A DNA stretch of 64,000 bases. Source: Planctomycetota bacterium (GTDB lineage Bacteria; Planctomycetota; UBA1135; UBA2386). Shown here piece by piece: positions 1 to 64,000 of this stretch. Positions within the stretch are counted from its first letter, which is position 1. Each line of letters begins with the position of its first letter. The notes under the pieces were generated by a model. The model did no database searches. It was not told the DNA's origin and saw only the letters and a program-made list of their open reading frames with translations. The stretch lies in the NCBI GenBank assembly GCA_965228735.1, contig OZ245838.1, forward strand, positions 4,032,001 to 4,096,000, in the 5' to 3' direction. The translations under genes were made by a program, and so were the position numbers.

Positions 1-2100
1 CGCGTCGACGTCGTCGAGCGACAGCGCCGCGAACGCGCGGTTTGCGAACAACTCGCCGGGCGCCTCTTCGGCCGCGGTCGACCCCAGCAGCTTCCGGGCG
101 GCCTCGAACTCGCCGAGAGCGAGCAGCGCCGCCGCCAGGTTCGAGGCGGACAACGGCGAGCCGGCAGTCGCGTGGGCTCGGGCGAAGTAGCCCTTCGCCG
201 CGTGGGCGGATCCGTGACCGAGCTCGAGCGCGCCGCGCGCCGTCGCGATGACCGGATCGTCGGCGAGCGCGATCGCGCGATCGAGCAGTCGGCGCGCCTG
301 CGGCACGTTGCCCTGGCGCGCGTAGAGGATCCCTGCCGCCGTGAGCGCCATCGCGTTGCGCGGCTCGAGCTGCACGGCCCGTTCGATCGAGGCCAGCGCC
401 TGGCGGACCTGACCGCCATGGAGCTCGGACTGCGCCCGATCGAGCCAGTGTCCCGCGAGCCCGTGCCGGGTGACGGTCAGCCCTTCGTCGGCCGGCAGCT
501 CGACGGGCAACGCATCGGGCGTCCGCACGCCGATGCCCGACGGGTGGCGCGCCGAGCCCTGGAGCGAACCACCGCTCCAGTCCTCGGAGCGCAGTTCATC
601 GAGCCCGATCGAGTTGAACTGGAACCCGCGCCGCAGCTGCACGAGCCGATGCGACCCACGCCGCACGGCCTCCTCGATCCACGTATCGTCGAGCACGCGG
701 GGCGACAGGATGATCATGAGCTCGACCTCGGTCCGCGACTGCACGGTGCTCGAGAAGAGCTGCCCGACGAACGGGATGTTCATCAGGAACGGCACGCCCT
801 GACGGGTCTCGTCCTTCCGCGTGCTCCGCAAGCCGCCGAGCGCGATCGCCTGACCGTCGGACACCCGCACGAGCGTCGTCGCCGTGCGTTCGCTGACGAC
901 CGGCACCTCGACCAGACCGTCGGGCGTGATCACCGTGCCGGTGCGCTCGCGCACGGAGGGCGAGATCGCGACCGTGAGGATGCCGTCCTCGCCGATCATG
1001 GGGCGCACGTTCAGCGTCACGCCGGTATCGACGAAGTCGACGCTGAACTCGGTTCGCGCCAACCCGCCGTTGTCGATGACCTCGCGCGAGATCACGGGGA
1101 CCTGATCGACGACCGCGATGTTCGCCGGCTGGTTGTTCATCGTCGCCACGCGAGGGCTGCTCAGCACGCGCACCTCGCCCTGCCGCTGCAGCGCGTCGAC
1201 GAACGCGGAGAAGTCACCCGTGTCGAGCACGCCGAACGTGAGCGCAGCGCCGCCCGACGCGGCGGTCTGCGTCAGCACGCCGCCGCCCGTCGCCGTACCG
1301 ACCTTGTTGCTGTTGAAGAGGTCGGGCAGCAGCGACCAGTTGACGCCGAGGCTGTAGCTGTCGTTGAGGCGCACCTCGAGGATCCGCGCCTCGAGCGACA
1401 CCTGTCTATTCACGCGCCGCAGCGTCGTGTCGATGAGCTCGCGCAGGCGCGCGACCCGCTGCGGACTGGCTTCGACGTGGACGGTCGCCGAGGCGCGGTT
1501 GATCACCGCATCGGCACCGTCACCCAGCACCTGCGGCAGCATCGTCTCGAGATCGGCCCAGAAGTCGACGTCGTTCTGCCCGGCACCCTGCGCGCCGGCG
1601 TTGGCTTGCCCACCGCCGGCCGCGGCGGCGCCCTGCATGTTGGGACCGATCGTGTTCTCGACCGACATCAGGTCCACGTACATCGTCTCGCGCACGCGGT
1701 CGGTCACGCGCAGGAAGCCGCCGTCCCACGAGTACCCGAGGTCCACGCTCTCGAGCAACGCTTCGAACGCCTGCTCGATCGTCGACTGCTTGATGTCGAA
1801 CGTGCACGGCGTCGCGGCGACGTCGGGGTCGACGATCAGATTGATGTCGGAGTCCTTGAACAGCGCGAGCAGCACATCGCCGACCGCGCTGTTGCGGGCC
1901 TGGAGCGATTGCATGGCGCGCCCGGTCGATCGGGTCGCCGAGAGCTCCGGCATCGGAACGACGAGCATCGGTCGATAGACCGCCGAGCCGGCGCCATCGT
2001 CCTGATCCAACCTCGGGGGCGAGGCCTCGCCCATCGGCGTGCAGCACGCGAGGACTGCGGCACCCCAGGCCGCCACTACCGTCTGACAACGTCGCATCAT
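1..2100 (-). CDS. MshL/GspD/PilQ-family secretin with C-terminal TPR extension (3' end runs off the window)
   Basis: Not in the ORF track; translated by hand from ATG 2100 (ATGA overlap with the upstream stop, GGAGAGGAG upstream). Contains DFWADLE, RQVSLEARILEVRLNDSYSLGVNW, VLSSPRVATMNNQPA, TGVTLNVRP and GVPFLMNIPFVGQLF..ELMIILSPRV (secretin core), then TPR-like helices (ALASIERAVQLEPRNAMA). Open to base 1. Confidence 0.9.
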   Translation of the reverse strand, partial: MMRRCQTVVAAWGAAVLACCTPMGEASPPRLDQDDGAGSAVYRPMLVVPMPELSATRSTGRAMQSLQARNSAVGDVLLALFKDSDINLIVDPDVAATPCTFDIKQSTIEQAFEALLESVDLGYSWDGGFLRVTDRVRETMYVDLMSVENTIGPNMQGAAAAGGGQANAGAQGAGQNDVDFWADLETMLPQVLGDGADAVINRASATVHVEASPQRVARLRELIDTTLRRVNRQVSLEARILEVRLNDSYSLGVNWSLLPDLFNSNKVGTATGGGVLTQTAASGGAALTFGVLDTGDFSAFVDALQRQGEVRVLSSPRVATMNNQPANIAVVDQVPVISREVIDNGGLARTEFSVDFVDTGVTLNVRPMIGEDGILTVAISPSVRERTGTVITPDGLVEVPVVSERTATTLVRVSDGQAIALGGLRSTRKDETRQGVPFLMNIPFVGQLFSSTVQSRTEVELMIILSPRVLDDTWIEEAVRRGSHRLVQLRRGFQFNSIGLDELRSEDWSGGSLQGSARHPSGIGVRTPDALPVELPADEGLTVTRHGLAGHWLDRAQSELHGGQVRQALASIERAVQLEPRNAMALTAAGILYARQGNVPQARRLLDRAIALADDPVIATARGALELGHGSAHAAKGYFARAHATAGSPLSASNLAAALLALGEFEAARKLLGSTAAEEAPGELFANRAFAALSLDDVDA

Positions 2101-2753
2101 TTCTCTCCTCTCCCCGTATCTCCGTCGATGGCCGTGGCCATCGCGGGCGCGGCGACTACGTCGGCCGCGGCTGCGGACGCGGCCAGTTCTGCCGCGCGCC
2201 GCCGTTCGAGCTCACTCCGGAACTCGCGCGGCCAGGCGTTCTCGAAATCGTAGGTGAGCACCCGGCCGCGCCAGATCCCGACGACGGCGCCGCGCTCGAT
2301 CCGTTCGACGGCGAAGCCCTGGATCTCCTCGCCGGTCCCGACCACCTGCCCGCCCAGAACGGCGCGGTCGGCGCGGTCGCTGAGCATGACCACGCCGAGC
2401 TGCAGCTGCGGCGGCTCCGTACCACGCCAGCCGACCGACGGCCCGCCGGTCTCGGCGAGCGGCGTCGGGGCGATCGCCTGCAGGGCCAGCTCGGTGACCG
2501 CCATCCGAACGGGCATGCCGATCGCGTAGCTGCCATGACGAGCCAGCAGGTCCTCCCAGTTGGCCGCATCGGCGCCGGCCAGGACGTCGTTCAGACCATC
2601 CTCGTCGTCGAAGTCGTCGCCCATGGGATCGAACGGCACCGGCGCCGGGCTGCTGCCGAGATCGAGGAGCGCATTGCCAGCGACTGCGCCGCCCACCACG
2701 AGCATGAGCACGGCGACGACGGGCGGCACTCCCTTGCGTTGCTTCTTGCTCAT
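2097..2753 (-). CDS. Pilus/secretion accessory protein, MshK/PilP/GspC-like
   Basis: N-terminal TM; C-terminal LQLGVVMLSDRADRAVLGGQVVGTGEEIQGFAVERIE resembles the small beta domain of MshK/PilP; lies immediately upstream of the secretin. Confidence 0.6.
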   Translation of the reverse strand: MSKKQRKGVPPVVAVLMLVVGGAVAGNALLDLGSSPAPVPFDPMGDDFDDEDGLNDVLAGADAANWEDLLARHGSYAIGMPVRMAVTELALQAIAPTPLAETGGPSVGWRGTEPPQLQLGVVMLSDRADRAVLGGQVVGTGEEIQGFAVERIERGAVVGIWRGRVLTYDFENAWPREFRSELERRRAAELAASAAAADVVAAPAMATAIDGDTGRGEK

Positions 2754-3265
2754 CGCCCGGCCTCCGCCGTGCCCTCGTGATAGGTCGCGAGACCCAGTTC
2801 GAAACCGACGGTGCCGGGCCCGTCGGGCAGGATTCGCCCGGTCTCGACGACGACGAGGTCGGTCGCGGTCTCGATGCTGGCGATGAACTCGCAGAGTGCC
2901 GTGGGCTCGGCTATCCCGACGGTTCGATAGGTCTGCTTCTCGGCAGCCGACGAGGCGTTGGCCTTGAGCTGCACCAGTTCGACACCGTGCTCGTCACCGA
3001 GCTGTTGGATCGTGCGCAGCGTCCCGGGCACATCGGCGGCGACCGTCAGCTGCCAAGGGCTAGGCTCGGGAACGTTCTCCACGACGGGAGCCGTCCGCGC
3101 CGTCTCGAGCTCGTCCTCGAGATCCAGCAGCCGATCGCCCGCCGCCTGCAGCGCCGCCTCCGCGCTGGCACGCTGCCAGCGCACGACGGCCGCGAACCCG
3201 ACCTGCAGCACCGCAACCGCGATCACGACACCGGCGACCACCCGCCGCTTCTCCATGGTCTTCAC
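2750..3265 (-). CDS. PilO/GspM/MshJ-like inner-membrane alignment protein
   Basis: C-terminal part of track ORF 2750..4462. GTG 3265 overlaps the upstream stop (GTGA) and has GGAGG 6 nt upstream. TM + coiled coil + ferredoxin-like C-terminus (LCEFIASIE); follows the PilN-like domain. Confidence 0.65.
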   Translation of the reverse strand: MKTMEKRRVVAGVVIAVAVLQVGFAAVVRWQRASAEAALQAAGDRLLDLEDELETARTAPVVENVPEPSPWQLTVAADVPGTLRTIQQLGDEHGVELVQLKANASSAAEKQTYRTVGIAEPTALCEFIASIETATDLVVVETGRILPDGPGTVGFELGLATYHEGTAEAGR

Positions 3266-4674
3266 GAGTGCCTCCATGCGATCTGCACGCGGAACTGGAC
3301 ACGTTCGGGGTGACCGACCACCTCCTCGACCTCGTCCTTGCCGAGGTCGTGCAGGTAGGGCAACGCGTGGAGCGCGTCGACGAACTGCGCCAGCAGCGCG
3401 AGCGCCTCCTGGCGACTGTCGCCTTCGACGATGCCGGTGATCGTGACGGGCGCGGCACTCGCGAACTGGATCGAACCGATGTGGACGTTCGCCGGCGCGA
3501 GGTTGCTCACCTCGGCGAACATCCGGCTGACGGGTCGGCGCATGCTGAGCGCGAGATCGATCGTGCCGGCAGCGGCAGTCTCGCCGTCGGGAGCCGCGGC
3601 CGCTTGCACCTGGATCAGTTCGTTCTCCAGCCGAGTGCGCTCGACGGCCGCGCGGTCGAGTTCCGCTGTCGTCGCGATCAGCTCGCGGCCGTCGTTGACG
3701 CCATAGGCGAAGACCGCGAGGCCCGCAGCCGCCACCGCGGCGACAGCCGCAACACGGCGCCGCGGCCATGGCACGTCGAGGTGCGGTTCGCGCTCGAGCG
3801 CCGGCACACGCTGTCCGGCGAACAGCTGCTCCATGAGCATGAGCGTTGCGAGGCCGGGCGTCGTATCGATCTCGTCGAGATCCCAATCGAGCTCGGGGAA
3901 CTCGATGTCGTTGGCGATGCCGGCGAGCAGCTCCATCGACTCGTCGTCGAACGGGAACCGTCGACCCAGCACGAGCATGCTCGGCTCGTCGTGTCCGGAT
4001 TCCGTGAGCCAGCTCTTCGTCCGCGGCACTTCGATCGCGAGCTGCGCCGCGAGCGCGAGGGACTCCTCCGTGCCGCCCCGCCCGCCGAGCAGGAAGCGGC
4101 GCACCTTCACCGGCACCCCGCGCTGGCAGTAGACGTAGCGGGCCCGGCCGCCGTTGAGCTCGAGAACTGCCGACGACGCCGCGTCGATCGGCGCCGCGAG
4201 CGCCATGCAGGCCTCCGAGGTGTGCACGCCCAGCACGTCGAGCCCGACGGCCCGACACGCCTGGTCCATCCGCTGGACGACGCTCTGGGGCAAGGCCGAA
4301 ACCGCGACCTCGAACCGGCCGTCCCAGGCCGCGCGCAGCATGCGCGGCGCGAGCAGGACCTCGCTCGACTGCGACATGCTCGACAGGCGCAGCGCCTCGC
4401 GCTTGAGGAACCCGACCATGTCGGCCACCGCCATGCGAGGGACTGCGGCAGCGAAGTGGCACGCCCGACGGTCGCCGATGATCACATGCACACCGGCGGC
4501 ACCCCGCATCGGATCGCTACCGAGCGAGGACAGGGTCGCGCGCAACGTCTCGGCGTTGATGTCGACCAACGGCAGCCGCTCGCAGCTGAAGATCCGCGCG
4601 TTGCCGCCCGCGGCAGCGCCGATCGTCAGCGTGACGCTGCCCTCCTCGAACTCGATGATCGCGTGGGTCTTCAT
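3262..4674 (-). CDS. Fused PilM-like (actin fold) - TM - PilN-like protein (GspL/MshI architecture)
   Basis: Start MKTHAIIEFEEG at ATG 4674. PilM-like segments (ACRAVGLDVLGV, AVLELNGGR, QLAIEVPRT), one TM, then a PilN-like domain (MFAEVSNLAPANVHIGSIQF..VTITG..AQFVDAL). Confidence 0.7.
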   Translation of the reverse strand: MKTHAIIEFEEGSVTLTIGAAAGGNARIFSCERLPLVDINAETLRATLSSLGSDPMRGAAGVHVIIGDRRACHFAAAVPRMAVADMVGFLKREALRLSSMSQSSEVLLAPRMLRAAWDGRFEVAVSALPQSVVQRMDQACRAVGLDVLGVHTSEACMALAAPIDAASSAVLELNGGRARYVYCQRGVPVKVRRFLLGGRGGTEESLALAAQLAIEVPRTKSWLTESGHDEPSMLVLGRRFPFDDESMELLAGIANDIEFPELDWDLDEIDTTPGLATLMLMEQLFAGQRVPALEREPHLDVPWPRRRVAAVAAVAAAGLAVFAYGVNDGRELIATTAELDRAAVERTRLENELIQVQAAAAPDGETAAAGTIDLALSMRRPVSRMFAEVSNLAPANVHIGSIQFASAAPVTITGIVEGDSRQEALALLAQFVDALHALPYLHDLGKDEVEEVVGHPERVQFRVQIAWRHS

Positions 4675-4682
4675 GGCACTGC

Positions 4683-5351
4683 TCAGAATCCGATGTCGTC
4701 GGTCGTGCCGAACGAGCGATCCGGTCCGGCGCTCGTCAGCGTGTGGGTCGCGGCATCCCATTGCAGGGTCGTGCCGAACCCGTCCGTGTCGTAGGAAGCG
4801 CCGAGTCCGATCGCCGTGCGGACCGTCGGCCAATCGCCTGCGACCGAGCCGCCGGCCTCGATGTGCTCGGCGAGCACCTCGACGATGAGTCGAACGCGGG
4901 CGTAGGTCCGGCGCGTGCCCGGCACCGCGCCGGCGACGACCACGACGTGCTCCTCGGTCGCCGCGCCGTCGTCCACGCCGTTCTCGCCCCGACTGTGAAC
5001 GGTGGCGGTGTTGGCCGCGGCATCGACGGCGTAGACGTACTCGAGGCCGGCGCCGAACGAGTCGATCACGGCGGTGTTCGCCACGCCGGTCTGCAGATGC
5101 TCGCCGACGAAGTCCGTCGCGGTCAGACTGACCGGGAAGGCCGCGTTCTCGAAGTAGTACGACTCCAGTGCGCGCGCGATCTTCGCAAGCTCGGCGGTCG
5201 CCTCCTGCCGACGGTCCGCCGCGATCACGGCACCCGCGAGCGGCACGGCCGTGCCGAGCAACAGGCCGAGCACGGCGAGCACGACGACGACTTCGAGCAG
5301 CGTGAAACCGCGCTCGCCGGCACCACGGGAAGCGCGAGCGCTACATGTCAT
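4683..5351 (-). CDS. Type IV pilin/pseudopilin, GspG-like, with two head modules
   Basis: Class III signal RG/FTLLEVVVVLAVLGLL with E5; GspG-like C-terminal motifs SRGENGVDDG and SAGPDRSFGTTDDI. Confidence 0.85.
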   Translation of the reverse strand: MTCSARASRGAGERGFTLLEVVVVLAVLGLLLGTAVPLAGAVIAADRRQEATAELAKIARALESYYFENAAFPVSLTATDFVGEHLQTGVANTAVIDSFGAGLEYVYAVDAAANTATVHSRGENGVDDGAATEEHVVVVAGAVPGTRRTYARVRLIVEVLAEHIEAGGSVAGDWPTVRTAIGLGASYDTDGFGTTLQWDAATHTLTSAGPDRSFGTTDDIGF

Positions 5352-6156
5352 CGGCCGTTCCTCCGGTTCGGTCGGCGCCGACCGCGACGACGCCGACCGT
5401 CGAGTCGAGTATCAGCGGCACACCGCCACCATCCACGGCACGGCTGTCGGGCATGCCGAGCCCCTCCATGAGCCCGCCGGCGCCGGTGACGGCCGGCGGC
5501 AGCGGCGTACAACCATGCGCGGCAGTGATCGTCGAGACCGTCGTCCGCGCGTCGTCCATCCGGGTCGTCAGCGCCGCGCGCGTTGCGGCATCCGCCGTGA
5601 GGTACGAGCGGCGCGCGATCGCGTAGTCCCGCATCGCCGCGACCACGGCGTCCTCCTCGGCGTTCGTCATGGTCGCCGCCCAGCGGTAGCCGCTGCGCGC
5701 GAACGCGGCGCGGATGAGGCGCAGGCGAGCACGTTGCCGCGCACGGAGCAATGACTCGGTTCCGACGGAGGCCACGATGTCGTCGCTCGTGTCGAGCTGG
5801 CCGTCGGCGCCGCGACTCCGGATTCGCAACGTGTTCGCAACCATGCCGTAGTCGAGGTCGGCCGCCCCGCCCCACGGATCGTGCCGCCACGGACCGAGCA
5901 CCGGCCCGTTGGCGCCCGCCACGAGGTCGTCGACCGAAGCCGGGAACGCGCCGGTACGCCGGAACCGGTCCCGCGCAGCAGATTCGGCGGTGGCCACGTG
6001 CGACTCGGCCCGAGCGCCGGCGTCGGCGAACGGCACGAGCACCTCGACGGCGAGCACGATTGCGAGACTGCCGGAAGCGATCACGCCGAGCAGCACGAGC
6101 AGAGCGAAGCCCGCCTCGCACTCGCCTTCGTGATGACCGCGGATCGACCCCGTCAT
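5341..6156 (-). CDS. Minor pilin lacking E5 (GspK/PilX-like) with GspG-type head motifs
   Basis: ATG 6156 overlaps the upstream stop (ATGA). AG/FALLVLLGVI has no Glu at +5. Contains DPWG and SRGADGQLDTSDDI, plus a second AVGADRTGGTADDM. Confidence 0.7.
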   Translation of the reverse strand: MTGSIRGHHEGECEAGFALLVLLGVIASGSLAIVLAVEVLVPFADAGARAESHVATAESAARDRFRRTGAFPASVDDLVAGANGPVLGPWRHDPWGGAADLDYGMVANTLRIRSRGADGQLDTSDDIVASVGTESLLRARQRARLRLIRAAFARSGYRWAATMTNAEEDAVVAAMRDYAIARRSYLTADAATRAALTTRMDDARTTVSTITAAHGCTPLPPAVTGAGGLMEGLGMPDSRAVDGGGVPLILDSTVGVVAVGADRTGGTADDM

Positions 6157-7361
6157 TTGCCGATCCCCTTCATCGCGGTGTAGATCGTCGTCACCACGAG
6201 AACGGCGACGCCACCGACGACGATGCCGAGGAACACCGTGACCGCCGGCTCGAGCAGCGCGAGCGCGCGCTTCACCGCGGCCTTGACCTCGCGATCGTAG
6301 AGCCGCCCGAGCTTCTCGAACGTCACGGGCAGGCGACCGGCCTCTTCGCCAACCTGCAGGATGCTCGTCGCGACGGGCGGCAGCAGCTTCGCTTCGGCAA
6401 CCGAGTCCGACAGCCGCGCGCCGCCGATGATCCGTTCGCGGCACTGCAACAACGCCGCGCGGTGGTACGGCGACACGACACCGGCAGCCGCGAGTTCGAG
6501 CGCATGCGGCATCGTGAGGCCGGCCTGCAAGAGCACGCTCATCGAACGCGACAGCTGCGCGACGGCCAACGTGGCGACCACGTTGCGAGCGACGGGCATG
6601 CGGCCGATCCCCGACGTGATGACGTCACGCACGCGCGCCAGTCTGAGGAGCAGACCGAGAGTCACGAGGCCCGCGATCGAACCGATGATGATCGCGACGA
6701 TGTGCGCCTGCACGAAGCCCGAGCAGTCGATGAGCCAGCGGCTCGCCGCCGGCAGCTCGGCGCTCATCTTCGCGATCACGGCGCCGAGGCGCGGCACGAC
6801 GAACGACAGCATGAACAGCACCATCGCGTAGCCAGCCGCCAACACGATCGTCGGGTAGACGAGCGCCTGCCGCACCGTGCCCGCGATCTCGAGCTTCCAT
6901 TCGAGGTAGCCGGCGATCGAACTGAGCACGTTCGGCAGGCTGCCCGATTCCTCGCCCGCGCGAACGAGCGCGCAGTAGACCGCAGGGAACGACCGCGGAT
7001 GCGCAAGCAGCGCGTCGGACAGTAGCTGGCCGTCCGCCACCCGCTCACTGAGGTCGGCGAGCATCCCTTCGATACGAGGATCGTCTTCCTGCTCGCCGAG
7101 GGCGCGGAACGTCATCAGGAGCGGCACGCCGGCGTCGAATGCCTCCTGCATCGCCTGCGTGAGCAGCATCAGACGACGCTGCCCGAGCGCGACTTCCCGC
7201 ACCGGCGCCCGCTCCGACGGCTCGTCGTCGAGCTGCCGGCACTGCAGCAGCGCGCGGCCTTCCGCGTGCAGCTGCTCGTGCAGCGATTGCTCGTCGGCGG
7301 CCTCGAGCTCAGCGACGGCCTGGGATCCGTCGCACTCCAGGATGGTTGTCCGGTATCGCAT
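6153..7361 (-). CDS. Type II secretion F / PilC platform protein
   Basis: AGVPLL, G.LLSDAL..HPRSFP..YCALVRAGEESGSL, ALVYP, and a second repeat VGEEAGRL..LLEP; three TMs. Start ATG 7361 chosen; the track starts at 7397. Confidence 0.93.
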   Translation of the reverse strand: MRYRTTILECDGSQAVAELEAADEQSLHEQLHAEGRALLQCRQLDDEPSERAPVREVALGQRRLMLLTQAMQEAFDAGVPLLMTFRALGEQEDDPRIEGMLADLSERVADGQLLSDALLAHPRSFPAVYCALVRAGEESGSLPNVLSSIAGYLEWKLEIAGTVRQALVYPTIVLAAGYAMVLFMLSFVVPRLGAVIAKMSAELPAASRWLIDCSGFVQAHIVAIIIGSIAGLVTLGLLLRLARVRDVITSGIGRMPVARNVVATLAVAQLSRSMSVLLQAGLTMPHALELAAAGVVSPYHRAALLQCRERIIGGARLSDSVAEAKLLPPVATSILQVGEEAGRLPVTFEKLGRLYDREVKAAVKRALALLEPAVTVFLGIVVGGVAVLVVTTIYTAMKGIGK

Positions 7362-7422
7362 CAGGGGGCGGGGGGGACCACCGATCGCGTGCGGCACGTT
7401 CGGGCCGCGTCGAGAGCGGCGG

Positions 7423-8073
7423 CTACTGCTTCTGCGTCAAGATCAGGCCGATGTCGTCACCGGCGATCTCGGTCGTGGCGAGGGACTGCCAGTTGGTGTC
7501 GAACTGGCCGTTGGGCCCGGCGGAGATCACGTACATCCGCTTGTGCCGAGTCGCGTGCGTGCGCCAACCCGAACCGACGTTGATGATGTATGGGCGACCC
7601 CACGGATCGACCGGGGAGCTGCCGGCGGTGTACGGGCCGCGCCAGCGCAGGTTGCCGGTCGTCGCGTACGCGGCGCCCACCTGGCCGCCCGGCGAGTTGC
7701 GCAACAGGTGCTCGTCGAGCAGGTCCCCGCGCGTGCCGTTCATGCCCCACGTGATCCAGCGGTGACCGCGCGTCCACGGGTTCGACGTCGGCATCGCCGG
7801 TCCGGTCATCAGGACGAAGAGCTGATTGTCGTTCCCCGAACTGTTGCGCGCCGGAAAGCTGCCGAGGTCCGCGTTCACCTTCGTGATGGCGGCCCCGAGC
7901 ACCTTGACCTCGGCCTCGGCCCGCGCCCTTCGACCGTCTTCCATGTAGCTGGACAACATCGGCACGGCGATGCCGGTCAGCAGCAGGATGACCGAAAGTA
8001 CGACGATCACCTCGACCAAAGTGAAGCCGACCTCCCGTCGGCTCTCTGGGTATTTCCCGATGGCGGTGGACAT
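7423..8073 (-). CDS. Major pseudopilin/pilin, GspG-like
   Basis: VG/FTLVEVIVVLSVILLLTGIAVP; WRGPY, VDPWGRPY and ISAGPNGQFDT..DDI are GspG signatures; first gene of the operon. Confidence 0.9.
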   Translation of the reverse strand: MSTAIGKYPESRREVGFTLVEVIVVLSVILLLTGIAVPMLSSYMEDGRRARAEAEVKVLGAAITKVNADLGSFPARNSSGNDNQLFVLMTGPAMPTSNPWTRGHRWITWGMNGTRGDLLDEHLLRNSPGGQVGAAYATTGNLRWRGPYTAGSSPVDPWGRPYIINVGSGWRTHATRHKRMYVISAGPNGQFDTNWQSLATTEIAGDDIGLILTQKQ

Positions 8074-8080
8074 GCCAGCG

Positions 8081-8109
8081 GCATCGAGTTTCAAGAACAG
8101 GAACTTGAG
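8081..8109 (-). promoter_or_regulatory. sigma28 (FliA)-like promoter for the pilin operon
   Basis: Minus strand CTCAAG-N15-CTCGATGC, 7 nt before ATG 8073; same spacing and a near-identical downstream sequence as the motif at 31763-31791. Confidence 0.55.
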
Positions 8110-8137
8110 ACGATCACCGCGATACGAACGCGAGTTC

Positions 8138-8167
8138 CTCAGGTTCGATCCCCTCGTCGGCCGATCA
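8138..8167 (+). promoter_or_regulatory. sigma28 (FliA)-like promoter for the PilB/GspE ATPase
   Basis: CTCAGG-N16-GCCGATCA, 5 nt before ATG 8173 (8 nt before GTG 8176). Confidence 0.55.
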
Positions 8168-8172
8168 CGGGA

Positions 8173-9846
8173 ATGGTGACCGAAGCCCCGAAGGACCACG
8201 AAAGCCCCGCGGCAACGGCGGACGGCGACCGCCGCTTCCTCGAGGAAGCGCTGCGCAACGCGCCCGCCGGCGAAGCCGCGGAGATCGAACGCCTCGCCAC
8301 CATGGGGATGATCCCCATGGAACGGGCGTATCAGATCTGGGCGGACATGCTCGGGCTCACGTTCTACGACCTCGACAACCAGCGCACGAACCCGCACGTC
8401 CGGCACCTGATCCCGGTCGACCTCGTCTCACGCCACGAGACGATCCCGATCAGCACCGTCGACGGCGTCCTCGTCGTCGCGCTCAAGAACCCGTTCGACC
8501 TGGCGGCCGTCGACGAGGTCCAGGAGGTCACGGGCATGTCGGTCGAGGTCGCGCTGGCGACGCCCGACGCGATCCGACGCGCGATCGAACGCCTCCACCG
8601 CGGGGCCGCCGGCATCGAGGGCTTGATCCAGAAGCTCGAGAAGGCGGAGATCGACACCGTCGCCGACGGCGACAGTCTGCGACGCCTCGTCGGCCACGAC
8701 GCCGTCGTGCAGCTCGTCGATCACCTGATCGAAGAGAGCCTGCAGGCCCGCGCCAGCGATCTGCACGTCGAGCCGCAGCGCGACCAACTGCGACTGCGGG
8801 TCCGAATCGACGGCGAGATGCAGACGCTCTACGAGCTGCCGCCCGGCCTGCACCGCGCCGTCGTCGCCCGGATCAAGGTCGCCTCGGGCATGGACATCGG
8901 CGAGAGCCGCAAGGCCCAGGACGGCCGCATCGCGGTGTCCGACAACGTCGAGCTGCGCGTGTCCGTGCTGCCGAGCGTGCTCGGCGAGAAAGCCGTGTTG
9001 CGCGTTCTCGACCGCAGCACGGCATCGCACGATCCGGCGAGCCTCGAGATGTCGCCGGCGAACCTCGATCGCTTCCGCCGCGCCTACACCCACCCGACCG
9101 GCATGGTGCTGCTCACCGGCCCGACCGGCTCCGGCAAGACGACCACGCTCTACACGGCGCTCGGCGAACTCAACCGGCCGGAGCGCAACGTCGTGACGGT
9201 CGAGGACCCGGTCGAGTACGAGATGGCCGGCGCGACCCAGGTCCAGGTGGACCCGAAGGCCGACCGCACGTTCGCGAAGGCGCTGCGCAGCATCCTGCGC
9301 CAGGACCCCGACGTCGTGATGGTCGGCGAGATCCGCGACACGGAGACCGCCGCGATCGCGGTGCAGGCAGCGCTCACGGGTCACATGGTGCTCAGCACGC
9401 TGCACACGAACGACGCCCTGGCCGCCGTGCACCGCCTCGACGACATGGACGTCGCGCCCTACCTGCTCGGCCCGGCGTTGCGCGCCGTCGTCGGCCAACG
9501 CCTCGTGCCGCGGATCTGCAAGTCGTGCTCGACCACCGCGGAGCCGATGCCGGGACTGCTCGCGGAGTTCGGTCTCGACCCCGACGGCCGGCACGACGAG
9601 TTCCGCACCGGCAGCGGCTGCGCCACGTGCCGTGGCCGCGGTCGACGCGGCCGCATCGCGATCCACGAGGTGCTCTACATCACCCCGGAGATCGCCGCCG
9701 CGATCTCCCGCAAGGCCGCCCGCGAAGAGGTCCACGCACTCGCCGACGCCGCGGGCTACCGCCCGATGCTCATGGACGGACTCGACAAGGCCCGCGCCGG
9801 GCTCGTGACCCTCGAGGACGTCGCCGCGATCGCGCGCATCCACTGA
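8173..9846 (+). CDS. GspE/PilB-family pilus assembly ATPase
   Basis: ASDLHVEP, QDGRI, Walker A GPTGSGKTTTLY, TVEDPVEY, LRQDPDVVMVGEIRD, TGHMVLSTLHTND, and a tetra-Cys zinc motif (CKSC..CATC). True start lies inside track ORF 7159..9846. Confidence 0.96.
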   Translation: MVTEAPKDHESPAATADGDRRFLEEALRNAPAGEAAEIERLATMGMIPMERAYQIWADMLGLTFYDLDNQRTNPHVRHLIPVDLVSRHETIPISTVDGVLVVALKNPFDLAAVDEVQEVTGMSVEVALATPDAIRRAIERLHRGAAGIEGLIQKLEKAEIDTVADGDSLRRLVGHDAVVQLVDHLIEESLQARASDLHVEPQRDQLRLRVRIDGEMQTLYELPPGLHRAVVARIKVASGMDIGESRKAQDGRIAVSDNVELRVSVLPSVLGEKAVLRVLDRSTASHDPASLEMSPANLDRFRRAYTHPTGMVLLTGPTGSGKTTTLYTALGELNRPERNVVTVEDPVEYEMAGATQVQVDPKADRTFAKALRSILRQDPDVVMVGEIRDTETAAIAVQAALTGHMVLSTLHTNDALAAVHRLDDMDVAPYLLGPALRAVVGQRLVPRICKSCSTTAEPMPGLLAEFGLDPDGRHDEFRTGSGCATCRGRGRRGRIAIHEVLYITPEIAAAISRKAAREEVHALADAAGYRPMLMDGLDKARAGLVTLEDVAAIARIH

Positions 9847-9859
9847 CGCAGGCCGCGCG

Positions 9860-12481
9860 CTATTTCACGACGAGGTTCACGAGCTTGCCGGGGACGACGA
9901 TCTCCTTGATCACCGTCTTGCCCTCGAGGTAGCTCGCGACGGCCTCACGGGCGGCTGCCAGCACCGCGTCCTTCGCGGCGTCAGCTGCGACCTTGATGCG
10001 CGCGCGCACCTTGCCCTTCACCTGCACGGCGATCTCGATCTCGTCATCGACGAGCATGGCTTCGTCGACCGTCGGCCAGGTCGCGCGCGCGAGCAGCCCT
10101 TCGCCGCCGAGACGCGCCCACATCTCCTCGCCGAGGTGCGGCGCGAACGGCTGCAGCAGCTGCGCGAACCGCAGCAGCTGACCGCGACTCAGCTTGTCCT
10201 GCGCCTTGGTCGCGTCGTTCACGAAGATCATCATCGCCGAGATCGCCGTGTTGAACGCGAGACGCTCGATGTCGCCCTCGACCTTGTGGATCGTGCGGTG
10301 CAGGCGCTTCTCGATCTCGGGATCCCCGTCGCGATCGGCCGTGAGGTAGTCGTGCACCGGCCCGTTCTCGGGGAACTCCGGCACGACGAGCCGCCAGGCG
10401 CGCTGCAGGAAGCGGTAGATCCCGGGCACGTCCTTGGGGTTCCACGGCTTGCTGTCCGCGAGCGGCCCCATGTACATCTCGTAGAGCCGCAGCGTGTCGG
10501 CGCCGTACTCGGACACCACGTCGTCCGGGTTGACGACGTTGCCGTAGCGCTTGCTCATCTTCGTGATGACGCGCTCGAGCTTCTCGCCCGTCTCCTTGTG
10601 GACGACGTCGTCGCCGACCTCCTCCGCGTCCTTCCACGGCACGACGGAGCCGCGCGCGTCCTTGTACGCGAACGACTGGATCATGCCCTGGTTGTAGAGC
10701 TTGTGGAACGGCTCGTCGCAGGCCACCGCACCGCTGTCGTGCAGCACCTTGGTCCAGAAGCGCGAGTAGAGCAGGTGCCCGACGGCGTGCTCCGTGCCGC
10801 CGACGTAGAGATCGACCGGCAGCCAGTAGTCGCTCGCCGCCTTGCTGCAGAACTCGGCGTCGTTGTGCGGATCGCAGAAGCGCAGGAAGTACCAGCTCGA
10901 ACCCGCCGCGCCCGGCATCGTGTTGATCTCGCGCTGCGCCTTCCTGCCGGCCGAGTCCGTCGTCTCGACCCAGTCACGCGCACGGATCAGCGGCGACTCC
11001 GGCACGCCGCCCGGCTCGAAGTCCGCCATGTCCGGCAGCTCGACCGGCAGCTGGTCATCGGGCACGAGCTCGACGCCGCCTTCGGTGTGCAGCACCGGGA
11101 ACGGCTCGCCCCAGTAGCGCTGCCGCGAGAACAGCCAGTCGCGGATCTTGTAGGTCGTCTTGGCCTCGCCGCGCGACCGCTCCTGCAGCCAGTCGATCAC
11201 CGCGCGCTTGCCTTCCGCGACCGACTTGCCGGCGAGCGCGAGCGATCCGTCCGGGGTCCGGCAATGGTCGGCGTACGGCACCTCGCCCGTGACGCACGCC
11301 TCGCCGCGCGCGACCCTCGCATCCACTTCGGCGTCGCCCGTGTCGGGCGCGAAGATCCCGGGCACCGCCAGACCGAACTTCTGCGCGAACTCGAAGTCGC
11401 GCTCGTCGCCGGCCGGAACGGCCATGATCGCGCCCGTGCCGTAGGTCACGATCACGTAGTCCGCGATCCACACCGGAATCTTGCTGCGCTCGTCGTCCGC
11501 CGGAAACAGCGGGTTCAGCGCGTATGCGCCGGTGAACACGCCGGTCTTGTCCTTCGCGAGATCGGTGCGCTCGAGCTCGCTCTTGCTAGCGGCCTGCTTG
11601 ACGTAGGCCTCGACCGCTTCGCGCTCGCCCGCCGTCGTGATCGCGCCCACGAGCGGATGCTCGGGCGACAGCACCATGAACGACGCGCCGAACAGCGTGT
11701 CGGGCCGCGTCGTGAACACGCGGATCTTCGCGTCCTCGTGACCGTCGACGTCGAACTCGATCTCCGCGCCCTCGCTCTTGCCGATCCACTCGCGCTGCTG
11801 CGCCTTCAGCGAGTCGCTCCAGTCGACCTCCTCGAGCCCGGTCAGCAGCCGTTCGGCGTAGTCCGTGATCTTGAGCAGCCACTGCCGCAGCGGCCGCCGC
11901 TCGCACGGGTGGTCGCCGCGTTCGCTGCGCCCGTTGATGACCTCGTCGTTCGCGAGCACCGTGCCAAGCGCCTCGCACCACCAGACCGGCGCGTTGGACT
12001 CGTAGGCCAGACCGCGCTCGTGCAGCCGCTTCCAGATCCACTGCGTCCAGCGGAAGTACTTCGGATCGGCCGTGCTGATCTCGCGATCCCAGTCGTAGGA
12101 GAAGCCGAGCGTCTGCAGCTGCCGGCGGAACGTGTCGATGTTCTGCGCCGTCGTCTTCGCCGGGTGCGTGTTGGTCTGAATCGCGTATTGCTCGGCCGGC
12201 AGGCCGAACGCGTCCCACCCCATCGGATGCAGCACGTTGAAGCCCTTGGCCCGCTTGTAGCGCGACACGATGTCCGTCGCCGTGTAGCCCTCGGGGTGAC
12301 CGACGTGGAGCCCCGCCGCCGACGGGTAGGGAAACATGTCGAGCGCATAGAACTTCGGCTGACTCGCGTCGAAGTCCGGCTCGCCCGGATTGACCGCGCG
12401 AAACACCTTGTTCTCCTGCCAGAACCGCTGCCACTTCGGCTCGATCGTTCCGGGGTCGTAGACTTGTTTGGTGTCAGCCAT
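9860..12481 (-). CDS. leuS: Leucine--tRNA ligase
   Basis: IEPKWQ, MFPYPSAAGLHVGH, MGWDAFGLPAEQYA, FTTRPDT, GTGAIMAVP, SRQRYWGEP, KMSKR; start MADTKQ at ATG 12481. Confidence 0.98.
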   Translation of the reverse strand: MADTKQVYDPGTIEPKWQRFWQENKVFRAVNPGEPDFDASQPKFYALDMFPYPSAAGLHVGHPEGYTATDIVSRYKRAKGFNVLHPMGWDAFGLPAEQYAIQTNTHPAKTTAQNIDTFRRQLQTLGFSYDWDREISTADPKYFRWTQWIWKRLHERGLAYESNAPVWWCEALGTVLANDEVINGRSERGDHPCERRPLRQWLLKITDYAERLLTGLEEVDWSDSLKAQQREWIGKSEGAEIEFDVDGHEDAKIRVFTTRPDTLFGASFMVLSPEHPLVGAITTAGEREAVEAYVKQAASKSELERTDLAKDKTGVFTGAYALNPLFPADDERSKIPVWIADYVIVTYGTGAIMAVPAGDERDFEFAQKFGLAVPGIFAPDTGDAEVDARVARGEACVTGEVPYADHCRTPDGSLALAGKSVAEGKRAVIDWLQERSRGEAKTTYKIRDWLFSRQRYWGEPFPVLHTEGGVELVPDDQLPVELPDMADFEPGGVPESPLIRARDWVETTDSAGRKAQREINTMPGAAGSSWYFLRFCDPHNDAEFCSKAASDYWLPVDLYVGGTEHAVGHLLYSRFWTKVLHDSGAVACDEPFHKLYNQGMIQSFAYKDARGSVVPWKDAEEVGDDVVHKETGEKLERVITKMSKRYGNVVNPDDVVSEYGADTLRLYEMYMGPLADSKPWNPKDVPGIYRFLQRAWRLVVPEFPENGPVHDYLTADRDGDPEIEKRLHRTIHKVEGDIERLAFNTAISAMMIFVNDATKAQDKLSRGQLLRFAQLLQPFAPHLGEEMWARLGGEGLLARATWPTVDEAMLVDDEIEIAVQVKGKVRARIKVAADAAKDAVLAAAREAVASYLEGKTVIKEIVVPGKLVNLVVK

Positions 12482-12586
12482 CGGTGCTCTCGTGGGGTCG
12501 ATCCGCCCCGGCGTCCGAGATCGGGCCCGGCCCGAGATCGGGCGAAGCAGTATGCCGGATCCGACCGGGCGGGCAAGATCGGCGAC

Positions 12587-12877
12587 ATGCGCTTCCCGAA
12601 CGACACCAACTTCCACCTGCGCATGGCCACCGTGCTCGTCGCCGCACTGTTCCTCGAGCACCTCGCGGAACAGCACCTGCCGAACTGGTCCTCGCCGCGG
12701 ATCGGCATCCTGCCGTTCGCCCTCGGCCTGGCCTGGGTCGGGCTCTTCGCGTGGCATCTCGCCAACACGGGGCGCGAACGGATCAAGGTGCTCGAGGACC
12801 GCCTCGAGCGCCTGACGACGCGCACGGATCACCTCGAGGACACGGAGCGATCGCGCCGGTCGCTGCCGCCGCTCTGA
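12587..12877 (+). CDS. Small hypothetical membrane protein with C-terminal coiled coil
   Basis: Last 96 aa of track ORF 10136..12877: two hydrophobic segments then RIKVLEDRLERL; fills the gap between leuS and the IS. Confidence 0.65.
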   Translation: MRFPNDTNFHLRMATVLVAALFLEHLAEQHLPNWSSPRIGILPFALGLAWVGLFAWHLANTGRERIKVLEDRLERLTTRTDHLEDTERSRRSLPPL

Positions 12878-12897
12878 GCGCCGCGGGCAGCAGACGC

Positions 12898-12908
12898 GCG
12901 GCTACTGG
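12898..12908. repeat. Left target-site direct repeat GCGGCTACTGG
   Basis: Identical to 14118-14128 and abuts the left inverted repeat. Confidence 0.85.
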
Positions 12909-14117
12909 ATACTGATGTCATCAGTGTGGATTCGACGGATTCCCAGCCGATTCCGCACCCGCCCATTGCACGACCTCGGAGGGCCTTCGCGCCATCCGGA
13001 GTCAGCAATGAAGTTCATCCCGCCGCGATGCCCCTATCCCGACTGCGAGCAGTTCGCGCAGCCAGAGCCACGGTTCTTCGTGCGCTACGGCCACTACAAG
13101 CCGCGATGCCGAAGGTGGCCGGTCCCCAGATTCCGCTGCCGGAGCTGCAGGCGGACGTTCTCGCGTCAGACGTTCCGGCACGACTACCGGGACAAGCGCC
13201 CCGAGTGCAATGTCCCGCTCTTCGAGCTGCTGACAAGCGGGTGCGGCCTGCGCCAGGCCGGGCGACTGCTCGAGCTGGACGTTCACGCCGTCCAACGGAA
13301 GTTCCGCAAGATCGCGCGGACGTGTCGCTGGCTGCATCGCAACCTGTGCTGGCGACTTCCGGCAGGTCGCACGTTCGTGTTCGACGAGGAGGAGACCTAC
13401 GAGAAAGCGTCGATCAAGCCGCTGACGTTGCCGATCCTGATCGACCGCGACACCTACTTCATGGTCGCCACCATGGTTGGGCCGATCCGGCGACTAGCCC
13501 CGAGCGGCACTGACCGCCGTCGCAAGCAAGAGTCACTCGAGCGCCGTAGCGGGCGTCGTCGAGACCGTAGTCGGCGATCCGTGCAGGCCGTGCTCACGGA
13601 GCTCCGCGGTCGAGTCGAAGTCGGTGCGGTGCATCTCCTCAGCGACGAGAAGGCGATGTATTCGCGCCTCATTCGGATCGTCTTCCGTGACGACGCAACG
13701 CACGACACGACGCCTTCGACCCAAGTACGAGGCACGTTCAACCCGCTGTTTCCGATCAACCTGACCTTGGCGATGAGTCGCGACAACTGCGGACGACTGC
13801 GGCGCGACAGCTGGCTGGTCACTGAGAAGCGCCGTTGCCTTCAGTTCCAGATGTGCATGTTCGTGGTCTACCGAAACTACGTGCGCAAGCGTCACAACCA
13901 CGACGCTCCCGGGGACACGCCAGCGGTCTTGCTCGGACTCGTCGAGCGTGCCCTGCACGCCGACGAGGTGCTCCGCTGGCGCCAGGATTGGAGGCGATCG
14001 AGCTGCCATCCGATGAGTCGATCCGGGCTGCGCGAGGTTGCATAGACGGTCGAACGTTCGTTAACTCCTCTGCGCCGACGAGTTACCCGGGTCTGACAAC
14101 ACTCTTGGCATCAGTAT
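12909..14117 (+). mobile_element. Insertion sequence, IS1-family-like, ~1.2 kb
   Basis: Left end ATACTGATGTCATCAGTGT versus reverse complement of right end ATACTGATGCCAAGAGTGT (16/19 match); flanking direct repeat; single transposase ORF. Ends uncertain by 1-2 bp. Confidence 0.85.
13008..14045 (+). CDS. IS1-family-like transposase (Zn ribbon + HTH + RNase H-like core)
   Basis: CPYPDC..FRCRSC zinc finger, GLRQAGRLLELDVHAVQR HTH, FDEEET, LSDEK, RLRR, YRNYVR..TPAVLLGL; ATG 13008 preceded by GGAG. Confidence 0.8.
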   Translation: MKFIPPRCPYPDCEQFAQPEPRFFVRYGHYKPRCRRWPVPRFRCRSCRRTFSRQTFRHDYRDKRPECNVPLFELLTSGCGLRQAGRLLELDVHAVQRKFRKIARTCRWLHRNLCWRLPAGRTFVFDEEETYEKASIKPLTLPILIDRDTYFMVATMVGPIRRLAPSGTDRRRKQESLERRSGRRRDRSRRSVQAVLTELRGRVEVGAVHLLSDEKAMYSRLIRIVFRDDATHDTTPSTQVRGTFNPLFPINLTLAMSRDNCGRLRRDSWLVTEKRRCLQFQMCMFVVYRNYVRKRHNHDAPGDTPAVLLGLVERALHADEVLRWRQDWRRSSCHPMSRSGLREVA

Positions 14118-14128
14118 GCGGCTACTGG
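14118..14128. repeat. Right target-site direct repeat GCGGCTACTGG
   Basis: Identical to 12898-12908; contains the TAG stop of the minus-strand gene 14122..14784. Confidence 0.85.
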
Positions 14129-14784
14129 GTCAATCGGTCGTTCGCCGCCTCCGCGGCCGCGACCGCGCGGTCGACCTCGGCGGCCGCCGCCTGCATGCGT
14201 TCGCGCGTCGCCGCGTCGACCCCTTCGGAGAACGCCAGCCCACCCTCGCCATCGACCGACCAAGAACCGTAGTGCTCCTGCGCGAGCTTCAGCAGCGCCA
14301 CCCCGGCCGTCGCGGACGCGACCTCGGCCTCGAGCCACGCTCCGACCCGCTGCATGCGGTCCTCTTCCACGAAGGCCTTGATCGCTTCCTCGACCGCGGA
14401 CTCGGGCATGCCGCCCTCGCGCAACCGCGCCGCGAAGCGTTCGCCCGTCGTGGCATCGGCCACCGCGATCGCGAGATGACCGGACAGCTCGTCGTAGACC
14501 GCGAGCCGCGCCCCGATCTCCTCCTTCGAATCGATCGTCGAGAGGTCGGCGCCACCGAGCTCCAGGAGCCGGTCGAACTCGGCCGACACGGCGGTGAGCG
14601 TGCGATGGAACTCCGACGTGAAGTTCGACGTCGCCTTCGCGAGACCGAACCCGAGATAGACGCCGAAGCCGACGAGGCCGATCATCAGCAGACCCGCGAC
14701 GGCGAGGCCGATCCACGCGGCCGGCGGCAGTCCGGAACGGCGCTTCGGCTGGGGCACGGGCGGCGGTTCGTCGTAGTCGGGCAT
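14122..14784 (-). CDS. Hypothetical membrane-anchored helical protein
   Basis: Pro-rich N-terminus, single TM, helical C-terminal region; typical codon usage. Confidence 0.75.
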   Translation of the reverse strand: MPDYDEPPPVPQPKRRSGLPPAAWIGLAVAGLLMIGLVGFGVYLGFGLAKATSNFTSEFHRTLTAVSAEFDRLLELGGADLSTIDSKEEIGARLAVYDELSGHLAIAVADATTGERFAARLREGGMPESAVEEAIKAFVEEDRMQRVGAWLEAEVASATAGVALLKLAQEHYGSWSVDGEGGLAFSEGVDAATRERMQAAAAEVDRAVAAAEAANDRLTQ

Positions 14785-14861
14785 GTCCGCATCTCAGGTG
14801 ATGGGCGCGGAGAAAACAACTCGCAGCGGGGTCGAGCGCCTCCTGGACCTACCATCCGGGA

Positions 14862-15419
14862 ATGGCGACGGAGTCCGACAGTTTCCTCGCGGCCGTGCGC
14901 ACCGAGTTCGGGCGCTATCGCCGCCTTGCCGAGATCGCGATCGAACAGGTCGACGACGCGGCGCTGCAGACCGCGATCGGCAAGGACGGCAACTCGATCG
15001 CCGTGCTGCTGCGGCATCTCAGCGGCAACCTGCAGTCGCGGTTCACCGACTTCCTCACGACCGACGGCGAGAAGCCGTGGCGCGATCGCGACGGCGAGTT
15101 CGTCGACCCGGGCGCCGAACGCGCGCAGCTGCTCGCGGACTGGACCACCGCGTGGCAGGCCGTCGACGACGCGCTCGCCGCGGTCGCGACGGCCGGCCCC
15201 GACGTCTGGTCCCGCGACGTCGTCATTCGCCAGCAGCAGCTGACCGTCGCCGACGCGCTGCTGCGCTCGGTCGCCCACGTCGCGAATCACGTCGGCCAGA
15301 TCGTCCTGCTCGCGCGCCACGCCGCGGGCAGCGCGTGGGTCTCACCTTCGATTCCGCGCGGGGAATCCAAGGCCTACGCCGAGAACCCGACGCGCGAGAA
15401 GTCACCCGACGATCGGTGA
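14862..15419 (+). CDS. DUF1572 / DinB-superfamily protein
   Basis: NSIAVLLRHLSGNLQSRFTDFLTTDGEKPWRDRDGEF and HVANHVGQIV. Confidence 0.9.
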   Translation: MATESDSFLAAVRTEFGRYRRLAEIAIEQVDDAALQTAIGKDGNSIAVLLRHLSGNLQSRFTDFLTTDGEKPWRDRDGEFVDPGAERAQLLADWTTAWQAVDDALAAVATAGPDVWSRDVVIRQQQLTVADALLRSVAHVANHVGQIVLLARHAAGSAWVSPSIPRGESKAYAENPTREKSPDDR

Positions 15420-15443
15420 TGGCCCCGTGACGGCCGGCGCCGG

Positions 15444-16097
15444 CTACTTCGCGTGCCGATACCGCAGCACGAACGCCGGCGGTACGTTGCGCATCACCGG
15501 GCCGAGGCGTTGGAAGCCGGCGAAGCGTCTGCGCATCATCGCGCGAAAGCGGCGCGCGGCCTTCATGCCGTAGGCGTGCACGTACTGGAACGTGCTGAAC
15601 TCACCGTCCGTCGCGCGCAGCGCGTCGACGATCGCGTCGCTGACGCCGAGCTGGACCGGCTCGGGCAGGCTCGCGAACGGCAGGCCCGAGAGAATCCGCG
15701 ACGGCGGCGGCAGTTCGCGTTCGCGCAGGATCGCGGCCAGGTCCGCGGCCGAACCCTGATGGAAGTCCATCGTCGGGAAGCGCCCCTGGAGCAGGCCATG
15801 GAAGCCGGTGTCGAGTTCGACGCCGAGGTAGCGCACGCCTTCCGGCAGCACCTCGTTGATCACCGCAGTCATCGGGCCCGTGCCCGGTCCGAACTCGACG
15901 ACGAGTTCACCCGGCTGCAGCGTGTCGAGGCGCCCGACGAGCGCGCGCGCGAGGAAGCGCGAGCTCGGGAGCACTGCGCCGACCGACCCCGGACTCTTGA
16001 GGAACGACCTGAAGAACCCCATGCCGTCACGCATCCGCCCGGACCGCGCGGGCGATGCGGATTCGGTCGACTTCGGCATCCCGGGATCTTCGTTCAC
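15444..16097 (-). CDS. Phospholipid/ornithine-lipid N-methyltransferase (PmtA/OlsG family, class I SAM)
   Basis: FFRSFLKSPGSVGAVLPSSRFLARA, VEFGPGTG, SGLPF, FQY, RNVPPA. Start is GTG 16097 or ATG 16079. Confidence 0.85.
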   Translation of the reverse strand: MNEDPGMPKSTESASPARSGRMRDGMGFFRSFLKSPGSVGAVLPSSRFLARALVGRLDTLQPGELVVEFGPGTGPMTAVINEVLPEGVRYLGVELDTGFHGLLQGRFPTMDFHQGSAADLAAILRERELPPPSRILSGLPFASLPEPVQLGVSDAIVDALRATDGEFSTFQYVHAYGMKAARRFRAMMRRRFAGFQRLGPVMRNVPPAFVLRYRHAK

Positions 16098-16131
16098 GTT
16101 GCGCGATTATTCGAGGCAGCCTTCGTGATGG

Positions 16132-16452
16132 TCAGGCCAGCGCGTCACCGAGCACTTCGACCGGACCGCTCAGCACCTTCGCCGAGCACGCGAGGCGACA
16201 GTCGTCACCGACCCCCATCCGGGCGAGCGTCCCCGCTTCGTGATCTTCGGGCGCGGCGAGCGCCGCGTCGCCGTGGAGTGCGATCTGCACGGCATCGGTC
16301 CCACACATGCCGCGCGTGCAGCCCGTGAGGATCTCGACGCCGGCCATCTCGGCGGCCTGCAGCAGGGTCGTGCCCGGTTCGACGAACACGGCCTTCTCGC
16401 CCGCACCACCCGATCCTGCCGAGTCACGGAATCTCACCTCGACGAGGTCCAT
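16132..16452 (-). CDS. 2Fe-2S ferredoxin-like protein (third Cys replaced by Asp)
   Basis: GTTLLQAAEMAGV..GCTRGMCGTD..RLACS. Confidence 0.85.
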   Translation of the reverse strand: MDLVEVRFRDSAGSGGAGEKAVFVEPGTTLLQAAEMAGVEILTGCTRGMCGTDAVQIALHGDAALAAPEDHEAGTLARMGVGDDCRLACSAKVLSGPVEVLGDALA

Positions 16453-16481
16453 GCAGCCGGGATACCGTCCCGCGCGCGCCC

Positions 16482-18269
16482 ATGCAACTTCACGCTCTCG
16501 ACTGGACGATCATCGCCGGCTACCTGGTGCTGGCCCTCGCCATCGGCCTGTTCTTCCGCAAGCGCGCCGGCTCGAGCGCGGTCGAGTACTTCGCGTCGGG
16601 CCGCAGCCTGCCGTGGTGGATCGCCGGCACGTCGATGGTCGCGACGACGTTCGCCGCCGACACCCCGCTGGCCGTGACCGGCCTCGTGGCCAAGAGCGGC
16701 ATCGCCGGCAACTGGTTCTGGTGGGCGTTCGCGTTCGGCGGAATGCTCACGGTGTTCGTGTTCGCCCGGCTGTGGCGACGCGCCGAGGTCCTCACGGACG
16801 TCGAGCTCATCGAACTGCGCTACGAAGGCAAGGCCGCCCGCTTCCTGCGCGGCTTTCGGGCCTGCTACGTCGCGGTGATCATGAACTCGATCATCATCGG
16901 CTGGGTGACGAGCGCGATGAGCACGGTGCTGCAGGAGACCGTGCTCGTCGACATGGCGGAAGGCAGCCACATCGATCTGCTGCTGATCGCCGGCATGCTC
17001 GCGATCACCGGCGTCTACGCGGTCGTCGCCGGGATGTGGGGCGTGGCCGTCACGGACGCCGTCCAGTTCGTGCTGGCCATCATCGGCTGCACGCTGCTCG
17101 CGATCGTCGCCGTCGATCACATCGGCGGCGTGGACGCGCTGCGCGAACGGCTCGCGACCGCGTACGAGGGTGAGGGCGACCCGCTCGCGTTCGTCCCCGA
17201 CTTCACCGGCGACGACGCGCTCATGCCGCTCGGCGTGTTCCTCGTCATGGTGCTCTCGCAGTGGTGGGCGACGTGGTATCCGGGCAACGAGCCGGGCGGC
17301 GGTGGCTACGTCGTGCAGCGCATGGCGTCGTGCAAGGACGAGAACCACGCCGTGAAGGCGACGCTGTTCTTCCAGCTCGCGCACTACTGCCTGCGTCCGT
17401 GGCCCTGGATCCTCGTGGCGTTCGCCGCCATCGCGCTGCACCCCGAGCTGCGCACGGCCGACAACCCGGGCGTTGGGTTCCCGATGATGATCCGCGAACT
17501 GGCGCCGGCCGGGCTCGCTGGCCTGCTGCTCGTGACGTTCGCGGCCGCGTTCATGTCGACGATCAGCACGCAGATGAACTGGGGCGCGAGCTACCTCGTG
17601 AACGACGTCTACCGCCGGTTCATCCGCCCCGACGCGACGGACAAGGAGACGGTGCGGGCATCGCGCCTCGCCTCGACGCTCGTGCTCGTGCTCGGCGGCA
17701 TCGTGGCGTGGTGGATGGTGACGTACGGAGTCTCGGTCGATGACGCGTGGGCGTTCCTCGCTGCGCTCGGCGCCGGCGTCGGCAGTGTCTTCATCCTGCG
17801 CTGGTTCTGGTGGCGCATCAACGTGTGGAGCGAGATCGTCGCGATGGTCGGATCGCTCGTGGTGTTCACGGCGTTCCACTTCCTGATCCCGGCGGACGCC
17901 CTGGCCGGCGAGTATCGCGCGCTGCTCACGGCGCTCACGACGATGGTGCTCTGGGTGATCGCGACGTTCGTCACGGCACCCGAGCCCGACACGCGGCTCG
18001 AAGCGTTCTATCGCAAGGTGCGGCCGGACGGCCCCGGCTGGGGTCCGGTCGCGGCCCGCGCCCCCGACGTCGAACGTGACGGCCTGCTCGGCCGCGGGAT
18101 CCTGTGCGCGATCCTCGGGACGGCGGTCGTCTGGCTCACGCTCCCCGGCATCGGCGCGATCATCTTCGGTGAGACGACGACGGCCGTGCTGTGCCTCGGT
18201 GGCGCAGTCGTCGCCGGCGGGCTGATGTTCTTCCTGTTCGGGAAGTCGCCCGCGATGACGCGGGCCTGA
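16482..18269 (+). CDS. Sodium:solute symporter (SSS family)
   Basis: EYFASGRSLPWW, SMVATTFAADTP, TDAVQF, YVVQRM, AAFMST; many TMs. Confidence 0.95.
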   Translation: MQLHALDWTIIAGYLVLALAIGLFFRKRAGSSAVEYFASGRSLPWWIAGTSMVATTFAADTPLAVTGLVAKSGIAGNWFWWAFAFGGMLTVFVFARLWRRAEVLTDVELIELRYEGKAARFLRGFRACYVAVIMNSIIIGWVTSAMSTVLQETVLVDMAEGSHIDLLLIAGMLAITGVYAVVAGMWGVAVTDAVQFVLAIIGCTLLAIVAVDHIGGVDALRERLATAYEGEGDPLAFVPDFTGDDALMPLGVFLVMVLSQWWATWYPGNEPGGGGYVVQRMASCKDENHAVKATLFFQLAHYCLRPWPWILVAFAAIALHPELRTADNPGVGFPMMIRELAPAGLAGLLLVTFAAAFMSTISTQMNWGASYLVNDVYRRFIRPDATDKETVRASRLASTLVLVLGGIVAWWMVTYGVSVDDAWAFLAALGAGVGSVFILRWFWWRINVWSEIVAMVGSLVVFTAFHFLIPADALAGEYRALLTALTTMVLWVIATFVTAPEPDTRLEAFYRKVRPDGPGWGPVAARAPDVERDGLLGRGILCAILGTAVVWLTLPGIGAIIFGETTTAVLCLGGAVVAGGLMFFLFGKSPAMTRA

Positions 18270-18279
18270 GGGGCCGGCG

Positions 18280-18304
18280 GCCGCCCCCCGCGCACGGGGG
18301 CGGC
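18280..18304. terminator. GC-rich hairpin between convergent genes
   Basis: GCCGCCCCC-N7-GGGGGCGGC; no U-tract. Confidence 0.4.
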
Positions 18305-18316
18305 AAGCCGCAGCTC

Positions 18317-20197
18317 CTACGACTGGACCGTGAGCTTCAGCGCGTTGCTGACGACGTACGGCACCGGCGTCGTCGCGGCCGAGTCCGCGAGCACCAACTG
18401 GTAGCAGAGGTTGACGCCGACGAACGTCGGGTTGTTGGGGATCGGCGCGTTGAAGAAGTGCGTGCCGTCCGCGTCGCCGAACGTCACGGCCACGACCACC
18501 GGGTTGGCGATGAACTGCGCGCACGTCGGACCGAGCAGGCCGGCGAGCGGGATCGGCGTCGCCAGCGTCGAGAAGCTGCCCATGACGAACCCGGGCTGGA
18601 ACGGCTCGGCGCGAATGCAGCCGATCTCGAGCGCGGTGTTGCCGACCTGCGGGAAGCCGTTCCAGACCTCCATCACCGGCGTGCGGCCGGTCGCGGCGAG
18701 CGGGCACGGCTGGCCGACGGTCTCGATGCCCGGACCGAACGGACCCGGCATCTCGAGGTCGCCGATGCCGACGAGGCTCGTGAAGTACGGGCCGAAGCTC
18801 GGGTGGAACGGCGGCAGGTAGCCGTTGGGGCCCTGCGGGGTCTCGTAGGGCATGTAGGCCTCGCCCTGATCGATGACGCCGTTGCCGTTGCTGTCGGTCA
18901 TGCTGACGATGCCGTCGTTGGTGCCGCCGTTCTCCCAGACGAAGTTGACGCTGCCGCTCGGCGCCGCCGAGAACGCCCAGGTCGAACCGCTGAGGCTCGC
19001 GACCGGGTTGAGCGACGGGTTGTCGAACGTGATCGGGGCGACACCGCCGTGCGTCTGCGTCGAGACGTTGAAGTAGAGGTTGACCTCGCCCGCGTCGACC
19101 ATCTGGTTGTTGTTGGCGTCGACACAGCGGTAGATCAGACCCGAGATCTTCTCGCCGTTGAGATTGACGTCGCCCTCGGCGTTCGTGCGGTAGCTCGAAC
19201 CGAAGTAGTAGACGTCCTCACCGTTCGGACCGGCGCCCGCGACCACGTCCATGAAGCGCGCGTGGTTGACGCGTGTCGCCGGTGCCGAACCGTCCTGCAC
19301 GTCCCAGTTGGGGAACGTCGCGGTGGTCGCCGAACGCGGATCGTCGAAGTCCGGGTGCACCGGCAGCTCGTTGAGCGCCGAGGCGTTGAAGAACACTTCC
19401 GGAACGGCCGTCCCCGCGTTGTCGGTGAAGCCGTACCACGCATTCATCTCCGGCTGCACCGTGTAGGTGTACTGCACCGGGTTGGTGTTCGGGATCGGCG
19501 CGCCGTCGATCGACAGGCCACGCGCGTAGGCGACGACCTTGCCGCCGGGCAGCACGCGCACCTGGCTCCAATAGTCACGACTGATCGTCACCGGACCGTT
19601 GAGGCCGGGAACCGTGAGGTTCATCGAGCTGTCGACGAACATGCTCTGCTCGCCCGGATCCATCGCGTCACCATCGCCGTTGGCGTCGACCAGCCGGTGG
19701 ATGCCATTCGTGTAGCCCTGCGACGACGGCTGCGAGTTGTCGAGCGCGACGTAGACGCGGGTCTCGGCCGGCGACACGCTCGTGTCGCGGTAGACGCCGA
19801 GCGAGTCAGGCGAGAACAGCGGGCCGCTCGAGCCGCCGCCGAAGCGGAAGAAGATCGTCGCCTCCGACGGGTCGATCACACCATTGTGGTTCTCGTCGGC
19901 GCCGCGCACCACGAGGCCGTCCTCGGAGTCGCAGAAGTAGAACGCCGCGACGCCGTCCTCCCAGACGTAGCGACCGTCCACCATGAAGTTCGTGTTCGCC
20001 TGCGTCGGCAGCACCGTGCAGAACGCGTAGATCTCCTCGGAGGTGATCTGCCCGTCCCGGTTCTGGTCCTTCACGCGGGCCGCCGGGTAGCTGGAATTCG
20101 GCGGGCCGCTGGCGTTGCCGAATCCGAGGGGGAAGACGAAATCCTGCGCGGCCGAAGCCGTGGCGAGGAAGAGAACCGCGATCGAGAGTCGTTTCAT
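18317..20197 (-). CDS. Secreted protein with five Ca-binding DxNx(D/N)G-type loops and a C-terminal beta-sandwich domain
   Basis: Signal peptide MKRLSIAVLFLATASAA/Q; DQNRDGQI, DENHNGVID, DANGDGDA, DANNNQMVD, DSNGNGVID; ends YQLVLAD..VSNALKLTVQS. Confidence 0.8.
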   Translation of the reverse strand: MKRLSIAVLFLATASAAQDFVFPLGFGNASGPPNSSYPAARVKDQNRDGQITSEEIYAFCTVLPTQANTNFMVDGRYVWEDGVAAFYFCDSEDGLVVRGADENHNGVIDPSEATIFFRFGGGSSGPLFSPDSLGVYRDTSVSPAETRVYVALDNSQPSSQGYTNGIHRLVDANGDGDAMDPGEQSMFVDSSMNLTVPGLNGPVTISRDYWSQVRVLPGGKVVAYARGLSIDGAPIPNTNPVQYTYTVQPEMNAWYGFTDNAGTAVPEVFFNASALNELPVHPDFDDPRSATTATFPNWDVQDGSAPATRVNHARFMDVVAGAGPNGEDVYYFGSSYRTNAEGDVNLNGEKISGLIYRCVDANNNQMVDAGEVNLYFNVSTQTHGGVAPITFDNPSLNPVASLSGSTWAFSAAPSGSVNFVWENGGTNDGIVSMTDSNGNGVIDQGEAYMPYETPQGPNGYLPPFHPSFGPYFTSLVGIGDLEMPGPFGPGIETVGQPCPLAATGRTPVMEVWNGFPQVGNTALEIGCIRAEPFQPGFVMGSFSTLATPIPLAGLLGPTCAQFIANPVVVAVTFGDADGTHFFNAPIPNNPTFVGVNLCYQLVLADSAATTPVPYVVSNALKLTVQS

Positions 20198-20310
20198 GTA
20201 TTGGGGTGTAGGGATCCTACGGTGGGCGAACATTGTGCCCGCAACAGTGAAGGAATAGCCAAACCGCGGTGGGGTTCCGTTTTTCACCCCGCTGCGCCAC
20301 GATGCGCCCC

Positions 20311-21009
20311 ATGCCGGGGTCACCCCCTCCACCACCGCCAGAACCCTCGTGGCTTCGCGACGTTCCGCGCGGCCGGGTGCTCGCGTTCGCGCCCCACCCC
20401 GACGACGAGATCGCGGGCCCGGGCGGCTGTCTTGCGCTGCACCGTCGCGCCGGCGACGAGGTGCGCGTCGTCGTCGCCTCGACCGGCGCTGCCGGCGACC
20501 CCGAGGGCCGCTTCGATCCCGCGACGTTCGCCGCCACGCGCGAGGCCGAATCGCGCCAGGGTCTGCGCGAACTCGGCGTCGACGACGTCGTCTACTGGCG
20601 ACTGCCCGACAACTGCGTTCTCGGTGAGCAGGACTACGAGCTCGGTCACCAACTCGCGACCGCGGCGATCACGGAGTGGTCACCGACGATCCTCTACCTG
20701 CCGTGGGAGGCCGAGGGTCACCCCGATCATCACGCCCTGCATCGCATCGTCCTCGAGGCCATGCGACGCGCGCAGTTCGACGGCGATGCGTTCGGCTACG
20801 AGGTGTGGAACGCGATGATCCCCGACGTCGTCGTCGACATCACCGCGGTCGCCGAGCAGAAGCGCCGCGGGATCCGGGCGCATGCGACCCAGACGGCCTA
20901 CGTCGACTTCGAGCACACGATCCTCGGCCTCAACGCCTACCGCGCGATGGTGCACGCGCGCGGTCGCGGCTACTGCGAGGGGCTGCGGCGGATCGCGATC
21001 GGGATGTAG
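20311..21009 (+). CDS. PIG-L/LmbE-family deacetylase
   Basis: APHPDDE, RE.E, GHPDH, HATQ motifs. Confidence 0.92.
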   Translation: MPGSPPPPPPEPSWLRDVPRGRVLAFAPHPDDEIAGPGGCLALHRRAGDEVRVVVASTGAAGDPEGRFDPATFAATREAESRQGLRELGVDDVVYWRLPDNCVLGEQDYELGHQLATAAITEWSPTILYLPWEAEGHPDHHALHRIVLEAMRRAQFDGDAFGYEVWNAMIPDVVVDITAVAEQKRRGIRAHATQTAYVDFEHTILGLNAYRAMVHARGRGYCEGLRRIAIGM

Positions 21010-21024
21010 CCCGACCGATCGGGC

Positions 21025-22005
21025 CTACAAGAACAGTCGATGCTGCTTGAAGCGCGCTTCGACGCCCTCGTCCGCTTCGACGCGCTGCTGCACGAAGCCG
21101 CCACAGAACTCCGCGAGCCGCTGCTGCATCTCGAACAGGCTGCGCGACAGCGGCGCTTCCGGGTCGGTCGCGACGAGCGGCAGCTGGCCGAGGCGGTGCT
21201 GCGTGACGCTCGGATCCTCGACGATCTCGCCGAGGTACTCGAGCTGGACACCGGCGTGCTGCCGCGCGACCTCGGTGAGCTTCTCGAACGCGAGCTTGCC
21301 GCGGCCCGGCTCCGGCACGCGATTCACGACGACGAGGAAGCGCGCATCGGGATCGATCTGCCCGATGCACTTCACGACCGCGTAGGCGTCGACGAGCGCC
21401 GCGATCTCCGGCTGCGTCACGAGCACGATCCAGTCGGCGCACAGCATCGACAGAATCGTCGCGGGCGCGATGCCGGCACCGAGGTCGAGGAACAACGCCT
21501 CCTCGCGCCCTGCCAGTTCGCCGAGCTCACGCGCGAACACCGAGAGCTCCTTGTCCGACATGTTGGCCATGCGCCGCACACCGGACGCGCCCGGCAGCAG
21601 CCGCGGCCCGCACGGCGACGTGCACAGCGCCTGATCGAGCGTCGCCTGCCCCTGCACGAGCTGCTGCAGGGTGATCGTCGGCTTCACGCCGAGCAGCAGG
21701 TGATCGCAGGCGAGCCCGAAATCGCAGTCGACGACGGACGTCCGCTTGCCCGAACGATGGGTCAACACCGCGAGCGAGGTCGCGAGGAACGACTTGCCCG
21801 TGCCACCCTTGCCGCTGGCGACGGCAATCGTGCGGCCCTCGTGGCGCGGCGGCGCGCTCGCACGCAGCCCGCCGAGCAACCGGCCGAACAGACCGCGACC
21901 CCGGGGGCCCAGGCCTCGTCCCGCCTCATTGTGCCGTTGAGCTGCCCGCCCGAGGGCGGCGGCAGGAACCCTGCCCGCTTCGGCGCCGCGATCTGACCGT
22001 TTCAC
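21025..22005 (-). CDS. MinD/ParA-family ATPase, FlhG/FleN-like
   Basis: Deviant Walker A SGKGGTGKS, VDCDFGLA, LLPGASG, DLGAGI, TQPEIAALVDAYAVVK, VVNR. Confidence 0.88.
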   Translation of the reverse strand: MKRSDRGAEAGRVPAAALGRAAQRHNEAGRGLGPRGRGLFGRLLGGLRASAPPRHEGRTIAVASGKGGTGKSFLATSLAVLTHRSGKRTSVVDCDFGLACDHLLLGVKPTITLQQLVQGQATLDQALCTSPCGPRLLPGASGVRRMANMSDKELSVFARELGELAGREEALFLDLGAGIAPATILSMLCADWIVLVTQPEIAALVDAYAVVKCIGQIDPDARFLVVVNRVPEPGRGKLAFEKLTEVARQHAGVQLEYLGEIVEDPSVTQHRLGQLPLVATDPEAPLSRSLFEMQQRLAEFCGGFVQQRVEADEGVEARFKQHRLFL

Positions 22006-22113
22006 GACGTCGCACAGTATCGCCGATCCGGCCGCCGGATGCTCGACCCGTTGGGCCTCCGCGCGACTTTTTGTGCGCGGCGTTGTGCCCGCCCCGCTGC
22101 GGGTGACCCGGCG

Positions 22114-23517
22114 CTACTTCGGTTCTGGCTCCGTCGGTGCTGGCGGCAACAGCTCGCGCGCGTAAGCAACGGGGACGCCGTAGTTGAGCCCCGTGAAGTC
22201 CTTCTGGATCGCGAAGTTGACCGCGATGACCGTGCCGCTCTCGCCGAACACGGGCCCGCCCGAGCCGCCGCTCGTCGTCACGGCGTCATAGGAGATGACG
22301 CGTTCTTCGACGGTGACCCCGCCCTGCGTGATCACCGGATTGACCTGGCCGGCCGCCGCGAGCTCGTCGATCACCTCGGTCATCGTCGCGCGACGCTCCT
22401 GCAACGTCGAGACCAGCGCCTTGTCGGCACGCGCGAGGAGCGCCGCCAGACCCGTGGGATAACCGACGACGATCGCGCGCCGGTAGTTCGTCCGCGTTTC
22501 GGTCGCCAGCGGCAGCACGGGGATCCCCTGCACCGCTTCCTTCTCGACCTGCACGATCGCGACGTCCTGCTCGTCGGTCCGCGCCCGCACGGACGCCGGC
22601 GGGATCGCGATCGGCGCATGGCCGGGAAACGTCGCCGTGAAGCGGATGAACTCGGGCACGGCGCCGCCGGTCAGCAGCGGCTCGAGCCCCGGCATCTCGC
22701 TCCACGGCACCGCGACGTGCCGGTTGGTGACGATGTGCCCGTCGGCCGTCGCGAGGAAGCCCGACCCGGTGTACTCGGCTTCGAACCGGTCACCGTCGCT
22801 GATCTCGAACCACGATCCGCTGGGCATGCGGACCCCGAAGACCCCGTGGATGAGGCACACGCCGCCGCTCCACTCGTCCCGCACCCGGGCGAGCGTCGCG
22901 TTGACCGCGGACAGATCCGCGATCGCCGCCTCGTGTTCGGCCTGGCGCACGCGCAGGGCCTCGAGTTCGGCCCGCGTGTACTCGTCGGCCGTGTGCAGTT
23001 CGGCCGCGACCGGGCGCCCGCCGAGCCAGCCGCCGAACCAACCGGCCAGCAGCGCGAGTCCGGCGACGATGATCGGAAAGCCGATCTTCAGGGTCGGCGT
23101 GGCCTGCGTCAGCAGATCGCGCGTGAGCGCCTGGGTCGCGGCACCCGAACCGCTCGCCCGTTGCACGGCGCGCGCGTCGGCAACCATGCGTCGCACGGGT
23201 TTGCAGACCGCGCCGTCGGGCACGTAGGTCCGGAAGCGCGCGCGCGGACCGTCGACGCCGAACTCGATCTCGTCCTCGTCCCGCAGGATGACCTCGCGCA
23301 CCTGGTTGCCGTTGACGAAGACCTCGCCACCGAGCGCGTGCAGGTGGAAGACGCAGCTGTCCTGTTCCCAGTCGATGCGCGCGTGTTCCGCGCGGACGTT
23401 CCGATGCGGCAGGTAGGCCGTGCTCGTCGGGTCCGAACCGACGGTCACGCGCGGCACGGCGTAGGTCACCGTGCGACCGCGACTCGGTCCAGATAGGTGG
23501 AGCAGTTGGGCCCGCAT
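22114..23517 (-). CDS. FHA-like domain - TM - trypsin-like serine protease
   Basis: ATG 23517. FHA-like segment (VTVGS..HARI..VFVNG..L.DEDEIEFG), TM, then TGSGF, VTNRHV, DVAIV and GGSGGP (catalytic triad). Confidence 0.88.
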   Translation of the reverse strand: MRAQLLHLSGPSRGRTVTYAVPRVTVGSDPTSTAYLPHRNVRAEHARIDWEQDSCVFHLHALGGEVFVNGNQVREVILRDEDEIEFGVDGPRARFRTYVPDGAVCKPVRRMVADARAVQRASGSGAATQALTRDLLTQATPTLKIGFPIIVAGLALLAGWFGGWLGGRPVAAELHTADEYTRAELEALRVRQAEHEAAIADLSAVNATLARVRDEWSGGVCLIHGVFGVRMPSGSWFEISDGDRFEAEYTGSGFLATADGHIVTNRHVAVPWSEMPGLEPLLTGGAVPEFIRFTATFPGHAPIAIPPASVRARTDEQDVAIVQVEKEAVQGIPVLPLATETRTNYRRAIVVGYPTGLAALLARADKALVSTLQERRATMTEVIDELAAAGQVNPVITQGGVTVEERVISYDAVTTSGGSGGPVFGESGTVIAVNFAIQKDFTGLNYGVPVAYARELLPPAPTEPEPK

Positions 23518-23535
23518 TGCTGCACCATAGTCCCG

Positions 23536-24321
23536 ATGCCGGTTCCCGCAAACGCGCCCATTCCGGTCGAGGTCGCCGTCGACTCCGTGGTCGGCGCCCG
23601 GACAGCCGAACGGGCGGGCGCGGCGCGCGTGGAGCTGTGCAGTGCGCTGCTCGAAGGCGGCCTGACGCCGTCGCTCGGGTTGCTCGCCGCGGTTCGGGCG
23701 GCCGTCACGATCCCCGTCTTCGTGATGATCCGGCCGCGCGGCGGCGATTTCCTGTACTCCGACGCCGAGTTCGACGTCTTGCGACGCGACGCTCGCATCG
23801 CGATCGACCACGGCGCCGACGGCGTGGTCTCCGGCATTCTCAGCGCCGATGGCGAACTCGACCGCGAGCGCATGGCCCGACTGCGCGACATCGCGATCGA
23901 GCGCCCCATGACCTGCCATCGCGCGTTCGACCTCGTCGCGGACCCGTTCGCCGCCCTGGCCACGCTCGAGGAACTCGGGATCGATCGCGTCCTGACGTCC
24001 GGGCAGGCGGCCTCGGCACCAGCCGGGCGCGATCGGATCGCACGGCTCGTCGAGGCCGCGGGCAACGGCGTGACGGTCATGGCCGGCGCCGGCGTGCGAG
24101 CCGAGAACGCAGCCGAGCTCGCGCGCACCACCGGCTGCCACGAACTGCACCTGTCGGCGACCGGCTGGCGACCGAGCGCGATGCGTTGCCGCCGCGACGG
24201 CGTGCCGATGGGCACCGCGACGCCGCCCGACGAATACACGCTGCGACAGACCGACGGCGAAGTCGTCGCCGCCGTCGTCCGCGCCGTGGCGTCGGTTGCG
24301 GGTCCCACGAAACCGGACTGA
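23536..24321 (+). CDS. cutC: Copper homeostasis protein CutC
   Basis: RVELCSALLEGGLTPS, MIRPRGGDFLY, HRAFD, RVLTSG, MAGAGV, ELHLS. Confidence 0.95.
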   Translation: MPVPANAPIPVEVAVDSVVGARTAERAGAARVELCSALLEGGLTPSLGLLAAVRAAVTIPVFVMIRPRGGDFLYSDAEFDVLRRDARIAIDHGADGVVSGILSADGELDRERMARLRDIAIERPMTCHRAFDLVADPFAALATLEELGIDRVLTSGQAASAPAGRDRIARLVEAAGNGVTVMAGAGVRAENAAELARTTGCHELHLSATGWRPSAMRCRRDGVPMGTATPPDEYTLRQTDGEVVAAVVRAVASVAGPTKPD

Positions 24322-24337
24322 CGCTATCGTTCTGGCC

Positions 24338-24811
24338 ATGAGTGCTGCGCCTCTGCTCGCGACGATCGACCGACACCTGCAGGCCGACCCGCCGGCCTGG
24401 GACGCGCTGCTCGCCGAGCTGCTGCGCCACTTCGACTGCGTCGTCGCGACGCTCCACGTGCTCGACGACGACAACCTGCTGCGGCTGACCGCCGACCGCG
24501 GCCTGCCGCCGCCCGTGCGTGACAAGGTCGCGTCGGTGCCGATCGGCAAGGGCATGGCGGGCATCGCCGCCGAGCGGCGCGAACCCGTGCAGGTCTGCAA
24601 CCTGCAGACGGACGACAGCGGCGTCGTCCGCCCGGGCGCCAAGCTCACGCAGATGCAGGGTTCGATCGCGCTGCCGATGCTGCTCGACGGCCACCTGCAC
24701 GGCGTCCTCGGCGTCGCCAAACCGGCGGCCTACGAGTTCTCCGCCGACGAGACCGCGCTGCTGATGACGATCGGCGAACGCGCGGCCGCCGCACTCGCGC
24801 GCGGCGACTGA
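24338..24811 (+). CDS. Stand-alone GAF domain protein
   Basis: VPIGKGMAGIAAERREPVQVCNLQTD, GSIALPM..GVLGV. Confidence 0.88.
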   Translation: MSAAPLLATIDRHLQADPPAWDALLAELLRHFDCVVATLHVLDDDNLLRLTADRGLPPPVRDKVASVPIGKGMAGIAAERREPVQVCNLQTDDSGVVRPGAKLTQMQGSIALPMLLDGHLHGVLGVAKPAAYEFSADETALLMTIGERAAAALARGD

Positions 24812-24845
24812 GGCCCGAGCCAACCCCGGTTGTCAGACCGAGCCG

Positions 24846-26168
24846 TCAGACCGAGAATGGGGCGCGTTCCGGCGCGGTGAGGAACGCGTTCGCCGCGTCG
24901 TCGTCGAACCGCAGCGCCTGCGCGTCCCACGCGAGCTTCTCGTTCAGGGCCCCGCGGAACGCCGCGTTCGCGAGCAGGACCGTCTCCGTGAGCGGACCGC
25001 CATAGGCGAACGAGCAGGTCGGCTGCGTGCGTTCGCGGCAACACTGCAGCCACTCCTGGTAGTGCCCGGGCGAGGATGCGATCGACTTGCTCGGCGCCTG
25101 CCACTGCGCCGCGCGCTCGGCCGGCCCGACCACGTGCTTGCCGTAGTCGCTGATGAGCCAACCGTCGTCGCCGATGAACAGCACGCCGTTGCGCCACTCC
25201 TGCAGCCCACGCGATTCGAGTTCGTCGCGCGGCCGGTCCTTGCCGGCGTGCCAGACCACCTCGACCGCGGCGCGATCACCGCGCGCGGCGAACTCGTAGC
25301 GACAATGCAGACCGCGCGGCGCGCAGTGCTCGTGCACCGGGTGCTCGGAACCCGCCTGGACCGTGCGCGGCGCGTCGAGCTCGAGCGCCCAGAACGCGAG
25401 ATCCATGAAGTGGCAGCCCATGTCCGCGGTCGTCCCGCCGCCGAACGCCCAGTAGCGCCGCCAGCCGGCCGGGTGGAAGCCCTGCCGGAACGGCTGCTCC
25501 GCCGCCGGTCCGAGCCAGACGTCGTAGTCGACGTGCTCCGGGACCTTCGCCTCATCCGGCAACGCCGCGGCCGACCAGTCCGTACCGTTCACGAACACGA
25601 TCACCTTGCGCACGGTGCCGACGGCGCCGCCGCGCACGGCCTCGACGACGCGCCGGTAGTTCTCGTTGGCGTGGATCTGGATCCCCATCTGCGTCACGGC
25701 TTCGTGCTCCCGCGCCGCCTCGGTCAGCGCGCGCGCCTGGGCCACCGTGTGCGTGAGCGGCTTCTCGCAGTAGACGTCGAGGCCGTTTCGGATCGCGAGC
25801 ATCGCGGGCAGGTAGTGCGTGTGGTCCGGCGTGCTGATGACGACACCGTCGAGCTCCGAACAGCGCTCCTTCGACGTGAGGACCTCGCGGAAGTCGACGA
25901 CGAGCTTGCTCTTGCCGAACTGCTCACCGGCCTTCTGCAGTCGCTTGCCGTCGATGTCACAGAGGTAGCGAATGTCCTGGTCCTTCACGCCATTGAGGTT
26001 GCCACCGCCGCGCCCGCCGACGCCGATGACCATGAGGCGCAGCGGCTCGTCCACCGCCGGGCGACGGCGCCGACCGCGCGGGTCGGCGACGCGCGCGGCC
26101 GCGCCAACGGAGGCCGCGCCGACCGAGGCAGCAACCGAACAGAGGAAGGAGCGACGCGAGGTGGCCAT
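24846..26168 (-). CDS. Tat-exported Gfo/Idh/MocA oxidoreductase
   Basis: SRRSFL twin-arginine signal, IGVGGRG, STPDHTH, VYCEKPL, QMGIQ, WLGPA, DMGCHFMD. Confidence 0.93.
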   Translation of the reverse strand: MATSRRSFLCSVAASVGAASVGAAARVADPRGRRRRPAVDEPLRLMVIGVGGRGGGNLNGVKDQDIRYLCDIDGKRLQKAGEQFGKSKLVVDFREVLTSKERCSELDGVVISTPDHTHYLPAMLAIRNGLDVYCEKPLTHTVAQARALTEAAREHEAVTQMGIQIHANENYRRVVEAVRGGAVGTVRKVIVFVNGTDWSAAALPDEAKVPEHVDYDVWLGPAAEQPFRQGFHPAGWRRYWAFGGGTTADMGCHFMDLAFWALELDAPRTVQAGSEHPVHEHCAPRGLHCRYEFAARGDRAAVEVVWHAGKDRPRDELESRGLQEWRNGVLFIGDDGWLISDYGKHVVGPAERAAQWQAPSKSIASSPGHYQEWLQCCRERTQPTCSFAYGGPLTETVLLANAAFRGALNEKLAWDAQALRFDDDAANAFLTAPERAPFSV

Positions 26169-26250
26169 GCGCAGATCATGGCATCCGGGCTGGAGAATTG
26201 CTCGCGCAGGCGGGGAGCCCGACCCATCATGCGCGCACGTCCCTGACTGC

Positions 26251-27240
26251 ATGACGCCGACTCCACCAACCGTCGAAGAGGTCCAACGCGCGTGGCAGCG
26301 CTTCGAGGGCCGGATCCGTGAGACCCCCGCGTGGGAGTGGTCCGGATTCCGCGTCGATCGGCTCAAGCCTCCGGGTTCGACGCTGTTCCTCAAACTCGAA
26401 CTGCTGCAGCACACCGGCACGTTCAAGCCGCGCGGCGCGCTCACCGTGATGCTCGACCTCGATCGCGAGCAGCTCGACCGCGGCGTCGTCGGCGTGAGCG
26501 CGGGCAACCACGGCATGGCGCTCGCGTTCGCGGGTCAGCAGCTCGGCTCGCACGCCACCGTGGTGATGCCCACGACCGCCAACCCCGCGCGCATCGCCGC
26601 GTGCCGCGCGCTCGGCGCCGAGGTCGAGTTGCTGCCCGACATCGCGGCCGCGTTCGCGCGCGCCGAAGAGCTCGAACGCGCGGGCCAGACGTTCGTGCAT
26701 CCGTTCGAGGGGCCGAAGACGGCGCTCGGCACGGCGACGCTCGGTCTCGAGTTCCTGCGCCAGGTCGGCAAGCTCGACGCGCTCGTCGTCGCGATCGGCG
26801 GCGGCGGGCTCGCGGCCGGCGTGGCCGCCGTGGTCAAGCAGCTGCAGCCGCGCTGCCACGTCATCGGCGTCGAACCCGAGGGCGCCGACTCGATGAGCCG
26901 GAGCTTCGCCGCCGGCTCGCCGCAGTCGATCGAGGCCGTGCGCACGATCGCCGACAGTCTCGGTGCACCGGCGGCCGAACCGTACTCGTTCGCCCTCTGC
27001 CGCGACCACGTCGACGAGATCGTGAGAGTCAGCGACGACGAGCTGTGCCGCGCCACCGCGCTGCTCTTCGGCGACGCCAAACTCGCGGTCGAACCGGCCG
27101 GCGCTGCGTCGACCGCCGCGATGCTGCAGTGCGGCGACCGACTGCGCGATCGGCGCATCGGCATCATCGTCTGCGGCGCGAACGTCGACCCGGAGACGCA
27201 CGCGGCGTGCATGCGTCGCGGCCAGGACGGCGTCTTCTGA
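26251..27240 (+). CDS. PLP-dependent threonine/serine dehydratase-family protein (no regulatory domain)
   Basis: KLELLQHTGTFKPRGA, SAGNHG, IGGGGL, VEPAGA, CGAN. Confidence 0.92.
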   Translation: MTPTPPTVEEVQRAWQRFEGRIRETPAWEWSGFRVDRLKPPGSTLFLKLELLQHTGTFKPRGALTVMLDLDREQLDRGVVGVSAGNHGMALAFAGQQLGSHATVVMPTTANPARIAACRALGAEVELLPDIAAAFARAEELERAGQTFVHPFEGPKTALGTATLGLEFLRQVGKLDALVVAIGGGGLAAGVAAVVKQLQPRCHVIGVEPEGADSMSRSFAAGSPQSIEAVRTIADSLGAPAAEPYSFALCRDHVDEIVRVSDDELCRATALLFGDAKLAVEPAGAASTAAMLQCGDRLRDRRIGIIVCGANVDPETHAACMRRGQDGVF

Positions 27241-27794
27241 TGCGAAAGCTCACCCTGCTCGGCGTCCTGCTCGCGGCCGGCGGCTTCTGCGGCGGCCTCG
27301 GGTCGTTCGCGGCGCTCGCGTGGTCGGGCGAACGCATCTACGAGATGGAGCTGTCGCCCGGCAGCGGCGGGTCGCGCGACCACGAGATCGCGCTCGATCT
27401 GCGGCCGGACATGAACCCGCTCGCGATGACCGCGACGTCGAGCGACGCCGGCGCCACGGCCAGCATCGCCGTGACGGACGCGAACGGCACCGTCATCTTC
27501 GAGCAGGACCAGGGCGGCAAACCGGGCGGGGAAGCGGCGTGGTTCTTCGCGCCGATCCAGATCATCGCCGCCGGTCGCCACCGCATCGTCTACTCGATCG
27601 ACCGGGACATCGAAGGCAGCATCGACCTGCGCGCGAACGTGTTCGTGTTGACCCCGGCGATCATGTTCTCGTGCCTCGGGCTGATGTTCGTGGGCTTCGG
27701 GCTGCTCGTGCTGACCTCGATCCAACGGGCGATTGCGACGATGAAAGAAGTGCGTCGGATGCAGGCCGGCCCCAACCCGGTGCCCGGCCCGTAG
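27240..27794 (+). CDS. Hypothetical membrane protein (TM - beta domain - TM)
   Basis: ATG 27240 overlaps the TGA of the dehydratase; C-terminal part of track ORF 26331..27794. Confidence 0.7.
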   Translation: MRKLTLLGVLLAAGGFCGGLGSFAALAWSGERIYEMELSPGSGGSRDHEIALDLRPDMNPLAMTATSSDAGATASIAVTDANGTVIFEQDQGGKPGGEAAWFFAPIQIIAAGRHRIVYSIDRDIEGSIDLRANVFVLTPAIMFSCLGLMFVGFGLLVLTSIQRAIATMKEVRRMQAGPNPVPGP

Positions 27795-27886
27795 CTACGA
27801 GCGCGACCCGCATTCGACCACCCGCGGTCCGGGTTTTCTCCGACCCCGCTTCAGCGCTGCCGCACGCCCGTTCGTAGGGACGGCAG

Positions 27887-28510
27887 ATGGCGCGCTCGTC
27901 CGACAGCCACGGCCCGCGGGGTCACGTCGACCCCGTGCTCGCGGCCGAGATTCGCGCCGTGACGAGCGGGGACGCCGCCGCGATCGACGCCTTCTGCCGC
28001 CGCGAACACCCGGCCGTCTATCGCCTGTGTCTCGGCTTCCTCGCCTGCGCGACCGAAGCCGAAGACGCCGCCCAGGACGCGATGCTGCGACTGCTCGACG
28101 TGCTGCCGCAGTACGACGCGGACCGACCGTTCATGACCTGGCGCAACCGCGTCGTGCTCAACCTGTGCCGCGACCGACTGCGCCAGACGGGTCGGCGCCG
28201 CGCGGCCGAGCGCGCCGCCGCCGAACGGGAAGGTGACGACGCTGCTCCGGTGATCGACCCGCTGGCGCGCGCCGAGTTGCGCGCCACGCTGACGCGCGCG
28301 CTCACGGTCCTGCCGCAGCGCGAGCGCGAGGCTTTCGTGCTGCGCGAGCTCGAGGGCAACGGCGCGACGGAGACGGGTCGCGTCATGGGGATCCACGCGA
28401 GCTCGGTGCGTTCCCTCACAACCCTCGCCCGCCGCCGGCTTCGCACCCTGCTCGCCGCGACGCTGGATCCCGAACTGCCGGAGTTGCCTGGAGGCGCACG
28501 CTGTGGCTGA
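27887..28510 (+). CDS. ECF sigma-70 factor
   Basis: EAEDAAQDA, F.TW..RVVLNLCRD.LR, LPQREREAFVLRELEG, SVRS...ARRRLR. Confidence 0.93.
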   Translation: MARSSDSHGPRGHVDPVLAAEIRAVTSGDAAAIDAFCRREHPAVYRLCLGFLACATEAEDAAQDAMLRLLDVLPQYDADRPFMTWRNRVVLNLCRDRLRQTGRRRAAERAAAEREGDDAAPVIDPLARAELRATLTRALTVLPQREREAFVLRELEGNGATETGRVMGIHASSVRSLTTLARRRLRTLLAATLDPELPELPGGARCG

Positions 28511-29075
28511 CCTCGAACGCAACGACCCGGAGCTGGACCTGCTGCGACAGGCGTGGGCCGCGCTCCAGGCCCCGGCATGGGGCGACGACGGCGGCGACGG
28601 CGGCGACGCACTCGACGAGGTCGACAGGTCTGCCTCCGCACCCGATCCGATCGTCACCGACCTTCGTGCCGCGTACCGCGATGTCACGCCGCGCCGTGCG
28701 TTCGTGCCACCGCCGTTCGCGCCGCATCAGGCGCCACCGCGACCCGGGCGCTGGCACACCTACTGCCTGCGCGGCGCCGCGCTGCTAGCGGCGACGATCG
28801 GAGCGTCGTGGCTGCTCACGGTCGCCGACCACCCCGGCATCGGCGCCCCCATCGACCCGCCACCCGTGCGCCGGGCCCACGCCGAGCCACGACCGGTCGC
28901 GCGCGTGCTGCGAACGGACGCTACCGGCACGGAGATCGTGCACGGCCCCGTGCGCCTGATCCTGCTGCCCGCCCCCATCGAATCCCCGAACGAAGAAACC
29001 CGGCTCGACGAGACCGCGACCGCCGAGACCCCGACCGCCGAAACCACTGCCGACCGCACCAACCCGAATCGCTGA
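28503..29075 (+). CDS. Putative membrane anti-sigma factor
   Basis: Overlaps the sigma stop, GGAGG upstream; short cytoplasmic N-terminus, one TM, short periplasmic tail; no ZAS motif seen. Confidence 0.6.
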   Translation: MADLERNDPELDLLRQAWAALQAPAWGDDGGDGGDALDEVDRSASAPDPIVTDLRAAYRDVTPRRAFVPPPFAPHQAPPRPGRWHTYCLRGAALLAATIGASWLLTVADHPGIGAPIDPPPVRRAHAEPRPVARVLRTDATGTEIVHGPVRLILLPAPIESPNEETRLDETATAETPTAETTADRTNPNR

Positions 29076-29085
29076 GGAAACCACC

Positions 29086-30330
29086 ATGTTCGCCATCGCC
29101 GAGATGATCACGAGATCCACGATCCTGCCCGTCGCCGCGGCGCTGTTCGCGACCGGTCTGCTGACCGGCCCGGCACCTGCCCAGGACCCGCTGCGCTCCG
29201 ACGACACCAAGCTCGAGTTCGTGCGCCCTGAGCACGTCGACCTCGTGAGCCTGCAGCGCATGGTGTCGGAGCTGCACGGCCGGACGCTCGCGTTCGAGGA
29301 CGGCCGCACCGTCAAGAACGTGATGGTCGGCAACGGCGCGCTGATCCTGCACGACCGCCCCGAGCGCATCCGAGAGATGCTCGCGACGATCGAGCAGATC
29401 GACGTCGCGCACGAGCCGGTCGCGACCGACTACCAGATCGAGGTCTACTCACCCAAGCACACGGACGTCGGGGCGCTCTGCGCGCTGGCGCAGCGGGTGC
29501 TGGCGCGCCGCGTGCCGGCTCGCCTCGGTGGCGACACCGAGAGCATCGTGCTCGTCGACGGCCAGCTCGTCGTCCGCGAGCTCGAGCCGCACATCGGCGG
29601 CGTCGTCGAGAAGCTACGCGCGCTCGACGAAGCGCTCGCCCAGGGCGCCGACAGCGATCCGGTGCTCGCGATCGAGTACACGCCGCGCGCCCTCAGCCCC
29701 CAGTCGGCGATCCAGGCGCTGCAGCCGATGCTCACCGGGCCGATGGGTCAACGCCAGGTCCAGGTGCGCAACCTCGGCCAGGGCGGACCGCTGATCCTGC
29801 AAGGGCGCAGCAAACAGATCGAGAACGCCAAGGAACTGCTCGAACAACTCGATCGCCCCGCACCACAGGTGATGGTGTCCGGCTACGTGCTCACGGGCAC
29901 GAACGACGACGACGCCAAGGGCAGCAACGCCAACTCGGAGCTCACCGACGTCCTGCAGGAGCTGCTCCCGTACGAGAGCTACAAGATCCAGGCGGCGAGC
30001 GTCGTGCGGGTCGCGGCCCGCCCGAACAGCCAGTTCCAGCTCGACCTCGCGGGTCCCAAGACCGGCATGGCCCAGGCGCGCTACTCGCTGCAGGGCACGA
30101 TCGCGGCCTACGACTCCGACGCCGAGTCCCTGACGTTCAGCAGCCTCGCCGCGATGCGGACGCACCAGGCGATTCCGGGCCGATCGATGTTCCGCACCGC
30201 GGCGACGATCTACGCCGGCGAATACGCGGTCCTCGGCGTCGCGGGCGGTGAACCGCTGTTCGTCGTGCTGCGCCTCAAGCCGGTCAAGGCCGGGCGGCCC
30301 AAGGCGAGCCGCGAACGCAAGTCGAACTGA
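29086..30330 (+). CDS. Exported protein with tandem secretin N-domain (N3/NolW-like) repeats and no recognisable secretin barrel
   Basis: Signal peptide; three repeats ending MLATIEQID, VEKLRALD and LLEQLDRPAPQVMV; then ~150 aa lacking the secretin C-domain motifs. Confidence 0.7.
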   Translation: MFAIAEMITRSTILPVAAALFATGLLTGPAPAQDPLRSDDTKLEFVRPEHVDLVSLQRMVSELHGRTLAFEDGRTVKNVMVGNGALILHDRPERIREMLATIEQIDVAHEPVATDYQIEVYSPKHTDVGALCALAQRVLARRVPARLGGDTESIVLVDGQLVVRELEPHIGGVVEKLRALDEALAQGADSDPVLAIEYTPRALSPQSAIQALQPMLTGPMGQRQVQVRNLGQGGPLILQGRSKQIENAKELLEQLDRPAPQVMVSGYVLTGTNDDDAKGSNANSELTDVLQELLPYESYKIQAASVVRVAARPNSQFQLDLAGPKTGMAQARYSLQGTIAAYDSDAESLTFSSLAAMRTHQAIPGRSMFRTAATIYAGEYAVLGVAGGEPLFVVLRLKPVKAGRPKASRERKSN

Positions 30331-30356
30331 GCGGCGCGGGCCCGGTCGCCGCGGGG

Positions 30357-31442
30357 TTACTCGCCGCAGCTCGCGAGCGTCGGCCCGACCGCGTCTTCGC
30401 GCCGCAACGCGCGACGCTCACCGTCATCGTGGCGGTCGTCGAACACGTCGAGGATGCGTTCGTCGAGCTGCTGCGGCGACCGGACCCGCACGAGCTGCTC
30501 GCGCGCCCAGACCGGATCCGGGTGATACTGCGCGTACTTGATCGCGTGCGTCCGGGTGTGCCCGACGACGAGCTTCTCCTTGCCGTAGAAGTCGCGCGAG
30601 AGTTCCTGGTGCCGCAGGATCGCCCGCCGCTGATCGGCGCACGTCGGCCGCATCGGCACTTCGCCCGCGAGCAGCGCGCGGACCTGGTCGAAGACGAACG
30701 GGTTGCCGATGCAGCCGCGCGCGATCGTCACGCCGTCGACGCCCGTCTCGCGCAGCATGTCGACGACGTCGAACGGCGAGAACAGATCACCGCTGCCGAG
30801 CACCGTGAGGTCGCCGACGTGGCGCTTCACCCGCGTGAGGAACTCCCACCGGCTCGGGCCGACGTACTTCTGACGCACGGTCCGACCGTGCACCGTCACC
30901 GCGGTGATCCCGCGCTCGATCGCGCCCTCGAGGATCGTGAAGAACGCGCGCTCGGCGTCGTCCGTGTCGTCGTACCCGCGCCGCATCTTGACGGTCACCG
31001 CCGCGTCACCCGCGACCGCCTGCACGACCGAATCGATGATCGCGAGCGCCGTCTCGGGGTCCTGCAGCAGCCAGCCGCCGCGCCGCCGACCGAGCACCTT
31101 GTTGACCGGACAGCCGAAGTTGATGTCGACGATGTCGTAGCCCGCGTTCTTCAGTTCGCGCGCGGCCAACCCGAACGTCTCCGGCTGCGACCCCATGAGT
31201 TGCCCGCCGACCGGATGATCGTGCTCGGGCACCGCGAGGATGCGCCGCTGCAGCTTGCCCTTCTGCAGCACCTGCGAATCGAGCACGACCTCGTTGATCG
31301 CATAGGGCGCCCCGTGCTCGCGCGCGACCGTGCGCATCGGCAGATCGGAGTAGCCACTGAGCGCCGCCTGCACCGCGGGCATGCCGATCGCGATATCGCC
31401 GATCGACAAGTCTCTGGCTGCGGCTGCTTGCGAGGTCGTCAC
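30357..31442 (-). CDS. tRNA-dihydrouridine synthase (DusB-like)
   Basis: DINFGCPVNKV, TVKMRRG, VHGRT, GSGD, IARGCIGNP; GTG 31442 chosen as start. Confidence 0.93.
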   Translation of the reverse strand: MTTSQAAAARDLSIGDIAIGMPAVQAALSGYSDLPMRTVAREHGAPYAINEVVLDSQVLQKGKLQRRILAVPEHDHPVGGQLMGSQPETFGLAARELKNAGYDIVDINFGCPVNKVLGRRRGGWLLQDPETALAIIDSVVQAVAGDAAVTVKMRRGYDDTDDAERAFFTILEGAIERGITAVTVHGRTVRQKYVGPSRWEFLTRVKRHVGDLTVLGSGDLFSPFDVVDMLRETGVDGVTIARGCIGNPFVFDQVRALLAGEVPMRPTCADQRRAILRHQELSRDFYGKEKLVVGHTRTHAIKYAQYHPDPVWAREQLVRVRSPQQLDERILDVFDDRHDDGERRALRREDAVGPTLASCGE

Positions 31443-31506
31443 CCGCGCCAGTTTGCCGCCTGACCGCCCAGGCGCCAGGGTCGGCGGCAACCGCGCCGAA
31501 TACCGG

Positions 31507-31755
31507 TCAGGCCAGAACGTCGAGGTTCTCGCCCTTGCCCGGCTCGGCCGCGCCCTGCGGCGGCGAAGCGGGCGGCGGCGCGTCGGCCGAAGCCGCGCGC
31601 GTCGGGGCCGAGCGGGCGGGCGCGCCGCCCTCGATCAGCTGGAGCATCGCCGCGCCGGCTGCGCGTTGCTCGTTGAGCACCTTCGCGAGCAGCGTGATGT
31701 TCGCGGTGCGCACAGCGAGGCCGCCAATGGCCTGGTTGAGGGCTCCGATGTCCAT
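31507..31755 (-). CDS. Small YjfB-like putative motility protein
   Basis: Last 82 aa of track ORF 31507..32913: LLAKVLNEQRAAGAAMLQLI..PGKGENLDVLA matches the YjfB-type pattern; sigma28-like promoter upstream. Confidence 0.7.
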   Translation of the reverse strand: MDIGALNQAIGGLAVRTANITLLAKVLNEQRAAGAAMLQLIEGGAPARSAPTRAASADAPPPASPPQGAAEPGKGENLDVLA

Positions 31756-31762
31756 GCCAGTG

Positions 31763-31791
31763 GCATCGGCGCCGGCTCGGGGTGACTTCAG
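31763..31791 (-). promoter_or_regulatory. sigma28 (FliA)-like promoter
   Basis: Minus strand CTGAAG-N15-GCCGATGC, 7 nt before ATG 31755. Confidence 0.6.
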
Positions 31792-31884
31792 CACTGCGGT
31801 GCACCGCCGATGCCATCGGACCGCCGGACGCCCGCGGGGACCGGATCCCGGGAACGATCGGCCGCGACGCAGTAGAACGGTGCC

Positions 31885-33222
31885 ATGGCCGTCTCCCTCA
31901 CCGCCCGCCTCGGCCGGGCCATCGTGCCGTTCGCGACCGTGCTCGCCATTCCAGCGGCGCTCGTCAGCCAGATCCACGTCGACGCCGGCGCCCAGGCGGG
32001 CGGCAACGGCCAGAGCTGGGGCACGGCCTACGACTCCCTGCAAACGGCGCTCGCCGGCGCCGGCGCGGGTCAGGCCATCTGGGTCGCGGCCGGGACGTAT
32101 CCGGGCGGCTTCGTCGTGCCGGCGAACGTGACCGTGCTCGGCGGCTTCGCGGCCGGCATGCGACGCGCCCACCAGGCGCGCCCGACCGAGCAGGTGACGG
32201 TCCTGACCGGCGGCGGAACGCAGCGCGTGGTGCAGCTCGGCGACGGCGCGGTCCTCGACGGCTTCCTCGTGCGCGACGGCAACGCGGCGTTCCCCGGCGG
32301 TGGCGGCGCGCTGATCGACGGCGTCGCGGCGACGATCCGGCGGTGCGAGTTCACGGCGAACACCAACTCGGGCGGCCGCGGCGCGGCGCTGACCGTCAGG
32401 AACGGCGGCGACGCGACGGTCACGGACTCGGTCTTCCACCACAACTCGGCGAGCGGTCACACGATCGACATCGCAACGCAAGGGCGCGGCACGTTCACCC
32501 ATCTGACCGTCGTGGACAATCCGCACAACGGACTCCACATGCAGCAGCTGACGGTCTGCACGATCCGCGACTCGATCTTCGCGCGCAACGCCGGCCGCGG
32601 CATCTGCGACGTGATGCAGGGCAACCAGCCGACCGTCGAGAACAACCTGTTCTGGGCGAACGTCGTGTCCGCGATGCACGTCGTCGGCAACGAGCTGCAC
32701 ACCGCGAACGCGATCAACGCGCTGAGCTACGCGAGCGGCAACATCATCGCCGATCCGCAGTTCGCGGGCGCAAGCGACTACCGGTTGCAGGCCAGTTCCC
32801 CCGCGATCGACCTCGGCGTGGCGGGGCTCCCGACGCGCCTCGACCTCGGTGGCTTCCCGCGCGCGACGGACGGCGATCTCGACGGCACGCTCCGCACCGA
32901 CGCGGGCGCGCACGAGTTCGACGGTTGCGTGCTCACGATGACCGGCCAGGCCACCGGCGGCAGCACGATCACCCTGGATCTCCAGGCCGCGCCCGCGTTC
33001 GGCGGCATCGCGATGCTGTTCCCCGGCCCGACGACGACCGTCGCGCCGTTCGGCACGCTCTACGGCACGTCACCGATCGTCGCGATCCTCGGCTTCCTGC
33101 CCGGCACCCTGCCCGTCGCGCTGCCGCCGGGCCTCATCGCGGACGTCGTGTTCCAGGGGTTCTGCCTCAGCCCGAACTCGACCGGGAACCTGAGCAACCC
33201 GCTGGCGCTCGCGATTCAATAG
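31885..33222 (+). CDS. Secreted right-handed parallel beta-helix protein with C-terminal beta-sandwich domain
   Basis: Signal peptide; HVDA..GNGQSWGTAYDSLQTAL..IWVAAGTY, GGGA/F..N repeats, DYRLQASSPAIDLG..DAGAHE; ends FQGFCL..LSNPLALAIQ. Confidence 0.82.
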   Translation: MAVSLTARLGRAIVPFATVLAIPAALVSQIHVDAGAQAGGNGQSWGTAYDSLQTALAGAGAGQAIWVAAGTYPGGFVVPANVTVLGGFAAGMRRAHQARPTEQVTVLTGGGTQRVVQLGDGAVLDGFLVRDGNAAFPGGGGALIDGVAATIRRCEFTANTNSGGRGAALTVRNGGDATVTDSVFHHNSASGHTIDIATQGRGTFTHLTVVDNPHNGLHMQQLTVCTIRDSIFARNAGRGICDVMQGNQPTVENNLFWANVVSAMHVVGNELHTANAINALSYASGNIIADPQFAGASDYRLQASSPAIDLGVAGLPTRLDLGGFPRATDGDLDGTLRTDAGAHEFDGCVLTMTGQATGGSTITLDLQAAPAFGGIAMLFPGPTTTVAPFGTLYGTSPIVAILGFLPGTLPVALPPGLIADVVFQGFCLSPNSTGNLSNPLALAIQ

Positions 33223-33227
33223 CGCGC

Positions 33228-34115
33228 GTGCCTGGCGCCGCGATCGAGATCCTGACGCCCGAGCCGTACGAATTGCGGCTCGGACTCTTTGGCCACGGTT
33301 GGATCGAGCTGCCGCCGAACGGTTTCGACGACGAGACCGAGACGTGGACGACCGCGCTGCGGCTCGACGACCGCACGTATCGCGCCGAGGTCCGGGCCGC
33401 GCGACCGGGCGCGCTCACGTTGCGCGTGCACGGCGACGCGCGCCCCGGCAAGCGCGTTCTCGCAGCCGCGGCGCAGACCATCCGGCACATGCTGCGCCTC
33501 GATGACGACCTCACGGAACTGTGGGCCGCGTGCCGCCGCGAACCGCGCCTGCACTGGGCCGGGCGCCGCGGCGCGGGCCGACTGCTGCGCTCCGCGTCGG
33601 TGTTCGAAGACCTGATGAAGCTGCTGTTCACGACCAACACGACGTGGGCCGGCACCGTGACGATGACCCGCAAGCTCGTCGAGCACTGCGGCACGGAAGG
33701 CGCCGGCGTGCGCGCGTTCCCCACGCCACGCGAATGCGTCCGGTCCGAGGCGTTCTACCGCGACACGATCCGCACCGGCTACCGCGCCGCGGCCGCCGTC
33801 GCGCTGGCGCGCGGCTTCGAGTCCGGCGAACTCACGGATGAGCTGTTCCTGCACGAGCCCGACACCGACACGTTGCGCGATCGCCTGCTCGCGTTGCGCG
33901 GCTTCGGCCCGTACGCCGCGGGTCAGGCGCTCCGTCTGTTGGGCCACTACGGCGACCTCGCGCTCGACAGCTGGTGCCGCGCCCGCATCGCCCAGCTGCT
34001 CGGACGCAAGAAGCCGCCGACCGATCGCGGCATCGCGCGCCGCTACGCCACGTTCCGCCCGTTCCAGGGCCTCGCGATGTGGCTCGACCTCACGGCCGAA
34101 TGGCACGGCGAATGA
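33228..34115 (+). CDS. HhH-GPD DNA glycosylase (Ogg/AlkA-like)
   Basis: GRLLRSASVFEDLMK, FPTP, GYRA, LLALRGFGPYAA (HhH), DSW; C-terminal part of track ORF 31782..34115. Confidence 0.85.
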   Translation: MPGAAIEILTPEPYELRLGLFGHGWIELPPNGFDDETETWTTALRLDDRTYRAEVRAARPGALTLRVHGDARPGKRVLAAAAQTIRHMLRLDDDLTELWAACRREPRLHWAGRRGAGRLLRSASVFEDLMKLLFTTNTTWAGTVTMTRKLVEHCGTEGAGVRAFPTPRECVRSEAFYRDTIRTGYRAAAAVALARGFESGELTDELFLHEPDTDTLRDRLLALRGFGPYAAGQALRLLGHYGDLALDSWCRARIAQLLGRKKPPTDRGIARRYATFRPFQGLAMWLDLTAEWHGE

Positions 34116-34230
34116 TGGCGGTACGGAACCCGCTTCGAATCCGCCACCCCGCCCTCGCCGATAACGACGGATCTGACGGTGGTTGCGGCGGTCGGCGGGT
34201 GGCGGAATCGAAACGGGTTCGGTACGGCCA
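34116..34230. repeat. REP/REPIN-like inverted repeat doublet
   Basis: 34-bp arms 34116-34149 and 34197-34230 are reverse complements with 4 mismatches; lies between convergent genes. Confidence 0.75.
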
Positions 34231-34239
34231 CGGTCGGGG

Positions 34240-35034
34240 TCAGGACACCAGTTCGCCGCGCATTACCGTGACGGCGGCGCCGCGCAGGAGCACGCGGTCC
34301 TCGATGAGCTCGACGCCGACCTCACCCCCGCGGGCCGAGGCCTGGTAGCCACGCATGCGAGTCTTGCCGAGCTTCTCGCTCCAGTAGGGCGCGAGGGCGC
34401 AGTGGGCCGAGCCCGTGACCGGGTCCTCGTCGACGCCGACGGCCGGGCCGAAGAAGCGCGAGACGAAGTCGAACTTCTTGGCCGTCGCACGCGCGGTGAC
34501 GATCAGGCCGCGGCCGCCGAGCCGGGCGACCTCGCGGAAGTCCGGCGCGTAGTTCACGACCTGGGCCTCGCTGCCGACCTCGACGAGCAGGTCCTCGCCG
34601 GCTTCGACGACGTTGCGCGGCGCGCGACCGAGCGCCTTCTTCAGCGCCGCGGTCGGCTTCTTGCTGCGCAGGGCCTGGGACGGGAAGTCGAGCACGATCT
34701 GGCGACCGTCGGGCGCCGCGGTGAGCACACCGCTCTTCGTGCGGAACTCGAGCAGCCGGTCGGGCGGTGCCACGCCCTCGGAATAGAGCACGTAGGCGGC
34801 CGCGAGCGTCGCATGGCCACAGAGCGCGACCTCGACCGTCGGCGTGAACCAGCGCAACGAGAACCCGCGCTTGGTCGGGCACACGAAGGCGGTCTCCGAG
34901 AGGTTCATCTCCGCGGCGATCGATTGCATCCACCGCGCCGGTTTGGAGTCGGCGAGCAGGCAGACCGCGGCGGGATTGCCGCCGAACGGTCGCGCGGTGA
35001 AGGCGTCGACGTGAAAGCATGGGACGGTCGTCAT
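34240..35034 (-). CDS. PhzF-family isomerase/epimerase
   Basis: VDAFT..FGGNPAAV, EMNLSETAF, LRWFTP.VEV.LCGHATLA, EDPVTGSAH. Confidence 0.95.
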   Translation of the reverse strand: MTTVPCFHVDAFTARPFGGNPAAVCLLADSKPARWMQSIAAEMNLSETAFVCPTKRGFSLRWFTPTVEVALCGHATLAAAYVLYSEGVAPPDRLLEFRTKSGVLTAAPDGRQIVLDFPSQALRSKKPTAALKKALGRAPRNVVEAGEDLLVEVGSEAQVVNYAPDFREVARLGGRGLIVTARATAKKFDFVSRFFGPAVGVDEDPVTGSAHCALAPYWSEKLGKTRMRGYQASARGGEVGVELIEDRVLLRGAAVTVMRGELVS

Positions 35035-35057
35035 TGCGCATGTTGTAGCATGCGAGC

Positions 35058-35624
35058 GTGCGTTGTTTCGTCGCTCTCGATCTGCCACGGCCCGTGTGCA
35101 ACTACCTCGCGAGGACCGCGCGTGAATCGCTGACCAAGGGCACGATCAAGTTCGTGCCGCCGACCCAGTTGCACGTCACGCTCGTTTTCGCGGGCGACAT
35201 CGACGTGGATACGGCCCGCGCCCTCGAGGACGCCATCACGGCAGCGGACCTCGCGCCGATCGAGCTCCGCCTCGACGGCCTCGGGCGATTCCCGGCCAAG
35301 GGCGAGCCACGCGTGATCTGGGCCGGCCTCGCCGGCAGCGGCGTCGAACCGCTGCACCGGCTCCAGCGCGAACTCGCGGACTGGGCCGGCGCGGCCGGCA
35401 TCGAGCCCGACGACCGCCCGTTCTCGCCGCATGTCACGCTCGGCCGCGTGAAGAGCGCGTTCGGCGCCTACGCGGTCGTCGACGAACTCGAGAAGGTCGG
35501 CGAGACGCTGCGGGACAAGCCGTTTACCGCGACCGCGCTCACGCTCTACGAGAGTGAACTGCAGCCGGGCGGCCCGATCTACCGGCCGCGGTTGCGGCGC
35601 GAACTGCCGGGCGTCGACGGCTGA
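35058..35624 (+). CDS. thpR: RNA 2',3'-cyclic phosphodiesterase (2H family)
   Basis: RCFVAL, two HVTL motifs, PRVIWAG, LYESEL..GPIY. Confidence 0.93.
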   Translation: MRCFVALDLPRPVCNYLARTARESLTKGTIKFVPPTQLHVTLVFAGDIDVDTARALEDAITAADLAPIELRLDGLGRFPAKGEPRVIWAGLAGSGVEPLHRLQRELADWAGAAGIEPDDRPFSPHVTLGRVKSAFGAYAVVDELEKVGETLRDKPFTATALTLYESELQPGGPIYRPRLRRELPGVDG

Positions 35625-35630
35625 TCCCGG

Positions 35631-36941
35631 TCAGCGTCGCCGGGGCGCTCGGCCCTTGGGCGCGAACAGGACGAACCACGTGCTGAGGGCGGCGGTGAGC
35701 CGCAGTCCTTGGATCCAGTTGATGTACGGCACGAGCGCATCCTTGTCGTCCGGCCCCGCGGCCACGAGTTCCGCGAAGCGCGCTTCGACGGCGAACGCCC
35801 ACCAGACCCAACCGACGAACAACGCCGCCGCAACGAACTGCATGACCCGCCGCCCCCAACCGGGCTGGAACAGACCGATCCCGGCGATGGGCAGCAACAA
35901 CAGCCACCAGAACAGCCAGCCGCCACGGGACCAGATGGCGAGCGGACCGAACAACGCGAACCCGCTCACGGTCAGCGCGCCGGCCAGGCCGAGCCCGAGC
36001 AGCACCGCGTCGAGACGGCTGCGCGGATCGAGCGCGTGCCGCCCGAGCGGGTGCAGCAGGAGCAGCAGGTTGAAGAACGGCGTCGCGCACGCCGTGAACA
36101 ACACGAAGAACAGCCACGCGTAGCTCACCACCTCACCGGCTGTCTGGTAGCCGCCATCGCGCAAGGCCTGGCCGCCGAAGCGCGCGACGAGCCACACGCC
36201 GACGAGGATCTGGATCTGCCGCCCGCGCGGAAACCGGTTGAGCCACAGGAACCACCCGAGCACGAGCCGATAGAGCGGGTTCTTCGCCTTGAGGGCTTCG
36301 GCGAGACCCTGCCGCGACGAGGCCAGCGTCGGGTCACGCCTCAGCGCTTCCTGGAAGTGTTGCAGCGCGCCGTCGACGTCCTTCTGCTGCAGCAGCGCGA
36401 ATCCGCGCGCCTGATGCGTGTACGGATTGTCGGGGTCGCGCATCAACGAGGCATCGAGCGTGTCCGACGCCTCGTTGCCGCGCCCCATGTTGGTGAGCGC
36501 GACCGACCGCAGGTTGAGACAGTCCGAGTCCTCCGGGTCGATCGCGAGCCCGGCCTCTGCAGCGGCGAGCGCGTCCGACCACTTCCGCCCCGACAAGTGG
36601 ATCTGCGCGGCGATGCGGTGCCCGCCCACGTCCTCCGGGTCGATCGCGATCGCGTGAGTGATGGCCGCCGTGGCCTCGTCGAGGCTGCCGCGCTCGTGAT
36701 GCACGAGCGCGAGAGCGTGATGCGTGATCGGCTCGTCCGGCGCGAGCCCGACCGCGGTGCGGGCCGATTCGAGGGCGCGGTCGACCTCCCCGAGCGCGCT
36801 CTGCGCGAGCGCGATGAACGCGTGGGCCACACCGTTCTCGGGCACCTCGACGAGGTGCGCGCGGAACTGCTCGATGCACAGCTCCCAACGTTGCTGCTGA
36901 TACAGCAGCGCGCCGCGCTGGAACGTCGCTTCGGCCGTCAT
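35631..36941 (-). CDS. TPR-repeat protein with C-terminal multi-pass membrane domain (paralog 3)
   Basis: Multiple TPRs (AVGLAPDE, AIAIDPED, GLAIDPED, ALRRDP), junction GLAEALKAKNPLYR, then several TMs. Confidence 0.88.
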   Translation of the reverse strand: MTAEATFQRGALLYQQQRWELCIEQFRAHLVEVPENGVAHAFIALAQSALGEVDRALESARTAVGLAPDEPITHHALALVHHERGSLDEATAAITHAIAIDPEDVGGHRIAAQIHLSGRKWSDALAAAEAGLAIDPEDSDCLNLRSVALTNMGRGNEASDTLDASLMRDPDNPYTHQARGFALLQQKDVDGALQHFQEALRRDPTLASSRQGLAEALKAKNPLYRLVLGWFLWLNRFPRGRQIQILVGVWLVARFGGQALRDGGYQTAGEVVSYAWLFFVLFTACATPFFNLLLLLHPLGRHALDPRSRLDAVLLGLGLAGALTVSGFALFGPLAIWSRGGWLFWWLLLLPIAGIGLFQPGWGRRVMQFVAAALFVGWVWWAFAVEARFAELVAAGPDDKDALVPYINWIQGLRLTAALSTWFVLFAPKGRAPRRR

Positions 36942-38122
36942 TGCCGTTTCCCGCCATCGAACCAGCCGAGAACCGCGGCGGCCGAGTGCGAAGCCTTACC
37001 GACGAGCTCACGAACGCCGCCCGACCCTTGCCGAAGCTGGACCTCGCGAACGCCGGGTGAGAGGGCGAAGCGGACGACGACGATCATGAACAGAGTGACG
37101 ATAACGCCGTACATCACCGGGCACAGGTCGGCCCCGAACGGCGTCAGCTGAGCCAAGGTCAGAAGCGCCGCAACGACCGCCGTCACCACCGTTGCACCGC
37201 GCAGAAACCACTCGCTCGAGGGCACGACCACGCGTGCGAGGTCGTGGCGAAACACGAGCCAATCCTGCGCAATCCTCGTCCCGGAGAACGAGAGAATCAC
37301 GAGAACGGGTAGGCCCGAGAAGTTCATCAAGCCGGCCTCGACCAACTTGGCGCCACTCATCCAGATCGCCATGATCAGCCCAACGCACCAGGCATCCGGC
37401 AAGGCCGCCCTCTGGCGCGCCCGTTGCCGAATCGCCTCGGCGAGGCTCTCGCGCGTCCACTCGTCGTTCGGATCCGCCGCGAGCGCAGTTCGGAACCAAC
37501 GCTCGGCAACCGCTGGCCGGTCTTGGCGCAGCGCGGCGTCCGCGACGCGACGGTGGACCGCGAGGGAATCGGGCGCAAGTCGCAGCGCTGCCCTCACGAC
37601 CTTGTCCGCCGCACCATGCCGTTCGAGCGCCCGGAGAAGATCGATCTTCTCGACGCGGAACGACACGTTCTCGGGGTCCATCGCGAGCGCCACGTCGATC
37701 TCCGCCAGGCCTTCACCGGGCCGGTCCAGCGCATCGAGCAATTCGGCCTTGATCGCGTGCATGTAGGCGCTCTCTGGCCAGAGCTCGATCGCGCGATCGA
37801 AACACGCGACCGCGCTCTCGGCATCACCGTCGGACCACAGCACGATCCCGCGCGTGTAGTTCGCCCACGCGCTCTCGGGATCGATCACGAGCGCGCGCTC
37901 GGACGTCGCCCGCGCCGCGTCGTGGTCGTCCAACCGAGACTGGACGAAGGCCAGGATAGTGAGGCCATGCACCGAGTCCGGATGCGCGGCCAGGCCGCGC
38001 AACGCGAGCGCCGCAGCTTCGCGATACCGACCGAGTTCGCTGAGCTGGAACGCCCGATCGAAGTCCGCCTCTGCGGCGTCGTTGTCACCCTCGGCCGCAG
38101 GCACCAGGCCGCCTGCGCTCAC
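36938..38122 (-). CDS. TPR-repeat protein with C-terminal membrane domain (paralog 2)
   Basis: GTG 38122 (GTGA overlap); TPRs (ALVIDPES, AIELWPES, ALAMDPEN, ALAADPND); ~4 TMs. Confidence 0.82.
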   Translation of the reverse strand: MSAGGLVPAAEGDNDAAEADFDRAFQLSELGRYREAAALALRGLAAHPDSVHGLTILAFVQSRLDDHDAARATSERALVIDPESAWANYTRGIVLWSDGDAESAVACFDRAIELWPESAYMHAIKAELLDALDRPGEGLAEIDVALAMDPENVSFRVEKIDLLRALERHGAADKVVRAALRLAPDSLAVHRRVADAALRQDRPAVAERWFRTALAADPNDEWTRESLAEAIRQRARQRAALPDAWCVGLIMAIWMSGAKLVEAGLMNFSGLPVLVILSFSGTRIAQDWLVFRHDLARVVVPSSEWFLRGATVVTAVVAALLTLAQLTPFGADLCPVMYGVIVTLFMIVVVRFALSPGVREVQLRQGSGGVRELVGKASHSAAAVLGWFDGGKRQ

Positions 38123-39291
38123 CGGAACACGCCCTTCCAGATCGAGAACATCACGATCGTGATGCCGACCGTGATCCACGCGCCGCGCGTCTTACGGCGA
38201 TCATCCTCACCGCCGACACCGACGACCATTCCGCCGATCGCGAGAACCACGGTCATCGTCGTCGCCGCGACGGCGACGCTGCGAGCGCGAGGGATTGGCT
38301 CCGCACCGAGCGCCATCGTGACCGCGCCGCTGCCCCCAACGATCACGTAGGCCGCGATCGCCGCCGCGATGACCTTCTGATAGCCGTACAGCGCGTGGCG
38401 GCCGATCGGGTGCGCGAGCAGCAGAACGTCGGAGAGCGCCGTCGGGACCAGCAACGCCGCCATCACGAGCGCCCGATGGAACGAATCCTCGAACAGCCCG
38501 AGCCCCGCGAGCGCGATCATCGTCACCGCAAAGACCAGCCATGGGGAACCCGAGCGAACCTGCCGCGCCACCCAGAGCCGCAGCGCCAGGAACGGCCGAT
38601 ACAGCCGGTTCTGCGCGCGCAGCGCATCGATGAGTCCTTCGCGCGCTTGCGAGTCCGCGTGGTCCATGCCGAGCGCAGCCTGGAACAACTCCATCGCGCG
38701 TTCGGCGTCGCCACCCCGCAACGCGGCGCTGCCCGCGCGCCGGTGGACACCACGCGCGCCGGGATCGAGCCGCAAGACCTCGGCCACGACCTCGTCGGCG
38801 GCAGCGTCGCGCCCGAGCTCCTGCAGCAGATCGATGCGCACGAGCCGGTACTCCACGCTCTCGGGTTCGAGACGCAGCGCGACCTGCACCGGTTCGAGCC
38901 CCGCCTTGGGGCGGCCTGCTGCCCCGAGGAGCTCGGCCTTCAGAGCGTGAAAGTCAGCGTGCTCCGGCAGGATCGCGATCGCGCGATCGATGCTCTCGAC
39001 CGCCGCGTCGAGATCGCCCTTGGCCCACAACACGCTGCAGTGCGTGCTGTGCGACCACGGGTCATCGGGCGCCAGTCCGAGCGCGCGCCGGCTCGTCGCG
39101 AGCGCGCTCTGCACGTCGTTCTGCCGCGCCTGCGAGAACGCCAGCAAGTTGAGCGCCGGCACATTGTCCGCATCGATCGCGAGCGCCTGCATCGCCGCCT
39201 CCGCCGCCGCCTGGTCCCGGCCCATCCGGCTCAGCTCTTCCGCCTTCTGCAGGAACGCGCCCAGCGGCTCGCGGTGGCCGCCAGCACTCAC
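38119..39291 (-). CDS. TPR-repeat protein with C-terminal membrane domain (paralog 1)
   Basis: GTG 39291 (GTGA overlap with the ATPase stop); TPRs; junction GLIDALRAQNRLYR; ~5 TMs. Confidence 0.82.
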   Translation of the reverse strand: MSAGGHREPLGAFLQKAEELSRMGRDQAAAEAAMQALAIDADNVPALNLLAFSQARQNDVQSALATSRRALGLAPDDPWSHSTHCSVLWAKGDLDAAVESIDRAIAILPEHADFHALKAELLGAAGRPKAGLEPVQVALRLEPESVEYRLVRIDLLQELGRDAAADEVVAEVLRLDPGARGVHRRAGSAALRGGDAERAMELFQAALGMDHADSQAREGLIDALRAQNRLYRPFLALRLWVARQVRSGSPWLVFAVTMIALAGLGLFEDSFHRALVMAALLVPTALSDVLLLAHPIGRHALYGYQKVIAAAIAAYVIVGGSGAVTMALGAEPIPRARSVAVAATTMTVVLAIGGMVVGVGGEDDRRKTRGAWITVGITIVMFSIWKGVFR

Positions 39292-40637
39292 AGCTTGAGG
39301 TAGTCCTTGAGGTCGTCGTAGAGACCCGCGTCGTTGGCGTAGAGCACGTAGTTCTTCGCCGTGGCGAACCACTCGCTCGTCGTCGGCTTCTGCGCCTTCG
39401 TGGCCTTGAGCAGGTCCTTGGTGACGAGCGGCTCGGGTACGCCGCTCTGAATCGCGTCGTCGAGCTTGGCCTCGATCGCGCGATCGACGACCGCCTTGAG
39501 ATCGGCGCCGGAGTAGCGGTCGGTCTTGGCGGCGACCGCCTCGAAATCGACGTCGCGCTGCGGTTTGCCGGCCATCATCAGGCGCAGGATCGCGACGCGC
39601 GCGGGCCGGTCCGGCGGCGGCACGAAGATCACGCGGTCGAAACGCCCCGGGCGGCGAAACGCGCTGTCCATGTGCCACGGCGCGTTGGTCGCCGCGAGCA
39701 CGAGCAGCCCCTCGTTGTCCGCCTGCATGCCGTCGAGCTCGGCGAGGAACTGGTTGATCGTCTGCCGCCCGGCGCTGTTCTTCATGTCGTTGCGGCTCGC
39801 GCCGAGCGCGTCCACCTCGTCGAAGAACAACACGCACGGCGTGTTCTGCCGCGCGGTCTCGAAGATCGAGTGCAGGTTGCGCTCGCTCTTCCCGATCCAC
39901 ATGTCGAGCACGTCGTGGATGCCGATCGCCAGGAAGCCCGCGTCGACCTCGCCGGCCGTCGCCTTCGCGAGGAACGTCTTGCCGCAGCCCGGCGGTCCGT
40001 ACATGAGGATCCCACCGCCGACCTTCTTGCCGTACGCCTGGTAGAGGTCAGGCCGCTGCAGCGGCAGCACGATCTTCTTGTTGATCTGATCCTTGAGCCC
40101 GTCGAGCCCGCCGACGTTGACGAACTTGACGTCCGAGCGAACCGGACGCAGCTTGCTCGGATCCGCGCTGTCGTCGTCGCCGCCGCCGGCCTGCCGCAGC
40201 ATGCCGTCGACGAGCTCGTCGTCCTCCGCCATGCCCTGGAGGCTCACGCCGAGCCGCTCGCCGAGCTCGTCGTCGACGAGCGACTCATCGGCCTCGATCG
40301 CTTTTCGATAGCTCCGCACCGCGCCGTCGACGTCGCCCTCCGCGAGCATGAGCCGCGCGAGCTCGACCCGGGCGCGGCCGCTGCCGTTCTGCACGAGCTG
40401 CTCGAGGACGACATGGGCGGCCGAGTTCTTGTTGCGAGCGCGGTAGGTCTTCGCGAGCAGCAGATGCCCGACCTCGGAATCCGGCACGATCTTGAGCAGC
40501 GCCAGCAGCTCCTTCTCCGCGTCCTCGTAGTGGCCGTAGGCGAACAACGTCTCCGCCAGGTGCTGGCGAAGGGGGCCATTGTCGGGGCTGGCTTCGAGCG
40601 CAGCCCGCAGCGAACGGATCGTGGCGTCGGCATCCAT
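39288..40637 (-). CDS. Classical-clade AAA ATPase with N-terminal TPR domain
   Basis: ATG 40637. TPR N-terminus; VGGLD, YGPPGCGKT, pore loop DMWIGKSE, FFDEVD, NQFLAELDG, AATNAPW, RRPGRFD, YSGADL. Confidence 0.94.
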   Translation of the reverse strand: MDADATIRSLRAALEASPDNGPLRQHLAETLFAYGHYEDAEKELLALLKIVPDSEVGHLLLAKTYRARNKNSAAHVVLEQLVQNGSGRARVELARLMLAEGDVDGAVRSYRKAIEADESLVDDELGERLGVSLQGMAEDDELVDGMLRQAGGGDDDSADPSKLRPVRSDVKFVNVGGLDGLKDQINKKIVLPLQRPDLYQAYGKKVGGGILMYGPPGCGKTFLAKATAGEVDAGFLAIGIHDVLDMWIGKSERNLHSIFETARQNTPCVLFFDEVDALGASRNDMKNSAGRQTINQFLAELDGMQADNEGLLVLAATNAPWHMDSAFRRPGRFDRVIFVPPPDRPARVAILRLMMAGKPQRDVDFEAVAAKTDRYSGADLKAVVDRAIEAKLDDAIQSGVPEPLVTKDLLKATKAQKPTTSEWFATAKNYVLYANDAGLYDDLKDYLKL

Positions 40638-40718
40638 CGGGCGACGCATTGAGCCACACGCACGGTTTCCACACAATGCCCTGGCCTCGCTGGTCTCGCG
40701 CGCGGCGCCGTACCGGCA

Positions 40719-42128
40719 ATGGTCTTCTCCAGCAGCGTCTTCCTGTTCGCCTTCCTGCCGGCGTTCCTGCTGCTGTACTGGCTCAGCCCGCGCCCGTGGC
40801 GCAGCCTGACGATCGCCGTCTCCAGCTTCGTGTTCTACGGCTGGTGGCGCGCCGACTTCGTGCTGCTGCTGCTGTTCAGCGCCGTCGTCGACTACTGGAT
40901 CGGCGGGCGGATCGTGCGCGCCCACGCGGCCGGCGCGACGGGGCGACCCGGCCGCTGGCTGTTGCTCTCGCTCATCACCAATCTCGGCCTGCTCGGCTGG
41001 TTCAAGTACGCGAACTTCGGCGCCGACACGTTCCGTGAGCTGCTGCGCGCGCTCGGCTTCGCCGGCGACTTCGCGTGGGTGGACGTCGTGCTGCCCATCG
41101 GGATCTCGTTCTACACGTTCCAGACGATGAGCTACACGATCGACCTGTACCGCCAGCAGGTGCGGCCAGCCGAGCGCTTCATCGACTTCCTCTGCTACGT
41201 GTCGATGTTCCCGCAGCTCGTCGCGGGTCCGATCGTGCGCTACTCGCTCATCGCGGACGAACTGCGCGACCGCCGAACGACGCTGGCCGGCATCTACCGC
41301 GGCGTCCTGTTCTTCCAGATCGGACTCGTGAAGAAGGTGCTCGTCGCGGACGCGCTCGCGCCCTTCGCCGACCGCGCGTTCGACATCCCGGGCGCGATCG
41401 AGCTCGGCACGACGCACGCATGGCTCGGCGCGGTCGCCTACGCGTTCCAGATCTACTTCGACTTCTCCGGCTACAGCGACATGGCGATCGGACTCGGGCT
41501 CATGCTCGGGTTCCACTTCCCGATCAACTTCGACTCGCCGTACCGCGCGGACTCGATCACCGACTTCTGGCGCCGCTGGCACATCTCGCTGTCGACGTGG
41601 TTGCGCGACTACCTCTACGTGCCGCTCGGCGGCAACCGGCGTGGCCCGGTCCGGACCTACGTCAACCTCGCGCTCACGATGCTGCTCGGCGGGCTCTGGC
41701 ACGGCGCCGCGTGGAACTTCATCGCCTGGGGTGGCTACCAGGGCTGCTGGCTCATCGTCGAACGGGCGACCGGCAAACGGCCGTGGTACGGTGCGGCGCC
41801 GCGACTCGTCCGGATCGCCGTGACGTTCGTGCTCGTGCTGTTCGGCTGGGTGCTGTTCCGCGCCCACGACCTCGGTCACGCCATGAACTACGCCGGCGCG
41901 ATGCTCGGACTCGGCAATGGCGAGACGGACTTCGCGGCGCTCCGCCCGGGACCGTGGGCCGACATGTTGATCGCCGGCCTCGTCGTCTGGCTGCTGCCGA
42001 CGAGCCAGCGCCTCGTGCCGCGCGCGGGCCTCGCCGTCGTGCTGCTGCTGCAACTGCTCTTCGCGTTCGCCGTCGCGGTCGTGCAGCTCGCGCCCGAAGA
42101 GATCCCGTTCCTCTACTTCCGCTTCTGA
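40719..42128 (+). CDS. MBOAT O-acyltransferase (AlgI/PatA/DltB family)
   Basis: MVFSS..FLF.FLP, LPIGISFYTFQ, FPQLVAGPI, QIYFDFSGYSDMAIG, FWRRWHISLS, GLWHGA, FLYF.F. Confidence 0.96.
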   Translation: MVFSSSVFLFAFLPAFLLLYWLSPRPWRSLTIAVSSFVFYGWWRADFVLLLLFSAVVDYWIGGRIVRAHAAGATGRPGRWLLLSLITNLGLLGWFKYANFGADTFRELLRALGFAGDFAWVDVVLPIGISFYTFQTMSYTIDLYRQQVRPAERFIDFLCYVSMFPQLVAGPIVRYSLIADELRDRRTTLAGIYRGVLFFQIGLVKKVLVADALAPFADRAFDIPGAIELGTTHAWLGAVAYAFQIYFDFSGYSDMAIGLGLMLGFHFPINFDSPYRADSITDFWRRWHISLSTWLRDYLYVPLGGNRRGPVRTYVNLALTMLLGGLWHGAAWNFIAWGGYQGCWLIVERATGKRPWYGAAPRLVRIAVTFVLVLFGWVLFRAHDLGHAMNYAGAMLGLGNGETDFAALRPGPWADMLIAGLVVWLLPTSQRLVPRAGLAVVLLLQLLFAFAVAVVQLAPEEIPFLYFRF

Positions 42129-42135
42129 GTCCACG

Positions 42136-43659
42136 ATGAGCCGAGCCGAGATCGCAGTCACGCACGCGGACGACGCACCCGCGGCCGAACCGTTGCAGCG
42201 GGTCGCCCGCGGCACGGCGCTGGGCGCATGCGCCGCGACGCTGCTCGGCTTCGCCGCGGTCGAGGCGTTCGGCCCCGACCCGGTCGCGAATGCACGCGCG
42301 CAGGTGCTCGCGCACTCGGCCGAGCGCGCGCCGTCCGTCGACCCCGCCTGGCTCGACGAATCGCCCGCAAAGGTCGCACGCCAGGACGCACCGCCGCGGC
42401 TCCTGGCCGCGTGGCATCGCACCCCGCAGTTCATGTACCTGTGCGAGGTGAACGAGACCGTGCTGCGCGCGCTGTGGCAGCCCGGCGTCGGCCTCGGACC
42501 CGATGCCCCGCGCGAGTTCGACACGTTCTCGATGCCGGGCGGCGCGCCGCACCCGATCTTCCGCTACCCGCGGTCGACGACGATGCCCGACGGGCTCACG
42601 ACCAACCGCTTCGGTTTCCGCGGCCCCGACGTCGCGCTCGACAAGCCGGCGGACACGGTGCGCATCGCGTTCGTCGGCGCGTCGGCGACGGTCGGCAATC
42701 ACTTCCTCGAGTGGAGCTACCCCGAGTTCGTCGGCCACTGGCTCACGCTCTGGGCGCGCGCGAACGACCTGGGCGTCGACTTCGAGGTGCTCAACGCCGG
42801 GCGCGAGTCGATCCAGTCGCGCGACATCCGCGCGATCGTCGAACACGAGGTGCTGCCGCTCGCCGTCGACTACGTCGTCTACTACGAGGGCCAGAACCAG
42901 TTCGGCGCGCCGTCGCTCCGGCGCCACGTCGAGGTCGACGGCGATGCCGGAACGACGCCGCCCGCGGACCTCGTGCTCGACCTCGCCGCCGCCGATTCGC
43001 TGCAGCCGCACTGGCTCGACGTCCTGTGCCGCGACGTTCACAACGCGCGCCGCCTGCGACGACTGCTCGGCGTGCATGCCGACCTGCCAGAGCCACCGAA
43101 ACCGCAGCAGAGGCTGCAGCTGCCTGCCGGTCTGACCGCGACCGATCCCGACCTCGACCGCGCGCGGGAAGTGCTCGAGCTCGGAACGATCCTCGCCGAC
43201 CTCGACGCGATGAAACGCGCGTGTGACGCCCAGAGCACCCGCTTCGTGATGTGCTCGTTCGACCGGCTCGTGCGCGATGGCATGCGCGTCGACCTCGCGC
43301 CGGCGCCCTCGGTCTACAGCCGACTCAACGGCGAGTACTGGCCGCTCAGCTACGAGACGATCGCAGCGCTCGACGAACTGCAGAACCGCTACTTCGAGGC
43401 CTGGGCCGCGGCCCGCAACGCCCCGTTCCTCGACATCGCCGCGGCCATGCCCGACGAACCCGCGCTCTTCACCGACCCCGTGCACTCGACGGAGAGCGGC
43501 GTGCGCCTGCGAGCCTGGGTCGTGTTCACCGAGCTCGTGCGCGTGATCGAAGCCGACCTCGCAGCCGACCGCGTGCCCGTCCCCGACACCGAACCGACCC
43601 CGCGCCACCCGTTCCTGCAGCCGGCCCGCCGGCTCACGGCGGAAGACCTGGGCGGTTGA
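42136..43659 (+). CDS. Membrane-anchored SGNH-family protein, probable periplasmic acyl-transfer partner
   Basis: NRFGFRG, IAFVGASAT (block I), LNAG, YEGQN, DPVH; 7 bp downstream of the MBOAT gene. Confidence 0.78.
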   Translation: MSRAEIAVTHADDAPAAEPLQRVARGTALGACAATLLGFAAVEAFGPDPVANARAQVLAHSAERAPSVDPAWLDESPAKVARQDAPPRLLAAWHRTPQFMYLCEVNETVLRALWQPGVGLGPDAPREFDTFSMPGGAPHPIFRYPRSTTMPDGLTTNRFGFRGPDVALDKPADTVRIAFVGASATVGNHFLEWSYPEFVGHWLTLWARANDLGVDFEVLNAGRESIQSRDIRAIVEHEVLPLAVDYVVYYEGQNQFGAPSLRRHVEVDGDAGTTPPADLVLDLAAADSLQPHWLDVLCRDVHNARRLRRLLGVHADLPEPPKPQQRLQLPAGLTATDPDLDRAREVLELGTILADLDAMKRACDAQSTRFVMCSFDRLVRDGMRVDLAPAPSVYSRLNGEYWPLSYETIAALDELQNRYFEAWAAARNAPFLDIAAAMPDEPALFTDPVHSTESGVRLRAWVVFTELVRVIEADLAADRVPVPDTEPTPRHPFLQPARRLTAEDLGG

Positions 43660-43685
43660 AGGGTGGGTAGGGTGCCAGCCCCCCC

Positions 43686-44723
43686 TTACGTTGTCAGGAC
43701 GATCTTGCCGAGCGCTTCGCGCGACTCGAGCAGGCGATGGGCCTCTCCGACCTCCGTCATCGGCAGCGCGCGGTCGAGCACCGGGCAGAATCGGCCCTGG
43801 TCGAACATGCGCAGGACCTGGCGCAGGTCGCCCTTGCTGCCCATCGTCGAACCGAGGATCGACAGGCTCTTGAAGAACACCGCGTGCAGTGACAACTGCA
43901 CGTCGCCGCCGGTCGTCGCGCCGCAGGTCACCATGCGGCCGCCGCGCGCGAGACACTTGAGCGAACCGGCGAACGTCGCCGCGCCGACGTGCTCGAAGAC
44001 GACCTGCACGCCGGCCTTGCCGGTCAGCGCGCGGACCTCCTTGCTGAAGTCGGTCGCCTGGTAATCGACCACGTGCTGCGCGCCGAGCGCTGCGACGCGG
44101 CGACACTTCTCCGCGCCGCCGGCCGTCGCGATGACCTGCGCGCCGAGGGCGTTGGCGATCTGCACTGCCGCGCTGCCCACGCCCGAGAGCCCCGCGTGCA
44201 CGAGCACGGCCTCGCCGGCGCGCAGCTCGGCGCGGCGAACGAGCATGTTCCACGCGGTCTGGAACACGAGGCAGATCGACGCCGCCTGCTCGAACGACAG
44301 GTCCTTCGGCTTGGGCGCGACGTTGGCCGCGGGCAGGCACACGAACTCGGCCGCCGTGCCATCTGAGCTCTCGCCGAGGATGTGATACTCGCGGCACAGC
44401 TGATCCATGCCCGAAAGACACGCCTCGCAGTGACCGCACGACACGCCGGGCAGCACGACGACCTCGTCGCCGACCTGCACGTGACTCACATCGGCACCGA
44501 CCGCGTCGACGACGCCAGCTCCGTCGCTGCTCGGGATCAACGGCAACGGGAACGTGTGACCCGGAACGCCCCGGCGCACCCACGTGTCGAGGTGGTTGAG
44601 CCCGATCGCTCGCATCGCGACCCGCACCTGGCCCGCGCGCGGCTCGGGGATCTCGCGTTCTTCGTGCAGCAGTCGATCGAAGTCGCCGTGCTCGCGCACG
44701 ACGATGCAACGCATGGTGGGCAT
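43686..44723 (-). CDS. Zinc-binding dehydrogenase / quinone oxidoreductase (MDR family)
   Basis: GLNHLD, CGHCEAC..C structural zinc site, SGVGSAAVQIA, GSTMGS, GKIVL. Confidence 0.93.
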   Translation of the reverse strand: MPTMRCIVVREHGDFDRLLHEEREIPEPRAGQVRVAMRAIGLNHLDTWVRRGVPGHTFPLPLIPSSDGAGVVDAVGADVSHVQVGDEVVVLPGVSCGHCEACLSGMDQLCREYHILGESSDGTAAEFVCLPAANVAPKPKDLSFEQAASICLVFQTAWNMLVRRAELRAGEAVLVHAGLSGVGSAAVQIANALGAQVIATAGGAEKCRRVAALGAQHVVDYQATDFSKEVRALTGKAGVQVVFEHVGAATFAGSLKCLARGGRMVTCGATTGGDVQLSLHAVFFKSLSILGSTMGSKGDLRQVLRMFDQGRFCPVLDRALPMTEVGEAHRLLESREALGKIVLTT

Positions 44724-44830
44724 GCGGCCGTTCTACCGCGCGCAGCGCCTCGCCCCAACGAGACCGGGGATCGCTATGGCCGCGAGCGCCGGCGCGACTG
44801 CAAATTCGACAGTCGCGCGTGCCGACGATC

Positions 44831-44872
44831 TGTCACGATGACGGCCCCGGAACGGGGGCGTCATCCCGACGC
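44831..44872. promoter_or_regulatory. Candidate enhancer-binding-protein sites (two GTCA-N3-(T/C)GAC inverted repeats)
   Basis: GTCA-CGA-TGAC at 44832-44842 and GCGTCA-TCC-CGACGC at 44858-44872, upstream of the sigma54 promoter. Confidence 0.4.
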
Positions 44873-44943
44873 GGTGCCGGCAGTGATCCCGAGCCTCGCG
44901 AGACACCGGGACTTGCGCGCGCCATTCGCGCCTCGCGTCGGAC

Positions 44944-44959
44944 TGGCACGCTCGTTGCA
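44944..44959 (+). promoter_or_regulatory. sigma54 -24/-12 promoter
   Basis: TGGCAC-GCTCG-TTGCA, full consensus with correct spacing, upstream of the Hsp20 gene. Confidence 0.8.
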
Positions 44960-45061
44960 TCCCGGTGCCCGAACTCGCTGTGCATGTCGAATCGACGCGC
45001 GCGGTGCGCGTCGTGCTGCACAGCCATCCTGTGGTCCTTTGCGACAACAACGGAGAAAGAC

Positions 45062-45511
45062 ATGCAGTACATGACCGAACGTCCGACCCGTCTCGCCGGG
45101 GGATTGCTCGATGTGCCCCGGACCGTGGACGATCTCTTCCAACGCTTCTGGGGTGACGTGCACCAGCCCCGAACCGCCAACTCCTGGCGGCCGCACGTGG
45201 ACGTCGTGGAGACGCCGGAGGCCTACCTGCTCCGGGCCGAGATGCCGGGGGTCAACCCGGATGACATCGAGATCACGCTCGCCGGCGACGTGCTGACGAT
45301 CCGCGGCGAGAAGGTCGTCGAGAACACGCTCGAAGGCGAGAGCTGGTGCCTCAGTGAACGCACCGGCGGCCGCTTCGAGCGCAGCTTCAAGCTGCCCGGA
45401 CCGCTCGCGGACGACCAGGTCGAGGCCGAGTCCCGACACGGCATTCTCGCGATCCGGGTGCTCAAGGCCGAGCAGGCCAAGGCACGTCGGATCAAGATCC
45501 GGTCGGCCTGA
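45062..45511 (+). CDS. Hsp20/alpha-crystallin small heat-shock protein
   Basis: WRPHVDVVET, AEMPGV, LTIRGEK, ERTGGRFERSFKLP, HGIL; GGAG RBS before ATG 45062. Confidence 0.95.
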   Translation: MQYMTERPTRLAGGLLDVPRTVDDLFQRFWGDVHQPRTANSWRPHVDVVETPEAYLLRAEMPGVNPDDIEITLAGDVLTIRGEKVVENTLEGESWCLSERTGGRFERSFKLPGPLADDQVEAESRHGILAIRVLKAEQAKARRIKIRSA

Positions 45512-45583
45512 TCGCGCGCGACGCAGAGGCCGGCGGCCGGATGCTGGCCGCGGGCGTCCTGCCCCGCCACGGCCGCGGAGAGG

Positions 45584-48500
45584 TCACGCCGACACCTCCG
45601 CGCCCGTGGCCTCGATCGCCGTCTGCTTCACGGCCTTGAGGTCGAGCTTGCCGGTGCCGAGCACGGGCAGCTCGTCGACCATGACGAACTGGTCCTGCCG
45701 CGGCACGAACAGGGCGGGCAGGCCGCGTTCGCCGAGCGCCGTGACGATGTCCGCGATCTCGTCCTGCGGCATCGTCGTGAGCACGACGAGGCGTTCGCCC
45801 TTCTTCGGATCGGGCACACCGGTGACCGCGAACACGCGGTCCTCGCGCCCGACGATCTGCTGCAGGTGCTCCTCGACCGTGCCGTGCGGGACCATCTCGC
45901 CGCCGATCTTGGAGAACCTAGACAGGCGATCCGTGAGGAACAGGAAGCCGTCGTCGTCCAGCCGGCCGATGTCACCCGTGACGTAGTAGCCCTCGTGCAT
46001 GACCTCTGCCGTGAGGTCATCGCGACCGAGGTAGCCGCACATGACGTTGGCGCCGCGCACGAGCACGAGCCCGGCCTCGCCGCGCGGCAACGGCTCGCGC
46101 GTGTCCGGATCGACGATCTCGATCGTCACGCCGGGCAGCGCGCGTCCCACCGAACCGCGCCGGCAGCCGGCCTGGTAGAAGCCGGCCGCGCGGTAGCCCG
46201 GCGAACTCGTCGAGACGACGGGCGAGGTCTCGGTCGCGCCGTAGCCCTGCACGGGACGAAGCCCGAACTTGTCGAAGAAGGCGTCGGCGAGCTGTTCCGT
46301 GAGCTTCTCCGCAGCCGTCAACGCGATGCGTACCGAACCCAACTGGCCGGGCTCACAGCGCCGCATGTAGAGCTGCAAGAACGTCGGCGTCGCCAGCAGC
46401 ACCGTGATCTCGTGCCGCGCGACGAGCTCGCCGATGACGGCCGCGTCGAGCGGATTGGGGTGGAACACCAGGCGGGCGCCCTGCTGCGCGACGTACCACA
46501 GCGCGAAGTTGCCGAACGAGTGGAACAACGGCAACACACCGAGCACGCTGTCCTTGCCGGTCAGCGGGATCACCTGCGCGACCGCCTCACTGTTACACTG
46601 CAGATTGCCGTGCGAGAGCATGATGCCCTTGGGCTCGCCCGTGCTGCCGCTGCTGAACAGGATCGCCGCGAGGTCGTCGCGCTCCACCGCGCGTTCGGCG
46701 CCGCACGCGCGCTCGAGCGCCCGCACCGGCAGGAACAGCCCGCGCAGCAGCGCGCCGAAGCGTTGCGCACCCGTGATGCCGGCCATGACGTCCTCGAGCA
46801 TCACGAGCTCGACGCCCGCCGGCAGCTCGACCGGCATTCGTTCGAGGAACGCGCGCGACGTGATCACCGTGCGCAGCTCGGCCTGGCGCACCGCCGAGTG
46901 GAGCGCGTCCTTGCCGACGGTGTAGTTGAGCGCGACCGACGTGCGACCGGACAGGCTCATCGCGATCGCCGTGAGCGCGCCGCCGATCGACGGCGGCAGC
47001 AGCACGCCGACCTTGCTCTGCCCCGCGAGCTTGCCGCGCAGCGCCCGCGCGAGCGCCACGCTGCCGGCGAGCGCCTTCCCGCGCGACACCGACTTGCCGG
47101 CGCTGTCGAGCAGGAGCGTGCGCCACGGGCCGCGCCGAACGCGCCGCACGAAGTCGTAGTGCAGCGGCTTCAGCAACTCGGCGCGGTGATCCCAGGCCTT
47201 GCCCGCGAGTTCTTCGACGCGGGCCCGAACCTCCGCCGGCTTGGCGGTGTTCGGGAGCGCTTCCCCGAACGACACCGTGATCGGGCAGGGCACCTGATTC
47301 GGCAACCACTGCACCCGCCCACCGAGCGCACTGAGCAGCGTGCCGTAGACCCGATCGAGGTGCACCGGCACGATGACCGCGTTCCGCCCCTTCGCGATGC
47401 GTTCCATGCCGCGGCGGAACGGCAGCGTGCTGCCGACGCGACTGATCTCACCCTCGGCGAAGAGGCAGACGACCTCGCCGTCGTCGAGCGCCTGGCCGGC
47501 GTTGCGCAACGCCTTGATCACGACGCGCGGCCCGCCCGCGGCGGAAACCGGGATCGCGCCGAGCGCTTGCATGAACGGCTTGAGGTACGGCCGTTCGTAC
47601 CAATACGTGTCGATGACGAACCGGATCGGTCGATCCGTCGAGGCCAGCAGGAAGAGGCCATCCATGAACGACACGTGGTTCGGCATGAGCAGCACGCCGC
47701 CCTTCTCCGGCACGTGGCGCTGGCCGAACACCGTGAGCCGATAGAACGTGTGCGCCAGCAGGACGACGATCATCCGCAGCAGCGCGCTCGGCAGCAGCCA
47801 GATCGCCCACGTGGTCGCGATCACCGTGAGCGCCGCGGCGACGAGCAGGATCGTCCCGCAGTCCGCCCCGAGCTGGGACAGGAACAGGCAGCCGAGATTG
47901 CCGGCGAGGATGCCGACGAACGACAGGCCGTTGTAGAGCGCGATCACGGCGCCGCGACGCGACTCGGGCGCGAGCCACTGGACGAGCGCGTTGATCGGCA
48001 CGACGACGAGGCCGCTGGCCAGACCGAGCACGACCATCAGCAGGAACGTCCCGACGATGCCGGGAGTCCACAGACCGAAGATGCCGGTGCCGACCGCGAG
48101 ACCGATCGCACCGAGCGGGATGAGGCCGGTCTCGACCTTGCCCTTCGACAGCTTGCCCGCGAGCATCGCGCCCGCGCCGACGCCGATCGCGAACAGCGCG
48201 TACGGCGCGCCCGCCCACTTGTCGGAGAACTCGAGGACCTGCTTGCCGTAGATCAGGACGTTCTGCCCGAGCAGGCTCGCGAGCCCCCAGAACGCCACCG
48301 AACCGAGCGTCGCGAGCCAGAGCGCGCGTTCGCCGCGGACCGCGCGCCAGGCGCCCTTGATGACCTGACCGACGGACTCGTCGCCGCCGACAGCCGGCAC
48401 GTGCGGCACGCGCAGCGCAGCGAAGAAGCCGGCGACCGACAGCGCGGTCAACACGACGCCCGCCGGCCACGCCGACGAGCTGACTTCGAGCAGCGCGCCG

Positions 48501-49009
48501 CCCGCGACCGTGCCGAGGATGATCGCGAGGAAGCTCGCGGCCTCGAGCTTGCCGTTCGCCGCCGCGAGCCGTTCGTGCGGCAGCGACTCCGGCAGGATGC
48601 CGTACTTGGCCGGCGCGAAGAACGAGCTCTGCAAACCCATGCCGCCGAGCACGACGAGCGGCATCCAGCCCGACGGCTGCAGCCAGAGGGCGAACGTGCC
48701 AGCCGCCATGAGCACGAGCTCCGCGCCCTTCGTAGCGACGAGCAGCGTGCGCTTGCTGACGCGGTCGCCGAACACCATCGCCGGGACCGAGCCGAGCATC
48801 AGCGGCAGTGTGAGGATGACGAACGCCCAGGTCGTGACCGCCTGCGCCGCCGCCTCGTCGCCCGCGGGCACCGCCGCGATGCCGAGCAACGCGACGATCA
48901 TCTTGAACGCGTTGTCGTTGAAGGCCCCGAAGAACTGCGCCACGAGCAGTCCGCCCAACGGGCTGCGGCTCGATCGTGCGCTACGGCTCTGGATCTCGGT
49001 CTCGGTCAT
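45584..49009 (-). CDS. aas: Aas-like fusion: LplT-type MFS + PlsC acyltransferase + acyl-ACP synthetase
   Basis: AQFFGAFNDNAFK, PAKYGILPE (MFS); NHVSFMD, FAEGEISR (PlsC); FSSGSTGEPKG, GYGATE, TGDIG, RFSKIGGEMV, GTGKLD (AMP-binding). Confidence 0.93.
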   Translation of the reverse strand: MTETEIQSRSARSSRSPLGGLLVAQFFGAFNDNAFKMIVALLGIAAVPAGDEAAAQAVTTWAFVILTLPLMLGSVPAMVFGDRVSKRTLLVATKGAELVLMAAGTFALWLQPSGWMPLVVLGGMGLQSSFFAPAKYGILPESLPHERLAAANGKLEAASFLAIILGTVAGGALLEVSSSAWPAGVVLTALSVAGFFAALRVPHVPAVGGDESVGQVIKGAWRAVRGERALWLATLGSVAFWGLASLLGQNVLIYGKQVLEFSDKWAGAPYALFAIGVGAGAMLAGKLSKGKVETGLIPLGAIGLAVGTGIFGLWTPGIVGTFLLMVVLGLASGLVVVPINALVQWLAPESRRGAVIALYNGLSFVGILAGNLGCLFLSQLGADCGTILLVAAALTVIATTWAIWLLPSALLRMIVVLLAHTFYRLTVFGQRHVPEKGGVLLMPNHVSFMDGLFLLASTDRPIRFVIDTYWYERPYLKPFMQALGAIPVSAAGGPRVVIKALRNAGQALDDGEVVCLFAEGEISRVGSTLPFRRGMERIAKGRNAVIVPVHLDRVYGTLLSALGGRVQWLPNQVPCPITVSFGEALPNTAKPAEVRARVEELAGKAWDHRAELLKPLHYDFVRRVRRGPWRTLLLDSAGKSVSRGKALAGSVALARALRGKLAGQSKVGVLLPPSIGGALTAIAMSLSGRTSVALNYTVGKDALHSAVRQAELRTVITSRAFLERMPVELPAGVELVMLEDVMAGITGAQRFGALLRGLFLPVRALERACGAERAVERDDLAAILFSSGSTGEPKGIMLSHGNLQCNSEAVAQVIPLTGKDSVLGVLPLFHSFGNFALWYVAQQGARLVFHPNPLDAAVIGELVARHEITVLLATPTFLQLYMRRCEPGQLGSVRIALTAAEKLTEQLADAFFDKFGLRPVQGYGATETSPVVSTSSPGYRAAGFYQAGCRRGSVGRALPGVTIEIVDPDTREPLPRGEAGLVLVRGANVMCGYLGRDDLTAEVMHEGYYVTGDIGRLDDDGFLFLTDRLSRFSKIGGEMVPHGTVEEHLQQIVGREDRVFAVTGVPDPKKGERLVVLTTMPQDEIADIVTALGERGLPALFVPRQDQFVMVDELPVLGTGKLDLKAVKQTAIEATGAEVSA

Positions 49010-49105
49010 CGGTCGTTTCCTCGGCTCCCTGAGTCTCCGAAGTATCGCCATTTCCTTCGCCCTCGGTCCGTTACTTGTCGATTATCCATCGTTAAGCTCT
49101 GCTTT

Positions 49106-49993
49106 ATGATCGATCTGCATCGGCTCGCCGGGTTCCACCTCGTCGCAACGTCCGGTGGCTACGCTCGCGCGGCGCGAGAGGCGCCGTATCCGATCACGCA
49201 GCCAGCACTCCACCAGCAGGTCCGGAAGCTCGAGGCCGAACTCGATCTGCAGCTGCTCGAACGCGTCGGCAAGGACCGCATGCAGCCGACCGCGGCCGGC
49301 GCCGAGCTGCTGCGCTTCGTGGATCCGTTCTTCCGCGACCTCCCCGTCGTCGTCCGGCGGCTGCAGGCCAACGACTTCGACGGCGTGCTCACGATGCAGG
49401 CCGAATCCCTGCTGATCCGCCAGCTGCTGCCCGGTTGGCTCGCTGCCATGCGCCGGCGGCGACCGGGCGCCGAGCTGCGCCTCACGGAGGTCGCGTTGCC
49501 CGACGTCGACGAGCTGCGCAGCGGCCGAACGGACGTGATCGTCGCGCATCTGCCGGAGGTGCCCGACGACATCGCCGCGGAGCTCGTCGCGCGACTGCAC
49601 CCGAGCCTCGTCGTCCCGCGCGAACTGCTCGGCCGTCGCAAGCGGGCCCCGCGGTTCACCGAGCTCGCCGAACACCCGTTCCTGTCGTACCCGAGCGGCA
49701 GCCGGCATCGTGAGCTGCAGATGCAGGCGCTCGCGCTGCACGGGGTGAACCCGCCGCAATCGATCGCGCTCGATACCGCGGACTCGATCCTCGGCTTCGT
49801 CGAGTCGGGGCTCGGCTGGTCGCTGGTACCGAGTCTGCAACAGGGCGGCCCCTCGGGGCGGCGACTCGCCGCGTTCCCGCTCGAGCGGCCGAAGGTCACG
49901 TTTCCGGTGTATGCGGCCTGGCGGCGCGATGCGCCCGAGAACCCGATGCTCGACGCACTGCTCGAGACGCGGCCGGATCCAGCCGCCGGGTAA
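49106..49993 (+). CDS. LysR-family transcriptional regulator
   Basis: GGYARAA..ITQPALHQQVRKLEAEL..LLER..PTAAG; VESGLGWSLVP; divergent from aas. Confidence 0.93.
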   Translation: MIDLHRLAGFHLVATSGGYARAAREAPYPITQPALHQQVRKLEAELDLQLLERVGKDRMQPTAAGAELLRFVDPFFRDLPVVVRRLQANDFDGVLTMQAESLLIRQLLPGWLAAMRRRRPGAELRLTEVALPDVDELRSGRTDVIVAHLPEVPDDIAAELVARLHPSLVVPRELLGRRKRAPRFTELAEHPFLSYPSGSRHRELQMQALALHGVNPPQSIALDTADSILGFVESGLGWSLVPSLQQGGPSGRRLAAFPLERPKVTFPVYAAWRRDAPENPMLDALLETRPDPAAG

Positions 49994-50097
49994 CGACGCT
50001 GTCGCATGCCGGCGTTTCCAGGAACCCGCGGCGCGAGCACGACGTTCGCGCACCCGTAGGATTGCACAGCTCGCTCCGCGCCGAGAACCCCGCCCCC

Positions 50098-52752
50098 ATG
50101 AGCCCGAGAACCGCCCTCCTGATCGTGCTGCTGCTGGCCGGCGGCGCCGGCATCTACCTGCTGCTCGGGACCGGCGCGACGATCGCGCCGGACGACCCGA
50201 ACGGGCCTGTGACAGCTCCGGTCGGCAACGCCGGCGACCCGACCACGGCTACGGGCACCGGCGCGACGGACGCCACGACCGAGTCGACGACGCCCACCAC
50301 GATCCGCGACGCGGCCGACACCGCCGGTGGCGCCGTCGTTCCCGTTCCCGACGACGCGGAATGGATCGAGGTGCGCGTCGTCGCGGGAGCGACGGGCGAG
50401 CCGATCGCCAGCGCGGAGGTGTGGTGGTTCGACGACACGGTGACGGACTGGGTCGGCGACCGCCCCGAGCTCGTCCCCGAGGCCGAGCACCAGGTGCAAC
50501 GCGACATCGAGGACTTCGCGAGCCGCTTCGGCTGGCGCACCCAGAGCGACAGAAACGGCATCGCGCGGGTGCACCAGACTCGCACCACCGAGGTCGTCGC
50601 CCGCAGCGGCAAGCTGTTCGGGTCGGCCGAGGTCGGGAACAACCTCGTGCCACCCGCCGACGGCTTTCGGGTCACGCTCGTCGAGGACCGCGAGTTCGCC
50701 GTTCAGGTGCTGACGGCCGACGACACGCCGGCGATCGGCGTACCGATCATGGTCACGATCCAGCGCGAAGGCAGCAACCGCACCCAGCTGCTGCGCTACC
50801 AGTCGCTCGCCGCGACGCGCGCGCCGGACGGCATCGCCCGCCTGCGCCACGTGCAGGACTGGCCGGAATCGCTGCCGAAGGACGTCGCGTACACGCTGCG
50901 TGTGCGCACCGCGTTGCCCGGCCACCAGGACGAGGGCGTCGAGCTCGTTCTCGACGAGCTGCCCACCGAACCGATCGTGATGCGGCTGCCGACGACCGGC
51001 ACCGTCCTCGTGCGCATCGACGTACCCGAGGCGAATCCGACGCAAACGGCGACCCGCATCCAGCTGCGCGAGGCCGGGCCGACGACGCGGCGGCGGGCGA
51101 GCGCATCGCGGCGGGCGGGGCCGGACGGCTGGGCCCGCTTCGAACACATCGCGACCAACGCGACGCTGCGGGCCGTGGGCTACGTCGACGGCGGGTCCGT
51201 CAGCGCGGATGTCACGGGGCCGGCGACACCGGGCGGCACCGTCGAGGTCGTGCTGCGAGCCGACGGCGACGCGATCCGGCTCGTCGGGCGCCTGCTCGGC
51301 ACCGACGGTCAACCCGTCGCGGGCACGAAGTTCTCGCTGCGCCTGAACGGACGTCGCACCGGGCGCTTCACTCTCACGACCGATGACGACGGCCGCTTCC
51401 ACGCCCTGGTCGGCGCACCGCGCAGCAACGATCGCAACCAGGTCGACAGGATCACGGCGGTGCTGCAGCAAGCCGGTGAACGCCCGCTCACCGCGAGCGT
51501 CGGCGCGCGCGAGCTGCGCTCGGGCATCCAGAACCTCGGTGACTTCCGGCTCGCCCTGCCGCCGCTGATCGTCGCGGGGCGCTGCACGATGAACGGCGAA
51601 CCCGCGGCCCTGTCGTCGGGATCGCGCATCGAGTACGAGCACCGCCGTGAGAATCGCGATCCCCGATGGCGGCGGGTGAGCAACACCATGCTCTACGCGG
51701 GCGACGACGGCACGTTCGCCTACTACGGCGAGACCACGCACGACCAGCTGCGGCTGACCCCGCGCGGCGATCACCTGCCGGCGGAGCCGATCGCGTTTCG
51801 CCGCGGCCAGCGCGACCTGCGCGTCGAGCTCACGAGCGGCAGCGGAGTCGTCGCGACCATCCTGCTCGATCAGGTCGGCTGGCTGCGGCCGATCGCGCGC
51901 CTCGTGCGCACGAGCCCGCCGGCGAACGGCACTGCGGTGACGGACAGCGAGCCTGTCGTCGCGCGCCTGAACAGCCGCGACGATGACCGCTTCCAAGCGC
52001 GCTGGCGCGAGCTCGTCCCCGGCACGTTCGACCTCGAGATCGCGCTGCCCGGCATCATCGAGCCCCTGGTCCGCATTCCCGACGTCCAGGTGCCGCAACC
52101 GCCCGGCGGCGATCCGCGGCTCGTCGACATCGACCTCCAAAGCCGCTGCCGGTTCCAGGTCATCCGGCTGTTCGACTACGCGGGCGCGCCGGTCGAACGC
52201 GCCAGCCGATTCAACCGCGGCGGCCTGTTCCCGGCGGGCCAGCCAGCCGACGAGGAGCTCGTCGGCGCGCAGTTCTCGGGTCACGAGAACAAGATCCTGC
52301 TGCCAACGGAGCAGACCGAGGTGCTCATCGCCGTCGCCGGCTACCGGCCGACGACCGTGCTCTGCACGGGCGAACCCGTCGACGTGCGGCTCGACCGCTG
52401 GCCATCGGTCCAGCTCACCCTGCCCGATCTGCCCGCGCTCGACGACGGCTTCGACCTCGCCGTTCGCCTGCTGCCCGGCAACGACCGCCGCCGCTACCGC
52501 GCGGGCTGGTCGCGCGGCAACCTGCGCTATCTGCTCGCGCCGCCGGAGACCGCGGTGAAGTTCGAGAACGGCGTCGCCGAGCTGTTCGTCGACGACACCC
52601 TGCGCCGCGCGCAGGTCGTCGTGCGCCGCGGCCGATCCACGATGGGCGTCAAGATGCCCGAGGTGCACGTCTCCTCGACGACGGGCGGCCGCCAGATGCC
52701 GGTCACGGCCGAAGCCGTCGAAGCGGCGGCGAAGCTGCTGCGACGCGACTGA
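50098..52752 (+). CDS. Large membrane-anchored protein with carboxypeptidase-regulatory-like beta-sandwich repeats
   Basis: N-terminal TM and Thr/Pro linker; repeated G.PV.G..TD.DGRF units (TGEPIASAEV, GRLLGTDGQPVAG, TTDDDGRF). Confidence 0.75.
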   Translation: MSPRTALLIVLLLAGGAGIYLLLGTGATIAPDDPNGPVTAPVGNAGDPTTATGTGATDATTESTTPTTIRDAADTAGGAVVPVPDDAEWIEVRVVAGATGEPIASAEVWWFDDTVTDWVGDRPELVPEAEHQVQRDIEDFASRFGWRTQSDRNGIARVHQTRTTEVVARSGKLFGSAEVGNNLVPPADGFRVTLVEDREFAVQVLTADDTPAIGVPIMVTIQREGSNRTQLLRYQSLAATRAPDGIARLRHVQDWPESLPKDVAYTLRVRTALPGHQDEGVELVLDELPTEPIVMRLPTTGTVLVRIDVPEANPTQTATRIQLREAGPTTRRRASASRRAGPDGWARFEHIATNATLRAVGYVDGGSVSADVTGPATPGGTVEVVLRADGDAIRLVGRLLGTDGQPVAGTKFSLRLNGRRTGRFTLTTDDDGRFHALVGAPRSNDRNQVDRITAVLQQAGERPLTASVGARELRSGIQNLGDFRLALPPLIVAGRCTMNGEPAALSSGSRIEYEHRRENRDPRWRRVSNTMLYAGDDGTFAYYGETTHDQLRLTPRGDHLPAEPIAFRRGQRDLRVELTSGSGVVATILLDQVGWLRPIARLVRTSPPANGTAVTDSEPVVARLNSRDDDRFQARWRELVPGTFDLEIALPGIIEPLVRIPDVQVPQPPGGDPRLVDIDLQSRCRFQVIRLFDYAGAPVERASRFNRGGLFPAGQPADEELVGAQFSGHENKILLPTEQTEVLIAVAGYRPTTVLCTGEPVDVRLDRWPSVQLTLPDLPALDDGFDLAVRLLPGNDRRRYRAGWSRGNLRYLLAPPETAVKFENGVAELFVDDTLRRAQVVVRRGRSTMGVKMPEVHVSSTTGGRQMPVTAEAVEAAAKLLRRD

Positions 52753-52873
52753 GGGCCAACAGGAAGTCGAAAGTCCGAAAGCGGCGAGACGTTCATCGCC
52801 AGCCCGGTGGCCACGTGGCCCGCCGGCCCTACGATGCTGCCCCCGTTGCGCACCCCGGCTGTGACCTCCTGAC

Positions 52874-53107
52874 ATGACGAACAAGATCCGCAAGGTCTGG
52901 ATCGAAGACGGCTGCATCTCCTGCCAGGTGTGTCAGGACATCGCGCCGCAGGTGTTCCTCGTCGAGGACGGCGAGGATTGCGTCGTGCTGGCCGATGCGG
53001 CGCAGCACTTCGGCCCGCTCGCGGAGGACATCGAACAGGCGGTCGAGGACTGTCCGGTCGAGGTGATCAAGATCGCCGGCGAAGGCGACGAAGCGGCGAC
53101 CGAGTAG
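52874..53107 (+). CDS. Small monocluster 4Fe-4S ferredoxin
   Basis: CISCQVC..APQVF..CPVEVI; acidic. Confidence 0.9.
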   Translation: MTNKIRKVWIEDGCISCQVCQDIAPQVFLVEDGEDCVVLADAAQHFGPLAEDIEQAVEDCPVEVIKIAGEGDEAATE

Positions 53108-53119
53108 CTCGCGTTCGCG

Positions 53120-56100
53120 CTACCGCGTGACGCTGACGTTGAAGTACTTCGCGGCCGGGTGGTGGCAGATCACCGCGGACGTGCTCTGTTCGGGCACGAG
53201 CTGGAACTCCTCGCTCAGCGAAACGCCGATCCGTGAAGCCTCCAGCAGCATGAGCAGCTTGTCCTGGTCCTCGATGTTCGGGCACGCGGGGTAGCCGAAC
53301 GAGTACCGACTGCCCTGGTACTTCTGCTTGAAGAGGTCGTCGATGTCGGCGGCGTCCTCGTGCGCGATGCGCAGCTGCTGGCGGATGCGCTTGTGCCAGT
53401 ACTCGGCGAGCGCCTCGGCACCCTCGACGGACAGGCCGTGGAAGTGCAGATACTCGTCGTAGCGGTTCTCCTTGAACAACCGCTCGCTCTCGGTCGTCGC
53501 GACGGCGCCCATCGTCACGAGCGACAGGCCGATGATGTCGTGCTCGCCACTCTCCTTGCCGCGGAAGAAGTCGGACAGGCACAAGCGGCGCCCGCCGGGC
53601 TGCCGCGGGAACTCGAAGCGGCAGAGCTCGCGCGCGCGATCGTTCGGATCGAGCACGACGACCGCGTTCTTGTCGCTGAAGCACGGCCAGTAGCCGTAGA
53701 CGACGCGCGGCTGCAGCACCTTCTCCTCGCGCACGCGCTTGACGAGCTCGCGGAACCGCGGCTCGACGGTCGACTGGATGAACGCCTCGTAGTCCTCGTC
53801 GCTGCGCTTGCCCTTCTTGTACTGCCACTGCAGCCGGTAGAGCGCCTTCTTGTTCACGTACTGCAGCACGGTGCCGAGGTCGAGCTCGTCCGGCCCGACC
53901 ACCTGCGCGCCCCAGAAGGGGGCTTCCGGGATCGTCACCGCGGGCTCGACCCCGCTGTCCGCATACTCGGTGAACGCGTGCTCGAGCATCTTCTCCTTCT
54001 CGGCGCGCGTCAGGCGGCGGTGGCTCGTCACCCGCTTGTTGGGATCGCTCGGCGCCTGCGTCAGGGTCTTGGCCTTGGAGCGACCCGTGAGCTCGTCCAT
54101 GATGTGCAGCCCCGAGAACGCGTCCTTGCCGTAGTACACCGGCCCGGTCCCGTAGGCATCGCGCAGATCGTTCTCGACGAAGTGCCGATTGAGCGCCGCA
54201 CCGCCGCACACGACAGGCGTCTCGATGCCGCGCTGGGTCATGATCTCGAGGTTCTCCTTCATGATCGCCGTCGACTTCACGAGCAGCCCGCTCATGCCGA
54301 TGGCCTGCGCCTTGCTCTCACGCGCCGACTCGAGGATCTGCTCGACCGGTACCTTGATGCCGAGGTTGACGACCCTGTAGCCGTTGTTGCTGACGACGAT
54401 ATCGACGAGATTCTTGCCGATGTCGTGCACGTCGCCGCGCACGGTCGCGAGCACCATCGTGCCCTTCTCCTCGCCCTCGACCTTCTCCATGTGCGGCTCG
54501 AGGTGCGCGACGGCGGCCTTCATCGCCTCGGCGCTCTGCAGCACGAACGGCAGCTGCATCTCGCCGCGCCCGAACAGGTCACCGACGACCTTCATGCCGT
54601 CGAGCAGGATCTCGTTGATGATCTCGAGCGGCTTGTACTTCTTGAGCGCCTCGTCGAGGTGCTTGCCGATGCCGATCTTGTTGCCGTCGATGATGCGCTT
54701 CTCGAGGCGCTCCTCGACCGGCAGCGAGTCCTCGTCGACGCCGCCGCCGAGGTCCGCGCGCTTCTGGCCCGCGAAGCGCTCGATGAACTTGAACAACGGG
54801 TCGTAGTCGTCCGTGCGCCGGTCGTAGATCAGGTCGAGCGTGACCTTGCGATCGTCCTCGTCGAGCTTGTGCATCGGCACGATCTTGCTCGCGTGCACGA
54901 TCGCCGCGTCGAGGCCGTGCTGCAGCGCCTCGGCCATGTAGACCGAGTTGAGGATCTGGCGCGGGTACGGGTCGAGGCCGAAGCTGATGTTGGACAGTCC
55001 GAGGATCGTGCGAACGCCCGGGATGTTCTCCTTGATGAGCTTGATGCCCTCGAGCGTCTGGACGCCGGCGTCGCGCGACGCCTCGTCGCCGGAGCCGATC
55101 GTGAACGTCAACGGGTCGAACAGCAGGTCGCCAGGCTGCAGCCCGTGGCGGTTGACGACGATGTCGTAGAGGCGCCTGGCGACCGCGAGCTTCTGATCTG
55201 CGGTCTTGGCCATGCCCTCCTCGTCGATCGTCAGCGCGACGAACATCGCGCCGTAGCGGCGCGCGAGCCGGCAGAGCTCGTCCGCCTTGCCCTCGCCGTC
55301 CTCGAGGTTGATCGAGTTGATGATCGCGCGGCCCGGCACGACCTTGAGCGCGGCCTCGACGACGTCGAGCTGCGTGCTGTCGATCATGATCGGCAGCGTG
55401 ACCTGCTGCACCATCGGCCGCAGCAGTCCGAGCATGTCGGCGGTCTCGTCGCGGCCGACGTAGGCGGTGCAGACGTCGAGGACGTGCGCGCCCTCCTTCA
55501 TCTGCTCCTTGCCCATCGCGAGCATGCCCTCGACGTCGCCCTCGAGCATGAGCTCGCGGAACTTCTTGCTGCCGTTCGCGTTCGTCCGCTCGCCGACGAG
55601 CAGCGGCCCGCTGTCCTGGTCGAGCGGCATCGAGTGGAAGAGCGACGCGACCTGCGGCTCGAAGTCGGTCGGGCGCTCGGCCGCCTTCATGCCCTCGACC
55701 GCCTTGGCCATCGCCTCGACGTGCTCGATCGTCGTGCCGCAGCAACCGCCGATCACCGCGATGCCGAACTCCTCGACGAACTTCGCCTGGAACCGCGCGA
55801 GCTCCTCGGGCGTGAGGTCGTAGACGGCCTGGCCGCCGACGTTGCGCGGCAGGCCGGCGTTGGGCATGACCATGATCTGCCGCGTCGTGCTCTTGCCGAG
55901 ATAGCGCACCGACTCCTGCATGAGGTCGGGACCCGTCGCGCAGTTGAGCCCGACGACGTCGACCGGCAGCGCCTCGAGCGTCGTCACCGCGCCCTGGATG
56001 TCGGTGCCGACGAGCATCGTGCCCGTCGTCTCGATCGTGACCGTGCAGAAGATCGGCACCTCGCGGCCGAGCTCCGCCATCGCGTCGCGCGCGGCGATCA

Positions 56101-56641
56101 CGGCGAGCTTGACCTGCAGGATGTCCTGGCACGTTTCGATGTTGAGGCAGTCGACGCCGCCCGCGATCAGGCCCTTGGCGTAGACCTTGTAGGCCTCGAA
56201 CAGCTCGTCGCCGGTGATGTGACCGAGCGTCACGAGCTTGGTCCCCGGCCCCATCGAGCCCGACACGAATCGCGGCCGCTCGGGGGTCGAGAAGCGATCC
56301 GCCGATTCGCGCGCGACCCTGGCCGCCATCTCGTTGAGCTCGAACGCCCGGCTGCCGAGGTCGAACTCGTCGAGCACGTAGGGCATGCCGCCGAACGAGT
56401 CGGTCTCGACGACGTCGGCGCCGGCCTCGAAATAGCGATCGTGGATCGCGCCGATCACGTCGGGGCGGGTCTCGACGAGGATCTCGTTGCAGCCTTCGAG
56501 GTTCTTGAAGTCGTCGAGCGTCAGGTCCGCGGACTGGATCTGCGTCCCCATCGCGCCATCGAAGACGAGAACGCGATCGCGCATCACACGCAGGATGGGG
56601 AAGCGCTCGATGCGCTCTCTGGGGTCGAATCGTGCCGTCAT
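53120..56641 (-). CDS. metH: Cobalamin-dependent methionine synthase
   Basis: DGAMGT, LNCATGP, PNAGLP, GGCCGT, GERTNANGSKKF, LPFVLQSAE, GDVHDIGKN, RYSFGYPACP, PEQSTSA; ATG 56641. Confidence 0.98.
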   Translation of the reverse strand: MTARFDPRERIERFPILRVMRDRVLVFDGAMGTQIQSADLTLDDFKNLEGCNEILVETRPDVIGAIHDRYFEAGADVVETDSFGGMPYVLDEFDLGSRAFELNEMAARVARESADRFSTPERPRFVSGSMGPGTKLVTLGHITGDELFEAYKVYAKGLIAGGVDCLNIETCQDILQVKLAVIAARDAMAELGREVPIFCTVTIETTGTMLVGTDIQGAVTTLEALPVDVVGLNCATGPDLMQESVRYLGKSTTRQIMVMPNAGLPRNVGGQAVYDLTPEELARFQAKFVEEFGIAVIGGCCGTTIEHVEAMAKAVEGMKAAERPTDFEPQVASLFHSMPLDQDSGPLLVGERTNANGSKKFRELMLEGDVEGMLAMGKEQMKEGAHVLDVCTAYVGRDETADMLGLLRPMVQQVTLPIMIDSTQLDVVEAALKVVPGRAIINSINLEDGEGKADELCRLARRYGAMFVALTIDEEGMAKTADQKLAVARRLYDIVVNRHGLQPGDLLFDPLTFTIGSGDEASRDAGVQTLEGIKLIKENIPGVRTILGLSNISFGLDPYPRQILNSVYMAEALQHGLDAAIVHASKIVPMHKLDEDDRKVTLDLIYDRRTDDYDPLFKFIERFAGQKRADLGGGVDEDSLPVEERLEKRIIDGNKIGIGKHLDEALKKYKPLEIINEILLDGMKVVGDLFGRGEMQLPFVLQSAEAMKAAVAHLEPHMEKVEGEEKGTMVLATVRGDVHDIGKNLVDIVVSNNGYRVVNLGIKVPVEQILESARESKAQAIGMSGLLVKSTAIMKENLEIMTQRGIETPVVCGGAALNRHFVENDLRDAYGTGPVYYGKDAFSGLHIMDELTGRSKAKTLTQAPSDPNKRVTSHRRLTRAEKEKMLEHAFTEYADSGVEPAVTIPEAPFWGAQVVGPDELDLGTVLQYVNKKALYRLQWQYKKGKRSDEDYEAFIQSTVEPRFRELVKRVREEKVLQPRVVYGYWPCFSDKNAVVVLDPNDRARELCRFEFPRQPGGRRLCLSDFFRGKESGEHDIIGLSLVTMGAVATTESERLFKENRYDEYLHFHGLSVEGAEALAEYWHKRIRQQLRIAHEDAADIDDLFKQKYQGSRYSFGYPACPNIEDQDKLLMLLEASRIGVSLSEEFQLVPEQSTSAVICHHPAAKYFNVSVTR

Positions 56642-56790
56642 TGCCGCCTGGCCGAACGAGCATAGCGACGGCGACAAGCCAGCAAACGGCAATCGTGGGT
56701 AACGGGCGGCGGCGGCACCTACCGCGCCACCGTCCGAATTTCGACCCGCCGGCAATCGTACGCCCGCGCAGATCGCCGGCGCGCCGCCGC

Positions 56791-58752
56791 CTACTTCGTC
56801 GGCATCACGATACCGATGCGCTGCGGCTCGGCCGTGATCACGGTCGAGATGTACGCCGTGCCGCGATCCTTGCTCGTCACCCAGAGCTCCAACGGCCCGA
56901 GTGGCAGTCTTCGTATCGGGCCATCGGGCACGTCGACGGTGCGATCGGCGTACGTCACCTCCGCGCCGATCTCGTCGCCGTCGGCGTCGGTGACCGCGAT
57001 CGTGAGCTGGCCCGTCGGCGCCGTGAACCGCCACGGGCCATCACCCTCGATCGGGAAGCGCACGGCCTGATTGCCGGTCTCGTCACCGCGCAGTTCGACG
57101 ACGTCGCCGGCCATGAGGTCGGGCCCGCGCCAGTCACCGGCATCGCCGAGCTCGAACTTCATCCACCGATCCGGCCCCTGGAAGCCGGCGCGCGCCCAGC
57201 GGACCTTCGCACGTTTGCACGGCCCGGCAGCATCCGAGATCACGAGCTGCGGCGCCGTGCCCAGCGCCAGATCGCCGAGCGCCACGACGCGATCGTCGCC
57301 GCGCAGCGGCAAGGTCACGAACACCAGGCGATGCACGAGCCCCGGTGTCGCCGGCGCGATCTCGAGCATCGCCTTCCCCGTACGCGTCGCCGTGAGCTCG
57401 AACCGACCATCGGGGCACTGCGTGTATGCGTCCCCCTCGTCGTCGTCGCCGCGACCCCAGCCCCGAACCCAGCGCACCTGTGCCGCGATCAGAGCGCCGC
57501 TGCCATCGACGATCCGACCGGTCACCCGGGTCGGCGGCCACGGCCGCAGCTCGACCGCGCCGTCGAACAATTCCTGCACGTCGGCGAACGCGAACGTGCG
57601 CTGACCCGCCCAGCCGTCCTCGTGCAACGGCCGGCACGTCAGAGCGAACGGCCCGGTGGCCGGCACCTCGACGCTGCCGTCCTCGACGTCGAACCGCTTG
57701 TCGAACCCGGGTGCCGTGGCGAACGCGCTGACCTTGGTCGGGTCGACACCCTCGGCAAACGCGACCCGGACGAGGCGCAACTCCGGCAACGGCAGCACCG
57801 CGGGCGGCTTGCCGTCCGGGCCTTCGACCGTTCCTTCGTGCGGATCGTCACCGCGCGGGTCCGGCAGCCGCAGCGTGATGGGATAGACGGCGCGGTCGGG
57901 CGTGCTGAACCACACGCCGTGGCCGAAACGTGTGCGCACATGGTTCGCGCCGATGTCGGGGTCGGCGCCGAGCAGCGTGAACGTGCCGTCCAACGCCGTT
58001 CTGGCCCACGGTCCGCGATGCACATCGGGCGCCGCGACGTGCGCACCGGCGACGGGCGCTCCGAGGTGATCGACGACCTTGCCGGTCAGCGCGTACGACC
58101 AGTCGCAATCGACGATGACCGGCGGGTCCCCCGGACGCCAGTCGATGCAGTGATAGCCGAGCCCGAGGCCTGCACGCTGCACGTAGACGTCACGGATGTG
58201 ATTGTAGGGATCGACGCCGCGCAGGATCGCGATCCCGTCCTCACCGGTCGTCGCGTTCACGAGGTCCGGGGTATGACCGCAACCGCCGCAGTAACCGACG
58301 AACGCGCCTTTGGCCGGACGCTTCTGCCAGTCGCGCACGAGGATCGGCACGTCGAACGGGCGATTGAGCCGCCAATTCTCGTACTCACCGCCCGAGCGAC
58401 TGCACACGCCGTAGTCGGGGTGCTTGACGATCTGCTCGTCGATATCGCCGCCGATCTTGCCGATGGGGACGTCGATGAGCCCGTCGTCGTCGGACGTGGC
58501 CTTCGCGAGGTACCAGAAGTCGCCGGCTATCGGCGTCTTCGACTCGCGCAGGAAGAACACCTCGGCGCCTGCGACCGGCGCACCGGTCAGATCGTCGAGC
58601 ACTCGGAAGCAGAGCCAGTCGGGCCGGTAGAACTGCCCCGGTACGCGGTCCTCGGAGAGTTCGACGCGCGCCTGAGCAACCAGCCCGGATCCGAGTGTGG
58701 CGAGGGCGATGGCAGAGCTGACTCGCAGGGAGGACAGGTTCACGTTCACCAC
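56791..58752 (-). CDS. Secreted protein with carboxypeptidase-regulatory-like beta-sandwich repeats
   Basis: Signal peptide; TGAPVAGAEV, TGKVVDHLGAPVAGA, DGTFTL, TGRIVDGSG; CGGCGH motif. Start is one of GTG 58752/58749/58743. Confidence 0.75.
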   Translation of the reverse strand: MVNVNLSSLRVSSAIALATLGSGLVAQARVELSEDRVPGQFYRPDWLCFRVLDDLTGAPVAGAEVFFLRESKTPIAGDFWYLAKATSDDDGLIDVPIGKIGGDIDEQIVKHPDYGVCSRSGGEYENWRLNRPFDVPILVRDWQKRPAKGAFVGYCGGCGHTPDLVNATTGEDGIAILRGVDPYNHIRDVYVQRAGLGLGYHCIDWRPGDPPVIVDCDWSYALTGKVVDHLGAPVAGAHVAAPDVHRGPWARTALDGTFTLLGADPDIGANHVRTRFGHGVWFSTPDRAVYPITLRLPDPRGDDPHEGTVEGPDGKPPAVLPLPELRLVRVAFAEGVDPTKVSAFATAPGFDKRFDVEDGSVEVPATGPFALTCRPLHEDGWAGQRTFAFADVQELFDGAVELRPWPPTRVTGRIVDGSGALIAAQVRWVRGWGRGDDDEGDAYTQCPDGRFELTATRTGKAMLEIAPATPGLVHRLVFVTLPLRGDDRVVALGDLALGTAPQLVISDAAGPCKRAKVRWARAGFQGPDRWMKFELGDAGDWRGPDLMAGDVVELRGDETGNQAVRFPIEGDGPWRFTAPTGQLTIAVTDADGDEIGAEVTYADRTVDVPDGPIRRLPLGPLELWVTSKDRGTAYISTVITAEPQRIGIVMPTK

Positions 58753-58761
58753 GGTATCACG

Positions 58762-58776
58762 GCAACCCCCGTGCCA
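58762..58776 (-). promoter_or_regulatory. sigma54 -24/-12 promoter
   Basis: Minus strand TGGCAC-GGGGG-TTGC in the 52-bp intergenic gap. Confidence 0.6.
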
Positions 58777-58804
58777 AGCTGCCGCCCCGAACCGCCGCGT
58801 CGGG

Positions 58805-59377
58805 CTATCGGGCGAGCCAGGTGTCGACCACCTTGCCGAGCTGCTGACGCAGCAGCGCCTTGCTGCGATGCACGCGCACCTGCAGCGTGTTCGGGCTCGC
58901 CTCGCAGAGCTCGCTCATCTCCGCGTAGGACAGCCCTTCGACGTGGAACAGCACGAACGCCTCGCGCATCACGATCGGCAGCCGGTCGATCGCGAGCGCG
59001 AGCTGCGCCGCGGACTCGCGCCGGACGATCGAGCTGAGGGCCGAACGCGAACGGTCGGGCACGCTGCAAAGCGCCGCGTCGCCCTCGTGCGTGCGGCGCA
59101 CCTCGTCGCGCAGGAAGTTGCGGCACCGGTTGACCGCGATCGCGAGCAGCCAGCTCGCGAACCGCGCCGGGTCCTGCAGTTGTCCGATCTTCTCGAAGCC
59201 CGACCGCAGTGCGTCCTGCGCGACGTCGTCCGCGATGGCGTCGTCGCCGGTCATCACGACGAGGTAGCGCGCGAGCCGTTCGCGCTGGGTAGCGAACAGG
59301 CTCTCGAACGCGGCGCGGTCACCGCTCTGCGCGCGGCGAACCAGCTCGAGGTCGACGGGTTCGTCACTCGACGCCAC
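58805..59377 (-). CDS. ECF sigma-70 factor
   Basis: DLELVRRAQSGDRAAFESL, ADDVAQD, FASWLLAIAVNRC, LP..REAFVL..VEGLSYAE, VRVHRSKALL; GGAGG RBS. Confidence 0.94.
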   Translation of the reverse strand: MASSDEPVDLELVRRAQSGDRAAFESLFATQRERLARYLVVMTGDDAIADDVAQDALRSGFEKIGQLQDPARFASWLLAIAVNRCRNFLRDEVRRTHEGDAALCSVPDRSRSALSSIVRRESAAQLALAIDRLPIVMREAFVLFHVEGLSYAEMSELCEASPNTLQVRVHRSKALLRQQLGKVVDTWLAR

Positions 59378-61475
59378 CGCAGACCTCCTGTTCCCAGTCC
59401 AGCCGAAACTCCGGCACGTGCAACAGGCGCCACGGATCGACGCCGAAGTCCGGTTCGATCCCGGCCCGCAGCAGCGCGGCCATGGCCTCGAACGAACGGA
59501 GGTCGACGCTCGCCGCCTCTAGCGCCGCGCGCAACTCGGCCGGCGACTCCCAGTATCCCGGTGGCGCCGTCAGCGCGGCCGGCCGATACACCGGCTCGTC
59601 GTTCAACCTGTGCTGCAGTTCGCCCGCGACCGGCACCTCCACCGGGTCGCAACCAGCAAGCAGACGCAAGAGTCGCGCGCGCTCGGCGGAATCGATCGCC
59701 ACGCCGGATCGCCCGGACTGCCAGCGCCGGAGCCCGGCGAGCCACACGACGGCCGCCTCGCCCGCGCCGTGGAGCCACGCCATCTCGGCATCGCTCGACA
59801 GCCCGTTCGGGTCGACCGCGTCCGCCGCGAGCATGCGCAGCAGCCAGTGGTCAGGGCCCGAGGACGGCATGCGACGAGCGCGGTCGCGCAGCAGCAGGCG
59901 TCGCTCCGCGCGGCTCGCGAACCGCAGGCGCAGCACGCTCACGACCTCGGGCGCCGCATCGGCGTAATCGGCTCGCGCCGTGACGCGCCGCAGCACGGTC
60001 GCGTCCCAGCAGGCGAGGTGCGCGGCCAGGAGGTCGCGGGTCGGCAGCAGGGCGGTCTGGACTGGGGTCGGCGCCACGTGCGCGGACTTGAACCCGTCGA
60101 GCACGCCCTGCGCCGTCACGGCGTCCCCCACCGAGAGCAGCGCACCGACGTCGGGGCCCGCCGATGCACGATCCGCCCCGGGGTCCGCCCGGCCGAAGAG
60201 CCGCAGTCGGCGGCGCTCGTCGCAGTCGCTCCATGCCGCCGGTACGCCGATGACCCGCGGCAGCGCGCGATACGCCACGAGCCAGGCAAGGCGGGCGTGG
60301 GCCATCGCGTCGGACGTCCCCGCGGCTTCGAAGTCCGCGATCGCGGCGAAGAACTCGCCGCGGTGCCAGCGCGCCATCCCGCGTTCGAACGCCGTCGGCG
60401 GCGCCGCGACGACGGGATCCACCCGCGTCGGCGCTTCACCTTCGCGTGCCGTCGACGTCGCCATCACGATCGCAACTGCGGCCACCGCCAGGCCCAGGCC
60501 GGCGAACACCAACGGCCAACGCGCCGCCTTCGGCGCGGCCGGTTCGATCGCGGCGCGGAGCTGCTCGCCGAACGCGGCCGCGGACGGCTGCCGCGAACCC
60601 CGGTCCTTCTGCAGCGCGGTCGCGATCACGCGATCCAGCGACTTTGGCACGTCAGATCGAACCTCGGACACCGGGCGCGGCACGAGCGACTCGACGAGCT
60701 TGAGCTCGGCGAACAGGTTGGCACCGGCGAACGGGTTCTTGCCCGTGAGCAGTTCGTAGAGCACGACGCCGAGCGCGTGCACGTCGGCGCGTTCGTCGAT
60801 CTCGTCGCCGGCGTCGAGGATCTGCTCGGGCGCCATGTACTGCGGCGTGCCAAGGATCTCGCCCGTGCGCGTGACCGGCGCCTCGGCGCCGCCGTCGCGG
60901 GCGCGCGCGATGCCGAAGTCGAGAACGCGCACGCGGCCGTCCTCGGCCCGCAGCACGTTCTCCGGCTTGATGTCACGGTGGAGAACGCCGTGGGCATGGG
61001 CCGCGGCCAGCACGTCCGCGATACCGACAGCCAGTCGCACGGCCTCACCCACCGGCAACGGCCCCTCCGCCAGCAACGCGCGCAGACTCTGACCCGGAAC
61101 GTACTCGAGCACGAGATACGGCCGGTCCTCGAGCACGTCGCAATCGAGCACGCGCACGACGCCCGGGTGGTCGATCGCCGCCTGCAGCCGCGCCTCACGC
61201 GCGAACCGCTCGCGCATCGCCGTCGCGTCCTCGCCCGACGGCGGCGGCATGATCTTGATCGCGACGCGGGTGCCGAGGTCCTGGTGATGCGCGAGGTAGA
61301 CCTCGGCCATGCCGCCCGCCGCGATCGGCCGGTCGAGCACGAACTCGCCGATCCGTTCGGGCACCGGCCGGCCGTCGCAGTGCGGACACGTGGGCGGCAT
61401 CCCGCCGATGTCCGCGAGCGTGAGCGTTCGCCCGCAGCCGCCGCAGCGGATCTGCATGCCCGGAGCCGCCGTCAT
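59364..61475 (-). CDS. Membrane Ser/Thr protein kinase with N-terminal Zn ribbon
   Basis: CGGC..CPHC; GGMAEVY, VAIK, HRDIKPEN, DFGIA, GTPQYMAPEQ; TM; helical/TPR-like C-terminus. Confidence 0.93.
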   Translation of the reverse strand: MTAAPGMQIRCGGCGRTLTLADIGGMPPTCPHCDGRPVPERIGEFVLDRPIAAGGMAEVYLAHHQDLGTRVAIKIMPPPSGEDATAMRERFAREARLQAAIDHPGVVRVLDCDVLEDRPYLVLEYVPGQSLRALLAEGPLPVGEAVRLAVGIADVLAAAHAHGVLHRDIKPENVLRAEDGRVRVLDFGIARARDGGAEAPVTRTGEILGTPQYMAPEQILDAGDEIDERADVHALGVVLYELLTGKNPFAGANLFAELKLVESLVPRPVSEVRSDVPKSLDRVIATALQKDRGSRQPSAAAFGEQLRAAIEPAAPKAARWPLVFAGLGLAVAAVAIVMATSTAREGEAPTRVDPVVAAPPTAFERGMARWHRGEFFAAIADFEAAGTSDAMAHARLAWLVAYRALPRVIGVPAAWSDCDERRRLRLFGRADPGADRASAGPDVGALLSVGDAVTAQGVLDGFKSAHVAPTPVQTALLPTRDLLAAHLACWDATVLRRVTARADYADAAPEVVSVLRLRFASRAERRLLLRDRARRMPSSGPDHWLLRMLAADAVDPNGLSSDAEMAWLHGAGEAAVVWLAGLRRWQSGRSGVAIDSAERARLLRLLAGCDPVEVPVAGELQHRLNDEPVYRPAALTAPPGYWESPAELRAALEAASVDLRSFEAMAALLRAGIEPDFGVDPWRLLHVPEFRLDWEQEVCGGVE

Positions 61476-62861
61476 CTACATGTCCCGGAAGCGGTCGACG
61501 TAGCGCCGCAACACGCGACTGTAGTCGGTGGCCATGGCGCGCACGCGCGCGACGTCCCGGTCGTCGTCGGTCTCGAACTCGCGCCGCGCGAACGCGAGCG
61601 CGTCCTGCAGCGCGCGATCGGCCGCGGCCCACTGCCGGCGCTGCCCGTGCTTCGCCATCTCGTGCATGCCCTCGGCCAGAACGGCGATCGTGTAGTTCTT
61701 GCGCACCTCGGGGTCGCGCTGCGGCCGGCCGCCCTCGGACACGAACCGCAGCTCATCGAGTGCCGCGACCGAGTTGGTCGACGCGCCGCTGCGATAGCTC
61801 AGCGTGGCACGAACATCGGCCATGCGCTCGCCCGCCCTCGCCTTGCCGCGCACCCGGCAGACCGCCAGCACCACGCCCGTGGCACCCCGGTTGAGGTTCG
61901 GCAGCTCGACGATGTAGCGCCCTTCGTGACCCTCGACGTCGTGGCCGATCACGCGCTCGAGGCGCAGACCGTCCGGCAACTCGAACCGCAGATCGACGCG
62001 TCGTGCGACGGGCGCGACGAGGGCCTCGTGCTCGTCGACGAAGACCTTCTGCACGTCCTGCCCGTCGGCGACGTAGTGGAACAGCCCGCGGCCACCGCGC
62101 GCGAGCCGGTCGAGCAACGCGACGTCGAGGTTGCGGCCGACTCCGATCGTCGACAGGTCGATCTCGCCCTCGGTCGTGAAGCCCGACGCCGCCGCGAGGA
62201 TGCGCTCGGGATCCGTCTCGCCGCGGTTGGCGATCCCGTCGGTCAAGAGCAGCACCCGGTTGCTCGACGACGGTCGCGCCGCCCGGCTGACTTCCTGCAA
62301 ACCGAGCATCAACCCGCCGTGCAGATTGGTCGCGCCGCCCGGCTCGAGGCGCGCGATCGCGTCCTGCAGCCAGCGCCCGTCACCGAGCTCGCGACCGGCG
62401 GCATCGAGGCGCGCCTCGCTGTCGTACGACACGAGGGCTACGCGATCGTGCGGTCGCAGCCGATCCACGAACGCGCGCAGTGCGGCCTTGACCTGTCGCA
62501 TCTTCCCGGCCTCCTCCATCGACCCGCTGCGGTCGATGACGAGCGCGAGGTTCAGCGGCGGCAGGTCGGCGCGGTCGTCGCCCGGCGCGGTCGTGTAGCC
62601 GAACTGCACGACGACCTCGTCGCCGGGACCGAGCACGCGGCTGCTCGCGCGCACGTCGAGCATCACGCTCTCGTCTGCACGCGGCAGCGGCAGCCGGTGG
62701 CGGTGGTAGTTGACGATGTCCGCGACGGCCACCTCGAGCGGCGTCGGCAGCTTGCCGAGGGCGGCGGCTTCCCGGGTGCGGGCGTGGCCGAACGAGGAAC
62801 CCGCGTCCTGCGCAAGCAGGCTGGACAGCAGGGACAACGACGAAACCAAGATCTGGCGCAT
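61476..62861 (-). CDS. Exported von Willebrand A domain protein (YfbK-like)
   Basis: Signal peptide; LP.P..V.V..IVNY, PLNLALVIDRSGSM (MIDAS), GATNL, LLTDGIAN, STIGVG. Confidence 0.9.
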   Translation of the reverse strand: MRQILVSSLSLLSSLLAQDAGSSFGHARTREAAALGKLPTPLEVAVADIVNYHRHRLPLPRADESVMLDVRASSRVLGPGDEVVVQFGYTTAPGDDRADLPPLNLALVIDRSGSMEEAGKMRQVKAALRAFVDRLRPHDRVALVSYDSEARLDAAGRELGDGRWLQDAIARLEPGGATNLHGGLMLGLQEVSRAARPSSSNRVLLLTDGIANRGETDPERILAAASGFTTEGEIDLSTIGVGRNLDVALLDRLARGGRGLFHYVADGQDVQKVFVDEHEALVAPVARRVDLRFELPDGLRLERVIGHDVEGHEGRYIVELPNLNRGATGVVLAVCRVRGKARAGERMADVRATLSYRSGASTNSVAALDELRFVSEGGRPQRDPEVRKNYTIAVLAEGMHEMAKHGQRRQWAAADRALQDALAFARREFETDDDRDVARVRAMATDYSRVLRRYVDRFRDM

Positions 62862-62912
62862 GTGGTCTACTCCGGTCAAGAACGACCGAGAGAACCGGGT
62901 GCGCCCGAGACC

Positions 62913-63335
62913 TTACCGCAAACTCTCGATTCGGCCCGCGGCGTCCACGATCTGGGTGATCCGGAGACCGTAGGCGTCGTCCACGAGCACGACCTCGCCG
63001 CGGGCGACGAGCTTGCCGTTCACCCGCAGATCGACCGGCTCCTCGCTCTTCTTGTCGAGCGCGATCACGCTGCCGGGCACGAGCTTGAGCACGTCCTCGA
63101 GGCACATCTCCGTGCGACCGACCTCCACCGAGATCGGAATCTCGACATCCAACAGCAGGTCGAGGTTCTTGTTGGCCTCGCCCTGGGAGCCGTTGCCGAG
63201 TTGACCGAAGGCGACCGGCTGAACCGCCGCTTCCGCGAACTCGGCCGCGGCGTTGGCGACTTCACCTTCGCTCCAGCTGCCGCTGCCTTCGCCGTCGCCG
63301 CTGGCGCCGGTGTTGCTGTCATTGGGGTCGGTCAT
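62913..63335 (-). CDS. fliN: Flagellar motor switch protein FliN
   Basis: NLDLLLDVEIPISVEVGRT, GSVIALDK, VNGKLVARGEVV..YGLRITQI. Confidence 0.95.
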   Translation of the reverse strand: MTDPNDSNTGASGDGEGSGSWSEGEVANAAAEFAEAAVQPVAFGQLGNGSQGEANKNLDLLLDVEIPISVEVGRTEMCLEDVLKLVPGSVIALDKKSEEPVDLRVNGKLVARGEVVLVDDAYGLRITQIVDAAGRIESLR

Positions 63336-63350
63336 GCGTCCTGGGTTCGT

Positions 63351-64000
63351 CTAACCGTCGATGACATCGGCAACCTGGAGCCCGATTCTGTTGCCAATCC
63401 GCCCGACATGGGCCCGGAACTTCGGCTTGCCCTGGACCGGGACCGTCGCCAGCTGCCCGAGACGGCGCTCGAGCGGGATCACGTCACCGGGCTGCAGGTC
63501 CAGCATCTGCCGCAGCCGAATCCGGGCTTCCCCCAGCTCGCCAGCCAGGTGGATCGGCACCCGCCGCAGCGTCGACGCCAGGGTCTCCTGCATCGCCCCG
63601 ACCTCGACCGTGGCCGTTCGGTCGCGCGTGAAACTCTCGATCATCGGCTCGATCGACGAGAACGGAATCGTCAGTCGGAGATCGCCGATGAGGAAGTCGC
63701 CTGCGACCTGGAAGTAGACCGTCATCACGACGTCCTGCGACGGCAGGATCTGCGCGAACGAAGGATTGCAGAACCGCTTCTCGATCTTCCACTCGAGCTG
63801 CACGACTTCCCGCAGACTCTCGACGATCCGGTCGAGACACGGACCGATCAGCGCCTCGGCAACCGTGTATTCCGCGGCCGTGAAGTCATCAGGGATTCGA
63901 GCGACCTTGCCCGAACCACCGAGGATGCGGTCCACCGCCCCGTAGAGCAGACTCGTACTGGCGGTCAGCAGGCATGGGAACTCGAACGGCTTCAGCTCGA
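63351..64000 (-). CDS. fliM: Flagellar motor switch protein FliM (5' part outside window)
   Basis: VDRILGGSG, FTAAE, NPSFAQI, IPFSSIEP, LQPGDVI, VQGKPKF; frame open to the window end; directly upstream of fliN. Confidence 0.92.
   Translation of the reverse strand, partial: ELKPFEFPCLLTASTSLLYGAVDRILGGSGKVARIPDDFTAAEYTVAEALIGPCLDRIVESLREVVQLEWKIEKRFCNPSFAQILPSQDVVMTVYFQVAGDFLIGDLRLTIPFSSIEPMIESFTRDRTATVEVGAMQETLASTLRRVPIHLAGELGEARIRLRQMLDLQPGDVIPLERRLGQLATVPVQGKPKFRAHVGRIGNRIGLQVADVIDG

Follow-up and report, generated by a model that had tools for sequence, protein, structure and literature searches.

Back-to-back promoters of a planctomycete pilus-type locus probably belong to a broad sigma-28 regulon that differs in spacer length from the late flagellar promoters

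The two back-to-back promoters that lie between a type IV pilin-like operon and its assembly ATPase gene in this planctomycete genome are probably members of a broad, upper-tier sigma-28 regulon, which would be read by the FliA-like factor FliA1 and would also switch on a second sigma-28 factor. The initial annotation of the 64,000-nucleotide stretch analysed here (the window) had proposed that the pilus system belongs to the flagellar regulon and is co-expressed with the late flagellar genes. The sigma-28-like character of the promoters was borne out by motif statistics, by conservation in orthologous loci and by a genome that carries flagellar genes and FliA-family sigma factors; the late flagellar part of the proposal was not.

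The sites in the divergent 99-bp gap (8074..8172), and a third site upstream of a YjfB-like gene, were present where they had been annotated, with their -35 and -10 boxes and spacers as described (Table 1); in the gap, the two -35 boxes are separated by 28 nt. A matrix consisting of the two boxes was built from upstream regions with the window excluded, and its consensus is CTCAAG, 15 or 16 nt and GCCGATR, with the spacer counted after AAG (class A). The held-out window sites scored 14.9 bits (pilin side), 15.8 bits (ATPase side) and 16.5 bits (third site). They have a TAAAG/TCAAG-like -35 box and a GCCGATAA-like -10 box at a fixed spacing on the sense strand, which is the anatomy of a sigma-28 promoter. 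Based on these sequence comparisons, the window sites are almost certainly real promoters and can, with high confidence, be predicted to be read by a factor of the sigma-28 family.

Table 1. Promoter sites and genes of the divergent pilus-type locus, and the third site with its gene, in window coordinates
Feature	Position	Strand	Details
Pilin-side class A promoter	8081..8109	-	CTCAAG 8109-8104, 15 nt, CTCGATGC 8088-8081, 7 nt, ATG 8073-8071
ATPase-side class A promoter	8138..8167	+	CTCAGG 8138-8143, 16 nt, GCCGATCA 8160-8167, 5 nt, ATG 8173 (GTG 8176)
Third class A site, YjfB-like gene	31763..31791	-	CTGAAG 31791-31786, 15 nt, GCCGATGC 31770-31763, 7 nt, ATG 31755
YjfB-like gene	31507..31755	-	82 aa; weak YjfB_motility match, 21.5 bits against a cut-off of 27
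Type IV pilin-like protein	7423..8073	-	216 aa, first gene of the operon; N-methyl motif; GspG-like, below cut-off
PilC/GspF platform protein	6153..7361	-	
Probable minor pilin-like protein	5341..6156	-	no family match; identity inferred from position and N-terminus
Minor pilin/pseudopilin	4683..5351	-	N-methyl motif
Three genes of 470, 175 and 218 aa	2097..4674	-	PilM/N-O-P or GspL-M-C position; roles inferred from position
Secretin with TPR repeats	1..1914	-	best match MshL, below cut-off; extends 167 nt past the window start
PilB/GspE assembly ATPase	8176..9846	+	MshEN domain; start GTG 8176 or ATG 8173

The 16-mer that the initial annotation saw as common to the pilin and YjfB-like sites does occur in only two genomic copies, but it could not be upheld as a separate element. 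Agreement at 12 or more of 13 positions for some pair among the 21 leaderless-type sites arose in 50% of simulations (P about 0.5; the column model had been derived from those 21 sites themselves), and the 16-mer was not kept in orthologs.

The genome is a single contig of 7.19 Mb with 69% G+C, in which 5,429 genes outside the window were called with a hexamer model, their starts being approximate. At 13 bits or more the class A matrix matched 127 of 3,591 upstream regions; three shuffled sets gave 8, 7 and 14 matches, and about 10 of the 127 are expected to be false positives. In the 1,961 gaps between co-directional genes, 74 matches were on the sense strand and 7 on the antisense strand, while convergent gaps carried a match on 3 of 778 strands; the motif is thus commoner than chance would give and follows the direction of the genes. 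The spacer was 16 nt at 71 of the 127 sites, 15 nt at 52, 17 nt at three and 14 nt at one, and pairs of TCAAG and GCCGAT in non-coding DNA occurred six times at spacer 15 and ten times at spacer 16, with 0-4 at every other spacer between 5 and 30. Class A sites were absent from all 67 tRNA upstream regions. That the window sites are chance matches in GC-rich DNA, or sigma-70 or sigma-54 promoters, is therefore scarcely credible: some sites among the 127 are expected to be false, but the signal is spacer-specific, strand-oriented and conserved. Neither a sigma-70 consensus nor a strict sigma-54 box was found in the gap, and those two readings of it were rejected for that reason. Strict sigma-54 boxes are present upstream of two other window genes, at 45062 (+) and 58752 (-), and 15 exist genome-wide. 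An unbiased gapped-word search of the upstream DNA was swamped by repeats; these include a palindromic element with about 30 copies and dominate the counts. Class A sites on both sides of a divergent gap are rare (3 of 822 gaps); the other two such gaps (G000:C1:4391891-4394003 and 5660330-5663456) each have a glycosyl- or methyltransferase gene in the pair.

Conservation was followed in 40 related genomes, which are incomplete metagenome-assembled genomes and not independent of each other. Orthologs of the pilin were present in 18 of them, mostly beside the same divergent ATPase gene. At a threshold of 12 bits, 13 of 17 pilin-side and 10 of 15 ATPase-side regions had a class A site, so both back-to-back sites are conserved. 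The 18th and most distant pilin locus had no ATPase match and no class A site. A further 18 loci were found, of which 7 were omitted as apparent duplicates or cut and 11 were scored; at the same threshold, ten of these further loci (one possibly repeating an earlier locus) had the site in 8 of 10 on the pilin side and 6 of 10 on the ATPase side, and a 39%-identical locus in a record titled delta proteobacterium had none. Across eight loci the boxes were kept, while the spacers and the middle of the gap diverged. The 18 relatives in which the pilin ortholog was found are all among the 28 flagellated ones, and none of the 12 without flagella yielded it (kin that are not independent), a distribution that links the pilin cluster to flagellated cells.

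The position of the start codons was also informative. An in-frame ATG or GTG stands exactly 7 nt past the -10 octamer at 26 of the 127 class A sites, with 0-5 at each other distance, and in the relatives' versions of the window sites the start codon is usually 6-8 nt past the -10 box. If the numbering of E. coli FliA (C-13 G-12 ATAA N-7; 10.1101/2020.01.02.893370) is applied, +1 is predicted on the base 7 nt past the -10 box, which is the A of ATG 8073 for the pilin operon, and at 8175, adjoining GTG 8176, for the ATPase gene. The initial annotation had started the ATPase at ATG 8173, but GTG 8176 aligns with the starts in relatives and is probably the homologous start. Its claim of leaderless mRNA is compatible with these spacings, and transcripts at both window sites are likely to be leaderless. 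Throughout the genome, starts that follow closely on TAnnnT boxes are common, so leaderless starts would not be special to the class A regulon.

A pilus is a plausible identity for the machine encoded in the window, whose components have mixed affinities to pilus and type II secretion families. The nearest subfamilies, all below their cut-offs, were GspG for the pilin, GspF for the platform protein, MshL for the secretin and, for the ATPase, PilB (484 bits) ahead of GspE (471 bits). No PilT was found in the cluster, the 470 and 218 aa genes had no Pfam match and none of the three genes at 2097..4674 had an NCBIfam match. Whatever the window machine is, the T4a-type operons pilM and pilT-pilB-pilC elsewhere in the genome carry class A sites.

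The flagellar set of the genome comprises seven flagellin or flagellin-like genes, flgL, FliF, MotA and three FliA-like sigma factors; no MCP or CheW was found in the genome (93% complete), though flagellar genes and MotA are present. In the window, 62913-64000 (-) holds the end of a flagellar operon running from flgB to fliL, with a FliM-like gene followed by genes recognised by position only. Class A sites were found at flgB (20.3 bits), fliD, fliJ, the fliA2 operon and three minor flagellins, with a weak site of 9.4 bits at a fourth flagellin. In E. coli, flgB is driven by FlhDC and sigma-70, and in the usual flagellar hierarchies sigma-54 or a class 1 activator stands above sigma-28.

The main flagellin genes, however, carry a different arrangement. 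In the relatives, CT(C/A)AAG was present in 35 of 56 flagellin upstream regions and was followed by a CCG-type box after exactly 14 nt in 31 of the 35. A class B matrix trained on these regions has the consensus CT[C/A]AAG, 14 nt, nCCG[A/G]nnAT and reached at least 20 bits at six sites in the genome, namely three main flagellins, motA, an flgM-like gene and one unknown gene. The three window sites scored 3.7, -5.8 and -3.2 bits on this matrix, against 20-23.5 bits for the flagellins, motA and the flgM-like gene. The initial annotation had proposed flagellin and flgM as a check on the motif; three of seven flagellins are in class A, but the three main flagellins and the flgM-like gene are in class B, and co-expression of the pilus genes with late flagellar genes is accordingly not supported. 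A gene for an unknown 168-aa protein (L290:256-762, plus strand), which has no Pfam match, has a class B promoter of 21.8 bits and is a candidate late flagellar gene.

The assignment of spacer to gene is also kept in the relatives: flgM-like promoters were class B in 12 of 13, the flgB upstream region was class A in 22 of 27 with a 14-nt spacer in 0 of 25 scored, and pilM was class A in 29 of 29 with a 14-nt spacer in 0 of 29. For motA the picture is mixed, with class B in only 13 of 29 loci and class A in four distant relatives. Together, 12 of 16 leaders of flagellar units in the genome have class A or class B; the fliK-flgD-E and fliO-P leaders have neither, and fliL has only a doubtful distant site. 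Counts of the strict class B pattern over whole genomes were at background level, and class B is a small class because it does not rise above other spacers at lower thresholds. The flgM-like site combines a class A-type -10 box with the 14-nt spacer. Its gene, the FlgM candidate, adjoins the hook operon; no FlgM match at cut-off was found in the genome, weak FlgM matches were obtained in it and in 4 of 11 relatives, and there was no PDB match. It is very likely, judging from spacing and targets, that class A and class B are two functional promoter classes.

The E. coli FliA consensus TAAAGTTT-n11-GCCGATAA corresponds to 14 nt from AAG (PMC2859248), while the FliA spacing of Bdellovibrio (PMC3627812) and, by our reading, the WhiG search pattern (PMC13595943) correspond to 15 nt. 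Class B would therefore correspond to the classical late promoters, and the window sites to a longer, WhiG-like class. In E. coli, the class 3 promoters of FliA have the -10 box GCCGAT, and class B matches them in spacing and in targets (flagellin, motA, flgM-like; PMC2859248, 10.1101/2020.01.02.893370); the window spacers are 1-2 nt longer, and the upper tier proposed here includes flgB.

Class A extends well beyond flagella. Among pilus-type genes it is found at the window cluster, pilT-pilB-pilC, pilM-N-O-Q, a second pilT, two further PilB-like genes and another pilin, and an MglA-like GTPase gene also has a site. The gspD-E-F operon, a pilB-pilT-pilB cluster and the Tad cluster are without class A, as is a pilin pair downstream of pilC, for which the nearest site is inside the upstream gene. 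A hand-picked set of 24 genes (23 class A, one class B) included, with class A, prkA, ku, clpC, RsbW-like, STAS and Hpt genes and glycosyl- and methyltransferases. The gene rpoN-1 has class A in 7 of 10 relatives (two of the misses being misplaced starts) and rpoN-2 in 0 of 10. There are two rpoN paralogs per genome (L109:13572-15005 (+), L244-L263), only one with class A, and the class A rpoN lies a few kb upstream of pilM in several relatives.

Of the 40 relatives, 12 lack flagellin (at cut-off), FlhA and FlgC. Across all genomes the strict class A motif was counted 441 times, compared with 107 for a wrong spacer; the counts were 341 and 70 in flagellated genomes and 100 and 37 in non-flagellated ones, where the motif was strong in G022, G031 and G038 but not in G015, G016 and G023. 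Among 114 genomes that belong to the phylum but are more distant, the pattern was counted 767 times, against 113 for the reversed pattern as the sole control, so that it may be spread across the phylum. The term flagellar regulon is too narrow for class A, which the early operon flgB shares with fliA2, rpoN and many non-motility genes and which is kept in relatives without flagella. It is very improbable that the pilus genes sit in the late flagellin class and are co-expressed with flagellin, as first annotated; the class A sites at fliD and at three of seven flagellins and the distribution of the pilin ortholog would fit it, but the window sites fail class B, and class A is found at flgB, fliA2 and rpoN and survives flagellar loss.

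The presence of prkA, ku, clpC, RsbW-like and STAS genes, and the persistence of the motif without flagella, would also be expected if class A were a stress or stationary-phase regulon with a SigB-like role that only incidentally includes appendages. This is compatible with the promoter anatomy, but we consider it rather unlikely, as class A or B is found at 12 of 16 flagellar unit leaders compared with class A at 127 of 3,591 regions overall, and pilM has class A in every relative scored.

FliA-like sigma factors were found in 41 of 41 genomes and fall into three clades, which correspond to the paralogs FliA1, FliA2 and FliA3; in the genome studied here two are over the TIGR02479 cut-off and FliA3 is below it. 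FliA1 forms the slowest-evolving clade, its closest PDB match is Streptomyces WhiG, and a class A site precedes its gene in the genome itself (13.1 bits) as well as in 14 of 29 relatives. FliA2 is encoded after flhA-flhF-flhG, with class A upstream in 13 of 15 relatives. Between this class A site and fliA2 lies a small gene for a membrane-type protein without a known family (L096:7536-7814, plus strand), conserved at this place in several relatives. FliA2 is without the residue matching E. coli R74; its loss was considered as the cause of class B and rejected, as the C contacted by R74 is kept. FliA2 is retained in three genomes without flagellin or FlhA (L136, L137, L138, L175), and G022 also retains motA. 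Most relatives have FliA3, which occurs in non-flagellated genomes too and retains R74; partial FliA3-like matches were found in G035 and G027.

Two relatives without flagella, G015 and G023, have no FliA2-clade match at E 1e-40, yet a class A site stands at their pilM, so FliA2 should be dispensable for class A. FliA1 would be the common member among the genomes with class A, with the reservation that these genomes are incomplete. As FliA1 is closest to WhiG, and the class A spacing resembles that of WhiG and Bdellovibrio promoters, FliA1 is the probable reader of class A, with FliA2 the probable reader of class B. Against this assignment stand the wide distribution of FliA3, which could read class A, the retention of FliA2 in three genomes that have no flagellin, the class A motA of four distant relatives and the similar promoters recognised by two WhiG clades of Actinomycetota, by which paralogs need not divide promoters between them (PMC13595943). 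The mixed anatomy of the flgM-like site, the flagellar leaders with neither class and the weak identity of FlgM also weigh against the model. That class A is read by FliA3, by itself or together with FliA1, in an otherwise unchanged model is in our view quite improbable: the occurrence of FliA3 in non-flagellated relatives and its R74 would suit such a role, but G025 and G034 have no clear FliA3 and still have class A at fliA2 and motA, FliA1 is the slowest-evolving paralog with class A upstream of its own gene, and FliA3 is below the FliA cut-off.

Another, broader possibility is that a single pool of sigma-28 factors reads both classes, with spacer and -10 quality setting strength or timing and the paralogs overlapping as in Actinoplanes. 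The -35 box is the same in class A and class B, the positions of D81, R84 and R91 are kept in all three paralogs, motA is class A in distant families, and the two WhiG clades of Actinomycetota, WhiG1 and WhiG2, are described as interchangeable with similar promoters (PMC13595943). We nevertheless regard a single pool as unlikely, because each gene class has its own fixed spacer across genera (14 nt at flgM-like genes but not at pilM or flgB) and because FliA2, which has no R74 residue, forms its own clade and is encoded at the canonical flagellar position.

In the division of labour between FliA1 and FliA2 that we prefer, FliA1 would read class A, reinforce its own expression, initiate leaderless transcription of both the pilin operon and the ATPase gene, and turn on FliA2 via the class A site at the fliA2 operon. 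FliA2 would then read class B under the control of FlgM, and the class A program could correspond to a motile or adhesive cell state.

Sigma-28 control of pili by itself is already known, from Rubrobacter and Actinoplanes (PMC8325347) and for the Tad pili of Bdellovibrio (PMC5430801), and the statement in the initial annotation that pilin genes are usually driven by sigma-54 or sigma-70 made sigma-28 pili seem more unusual than they are. The FliA attack-phase regulon of Bdellovibrio bacteriovorus is also broad, with non-flagellar surface genes and a pilus operon (PMC3627812, PMC5430801), and the motif TTAAG-N16-CCGATA is reported at 92 of 140 attack-phase promoters (PMC3627812). In the portions of these papers that were accessible, one FliA is described, which drives flagellin too, in contrast to the three paralogs and the separate 14-nt class of the planctomycete; the Tad pili of Bdellovibrio are sigma-28 controlled (PMC5430801), whereas the planctomycete Tad cluster has no class A site. 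In the WhiG-RsiG system of Rubrobacter, 12 of 20 predicted WhiG sites were mapped, three of them in a type IV pilus cluster (PMC8325347), and FliA1 is most like WhiG; the planctomycete class A extends further, to genes of the flagellar basal body, to rpoN and to a second sigma-28. The zoospore program of Actinoplanes missouriensis likewise has three sigma factors (FliA1-3), pili and flagella, and a Clp target (PMC8325347, PMC13595943, PMC13689560), but it belongs to another phylum and life cycle, and the accessible text describes no spacer-split classes.

What appears to be new is the two-class arrangement of planctomycete sigma-28 promoters. In a literature search limited to titles and the beginnings of abstracts, with few subscription papers covered, neither a planctomycete sigma-28 regulon or spacer-split FliA cascade nor a master regulator of planctomycete cell-type control was found. 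In Planctopirus, the flagellum is described to form after daughter release, and cell-cycle regulation of fliA is merely assumed in the available text (PMC11958385).

To summarise, these sequence-based results name FliA1 as a candidate master regulator with a predicted promoter list, and the two matrices could supply working promoters for a phylum that has few genetic parts (PMC11958385). Tentatively, the whole could be a spacer-coded sigma-28 cascade of this planctomycete order, in which a WhiG-like, self-reinforcing master acts at about 115 promoters, with pili, the flagellar base, surface glycosylation and one sigma-54 among its targets, and switches on a second sigma-28 that serves only 14-nt late promoters; the motif may span the Planctomycetota and may govern their motile daughter cells. 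If true, the paralogs would be split by 1-2 nt of spacer, and sigma-28 would stand above flgB and rpoN, inverting the usual flagellar order.

Follow-up and report, generated by a model that had tools for sequence, protein, structure and literature searches.

Two secreted proteins with unrelated passenger domains, encoded in a 64,000-nucleotide stretch of a planctomycete chromosome (the window), were proposed in a preliminary description to end in a common domain acting as a sorting signal. The questions raised by this locus are whether the two tails belong to one family and what such a domain does for the proteins carrying it. The features concerned, in window coordinates, are as follows.

18317..20197, minus strand: protein A, the Ca-loop protein, 626 aa from its ATG; open reading frame and previously quoted C-terminal end confirmed
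20147..20197, minus strand: signal peptide of A, 17 aa, predicted Sec/SPI (sequence and heuristic)
18317..18715, minus strand: terminal Ig-like domain of A (aa ~495-626), a strong family member
31885..33222, plus strand: protein B, the beta-helix protein, 445 aa; open reading frame and previously quoted C-terminal end confirmed
31885..31968, plus strand: signal peptide of B, 28 aa, predicted Sec/SPI (sequence and heuristic)
32305..32694, plus strand: beta-helix passenger of B, PF13229 (aa 141-270), E 3.3e-12
32923..33222, plus strand: terminal domain of B (aa ~347-445), a shortened, divergent family member

The passenger of protein A contains six Ca-binding-type DxNx(D/N)(G/N) loops, and a weak EF-hand match was obtained for this protein. 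In protein B the signal peptide is followed by a right-handed beta-helix, a sub-threshold choice-of-anchor Q segment and the terminal domain. Both predicted mature proteins start with Gln, a feature that is not carrier-specific, as it is also found at +1 in 408 of 4,208 other genes. The domain is about 100 aa long in B, as had been proposed for both proteins, and about 115-130 aa in A; the tail of B lacks the Cys pair and part of the flap seen in the family. Orthologues of protein A were found in three Planctomycetota records, with identities of 74-78% in the passenger and 56-58% in the tail.

The kinship of the two tails is visible only through the family profile, since pairwise BLAST gave no true alignment (best E 0.021, off register). 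When aligned via this profile, in whose search the tail of A scored 90.6 bits, the tails are identical at 18 of 96 residues. When a profile was made from 326 tails other than these two, A scored 78.7 bits and B 18.6 bits, with a small leak in that the alignment guide had once included B; prior to inclusion, B scored 19.2 bits, against a maximum of 13.1 for 29,642 reversed tails. None of 2000 shuffles of the B tail reached 18.6 bits (maximum 11.0). Judged by these scores, the tail of B is a weak but genuine member of A's domain family, which bears out the proposal that two unrelated secreted proteins share a terminal domain. The 'Q...SNxLxL' motif by which this domain had been recognized proved less general: its literal form fits only 40 of 356 carriers (and 1 of 4,908 other genes).

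Searching the approximately 5,260 called genes of the host planctomycete (genome G000) with a family profile grown from the A tail revealed 362 domains, one per protein, with no carrier (0/362) having two copies. The genome count called for in the preliminary description thus showed a domain that is far from rare. Carriers account for 9.5% of coding residues and are dispersed over the whole chromosome with mild clustering (157 of 356 have a carrier neighbour within 1.5 kb, against 75 expected); no secretion machine was found in their gene neighbourhoods. The expectation of an invariably terminal position on signal-peptide-bearing proteins held for the majority, 327 of the 362 copies ending within 5 residues of the stop. 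Another 26 end more than 20 residues before it, about 12 of these N-terminal copies directly after the signal peptide, and 13 copies are inserted. About a dozen proteins consist of a signal peptide and the domain, with nothing else; such proteins would be easier to understand if the domain were an anchor or coat than as a type II tag.

Among carriers, a Gln (93%), a Pro (91%) and two Gly (80%) are conserved, and motif positions are occupied by Ser (59%) or Thr (28%) and by Asn (48%). The domain is uncharged and hydrophobic (Lys 0.2%), and the near-invariant Gln sits in a strand that is hydrophobic on both faces. A Cys pair co-varies (odds ratio 9.2), as would be expected of a periplasmic disulfide. 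We rejected a thioester or other covalent role for Cys-Gln, given that co-variation links this Cys to a second one and that it is missing in about 40% of carriers. The AlphaFold model of the A domain is an all-beta, Ig-like sandwich (pLDDT 95.5). With a median pairwise identity of 20% among copies and the tail identities given above for A, the sequence drifts while the modelled fold is kept.

A total of 98 tails searched against Pfam and NCBIfam gave no family match, and the family, about 115 residues long with a predicted Ig-like fold, is absent from both databases. A PDB sequence search returned nothing convincing (best E 0.59), and Foldseek with the domain model gave no match at E<=0.001. 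Two structure searches (VIA) recovered generic Ig folds, the best being an alpha-2-macroglobulin domain (Z 9.4), followed by many unrelated Ig domains at Z 7-8. The ESM Atlas returned unnamed Planctomycetota clusters and no named family, including for the B tail (score 0.90). In sequence databases the family comprises 32,138 clusters at 50% identity (E<=0.001), and the named matches seen were from Planctomycetota or unassigned bacteria. Among 150 database representatives, 149 copies were terminal and none was in tandem, and a profile search of a 5.8-billion-protein set for longer carriers gave 11 matches. No description of the domain was found in the literature outside subscription papers and bioRxiv supplements.

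The structural matches would suit a domain that plays no part in sorting and was dispersed by shuffling, be it as a generic Ig-like spacer, as a folding aid or for ligand binding, and PMC9190976 describes an FnIII domain of Xanthomonas CbsA that acts via SecB. We consider this reading quite improbable, as spacer Ig domains occur in tandem, unlike this one, and as the domain is tightly linked to extracellular composition. The median (N+T+S)/(K+E+R) ratio is 2.55 in carrier passengers versus 0.68 elsewhere, and in 51 of 57 paralog pairs it is lower in the domain-less member (medians 2.19 for carriers and 0.90). Ratios above 2.0 were observed for 235 carriers and 84 other proteins, 21 of the latter with weak domain scores and 15 with a lipobox.

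Signal peptides were called heuristically in 238 of 356 carriers versus 1,115 of 4,208 other genes (321 and 1,762, respectively, when alternative starts were allowed), and 5 of 356 carriers have a lipobox. The 333 passengers fall into 112 single-linkage groups and include Kelch, FG-GAP, M14/S8/trypsin peptidases, sulfatase, MauG, LamG, sortilin, choice-of-anchor B and ELWxxDGT types. Of 120 choice-of-anchor B homologues, 118 end in the domain, the remaining two being without a full C-terminus. Composition and passenger types suggest that carriers are extracellular, and the domain is carried by most of the soluble exoproteome predicted for its clade. Of the proposed lineage-specific C-terminal sorting domain, what stands is a lineage-restricted, mostly terminal module on hundreds of unrelated signal-peptide proteins, placed where other phyla have their sorting signals; strict C-terminal placement does not.

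The best explanation appears to be that type II secretion reads the folded domain as an export tag, a reading to which we assign a probability of roughly 0.4. It is likely that the domain is a common label directing its carriers across the outer membrane, with the type II route as a possible means. Carriers would use Sec to pass the inner membrane and would then fold in the periplasm; there the folded domain would be recognized, likely by the type II system via a GspC-like PDZ protein, and the whole protein sent across the outer membrane. Recognition would be by shape rather than by sequence, the tag would stay uncleaved, and the domain would route export rather than anchor proteins after it. 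There is precedent in two papers: in Vibrio VesB, the Ig fold carries a type II signal that is PDZ-dependent and graftable onto a periplasmic protein (PMC12369372), and Dickeya PelI has an Fn3 domain that binds OutC-PDZ (PMC9190976).

The distribution of candidate machinery was compared across the phylum, where 50 of 250 genomes have the domain in multiple copies, all-or-none by family. The window itself encodes a secretin, pilins and PilC- and PilB-type genes at positions 1-9846, and this type IV filament/secretin system had been suggested as one possible exporter. It was rejected as a general exporter, as full-length orthologues of its secretin occur in only 7 of the 50 domain-rich genomes and carriers are not confined to its surroundings; we regard it as extremely improbable. 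The type II secretin gspD, by comparison, has orthologues in 48 of 50 domain-rich genomes. Its presence in 76 of 200 domain-poor genomes makes gspD permissive rather than specific. Four domain-poor genomes have a single copy of the domain; both these observations run against a type II tag. The relevant loci in the host genome are listed below.

C1:2199409-2204764 and 799416-802244: gspD/E/F/G core, with GspD encoded at C1:2199409-2201724
C1:2707229-2708521: syntenic counterpart of the GspC-like gene, divergent (E 0.14)
C1:2569111-2572065: propeller lipoprotein, with a tandem paralog

A second, streamlined genome (G144) has a contiguous gspD-E-F-G-J-like operon and a putative GspC-like protein, composed of an anchor and a PDZ domain, whose assignment is based on a sub-threshold TIGR01713 match, architecture and synteny. 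Matches to this protein were found in 31 of 49 domain-rich versus 1 of 30 other genomes, a contrast that overstates the link because closer kin match more easily. The same query gave no match in the five genomes of the host's own family, and PF11356 detected GspC in 0 of 5 genomes tried.

The all-or-none distribution, the precedent of T9SS with its tag and dedicated machine, and the seven secretins and three Omp85 proteins of the host could also indicate a tag for an undescribed clade-specific outer-membrane translocon other than type II. This is improbable in our estimate: the 987 reciprocal best hits linking G000 with G144, filtered for signal peptides, included no large unassigned beta-barrel, though this screen could miss divergent barrels and left out 0.3 Mb of G144.

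Alternatively, the domain may be a surface anchor that docks non-covalently on a surface partner after export, replacing a lipid anchor, which we hold to be possible if doubtful. The best candidate partner would be a conserved lipoprotein with an Ig-like (Big_5) stalk and a YVTN-type beta-propeller, or else a surface glycan or lipid. At E<=1e-12 this lipoprotein is present in 47 of 50 domain-rich genomes, 43 of them from one search and 4 from a further one, and in none of the domain-poor ones (best E 6e-6 among 200 others), and its locus near ubiA/mutL is kept from G000 to G144. Among solved structures, the fold closest to it is that of an archaeal surface-layer YVTN propeller (1l0q, E 1.4e-12). 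Neither of two other envelope proteins, taken as controls, followed the distribution of the domain (one in 48/50 domain-rich and 13/30 other genomes, the second in 15/50 and 2/30). An apparent anchor swap adds to this: the lipoprotein at G000:2655148 and the non-lipidated carrier at G000:1245429 share a 585-residue C-terminal part (57%), and several other carrier families have domain-less lipoprotein paralogs. The N-terminal and inserted copies would suit a docking module, and expansions of the GC-type dockerin (NF041540) are confined to other families, with 0-1 match in domain-rich genomes and 0 in the host.

However, co-occurrence within what is probably one clade counts as one event rather than fifty, the lipoprotein has a single propeller with no repeated docking sites, and the domain varies more than would be expected of a specific interface like that of dockerins. 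An anchor would also leave unexplained how so many unrelated passenger groups are chosen for export. Lipoprotein paralogs that have extracellular composition and no domain are, for their part, more easily accommodated by an anchor or a coat than by a type II tag.

The coat in question would be one in which the domains self-assemble at the surface as a coat or fibre displaying the passengers, with the domain-only proteins as plain subunits. The hydrophobic, nearly lysine-free domain, the placement of its Gln and its large share of coding capacity are compatible with such an assembly. It is nevertheless unlikely, as the would-be subunits diverge widely with no single conserved major subunit seen, and inserted copies are awkward for strand exchange.

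Returning to the type II tag, a more extended version can only be advanced tentatively. In it, a single uncatalogued, Ig-like domain that can move to either end of a protein would be a modular tag sending about 7% of the gene products of a large Planctomycetota clade through the type II system and across the outer membrane, where these products would possibly be handed to the propeller lipoprotein at the surface. Were a modular type II tag confirmed, type II secretion, considered to lack a universal signal, would gain its first, and a graftable one; PMC12369372 states that type II substrates have no universal signal. Reading by type II secretion would also provide hundreds of natural variants of one signal, making recognition directly testable, and would put a portable export tag on offer. 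If the domain is instead an anchor, it would add a new module for surface display whose candidate receptor can be named. An HMM of the domain annotates at once the exoproteome of this Planctomycetota clade, which is widespread and has barely been cultured.

Among known systems, PEP-CTERM, GlyGly-CTERM and MYXO-CTERM are likewise C-terminal on diverse exported proteins, but these are short motifs, whereas the present tails are folded domains with no basic tail, no membrane helix (0/356; 19-aa hydrophobic window above 1.8) and no NCBIfam match to any of the three among the 98 tails. The GC-type and type I dockerins are terminal modules with hundreds of copies per lineage, and none of the sampled families shows both a dockerin and a domain expansion. 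The domain differs from them in its unrelated all-beta fold and length, with neither the Ca-binding duplicated motif nor the terminal Gly-Cys, and dockerin models matched none of the 98 tails.

The T9SS CTDs (TIGR04183/PF18962; FlgD_ig PF13860) are, like the domain, folded, Ig-like, terminal, single-copy and present on hundreds of unrelated Sec/SPI proteins; they also share low identity, mature N-termini that are often Gln, and passengers including choice-of-anchor B, FG-GAP and peptidases. The domain is longer, has a flap and an optional Cys pair, and may be N-terminal or inserted, and this lack of strict C-terminal placement argues against a T9SS-like cleaved tail. TIGR04183, PF18962, TIGR04131 and PF13860 matched 0 of 98 tails at E<=0.1, and no T9SS CTD structure was among the best 50 structural matches listed. 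PorV (PF19572) was found neither in the host nor in any of the 50 domain-rich genomes (2 weak matches in 251, Bacteroides control positive). SprA/Sov (TIGR04189, PF14349) had no match in the host, though no control genome matched either, and peptidase C25 gave one host match, a 774-aa gene with no called signal peptide. Identity with T9SS CTDs was rejected on the lack of CTD model matches and PorV and on the variable position.

A likeness in function would be to the type II Ig/Fn3 signals of VesB and PelI, which are also Ig-like folds on Sec-exported folded proteins (PMC12369372 and PMC9190976), and it extends to a gspD-type secretin and a putative GspC-like PDZ protein. The known cases are single substrates, whereas the present family would label about 7% of all genes, and the kinship would be one of fold rather than of sequence homology.

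The preliminary description proposed that two secreted proteins of the window share a C-terminal sorting domain, and the C-terminal ends it quoted were confirmed in both ORFs:

Window, C1:4032001-4096000 of the Planctomycetota bacterium genome under study (G000): within a 7.19 Mb genome, 69.4% GC, one contig, 93% complete
Window 18317-20197, minus strand: protein A, the Ca-loop protein, 626 aa
Window 31885-33222, plus strand: protein B, the beta-helix protein, 445 aa

Protein A, whose relatives come from Planctomycetota bacterium records, has six DxNx(D/N)(G/N) loops; in protein B, a beta-helix is accompanied by a sub-threshold choice-of-anchor Q segment directly preceding the tail. The two tails gave no pairwise alignment. 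Iterated HMMER searches of six-frame ORFs, seeded with the last 125 residues of A, converged at 288 ORFs, and the refined profile matched 361 of 29,642 ORF tails at 16 bits or more, against a top score of 13.1 bits for the identical tails reversed. The tail of B is a member of this family (rank 353): it had 19.2 bits prior to its inclusion in the model, and with a profile made from 326 other tails it reached 18.6 bits, exceeding 2,000 of 2,000 shuffles. A and B hold the only copies within the window.

A full-length scan of our own gene set (5,264 genes, called with a codon model) found 362 domains in 362 proteins, i.e., in single copy. The terminal position claimed for the domain held in this HMM check for 327 copies, ending within 5 residues of the stop, but not always: 9 end 6-20 residues from it, 13 end 21-60 residues from it with a short segment following, apparently inserted in the passenger, and 13 end more than 60 residues away, about 12 of these being N-terminal, immediately after the signal peptide. 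About a dozen proteins consist of a signal peptide and the domain, without a passenger. Altogether, 356 of the 5,264 genes encode proteins bearing the domain (carriers), and these represent 9.5% of the coding residues.

Median pairwise identity among 349 copies is 20%. The proposed motif 'Q...SNxLxL' was literally present in 40 of 356 carriers, but a near-invariant Gln (93%) stands; the other conserved positions are Pro (91%), two Gly (80%), Ser/Thr (87%) and Asn (48%). The Cys of a Pro-Gly-Cys loop and a second Cys upstream of it vary together (odds ratio 9.2). The AlphaFold model based on 98 copies has nine strands (pLDDT 95.5, pTM 0.87). Foldseek returned no structural match at E<=0.001, and the top VIA match was alpha-2-macroglobulin (Z 9.4, rmsd 3.4, 103 aligned), followed by many unrelated Ig domains (Z 7-8.7). 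As modelled, the domain is an Ig-like sandwich for which no specific relative emerged. Pfam and NCBIfam gave nothing beyond single chance matches in the 98 copies, and a PDB sequence search with the domain gave no match. The tails of two orthologues of A are 56-58% conserved, versus 74-78% for their passengers.

Sec signals, called by a simple heuristic on the best start or on alternative starts, were found in 238 and 321 of the 356 carriers, respectively, versus 1,115 and 1,762 of 4,208 other genes. A lipobox occurs in five carriers, and no Tat motif or terminal membrane helix was found in any of the 356. Single-linkage clustering sorted the passengers of 333 carriers into 112 groups, including 83 singletons. 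Pfam matches in 87 scanned carriers, none inside the tail, included Kelch, FG-GAP and Rax2/DUF5122 propellers, MauG, LamG, sortilin, M14, S8 and trypsin peptidases, beta-lactamase-like and sulfatase domains; NCBIfam, in 56 scanned carriers, gave choice-of-anchor B and ELWxxDGT twice each. Passengers contain 0.6% Lys versus 2.9% in other signal-peptide proteins, and their median (N+T+S)/(K+E+R) is 2.55 versus 0.68 in 3,709 other proteins, the ratio being smaller in the paralog without the domain in 51 of 57 pairs. Lipoproteins, weak-domain proteins, flagellins, pilins and a few proteins with other terminal beta-domains make up most of the high-ratio proteins outside the carriers. We infer that passenger composition is a sign of extracellular location.

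By the same kind of heuristic, 202 of the 356 carriers have Gln at position +1 after the signal peptide, as do 408 of 4,208 other genes of G000, which resembles the Bacteroidetes Q-rule; the accessible portion of PMC5837995 presents that rule as Bacteroidetes-specific. An M28-family lipoprotein (C1:2062283-2063359), with an orthologue in a streamlined domain-rich relative (G144), may be the glutaminyl cyclase. Five extracellular-type G000 proteins without the domain (C1:891893, 2954019, 5690029, 5970101, 7038004) have a common alternative C-terminal end. This end, which we take to resemble a MAM domain, is possibly a second terminal module.

At E<=0.001 the profile matched 32,138 clusters (50% identity); the domain was terminal in 149 of the best 150 representatives, none of which had two copies. 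In a survey of the phylum, 57 of 251 genomes gave a match: besides G000, 50 were multi-copy (domain-rich) and six had one match, presence being all-or-none by family. G144 has 27 copies in 2.3 Mb. The domain-rich families are probably one clade, presumably the OM190/UBA1135/UBA8108 group named in the accessible part of 10.1101/817700. GC-type dockerin expansions are confined to other families, with a single match in each of four domain-rich genomes. In two domain-poor genomes, G170 (L179) and G201 (L181), the single copy is internal, with a MauG-like region before it and about 320 more residues after.

The accessible portions of PMC12369372 and PMC9190976 state that type II substrates have no universal linear signal; there, the Ig fold of VesB is a graftable, PDZ-dependent type II signal and the Fn3 domain of PelI binds OutC-PDZ. 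We tentatively propose, as the best reading (probability about 0.4), that the domain is a shared folded tag for type II secretion. Such a tag could allow a single system to pick out passengers from more than a hundred unrelated families, and would account for the periplasmic look of paralogs without the domain, for sequence drift with the fold kept and for a module working at either end of a protein. A role as surface anchor, which is not exclusive with export, is a somewhat less probable reading; it would better explain a lipid-anchor swap (G000:2655148 versus 1245429, 57% over 585 residues), the existence of domain-only proteins and the mutual exclusion of the domain and GC-dockerins.

G000 has seven secretins, including those of two loci:

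Window 1-9846: type IV filament locus with a secretin (cut by the window edge), PilN/O-like genes, pilins, and PilC- and PilB-type genes
G000 C1:2199409-2204764: gspD-E-F

Full-length orthologues of the window secretin occur in just 7 of 50 domain-rich genomes; because of this, the filament/secretin system, earlier suggested as a possible exporter, fails as a general one, and its locus is a patchy accessory system. Orthologues of the gspD-E-F secretin occur in 48 of 50 domain-rich versus 76 of 200 other genomes, and G144 has a contiguous gspD-E-F-G-J-like operon. PF11356 (GspC) was found in 0 of 5 genomes. A signal-anchor and PDZ protein of G144 is a sub-threshold TIGR01713 match; matches to this GspC-like protein occur in 31 of 49 domain-rich genomes versus 1 of 30 others, with none in the family of G000. 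In G000 itself, a divergent counterpart (C1:2707229-2708521) was identified by synteny (pyrB, prepilin peptidase, pilT, pilC).

Close to that gene, four lipoproteins stand in series, bounded by prepilin peptidase and pyrB. They belong to a family of 870-1,310 aa whose members have Big_5 stalks and a C-terminal region rich in Gly (C1:2688070-2708521; also 2418873, 2655148, 2657890, 5165994), and Big_5 and GspC-like matches share contigs in G002, G053, G091, G190 and G233. An operon at C1:6775394-6784599, labelled by sequence appearance, comprises a secretin lipoprotein, two TPR-like proteins and ExbB/ExbD-like genes, the arrangement of a motor-coupled secretin; the ExbD-like partners are also present in G144. 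The window also holds an ECF sigma factor, a probable anti-sigma and a protein of 414 aa that has a Secretin_N domain and no secretin barrel (27887-30330) and, behind fliM/fliN, a vWA protein, a Ser/Thr kinase, an ECF sigma and a carboxypeptidase-regulatory-like protein (56791-62879).

A comparison of G000 with G144 (987 reciprocal best hits), combined with an extracellular-composition screen, yielded the following protein:

G000 C1:2569111-2572065: lipoprotein with Big_5 stalk and beta-propeller, about 1,000 aa

Its closest fold is an archaeal surface-layer YVTN propeller, and its C-terminal 425 aa are 65-84% identical across 120 homologues. At E<=1e-12 it was found in 47 of 50 domain-rich genomes, against a best E of 6e-6 among 200 others, and the distribution of two control candidates did not follow the domain; because the positives are kin, this co-occurrence is a lead and not a statistic. 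It is one of two conserved Big_5 and propeller lipoproteins arranged in tandem (C1:2569111-2575679; L169, L172), which have a long Pro-rich insertion; downstream of the pair come a ubiE-like gene, ubiX, ubiA and mutL. The gene between the ubiE-like gene and ubiX is presumably a CPBP-family protease.

T9SS PorV was found neither in G000 nor in the 50 domain-rich genomes, with a positive control; SprA gave no match in G000, where its control was likewise silent. No description of the domain was found in the literature searched, and the accessible part of 10.1101/2023.06.07.544157 does not mention Planctomycetes. The domain resembles a T9SS CTD or a dockerin in where it sits and how widely it is spread, but by the tests applied it qualifies as neither, and there is a real chance that it would represent the first proteome-wide type II tag.

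Follow-up and report, generated by a model that had tools for sequence, protein, structure and literature searches.

A secretin-derived candidate partner of an anti-sigma factor in a conserved ECF sigma operon of deep-branching Planctomycetota

Among the closest described counterparts of the locus analyzed here are the RpoE-RseA-RseB and AlgU-MucA-MucB systems, in which a sigma factor, a single-pass anti-sigma factor and an exported partner are encoded in this order, the operon is autoregulated and the partner binds the periplasmic tail of the anti-sigma factor. RseA is also the precedent for the stepwise proteolysis of an anti-sigma factor. A second point of reference is given by FecI-FecR-FecA and FoxI-FoxR-FoxA, where an envelope protein meets the C-terminus of the anti-sigma factor; for the Fox system, the accessible text of PMC11637429 describes how a domain of the envelope protein contacts this C-terminus and protects it from proteolysis. 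The third is the secretin family, whose members appear as membrane-inserted rings in the portions covered of PMC6532946, PMC8134430, PMC6155069 and PMC10499894. According to these portions, the N3 domain drives oligomerisation and builds rings (PMC6155069), the core is composed of two four-stranded sheets (PMC10499894), the lip and the amphipathic loop are the sole parts entering the membrane, the loop being present in all solved secretins (PMC6532946), and this loop is both the family signature and essential for insertion (PMC8134430).

The locus lies in a stretch of 64,000 nucleotides (the window) of a planctomycete genome of 7.19 Mb that consists of a single contig. It harbors, on one strand, an ECF sigma factor (P0001), a putative anti-sigma factor (P0002) and an exported protein, here called mini-secretin (P0003), whose positions and main features are collected in Table 1. 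The tight coupling described in the original prediction was reproduced together with its coordinates: the sigma and anti-sigma genes overlap by 8 bp and the third gene follows after a gap of 10 bp. The mini-secretin gene is present in one copy, and seven full secretin domains are encoded elsewhere in the same genome.

Table 1. Features of the sigma, anti-sigma and mini-secretin trio, in window positions.
Feature	Position	Strand	Basis
Predicted -35 element of the autoregulatory ECF promoter (family consensus TTCAGCGC)	27850..27857	+	motif and matrix
Predicted -10 element, TCGTA (family consensus GCGTA)	27872..27876	+	14 nt after -35, 10 nt before sigma start codon
ECF sigma factor P0001, 207 aa	27887..28510	+	Pfam PF04542 (E 6e-14), PF08281 (E 9e-10)
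Putative anti-sigma factor P0002, 190 aa	28503..29075	+	alignment, position after sigma, hydropathy
Predicted membrane helix of P0002, residues 89-107	28767..28823	+	hydropathy 1.49, weak in P0002
Tail of P0002, residues 141-158, with the family motif ELRSGxVRLxLL	28923..28976	+	conservation; predicted interface strand
Exported mini-secretin P0003, 414 aa	29086..30330	+	Pfam, AlphaFold2 model, family profile
Predicted cleavable signal peptide, residues 1-32, without lipobox	29086..29181	+	hydrophobic stretch before nearly invariant Q33
Three secretin-N repeats, residues 42-105, 116-187 and 193-255, the last being the N3 equivalent	29209..29850	+	model and repeat HMMs
Condensed secretin core made of eight strands and one helix, residues 260-399	29863..30282	+	model pLDDT 93, fold matches
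Edge strand, residues 379-385, predicted tail docking site	30220..30240	+	most conserved core element

Compared with RpoE-RseA-RseB and AlgU-MucA-MucB, the trio shows the same order of sigma factor, single-pass anti-sigma factor and exported partner, with autoregulation and tail binding predicted. It differs in that the partner is secretin-folded in our model and has no MucB/RseB Pfam match, the anti-sigma factor has no Pfam match, and the promoter follows the consensus TTCAGCGC-N14-GCGTA, with no wider regulon found. The trio likely works like the RseB-type systems, with domains that differ from theirs. With the Fec and Fox systems it shares, as a prediction, the meeting of an envelope protein with the anti-sigma C-terminus; unlike them, it shows no TonB-dependent receptor, STN or FecR domain, and the predicted contact is the edge of a secretin core. 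With secretins such as GspD/ExeD/PulD, PilQ, InvG, RcpA and f1 pIV, the third protein has in common the N-type repeats, the junction motif between N3 and core, and a predicted double four-stranded core with the same strand order, whereas its core is shorter, a short turn replaces the amphipathic loop, long gates and PF00263 are absent, and its gene sits in a sigma operon and not in a secretion or pilus locus. The anchor-loop, lip and PF00263 tests place it outside the true secretins. Another naturally shortened secretin, the mitochondrial GspD of some protists, represents the opposite case, since the part of PMC8134430 that was available describes it as membrane-inserting, with the amphipathic loop kept and the N domains lost.

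P0001 contains sigma70 regions 2 and 4 and no other Pfam region, scores above the cut-off of TIGR02937 and sits in a tight subgroup of sigma factors sharing 45-58% identity; the specific NCBIfam sigma models shown for it are all below cut-off. A term search for 'secretin', 'NolW' and 'TCAGCG' in the searchable text of the ECF classification supplement PMC7826278 gave no matches. Upstream of the sigma gene, the pattern AGCG-N17-GTA is present in 47 of 63 regions and in none of 177 background pieces (the 63 regions being 80 sigma loci minus 17 that lack an anchor or enough upstream DNA, minus one duplicate, plus the window), and the family consensus is located approximately 10-16 bases upstream of the start codon. 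Regions 2 and 4 alone, a putative membrane-bound anti-sigma factor as the next gene and a conserved upstream motif mark P0001, judged on its sequence, as an ECF sigma factor with a candidate cognate regulator.

The promoter-like site of the window has the highest matrix score in the whole genome. Other sites are not in excess, since 39 reach at least 14 bits with the right spacer as compared with 20-44 for ten wrong spacers. Across 201 genomes the pattern matches 74 times; among the 50 matches that were read, nine precede this sigma gene and 41 show no recurring target. The sole predicted target would then be the operon itself, a prediction in which weaker targets could be missed.

The anti-sigma factor is the next gene in all 80 sigma loci. 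Its architecture comprises conserved N-terminal motifs, one membrane helix, a variable Pro-rich linker and a conserved tail motif. Although the helix is weak in P0002, its hydropathy is at least 1.5 in 66 of the 72 complete relatives; basic residues are more numerous before the helix in 63 of these, and a pair of alanines marks its start in 71. P0002 has no Pfam match, the FecR family is absent among the Pfam matches of 21 anti-sigma factors (E up to 1), the zinc-binding anti-sigma (ZAS) motif Hx3Cx2C is found in none of the 80, and an Atlas search with the anti-sigma factor returned unnamed clusters only. P0002 is likely to inhibit its sigma factor. The alanine pair at the helix start, together with the M50 proteases present in the genome of the window, fits stepwise proteolytic cleavage of the anti-sigma factor. 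Regarding the tail, its profile has no relative in the PDB (best E 0.14), and a suspected likeness to FecR rungs or to the HR strands of GspC found no support in that comparison.

The third protein begins with a hydrophobic segment, as do 61 of 64 aligned family members, and a lipobox pattern is rare (1/64 and 0/150 in the two member sets). Its putative signal peptide was judged from the sequence and from the conservation of Q33. Taken together with the missing anchor loop described below, these features suggest a soluble periplasmic protein. The AlphaFold2 model (pLDDT 87) shows three N repeats and, after them, a C-terminal domain that comprises eight strands and a single helix, and every structure listed below E 7e-4 by Foldseek with this model is a secretin. 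Secretin_N (PF03958) is the only Pfam match of P0003 (E 4e-11, two stretches, one at 199-261), with no STN. Residues 192-258 superpose on secretin N domains with Z 8.4-9.3 and an rmsd of 1.7-2.2 A across 61-66 residues, and N3 plus the first core strand gives a profile match with E 1.7e-6. The reading of the repeats as secretin-N folds, made initially from the letters alone, is thus borne out by both family and structure matches, and the predicted export signal, the three repeats and the junction motif LDRPAPQV (residues 255-262; the part from P260 up to the stop has 155 residues) are all present. The number of repeats varies among the 64 aligned members, with two in 53, three in nine and one scored in two, so that the three-repeat form of P0003 is a minority in the family.

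Downstream of the junction, the core is predicted with confidence, and its sequence homology beyond the first strand is weak. Folded alone (141 residues), it reaches a pLDDT of 93, and in a fold search of 48,161 chains secretins occupy the top 12 places, aligning 110-117 residues at an rmsd of 4.1-5.5 A with Z 7.6-9.9. The margin is modest, as unrelated barrels come next with Z about 7. On the top chains the 141-residue model stretches over 217-265 residues, covering their complete secretin domains (such as InvG 302-518 and ExeD 327-575), and N3 and core taken jointly can be superposed on secretins over 175-190 aligned residues with Z 9.5-10.5. At the sequence level, 30 members gave no meaningful Pfam match for the core and no PF00263, the core profile has a best E of 0.83 in the PDB, the seven PF00263 matches of the genome do not include P0003, and comparison of the core profile with these seven secretins yields E 0.13 beyond the first strand, i.e. 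weak homology. The label 'barrel-less' given in the original prediction is only half right, since a condensed secretin core is predicted; the Foldseek check proposed for this C-terminus gives no match at E 0.001 with the isolated core.

The amphipathic helical loop motif is absent from all family members in both sets (0/150 and 0/64) and present in 7/7 of the genome's own secretins; in P0003 a short turn joining the two final strands takes its place. From the junction to the glycine of the edge strand the core measures 126 residues, as compared with 192-259 in the seven secretins. Both four-stranded sheets, inner and outer, are predicted to remain, and the lip and the long gate hairpins appear to be absent, the missing parts having been assigned by reading spans, lengths and short loops in the model. 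The losses are internal, and the last strand is kept.

As to distribution, a search with the core profile yields 397 clusters (50% identity), of which 359 remain at E 1e-10. Lengths among the best 150 of the 397 range from 118 to 450 aa, the profile match lying at the C-terminus or close to it, and family members share 18-37% identity with P0003. In the class, 48 of 201 genomes carry the core domain; in the phylum the figure is 14 of 301, with 12 lying outside the order. Its occurrence is patchy (one of 39 other genomes of the window's own family). The named relatives are Planctomycetota. The Atlas also lists clusters of look-alikes of 264-269 aa in Acidobacteriota.

Gene order was followed from both ends. 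Starting from the third gene, the sigma gene is found upstream in 23 of 29 loci, and the other six have less than 370 bases upstream. Starting from the sigma gene, the third gene follows the anti-sigma gene in 58 of the 62 loci that extend 1,900 or more bases downstream; this set derives from the best 80 of 185 loci and, because the query was built from linked sigma factors, is biased towards linked ones. Eighteen shorter loci were set aside, in ten of which the third gene is still visible. The trio is also present in 18 of 20 further regions, including 11 of the 12 outside the order (the three sets share genomes, so that their counts are not additive), and is carried by the cultured strains Saltatorellus ferox Poly30 (L080) and Rohdeia mirabilis Pla163 (L104). 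The order sigma, anti-sigma, mini-secretin, anticipated from a single locus, is therefore kept in 58 of 62 testable cases and across dozens of genomes, which is more than chance. Two mini-secretins (L169 and L176) have no sigma or anti-sigma gene nearby. Clustering of the downstream genes of 54 loci gave no conserved fourth gene, the families recurring in at most six, and no conserved outer-membrane transporter or receptor gene; no fusion of the mini-secretin with the anti-sigma or sigma factor was found among proteins of up to 767 aa.

The four loci without a third gene deserve particular attention. They form one clade nested inside the family (quick tree, support 77) that keeps the sigma factor, the anti-sigma factor and the promoter-like motif, and their anti-sigma tail is different and, by reading, looks helical-repeat-like. 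The tail profile reaches at least 12 bits in 57 of 68 linked anti-sigma factors (11 linked ones scoring below) and in none of the four unlinked ones, the profile having been built from linked anti-sigma factors, some of which were also tested. The core domain was not found in these four genomes, which may be incomplete. As the exceptions constitute one nested clade, the joint loss of tail and third gene counts as a single natural experiment.

A physical contact between these two elements is supported by modeling. Complexes of mature P0003 with a 38-residue anti-sigma tail, computed from a 64-row alignment for each partner, scored 0.78, 0.78 and 0.77, the best of three controls 0.00; the mark for such scores (116 of 157 solved complexes attained it, as did 2 of 215 mismatched pairs) applies roughly here, where our own alignments were used. 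The runs agree in 100% of contacts, with a partner pLDDT of at least 74. They predict strand addition of P0002 residues 149-155 onto the P0003 edge strand, the tail strand also packing on helix 285-294 and touching strand 367-376. The addition of a strand to a free edge is a common outcome of such models. The contact residues named are G148, V150, R151 and L152 of P0002 and L290, T371, E379, V382, G384 and G387 of P0003, which are on either side the most conserved residues, interface positions averaging 2.82 bits against 1.72 (25 and 109 positions). Couplings within the family connect strand 261-272 with 298-310 and 380-386 with 391-399, a pattern that agrees with a free edge at 380-386. Between tail and mini-secretin, covariation over 64 pairs peaks at z 5.5 against a shuffled 95th percentile of 5.1, relatedness being uncontrolled, and the complex model may be borrowing from subunit contacts of solved secretins. 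The original idea that the third protein contacts the anti-sigma factor gains from this model, whereas the analogy with FecA through N-terminal repeats finds no support, as the confident interface lies wholly in the C-terminal core, names no N-repeat residue and comes without any STN or FecR match.

The reading we favor, and hold to be somewhat better than an even bet, is that the third protein is a soluble periplasmic anti-sigma partner, RseB-like in role and built from a secretin, which holds the tail and keeps the switch off. The free edge strand of the anchor-less core would bind the anti-sigma tail in the periplasm, the bound anti-sigma factor would likely be shielded from cleavage and the sigma factor would stay off. 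An envelope signal, for which we would first guess a competing beta-strand or some ligand bound to the N repeats, would free the tail; its release would lead to stepwise proteolysis, and the freed sigma factor would transcribe its own operon, yielding more anti-sigma factor and mini-secretin and so resetting the switch. In a secretin ring the equivalent edge strand would meet the next subunit. Given that the same edge would serve both purposes, tail binding and ring growth would be mutually exclusive. The conserved gene order, the joint loss of tail and third gene, the complex model, the conservation of the contacts and the missing anchor loop all favor the partner reading, for which FoxA-FoxR, in the text consulted of PMC11637429, offers a precedent of anti-sigma protection by a periplasmic partner. 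The direction of control, with the mini-secretin restraining and not activating, is something we infer. A pure one-to-one partner leaves unexplained why an N3-like domain is kept in every member, and the partner reading does not account for the two mini-secretins that stand apart from any sigma or anti-sigma gene.

The kept N3 domain leads to an alternative that we consider unlikely, in which the mini-secretin is the output of the system and assembles in the periplasm into a soluble ring or an open arc that serves as a scaffold or chaperone, with the anti-sigma tail capping and so counting its free subunits. Its architecture would be an N3 ring with a double barrel without lip. The joint superposition of N3 and core on secretins speaks for it, as does the role of N3 in secretin oligomerisation (in the passages seen of PMC6155069), and the operon promoter, as the only recurring target, would make the third gene a possible useful product. 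Strands 298-310 and 380-386 are linked by two weak couplings (z 4.6 and 3.8) that could be ring contacts, but they come from a shallow alignment of about 200 effective sequences; moreover, the edges that would pair are unevenly conserved (3.18 bits for 380-386 against 1.97 for 298-310 and 1.33 for 316-326) and the predicted tail site covers one of them. Slightly less probable in our view is that the mini-secretin is a decoy subunit, with the tail plugging the ring-building edge until stray secretin subunits or exposed beta-strands displace it; if true, the pore protein would itself have given rise to a sigma-factor alarm whose sole purpose is to report failed pore assembly. Monitoring of secretin assembly, already suggested in the original prediction, is argued against by neighbor families that recur in at most 6 of 54 loci and by the 29 best promoter-like sites of the genome, none of which lies within about 18 kb of its seven secretin domains.

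It is also conceivable, though we judge it a little more doubtful again, that the protein is an activating receptor, a ligand on the variable N repeats causing the core to engage the tail and trigger cleavage. This follows the classical model of cell-surface signalling. The N repeats vary in number and lie outside the predicted interface, hence would be free for a ligand, and receptor genes under their own sigma factor are typical of such systems in what PMC11637429 makes available. Against this, the same 54 loci show no conserved outer-membrane transporter or fourth gene, the complex is predicted without any ligand, and one clade keeps sigma factor, anti-sigma factor and promoter-like motif without the third gene. 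Lastly, a truncated or decaying secretin that ended up by chance behind a sigma/anti-sigma pair, as was cautioned from the start, would agree with the missing PF00263 match and the low identity of the members to P0003, yet it is almost certainly the wrong explanation: it is contradicted by the 397 clusters, of which the best 150 have a C-terminal match and none exceeds 450 aa, by losses that are internal with the last strand kept, by the seven full secretins elsewhere in the genome and by a gene order conserved across the phylum.

In the literature searched, from which most subscription papers fell outside, no description of an ECF operon with a secretin-derived partner was found, and the Saltatorellota preprint (10.1101/817700), in the part available, remarks on an abundance of ECFs, with no mention of secretins. 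The overall logic of sigma factor, anti-sigma factor and periplasmic partner is already known; the new part is the secretin-derived partner. The trio is a conserved unit of deep-branching planctomycetes and likely an undescribed way to switch genes on from the envelope. It is testable now, as promoter and contact residues are specified and cultured strains carry it, and a soluble secretin core could become a tool for the membrane-free study of secretin folding. About 400 clusters keep the core, drop the membrane anchor and, as modeled, appear to hold an anti-sigma factor by the edge that builds the ring. If true, a secretion channel would have been turned into a signalling protein, giving a new class of partner for ECF regulation.

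The mini-secretin gene is absent in one clade of relatives (L044:4406-5197, L057:4208-4999, L067:4522-5274 and L083:4548-5309, in the coordinates of each locus), in which the sigma gene, the N-terminus of the anti-sigma and a promoter-like motif are all retained, the anti-sigma periplasmic tail being helical-repeat-like. Around the mini-secretin genes L169:2163-3971 and L176:1930-4002, no sigma or anti-sigma matches were found in a 7-kb region each. One genome, G150, harbors two complete copies of the trio (L174 and L175).

Concerning taxonomy, the record titles of L040, L042, L046 and L101 carry non-planctomycete taxa. Three of these loci were placed on the tree, all nested among planctomycete loci, and the scores of L042 are identical to those of L041; the titles are probably loose submitter labels. 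Downstream of the third gene, the subgroup composed of L046, L050, L089, L100, L103 and L113 has a common exported protein with a coiled N-terminus, with some of these loci also presenting a small His/Cys-rich frame and another frame that we take to be a metal-binding ABC component.

Other genes in the window, with their positions and strands
Feature	Position	Strand	Remarks
Secretion or pilus-type cluster	about 691-9846		frames labeled by sequence reading
Full secretin domain	691-1194	-	within this cluster
Exported-looking protein, 672 aa	18317-20335	-	
184-aa protein, two hydrophobic stretches	27240-27794	+	

As read from the sequence, the secretion or pilus-type cluster contains pilin-like frames, one GspF-like frame and one GspE-like frame; it lies ~18 kb from the trio, and no link between them was seen. 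The 672-aa protein displays repeated DxNxDG-like motifs, which resemble calcium-binding loops. The sigma gene starts 92 bases past the end of the gene for the 184-aa protein, which has no real match in Pfam, and the predicted promoter is located in between.

Within the condensed secretin core, the mini-secretin of the window (P0003) has Cys at neither residue 266 (29881-29883) nor residue 354 (30145-30147). Most family members (95 of 150 scored) show Cys at both positions, and these paired cysteines could possibly form a disulfide across the core.

What the first reader, a model, noticed from the sequence alone, without database searches (positions are those of the whole stretch)
35631..40637. 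TPR-AAA ATPase with a tandem array of three TPR-membrane partners: candidate membrane-protein extraction or remodelling system
Seen: a four-gene operon joined by 4-bp stop/start overlaps. The ATPase has a single classical AAA module (aromatic pore loop MWIG, SRH RRPGRFD) with N-terminal TPRs and no protease domain or TM. Three paralogs follow, each with cytoplasmic TPRs, a related junction (LAEALKAKNPLYR / LIDALRAQNRLYR / LAEAIRQR) and divergent multi-pass membrane domains. Established: classical-clade AAA proteins (Vps4, Msp1, Cdc48, FtsH) thread substrates through the pore and are recruited by adaptors. Inference: a bacterial dislocase or unfoldase with interchangeable membrane receptors; a stress or anti-phage role is possible but unshown.
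Basis: partly seen in the sequence, partly recalled or inferred. Interest (0 to 1): 0.8.

Follow-up and report, generated by a model that had tools for sequence, protein, structure and literature searches.

The report
Unfoldase with a variable membrane-partner array
A four-gene bacterial operon encodes a ring-type protein-pulling ATPase that likely docks on a conserved membrane partner; that core pair is widespread and was mentioned once in print without a test, but here it carries two extra partner copies, one of which differs sharply between close strains.

Summary
In detail: four minus-strand genes joined by 4-bp overlaps, an intact single-module TPR-AAA ATPase, and three TPR-membrane paralogs. 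The core is ATPase plus the last gene (TM3, six TPRs and six predicted membrane helices). It is conserved across phyla: 27 of 27 closest database loci and 11 of 11 core-type relatives have the partner beside the ATPase. Ravi et al. 2024 noted such a dyad in one passage as 'VPS4-like', and this scan found it before on other DNA. It fails the motif tests for Vps4 (no MIT, Cdc48-type arginine-finger motif, no ESCRT-III found); its sister group is a Micrarchaeota TPR-AAA family, though nesting with CdvC is not rejected. The three partners are not equal. TM1 and TM2 belong to a shorter accessory clade, not a local triplication of TM3. In a strain 96-97% identical in flanking DNA, TM1 is 95% identical as protein but TM2 only 54%, and about 1.14 kb extra, not identified, sits after the ATPase. 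Neighbours are mostly housekeeping, sometimes chaperones, rarely defence. Best reading: a membrane-docked unfoldase for stress quality control with a fast-turnover accessory array; binding and substrates are untested.

The parts
39288..40637 (-). TPR-AAA ATPase, 449 aa: about 3.5 TPRs (residues 3-129), acidic linker, one classical AAA module with lid, family-specific C-terminal helices
39975..39998 (-). Walker A GPPGCGKT
   Evidence: invariant in 26 of 26 rows of A1
39891..39902 (-). aromatic pore loop 1 MWIG
39636..39656 (-). arginine-finger motif RRPGRFD, of the RxGR[FL] type seen in Cdc48 and FtsH, not the RRFxxR type of the Vps4/CdvC controls
39288..39380 (-). conserved C-terminal segment specific to the bacterial family (motif in 38 of 39 core and 44 of 53 extended rows, 0 of 6 Micrarchaeota rows); candidate docking element, untested
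39266..39286 (.). site where a close strain (runs X14, X17) has 1163 letters in place of these 21; content not identified, size fits one more partner gene
38119..39291 (-). TM1: accessory ('B') TPR-membrane paralog, 390 aa, 5 hydropathy peaks, keeps 20 of 35 family-conserved residues
36938..38122 (-). TM2: second accessory paralog, 394 aa, 3 hydropathy peaks, 10 of 35 conserved residues, low codon adaptation; strain-variable slot
35631..36941 (-). TM3: canonical ('A') partner, 436 aa, six TPRs, junction helix, six long predicted membrane helices

Best explanation
The operon encodes a soluble single-ring AAA motor that likely docks at the inner membrane on the conserved TPR-6TM protein TM3 and would thread membrane-bound proteins or complexes through its pore to unfold, extract or disassemble them, probably as an optional stress quality-control module. 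Shown: intact motor motifs, no protease domain, no N-terminal anchor, a conserved membrane partner kept with the ATPase across phyla. Inferred from the AAA class (own knowledge and PMC7018516 passages on Msp1): hexamer and pore threading. Inferred from gene context only: physical docking, the substrate class and the stress role. TM1 and TM2 are accessory copies from an older second partner lineage; they likely add or modulate docking sites or substrate range, and TM2 turns over quickly.
For: Motifs invariant or nearly so in 26 homologs. Partner on the same strand just downstream in 27 of 27 core loci, membrane-domain profile hit in 24 of 27; in the wider family 46 of 52 loci have an adjacent TPR-profile ORF, 43 of 52 with a hydrophobic segment; background 0.8% per 3 kb. 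Five of 5 family genomes whose partner stands apart still hold the ATPase elsewhere. TM3 model pLDDT 94.5, with a TPR superhelix (Z 23.5, rmsd 2.5, 216 aligned to the OGT TPR domain) followed by six long helices. Proteostasis neighbours: htpG co-directional after the partner in 9 of 30 family/order loci (kin, so one event may explain it), hrcA-dnaJ upstream in 4 Streptomyces loci, single cases of Lon, MsrA, Bax-inhibitor and SPFH genes.
Against: No experiment, substrate or expression data exist in my searches. The module is patchy (13 of 61 related genomes at E 1e-90), unlike core quality-control genes. No third gene is conserved across phyla, and htpG lies about 84 kb from the operon in this genome. 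Six of 52 extended loci show no partner hit, including L038, which falls inside the core clade. The AlphaFold model of the AAA core was of low confidence, so it adds nothing on ring geometry.
Confidence: 0.5

Rival explanations
1. The TPR-6TM partner is itself the substrate: it would oligomerise in the membrane as a scaffold, seal or pore, and the ATPase would take it apart, as Vps4 does with ESCRT-III. This follows the analogy of Ravi et al., where the partner displaces snf7.
For: Strict pairing with one membrane protein family; PspA and Snf7 not found in the 93%-complete own genome; the ATPase groups with the Vps4/meiotic clade inside a 98/96 branch, and a clade with archaeal CdvC is not rejected.
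Against: TPR solenoids are usually adaptors, not polymer subunits (own knowledge); the partner has no ESCRT-III likeness in any family scan; partners in the wider family differ widely in membrane-segment number.
Confidence: 0.2
2. A defence or conflict system: the membrane TPR proteins would sense or counter foreign proteins (phage or toxin), with the ATPase as activator or remover, and the accessory array would vary under an arms race.
For: Patchy spread with likely transfer (a Nonomuraea copy inside the core clade); TM2 alleles 54% identical, 29% in the membrane part, between strains 96-97% identical in flanking DNA, plus extra DNA in the array.
Against: Only 7 of 133 neighbour ORFs from 43 loci hit PADLOC at 1e-10, and five of these are generic cross-hits (radical SAM, Lon, helicase, WD40); no PADLOC family fits the partners, and the IetA hit is partial and far under the NCBIfam cut-off (113 of 510 bits); no effector domain; the core pair is well conserved.
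Confidence: 0.15
3. On the array only (compatible with any role of the core): TM2, and perhaps TM1, are duplicates under weak selection that are born and lost by recombination in a tandem array, with no specialised function.
For: TM2 keeps 10 of 35 conserved residues, its last membrane helix is poorly hydrophobic, and its codon adaptation is in the lowest 4-13% of the genome; most genomes manage with one partner.
Against: Both known TM2 alleles are open full-length frames; the difference between them far exceeds the strain background, so it needs allele replacement or old paralogy rather than drift; TM1 is 95% conserved between the strains, and B-type genes persist in 7 family genomes.
Confidence: 0.35

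Closest known systems
'VPS4-like AAA+ ATPase followed by TPR + 6TM protein' dyad (Ravi et al. 2024, mSystems, PMC11237479; exemplar ACB74714.1, Oter_1429)
   Same: Gene order ATPase then TPR+6TM; four of its five listed phyla (Cyanobacteria, Bacteroidetes, Verrucomicrobia, Planctomycetes) appear in my core loci, including an Opitutaceae locus with this layout.
   Different: The paper labels the N-terminus MIT; here it is TPR. It describes one partner and gives no function test; in the passages I saw it does not mention accessory paralogs or strain variation. I could not retrieve the exemplar protein itself.
Vps4 / CdvC (ESCRT-IV)
   Same: Single AAA module, helical N-terminal adaptor domain, C-terminal helix after the lid; same 98/96 branch in the tree; CdvC profile matches residues 100-422 at 183 bits (cut-off 650).
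   Different: No MIT or Vps4_C hit, RxGR[FL] instead of RRFxxR, no ESCRT-III found nearby or in the genome.
Cdc48 / p97 / VAT (D2 module)
   Same: Best sequence and fold matches in the PDB are to p97 D2 (about 195 bits per domain); same pore-loop and arginine-finger type; p97 extracts membrane proteins via membrane adaptors (own knowledge).
   Different: One AAA module, TPR head instead of the double-psi barrel N domain; outside the canonical D1 and D2 groups.
Msp1 / ATAD1
   Same: Single-ring, protease-free AAA; Msp1 extracts membrane proteins (PMC7018516 passages).
   Different: Msp1 is anchored by its own helix and has tandem RR fingers; here the TPR starts at residue 2 and the anchor would be a separate protein.
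Micrarchaeota TPR-AAA proteins (loci L087/L102, L121, L130, L285, L288, L289; not a described family in my searches)
   Same: TPR head plus one AAA module; sister clade at 100/99 support.
   Different: Lack the bacterial C-terminal motif (0 of 6); no TPR-membrane partner gene seen in the three loci listed.
IetAS anti-phage system
   Same: Partial AAA similarity to IetA.
   Different: 113 bits against a cut-off of 510; the operon has no protease gene.

Membership tests
Ravi et al. 2024 ATPase / TPR-6TM dyad | single-module classical AAA gene followed by a TPR + 6TM gene | tested here: met
   TM3 has six TPRs and six long helices; TM1 and TM2 lie between it and the ATPase
Ravi et al. 2024 ATPase / TPR-6TM dyad | phyletic spread in Cyanobacteria, Bacteroidetes, Verrucomicrobia, Nitrospirae, Planctomycetes | tested here: met
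   four of five phyla among the 80 loci kept; Nitrospirae not seen in that capped list
Ravi et al. 2024 ATPase / TPR-6TM dyad | homology to the exemplar ACB74714.1 | tested here: inconclusive
   exemplar not retrieved; an Opitutaceae homolog is 53% identical and has the same gene order
Vps4/CdvC | N-terminal MIT domain (criterion i of PMC10936438) | tested here: not met
   no MIT among 12 Pfam families at E 0.001; eight-helix TPR-like head; MIT found in 9 of 12 control proteins
Vps4/CdvC | ESCRT genes in the neighbourhood (criterion ii of PMC10936438) | tested here: not met
   no Snf7 or PspA among 133 neighbour ORFs; neither found in the 93%-complete own genome
Vps4/CdvC | tandem RR arginine fingers (RRFxxR) | tested here: not met
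   0 of 39 core rows; 69 of 85 single-domain control rows have it
Vps4/CdvC | nested inside the Vps4/meiotic clade | tested here: inconclusive
   best tree places it outside (meiotic clade 93/92) but a clade with archaeal CdvC is not rejected (p-AU 0.214)
Cdc48/p97 | two AAA modules and a double-psi barrel N domain | tested here: not met
   one AAA domain, TPR head
FtsH | membrane anchor and M41 protease domain in the same chain | tested here: not met
   (204 of 600 bits, AAA part only); FtsH is a separate clade
Msp1/ATAD1 | N-terminal membrane anchor | tested here: not met
   TPR match from residue 2
IetAS | IetA over cut-off with an adjacent protease gene | tested here: not met
   113 of 510 bits; no protease family in the operon
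classical AAA unfoldase | ATP-driven threading through a hexamer pore | not testable with these tools
   motifs intact; activity needs an assay

The most novel reading that the evidence does not exclude
A bacterial p97-like membrane-extraction machine, of a lineage shared with DPANN archaea, that uses a swappable cassette of membrane adaptors: one fixed partner plus accessory slots whose alleles and number change between strains under selection, for example to remove foreign proteins inserted in the membrane.
Probability: 0.15. Interest if true: 0.8.

Novelty: new variant of a known kind. Interest (0 to 1): 0.48.

Why it matters
Bacteria are thought to remove membrane proteins mainly with FtsH, which couples extraction to degradation (own knowledge). 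A widespread protease-free AAA motor with a dedicated membrane partner would be a bacterial counterpart of p97 or Msp1 extraction and is easy to test in cultured Streptomyces, Flavobacterium or Calothrix strains that carry the pair. This locus adds a natural experiment: a fixed partner beside accessory copies that vary between strains, which could show which surface binds the motor and which selects substrates. The core pair itself is already on record, so the gain is in the array and in the corrected placement of the ATPase.

Tried and rejected
Complex prediction of the ATPase TPR head (1-150) with the TM3 TPR region (1-235) gave 'no answer' (score 0.00); it is not used either way. No RNA holder was listed; no evidence on expression. 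The AlphaFold model of the AAA core was poor, so the Foldseek result is used only as agreeing with the sequence search. The fold search of TM3 was filled by TPR matches, so the membrane domain was barely tested; the Atlas gave only unnamed clusters under 0.9. No sigma-70-type promoter, and terminator-like sites at chance level. The exemplar ACB74714.1 was not found among the best 120 listed homologs of an Opitutaceae query; 'Oter_1429' has no hit in the main texts searched. Rejected: local triplication of TM3 (p-AU 0.001); a conserved third gene across phyla; a frameshift in TM2 (single frame against P0365 over residues 12-345); a defence-island setting. No proteasome ATPase, katanin-labelled or Msp1-labelled row was in the trees (one search found no PAN), so placement against those is untested. 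The content of the extra 1.14 kb in runs X14 and X17 remains open.
Full report
Observation. The four genes are as described: ATPase 39288-40637, TM1 38119-39291, TM2 36938-38122, TM3 35631-36941, all on the minus strand and joined by GTGA, GTGA and ATGA overlaps. The operon is bounded by a divergent MBOAT gene (40719) and a convergent LigT-like phosphoesterase gene (ends 35624). GC content is like the surroundings. The organism is likely a planctomycete, judged from source names of close homologs; its genome is one 7.19-Mb contig, 93% complete.

The ATPase. Pfam finds TPRs, one AAA domain and AAA_lid_3, and no MIT, Vps4_C or protease (12 families at E 0.001). No NCBIfam family reaches its cut-off. 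Walker A, Walker B, the sensor-1 asparagine, the aromatic pore loop and both finger arginines are invariant or nearly so in 26 homologs. The predicted head has eight helices at pLDDT about 90 or more, about 3.5 TPRs; the AAA core was modelled poorly. Best PDB matches are p97/Cdc48 D2. I collected outgroups from Micrarchaeota genomes, metagenome Vps4/CdvC loci (MIT in 9 of 12 and Vps4_C in 8 of 12 checked) and bacterial FtsH. In a 46-row careful tree the bacterial family is one clade (100/99), sister to Micrarchaeota TPR-AAA proteins (100/99 together); Vps4, CdvC and spastin-like rows form another (93/92); both lie in an unresolved 98/96 group apart from canonical Cdc48 D1, D2 and FtsH (97-row quick tree). 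Rows were a hand-picked subset of about 340 domains, and PAN and Msp1 were absent. Against my reading: a clade of TPR-AAA plus archaeal CdvC is not rejected (p-AU 0.214). The finger motif is RxGR[FL] in 38 of 39 core rows (one is a miss) and RRFxxR in none, while 69 of 85 single-domain control rows have RRFxxR. So it may work like Vps4 or p97 but is not a member of either by their defining features. The direction of any archaea-bacteria transfer is not shown.

The partner. A model of TM3 (119-row alignment, pLDDT 94.5) shows six TPRs, a junction helix and six long helices, with the conserved FNLLLLLHPxGRHAL segment between the second and third; the TPR part matches OGT (Z 23.5, rmsd 2.5, 216 aligned). 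The membrane part was barely tested by that search.

Co-occurrence. I split these by ATPase profile score: 27 core (500 bits or more), 52 extended, 1 archaeal. All 27 core loci have a partner-profile hit just downstream on the same strand; 24 hit the membrane-domain profile (two are cut by contig ends, L028 misses; L018 is split in two ORFs). They span Planctomycetota, Verrucomicrobiota, Bacteroidota, Cyanobacteriota, Acidobacteriota and one actinomycete. Of 52 extended loci, 36 have a TPR-profile ORF downstream, 10 upstream, 6 none. Background in the own genome is 0.8% of 3-kb bins. Among 61 related genomes 13 have the ATPase; of the 12 relatives, 11 are core-type and all 11 have the partner adjacent, one convergent. 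Adjacency is not strict: in several family genomes the partner stands apart, and 5 of 5 such genomes checked hold the ATPase elsewhere. Kin are not independent.

The array. TM3 is the canonical partner: 35 of 35 family-conserved positions by definition, 23-32 in six other A-type rows. TM1 and TM2 fall in a separate, shorter B clade (SH-aLRT 99) with genes from G001, G138 and G112, where a B gene also sits between ATPase and A gene, and from G005, G017 and G152, where it lies elsewhere; that is 7 of 91 family genomes searched, a lower bound for this query. A local triplication of TM3 is rejected (p-AU 0.001; quick tree, long branches). TM2 groups with TM1 and is absent from the G001 locus, so it likely arose from a TM1-like gene. 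Three tandem partners were seen only in this window among the loci fetched; two occur in G001, G138, G112, G005 (L118), L050 and L076.

Strain variation. Contigs of four runs from four studies were laid on the window. Record 9 of X14 is 96.4% identical over TM3 and flank, 96.5% over TM1 and 97.3% over the ATPase and flank, but in TM2 only 238 letters align, at 84.5%. Proteins P0394 and P0365 lie on a contig of the same length; they are 94.9% identical to TM1 and 53.5% to TM2 (71% in the TPR part, 28.7% in the membrane part), and the slot is 27 letters shorter, as 385 against 394 aa requires. X14 and X17 both carry 1163 letters where the window has 21, between the ATPase stop and TM1; the size fits one more gene of about 380 aa, but its content was not seen. 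X18 (91.5-93.2% in flanks) has no insert and again a more diverged TM2 (81-85% where it aligns). TM2 also has low codon adaptation (lowest 4-13%) and keeps 10 of 35 conserved residues. This fits either selection for new alleles or birth and death of weakly selected duplicates.

Neighbourhoods. I scanned 133 neighbour ORFs from 43 loci (heuristic ORF calls; 4 of 137 dropped as parts or antisense frames of the partner). Most are housekeeping or unknown. Seven hit PADLOC at 1e-10; five are generic cross-hits, two (L336, L343) may be real, and L034 has a HipA pair. No unrelated-locus control was run for this rate. htpG follows the partner on the same strand in 9 of 30 family or order loci, and four Streptomyces loci lie behind hrcA-dnaJ. 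These are weak hints of a proteostasis role.

Literature. [quoted passage not shown] I take this to be the same dyad from layout and spread; the exemplar was not retrieved. PMC10936438 (passages) gave the Vps4 criteria; PMC7018516 (passages) the Msp1 mechanism and tandem fingers. Six searches (listings only for other papers) showed no experimental study and no mention of the accessory paralogs; subscription papers are mostly not covered. Earlier scan notes describe the same dyad in other genomes; I had read the paper before seeing them.

Verdict. A real, conserved, untested module already on record, here with an accessory, strain-variable partner array. Most likely a membrane-docked unfoldase or dislocase (0.5); partner-as-substrate (0.2) and defence (0.15) remain open. 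New variant of a known kind; interest 0.48.

Noticed in passing
L087:4838-6280, L121:1324-2742, L130:1114-2778 (Micrarchaeota phylum sample): A family of TPR plus single-AAA proteins in Micrarchaeota is the sister group of the bacterial family (100/99), without the bacterial C-terminal motif or a TPR-membrane neighbour in the three loci listed.
   Followed up: partly
L035:2521-3853, L044:9224-10722, L049:8687-10479: In some Pseudomonadota the ATPase is followed by a small multi-pass membrane gene and then a TPR protein with about two membrane helices: a three-gene form.
   Followed up: partly
L046, L055, L061, L068 (Streptomyces): The ATPase-partner pair lies downstream of hrcA and dnaJ on the same strand, suggesting possible heat-shock co-regulation in that lineage.
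   Followed up: partly
L335, L336, L340, L341, L345, L346, L348, L349, L350: htpG (Hsp90) follows the canonical partner on the same strand, also where the ATPase has moved away.
   Followed up: partly
L116:5966-8993 and L352:306-2453: ATPase and partner are convergent rather than co-directional in two family genomes.
   Followed up: no
L018:9306-10576: The partner is split into two ORFs (TPR part and membrane part), by a frameshift or an assembly error.
   Followed up: no
L103, L124 (Micrarchaeota): A second, about 900-aa double-AAA family whose two modules both group away from canonical Cdc48 D1 and D2.
   Followed up: no
window 44819-45511 (+): An ORF that reads like a small heat-shock protein (recognised by eye, not scanned) lies 4 kb from the operon.
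   Followed up: no
window 40719-43659 (+): MBOAT acyltransferase gene with a 507-aa neighbour lacking Pfam hits; the same pair flanks the operon in G001.
   Followed up: no
own genome G000: No PspA/IM30 match was found in this 93%-complete genome, though 9 of 14 control genomes have one.
   Followed up: partly
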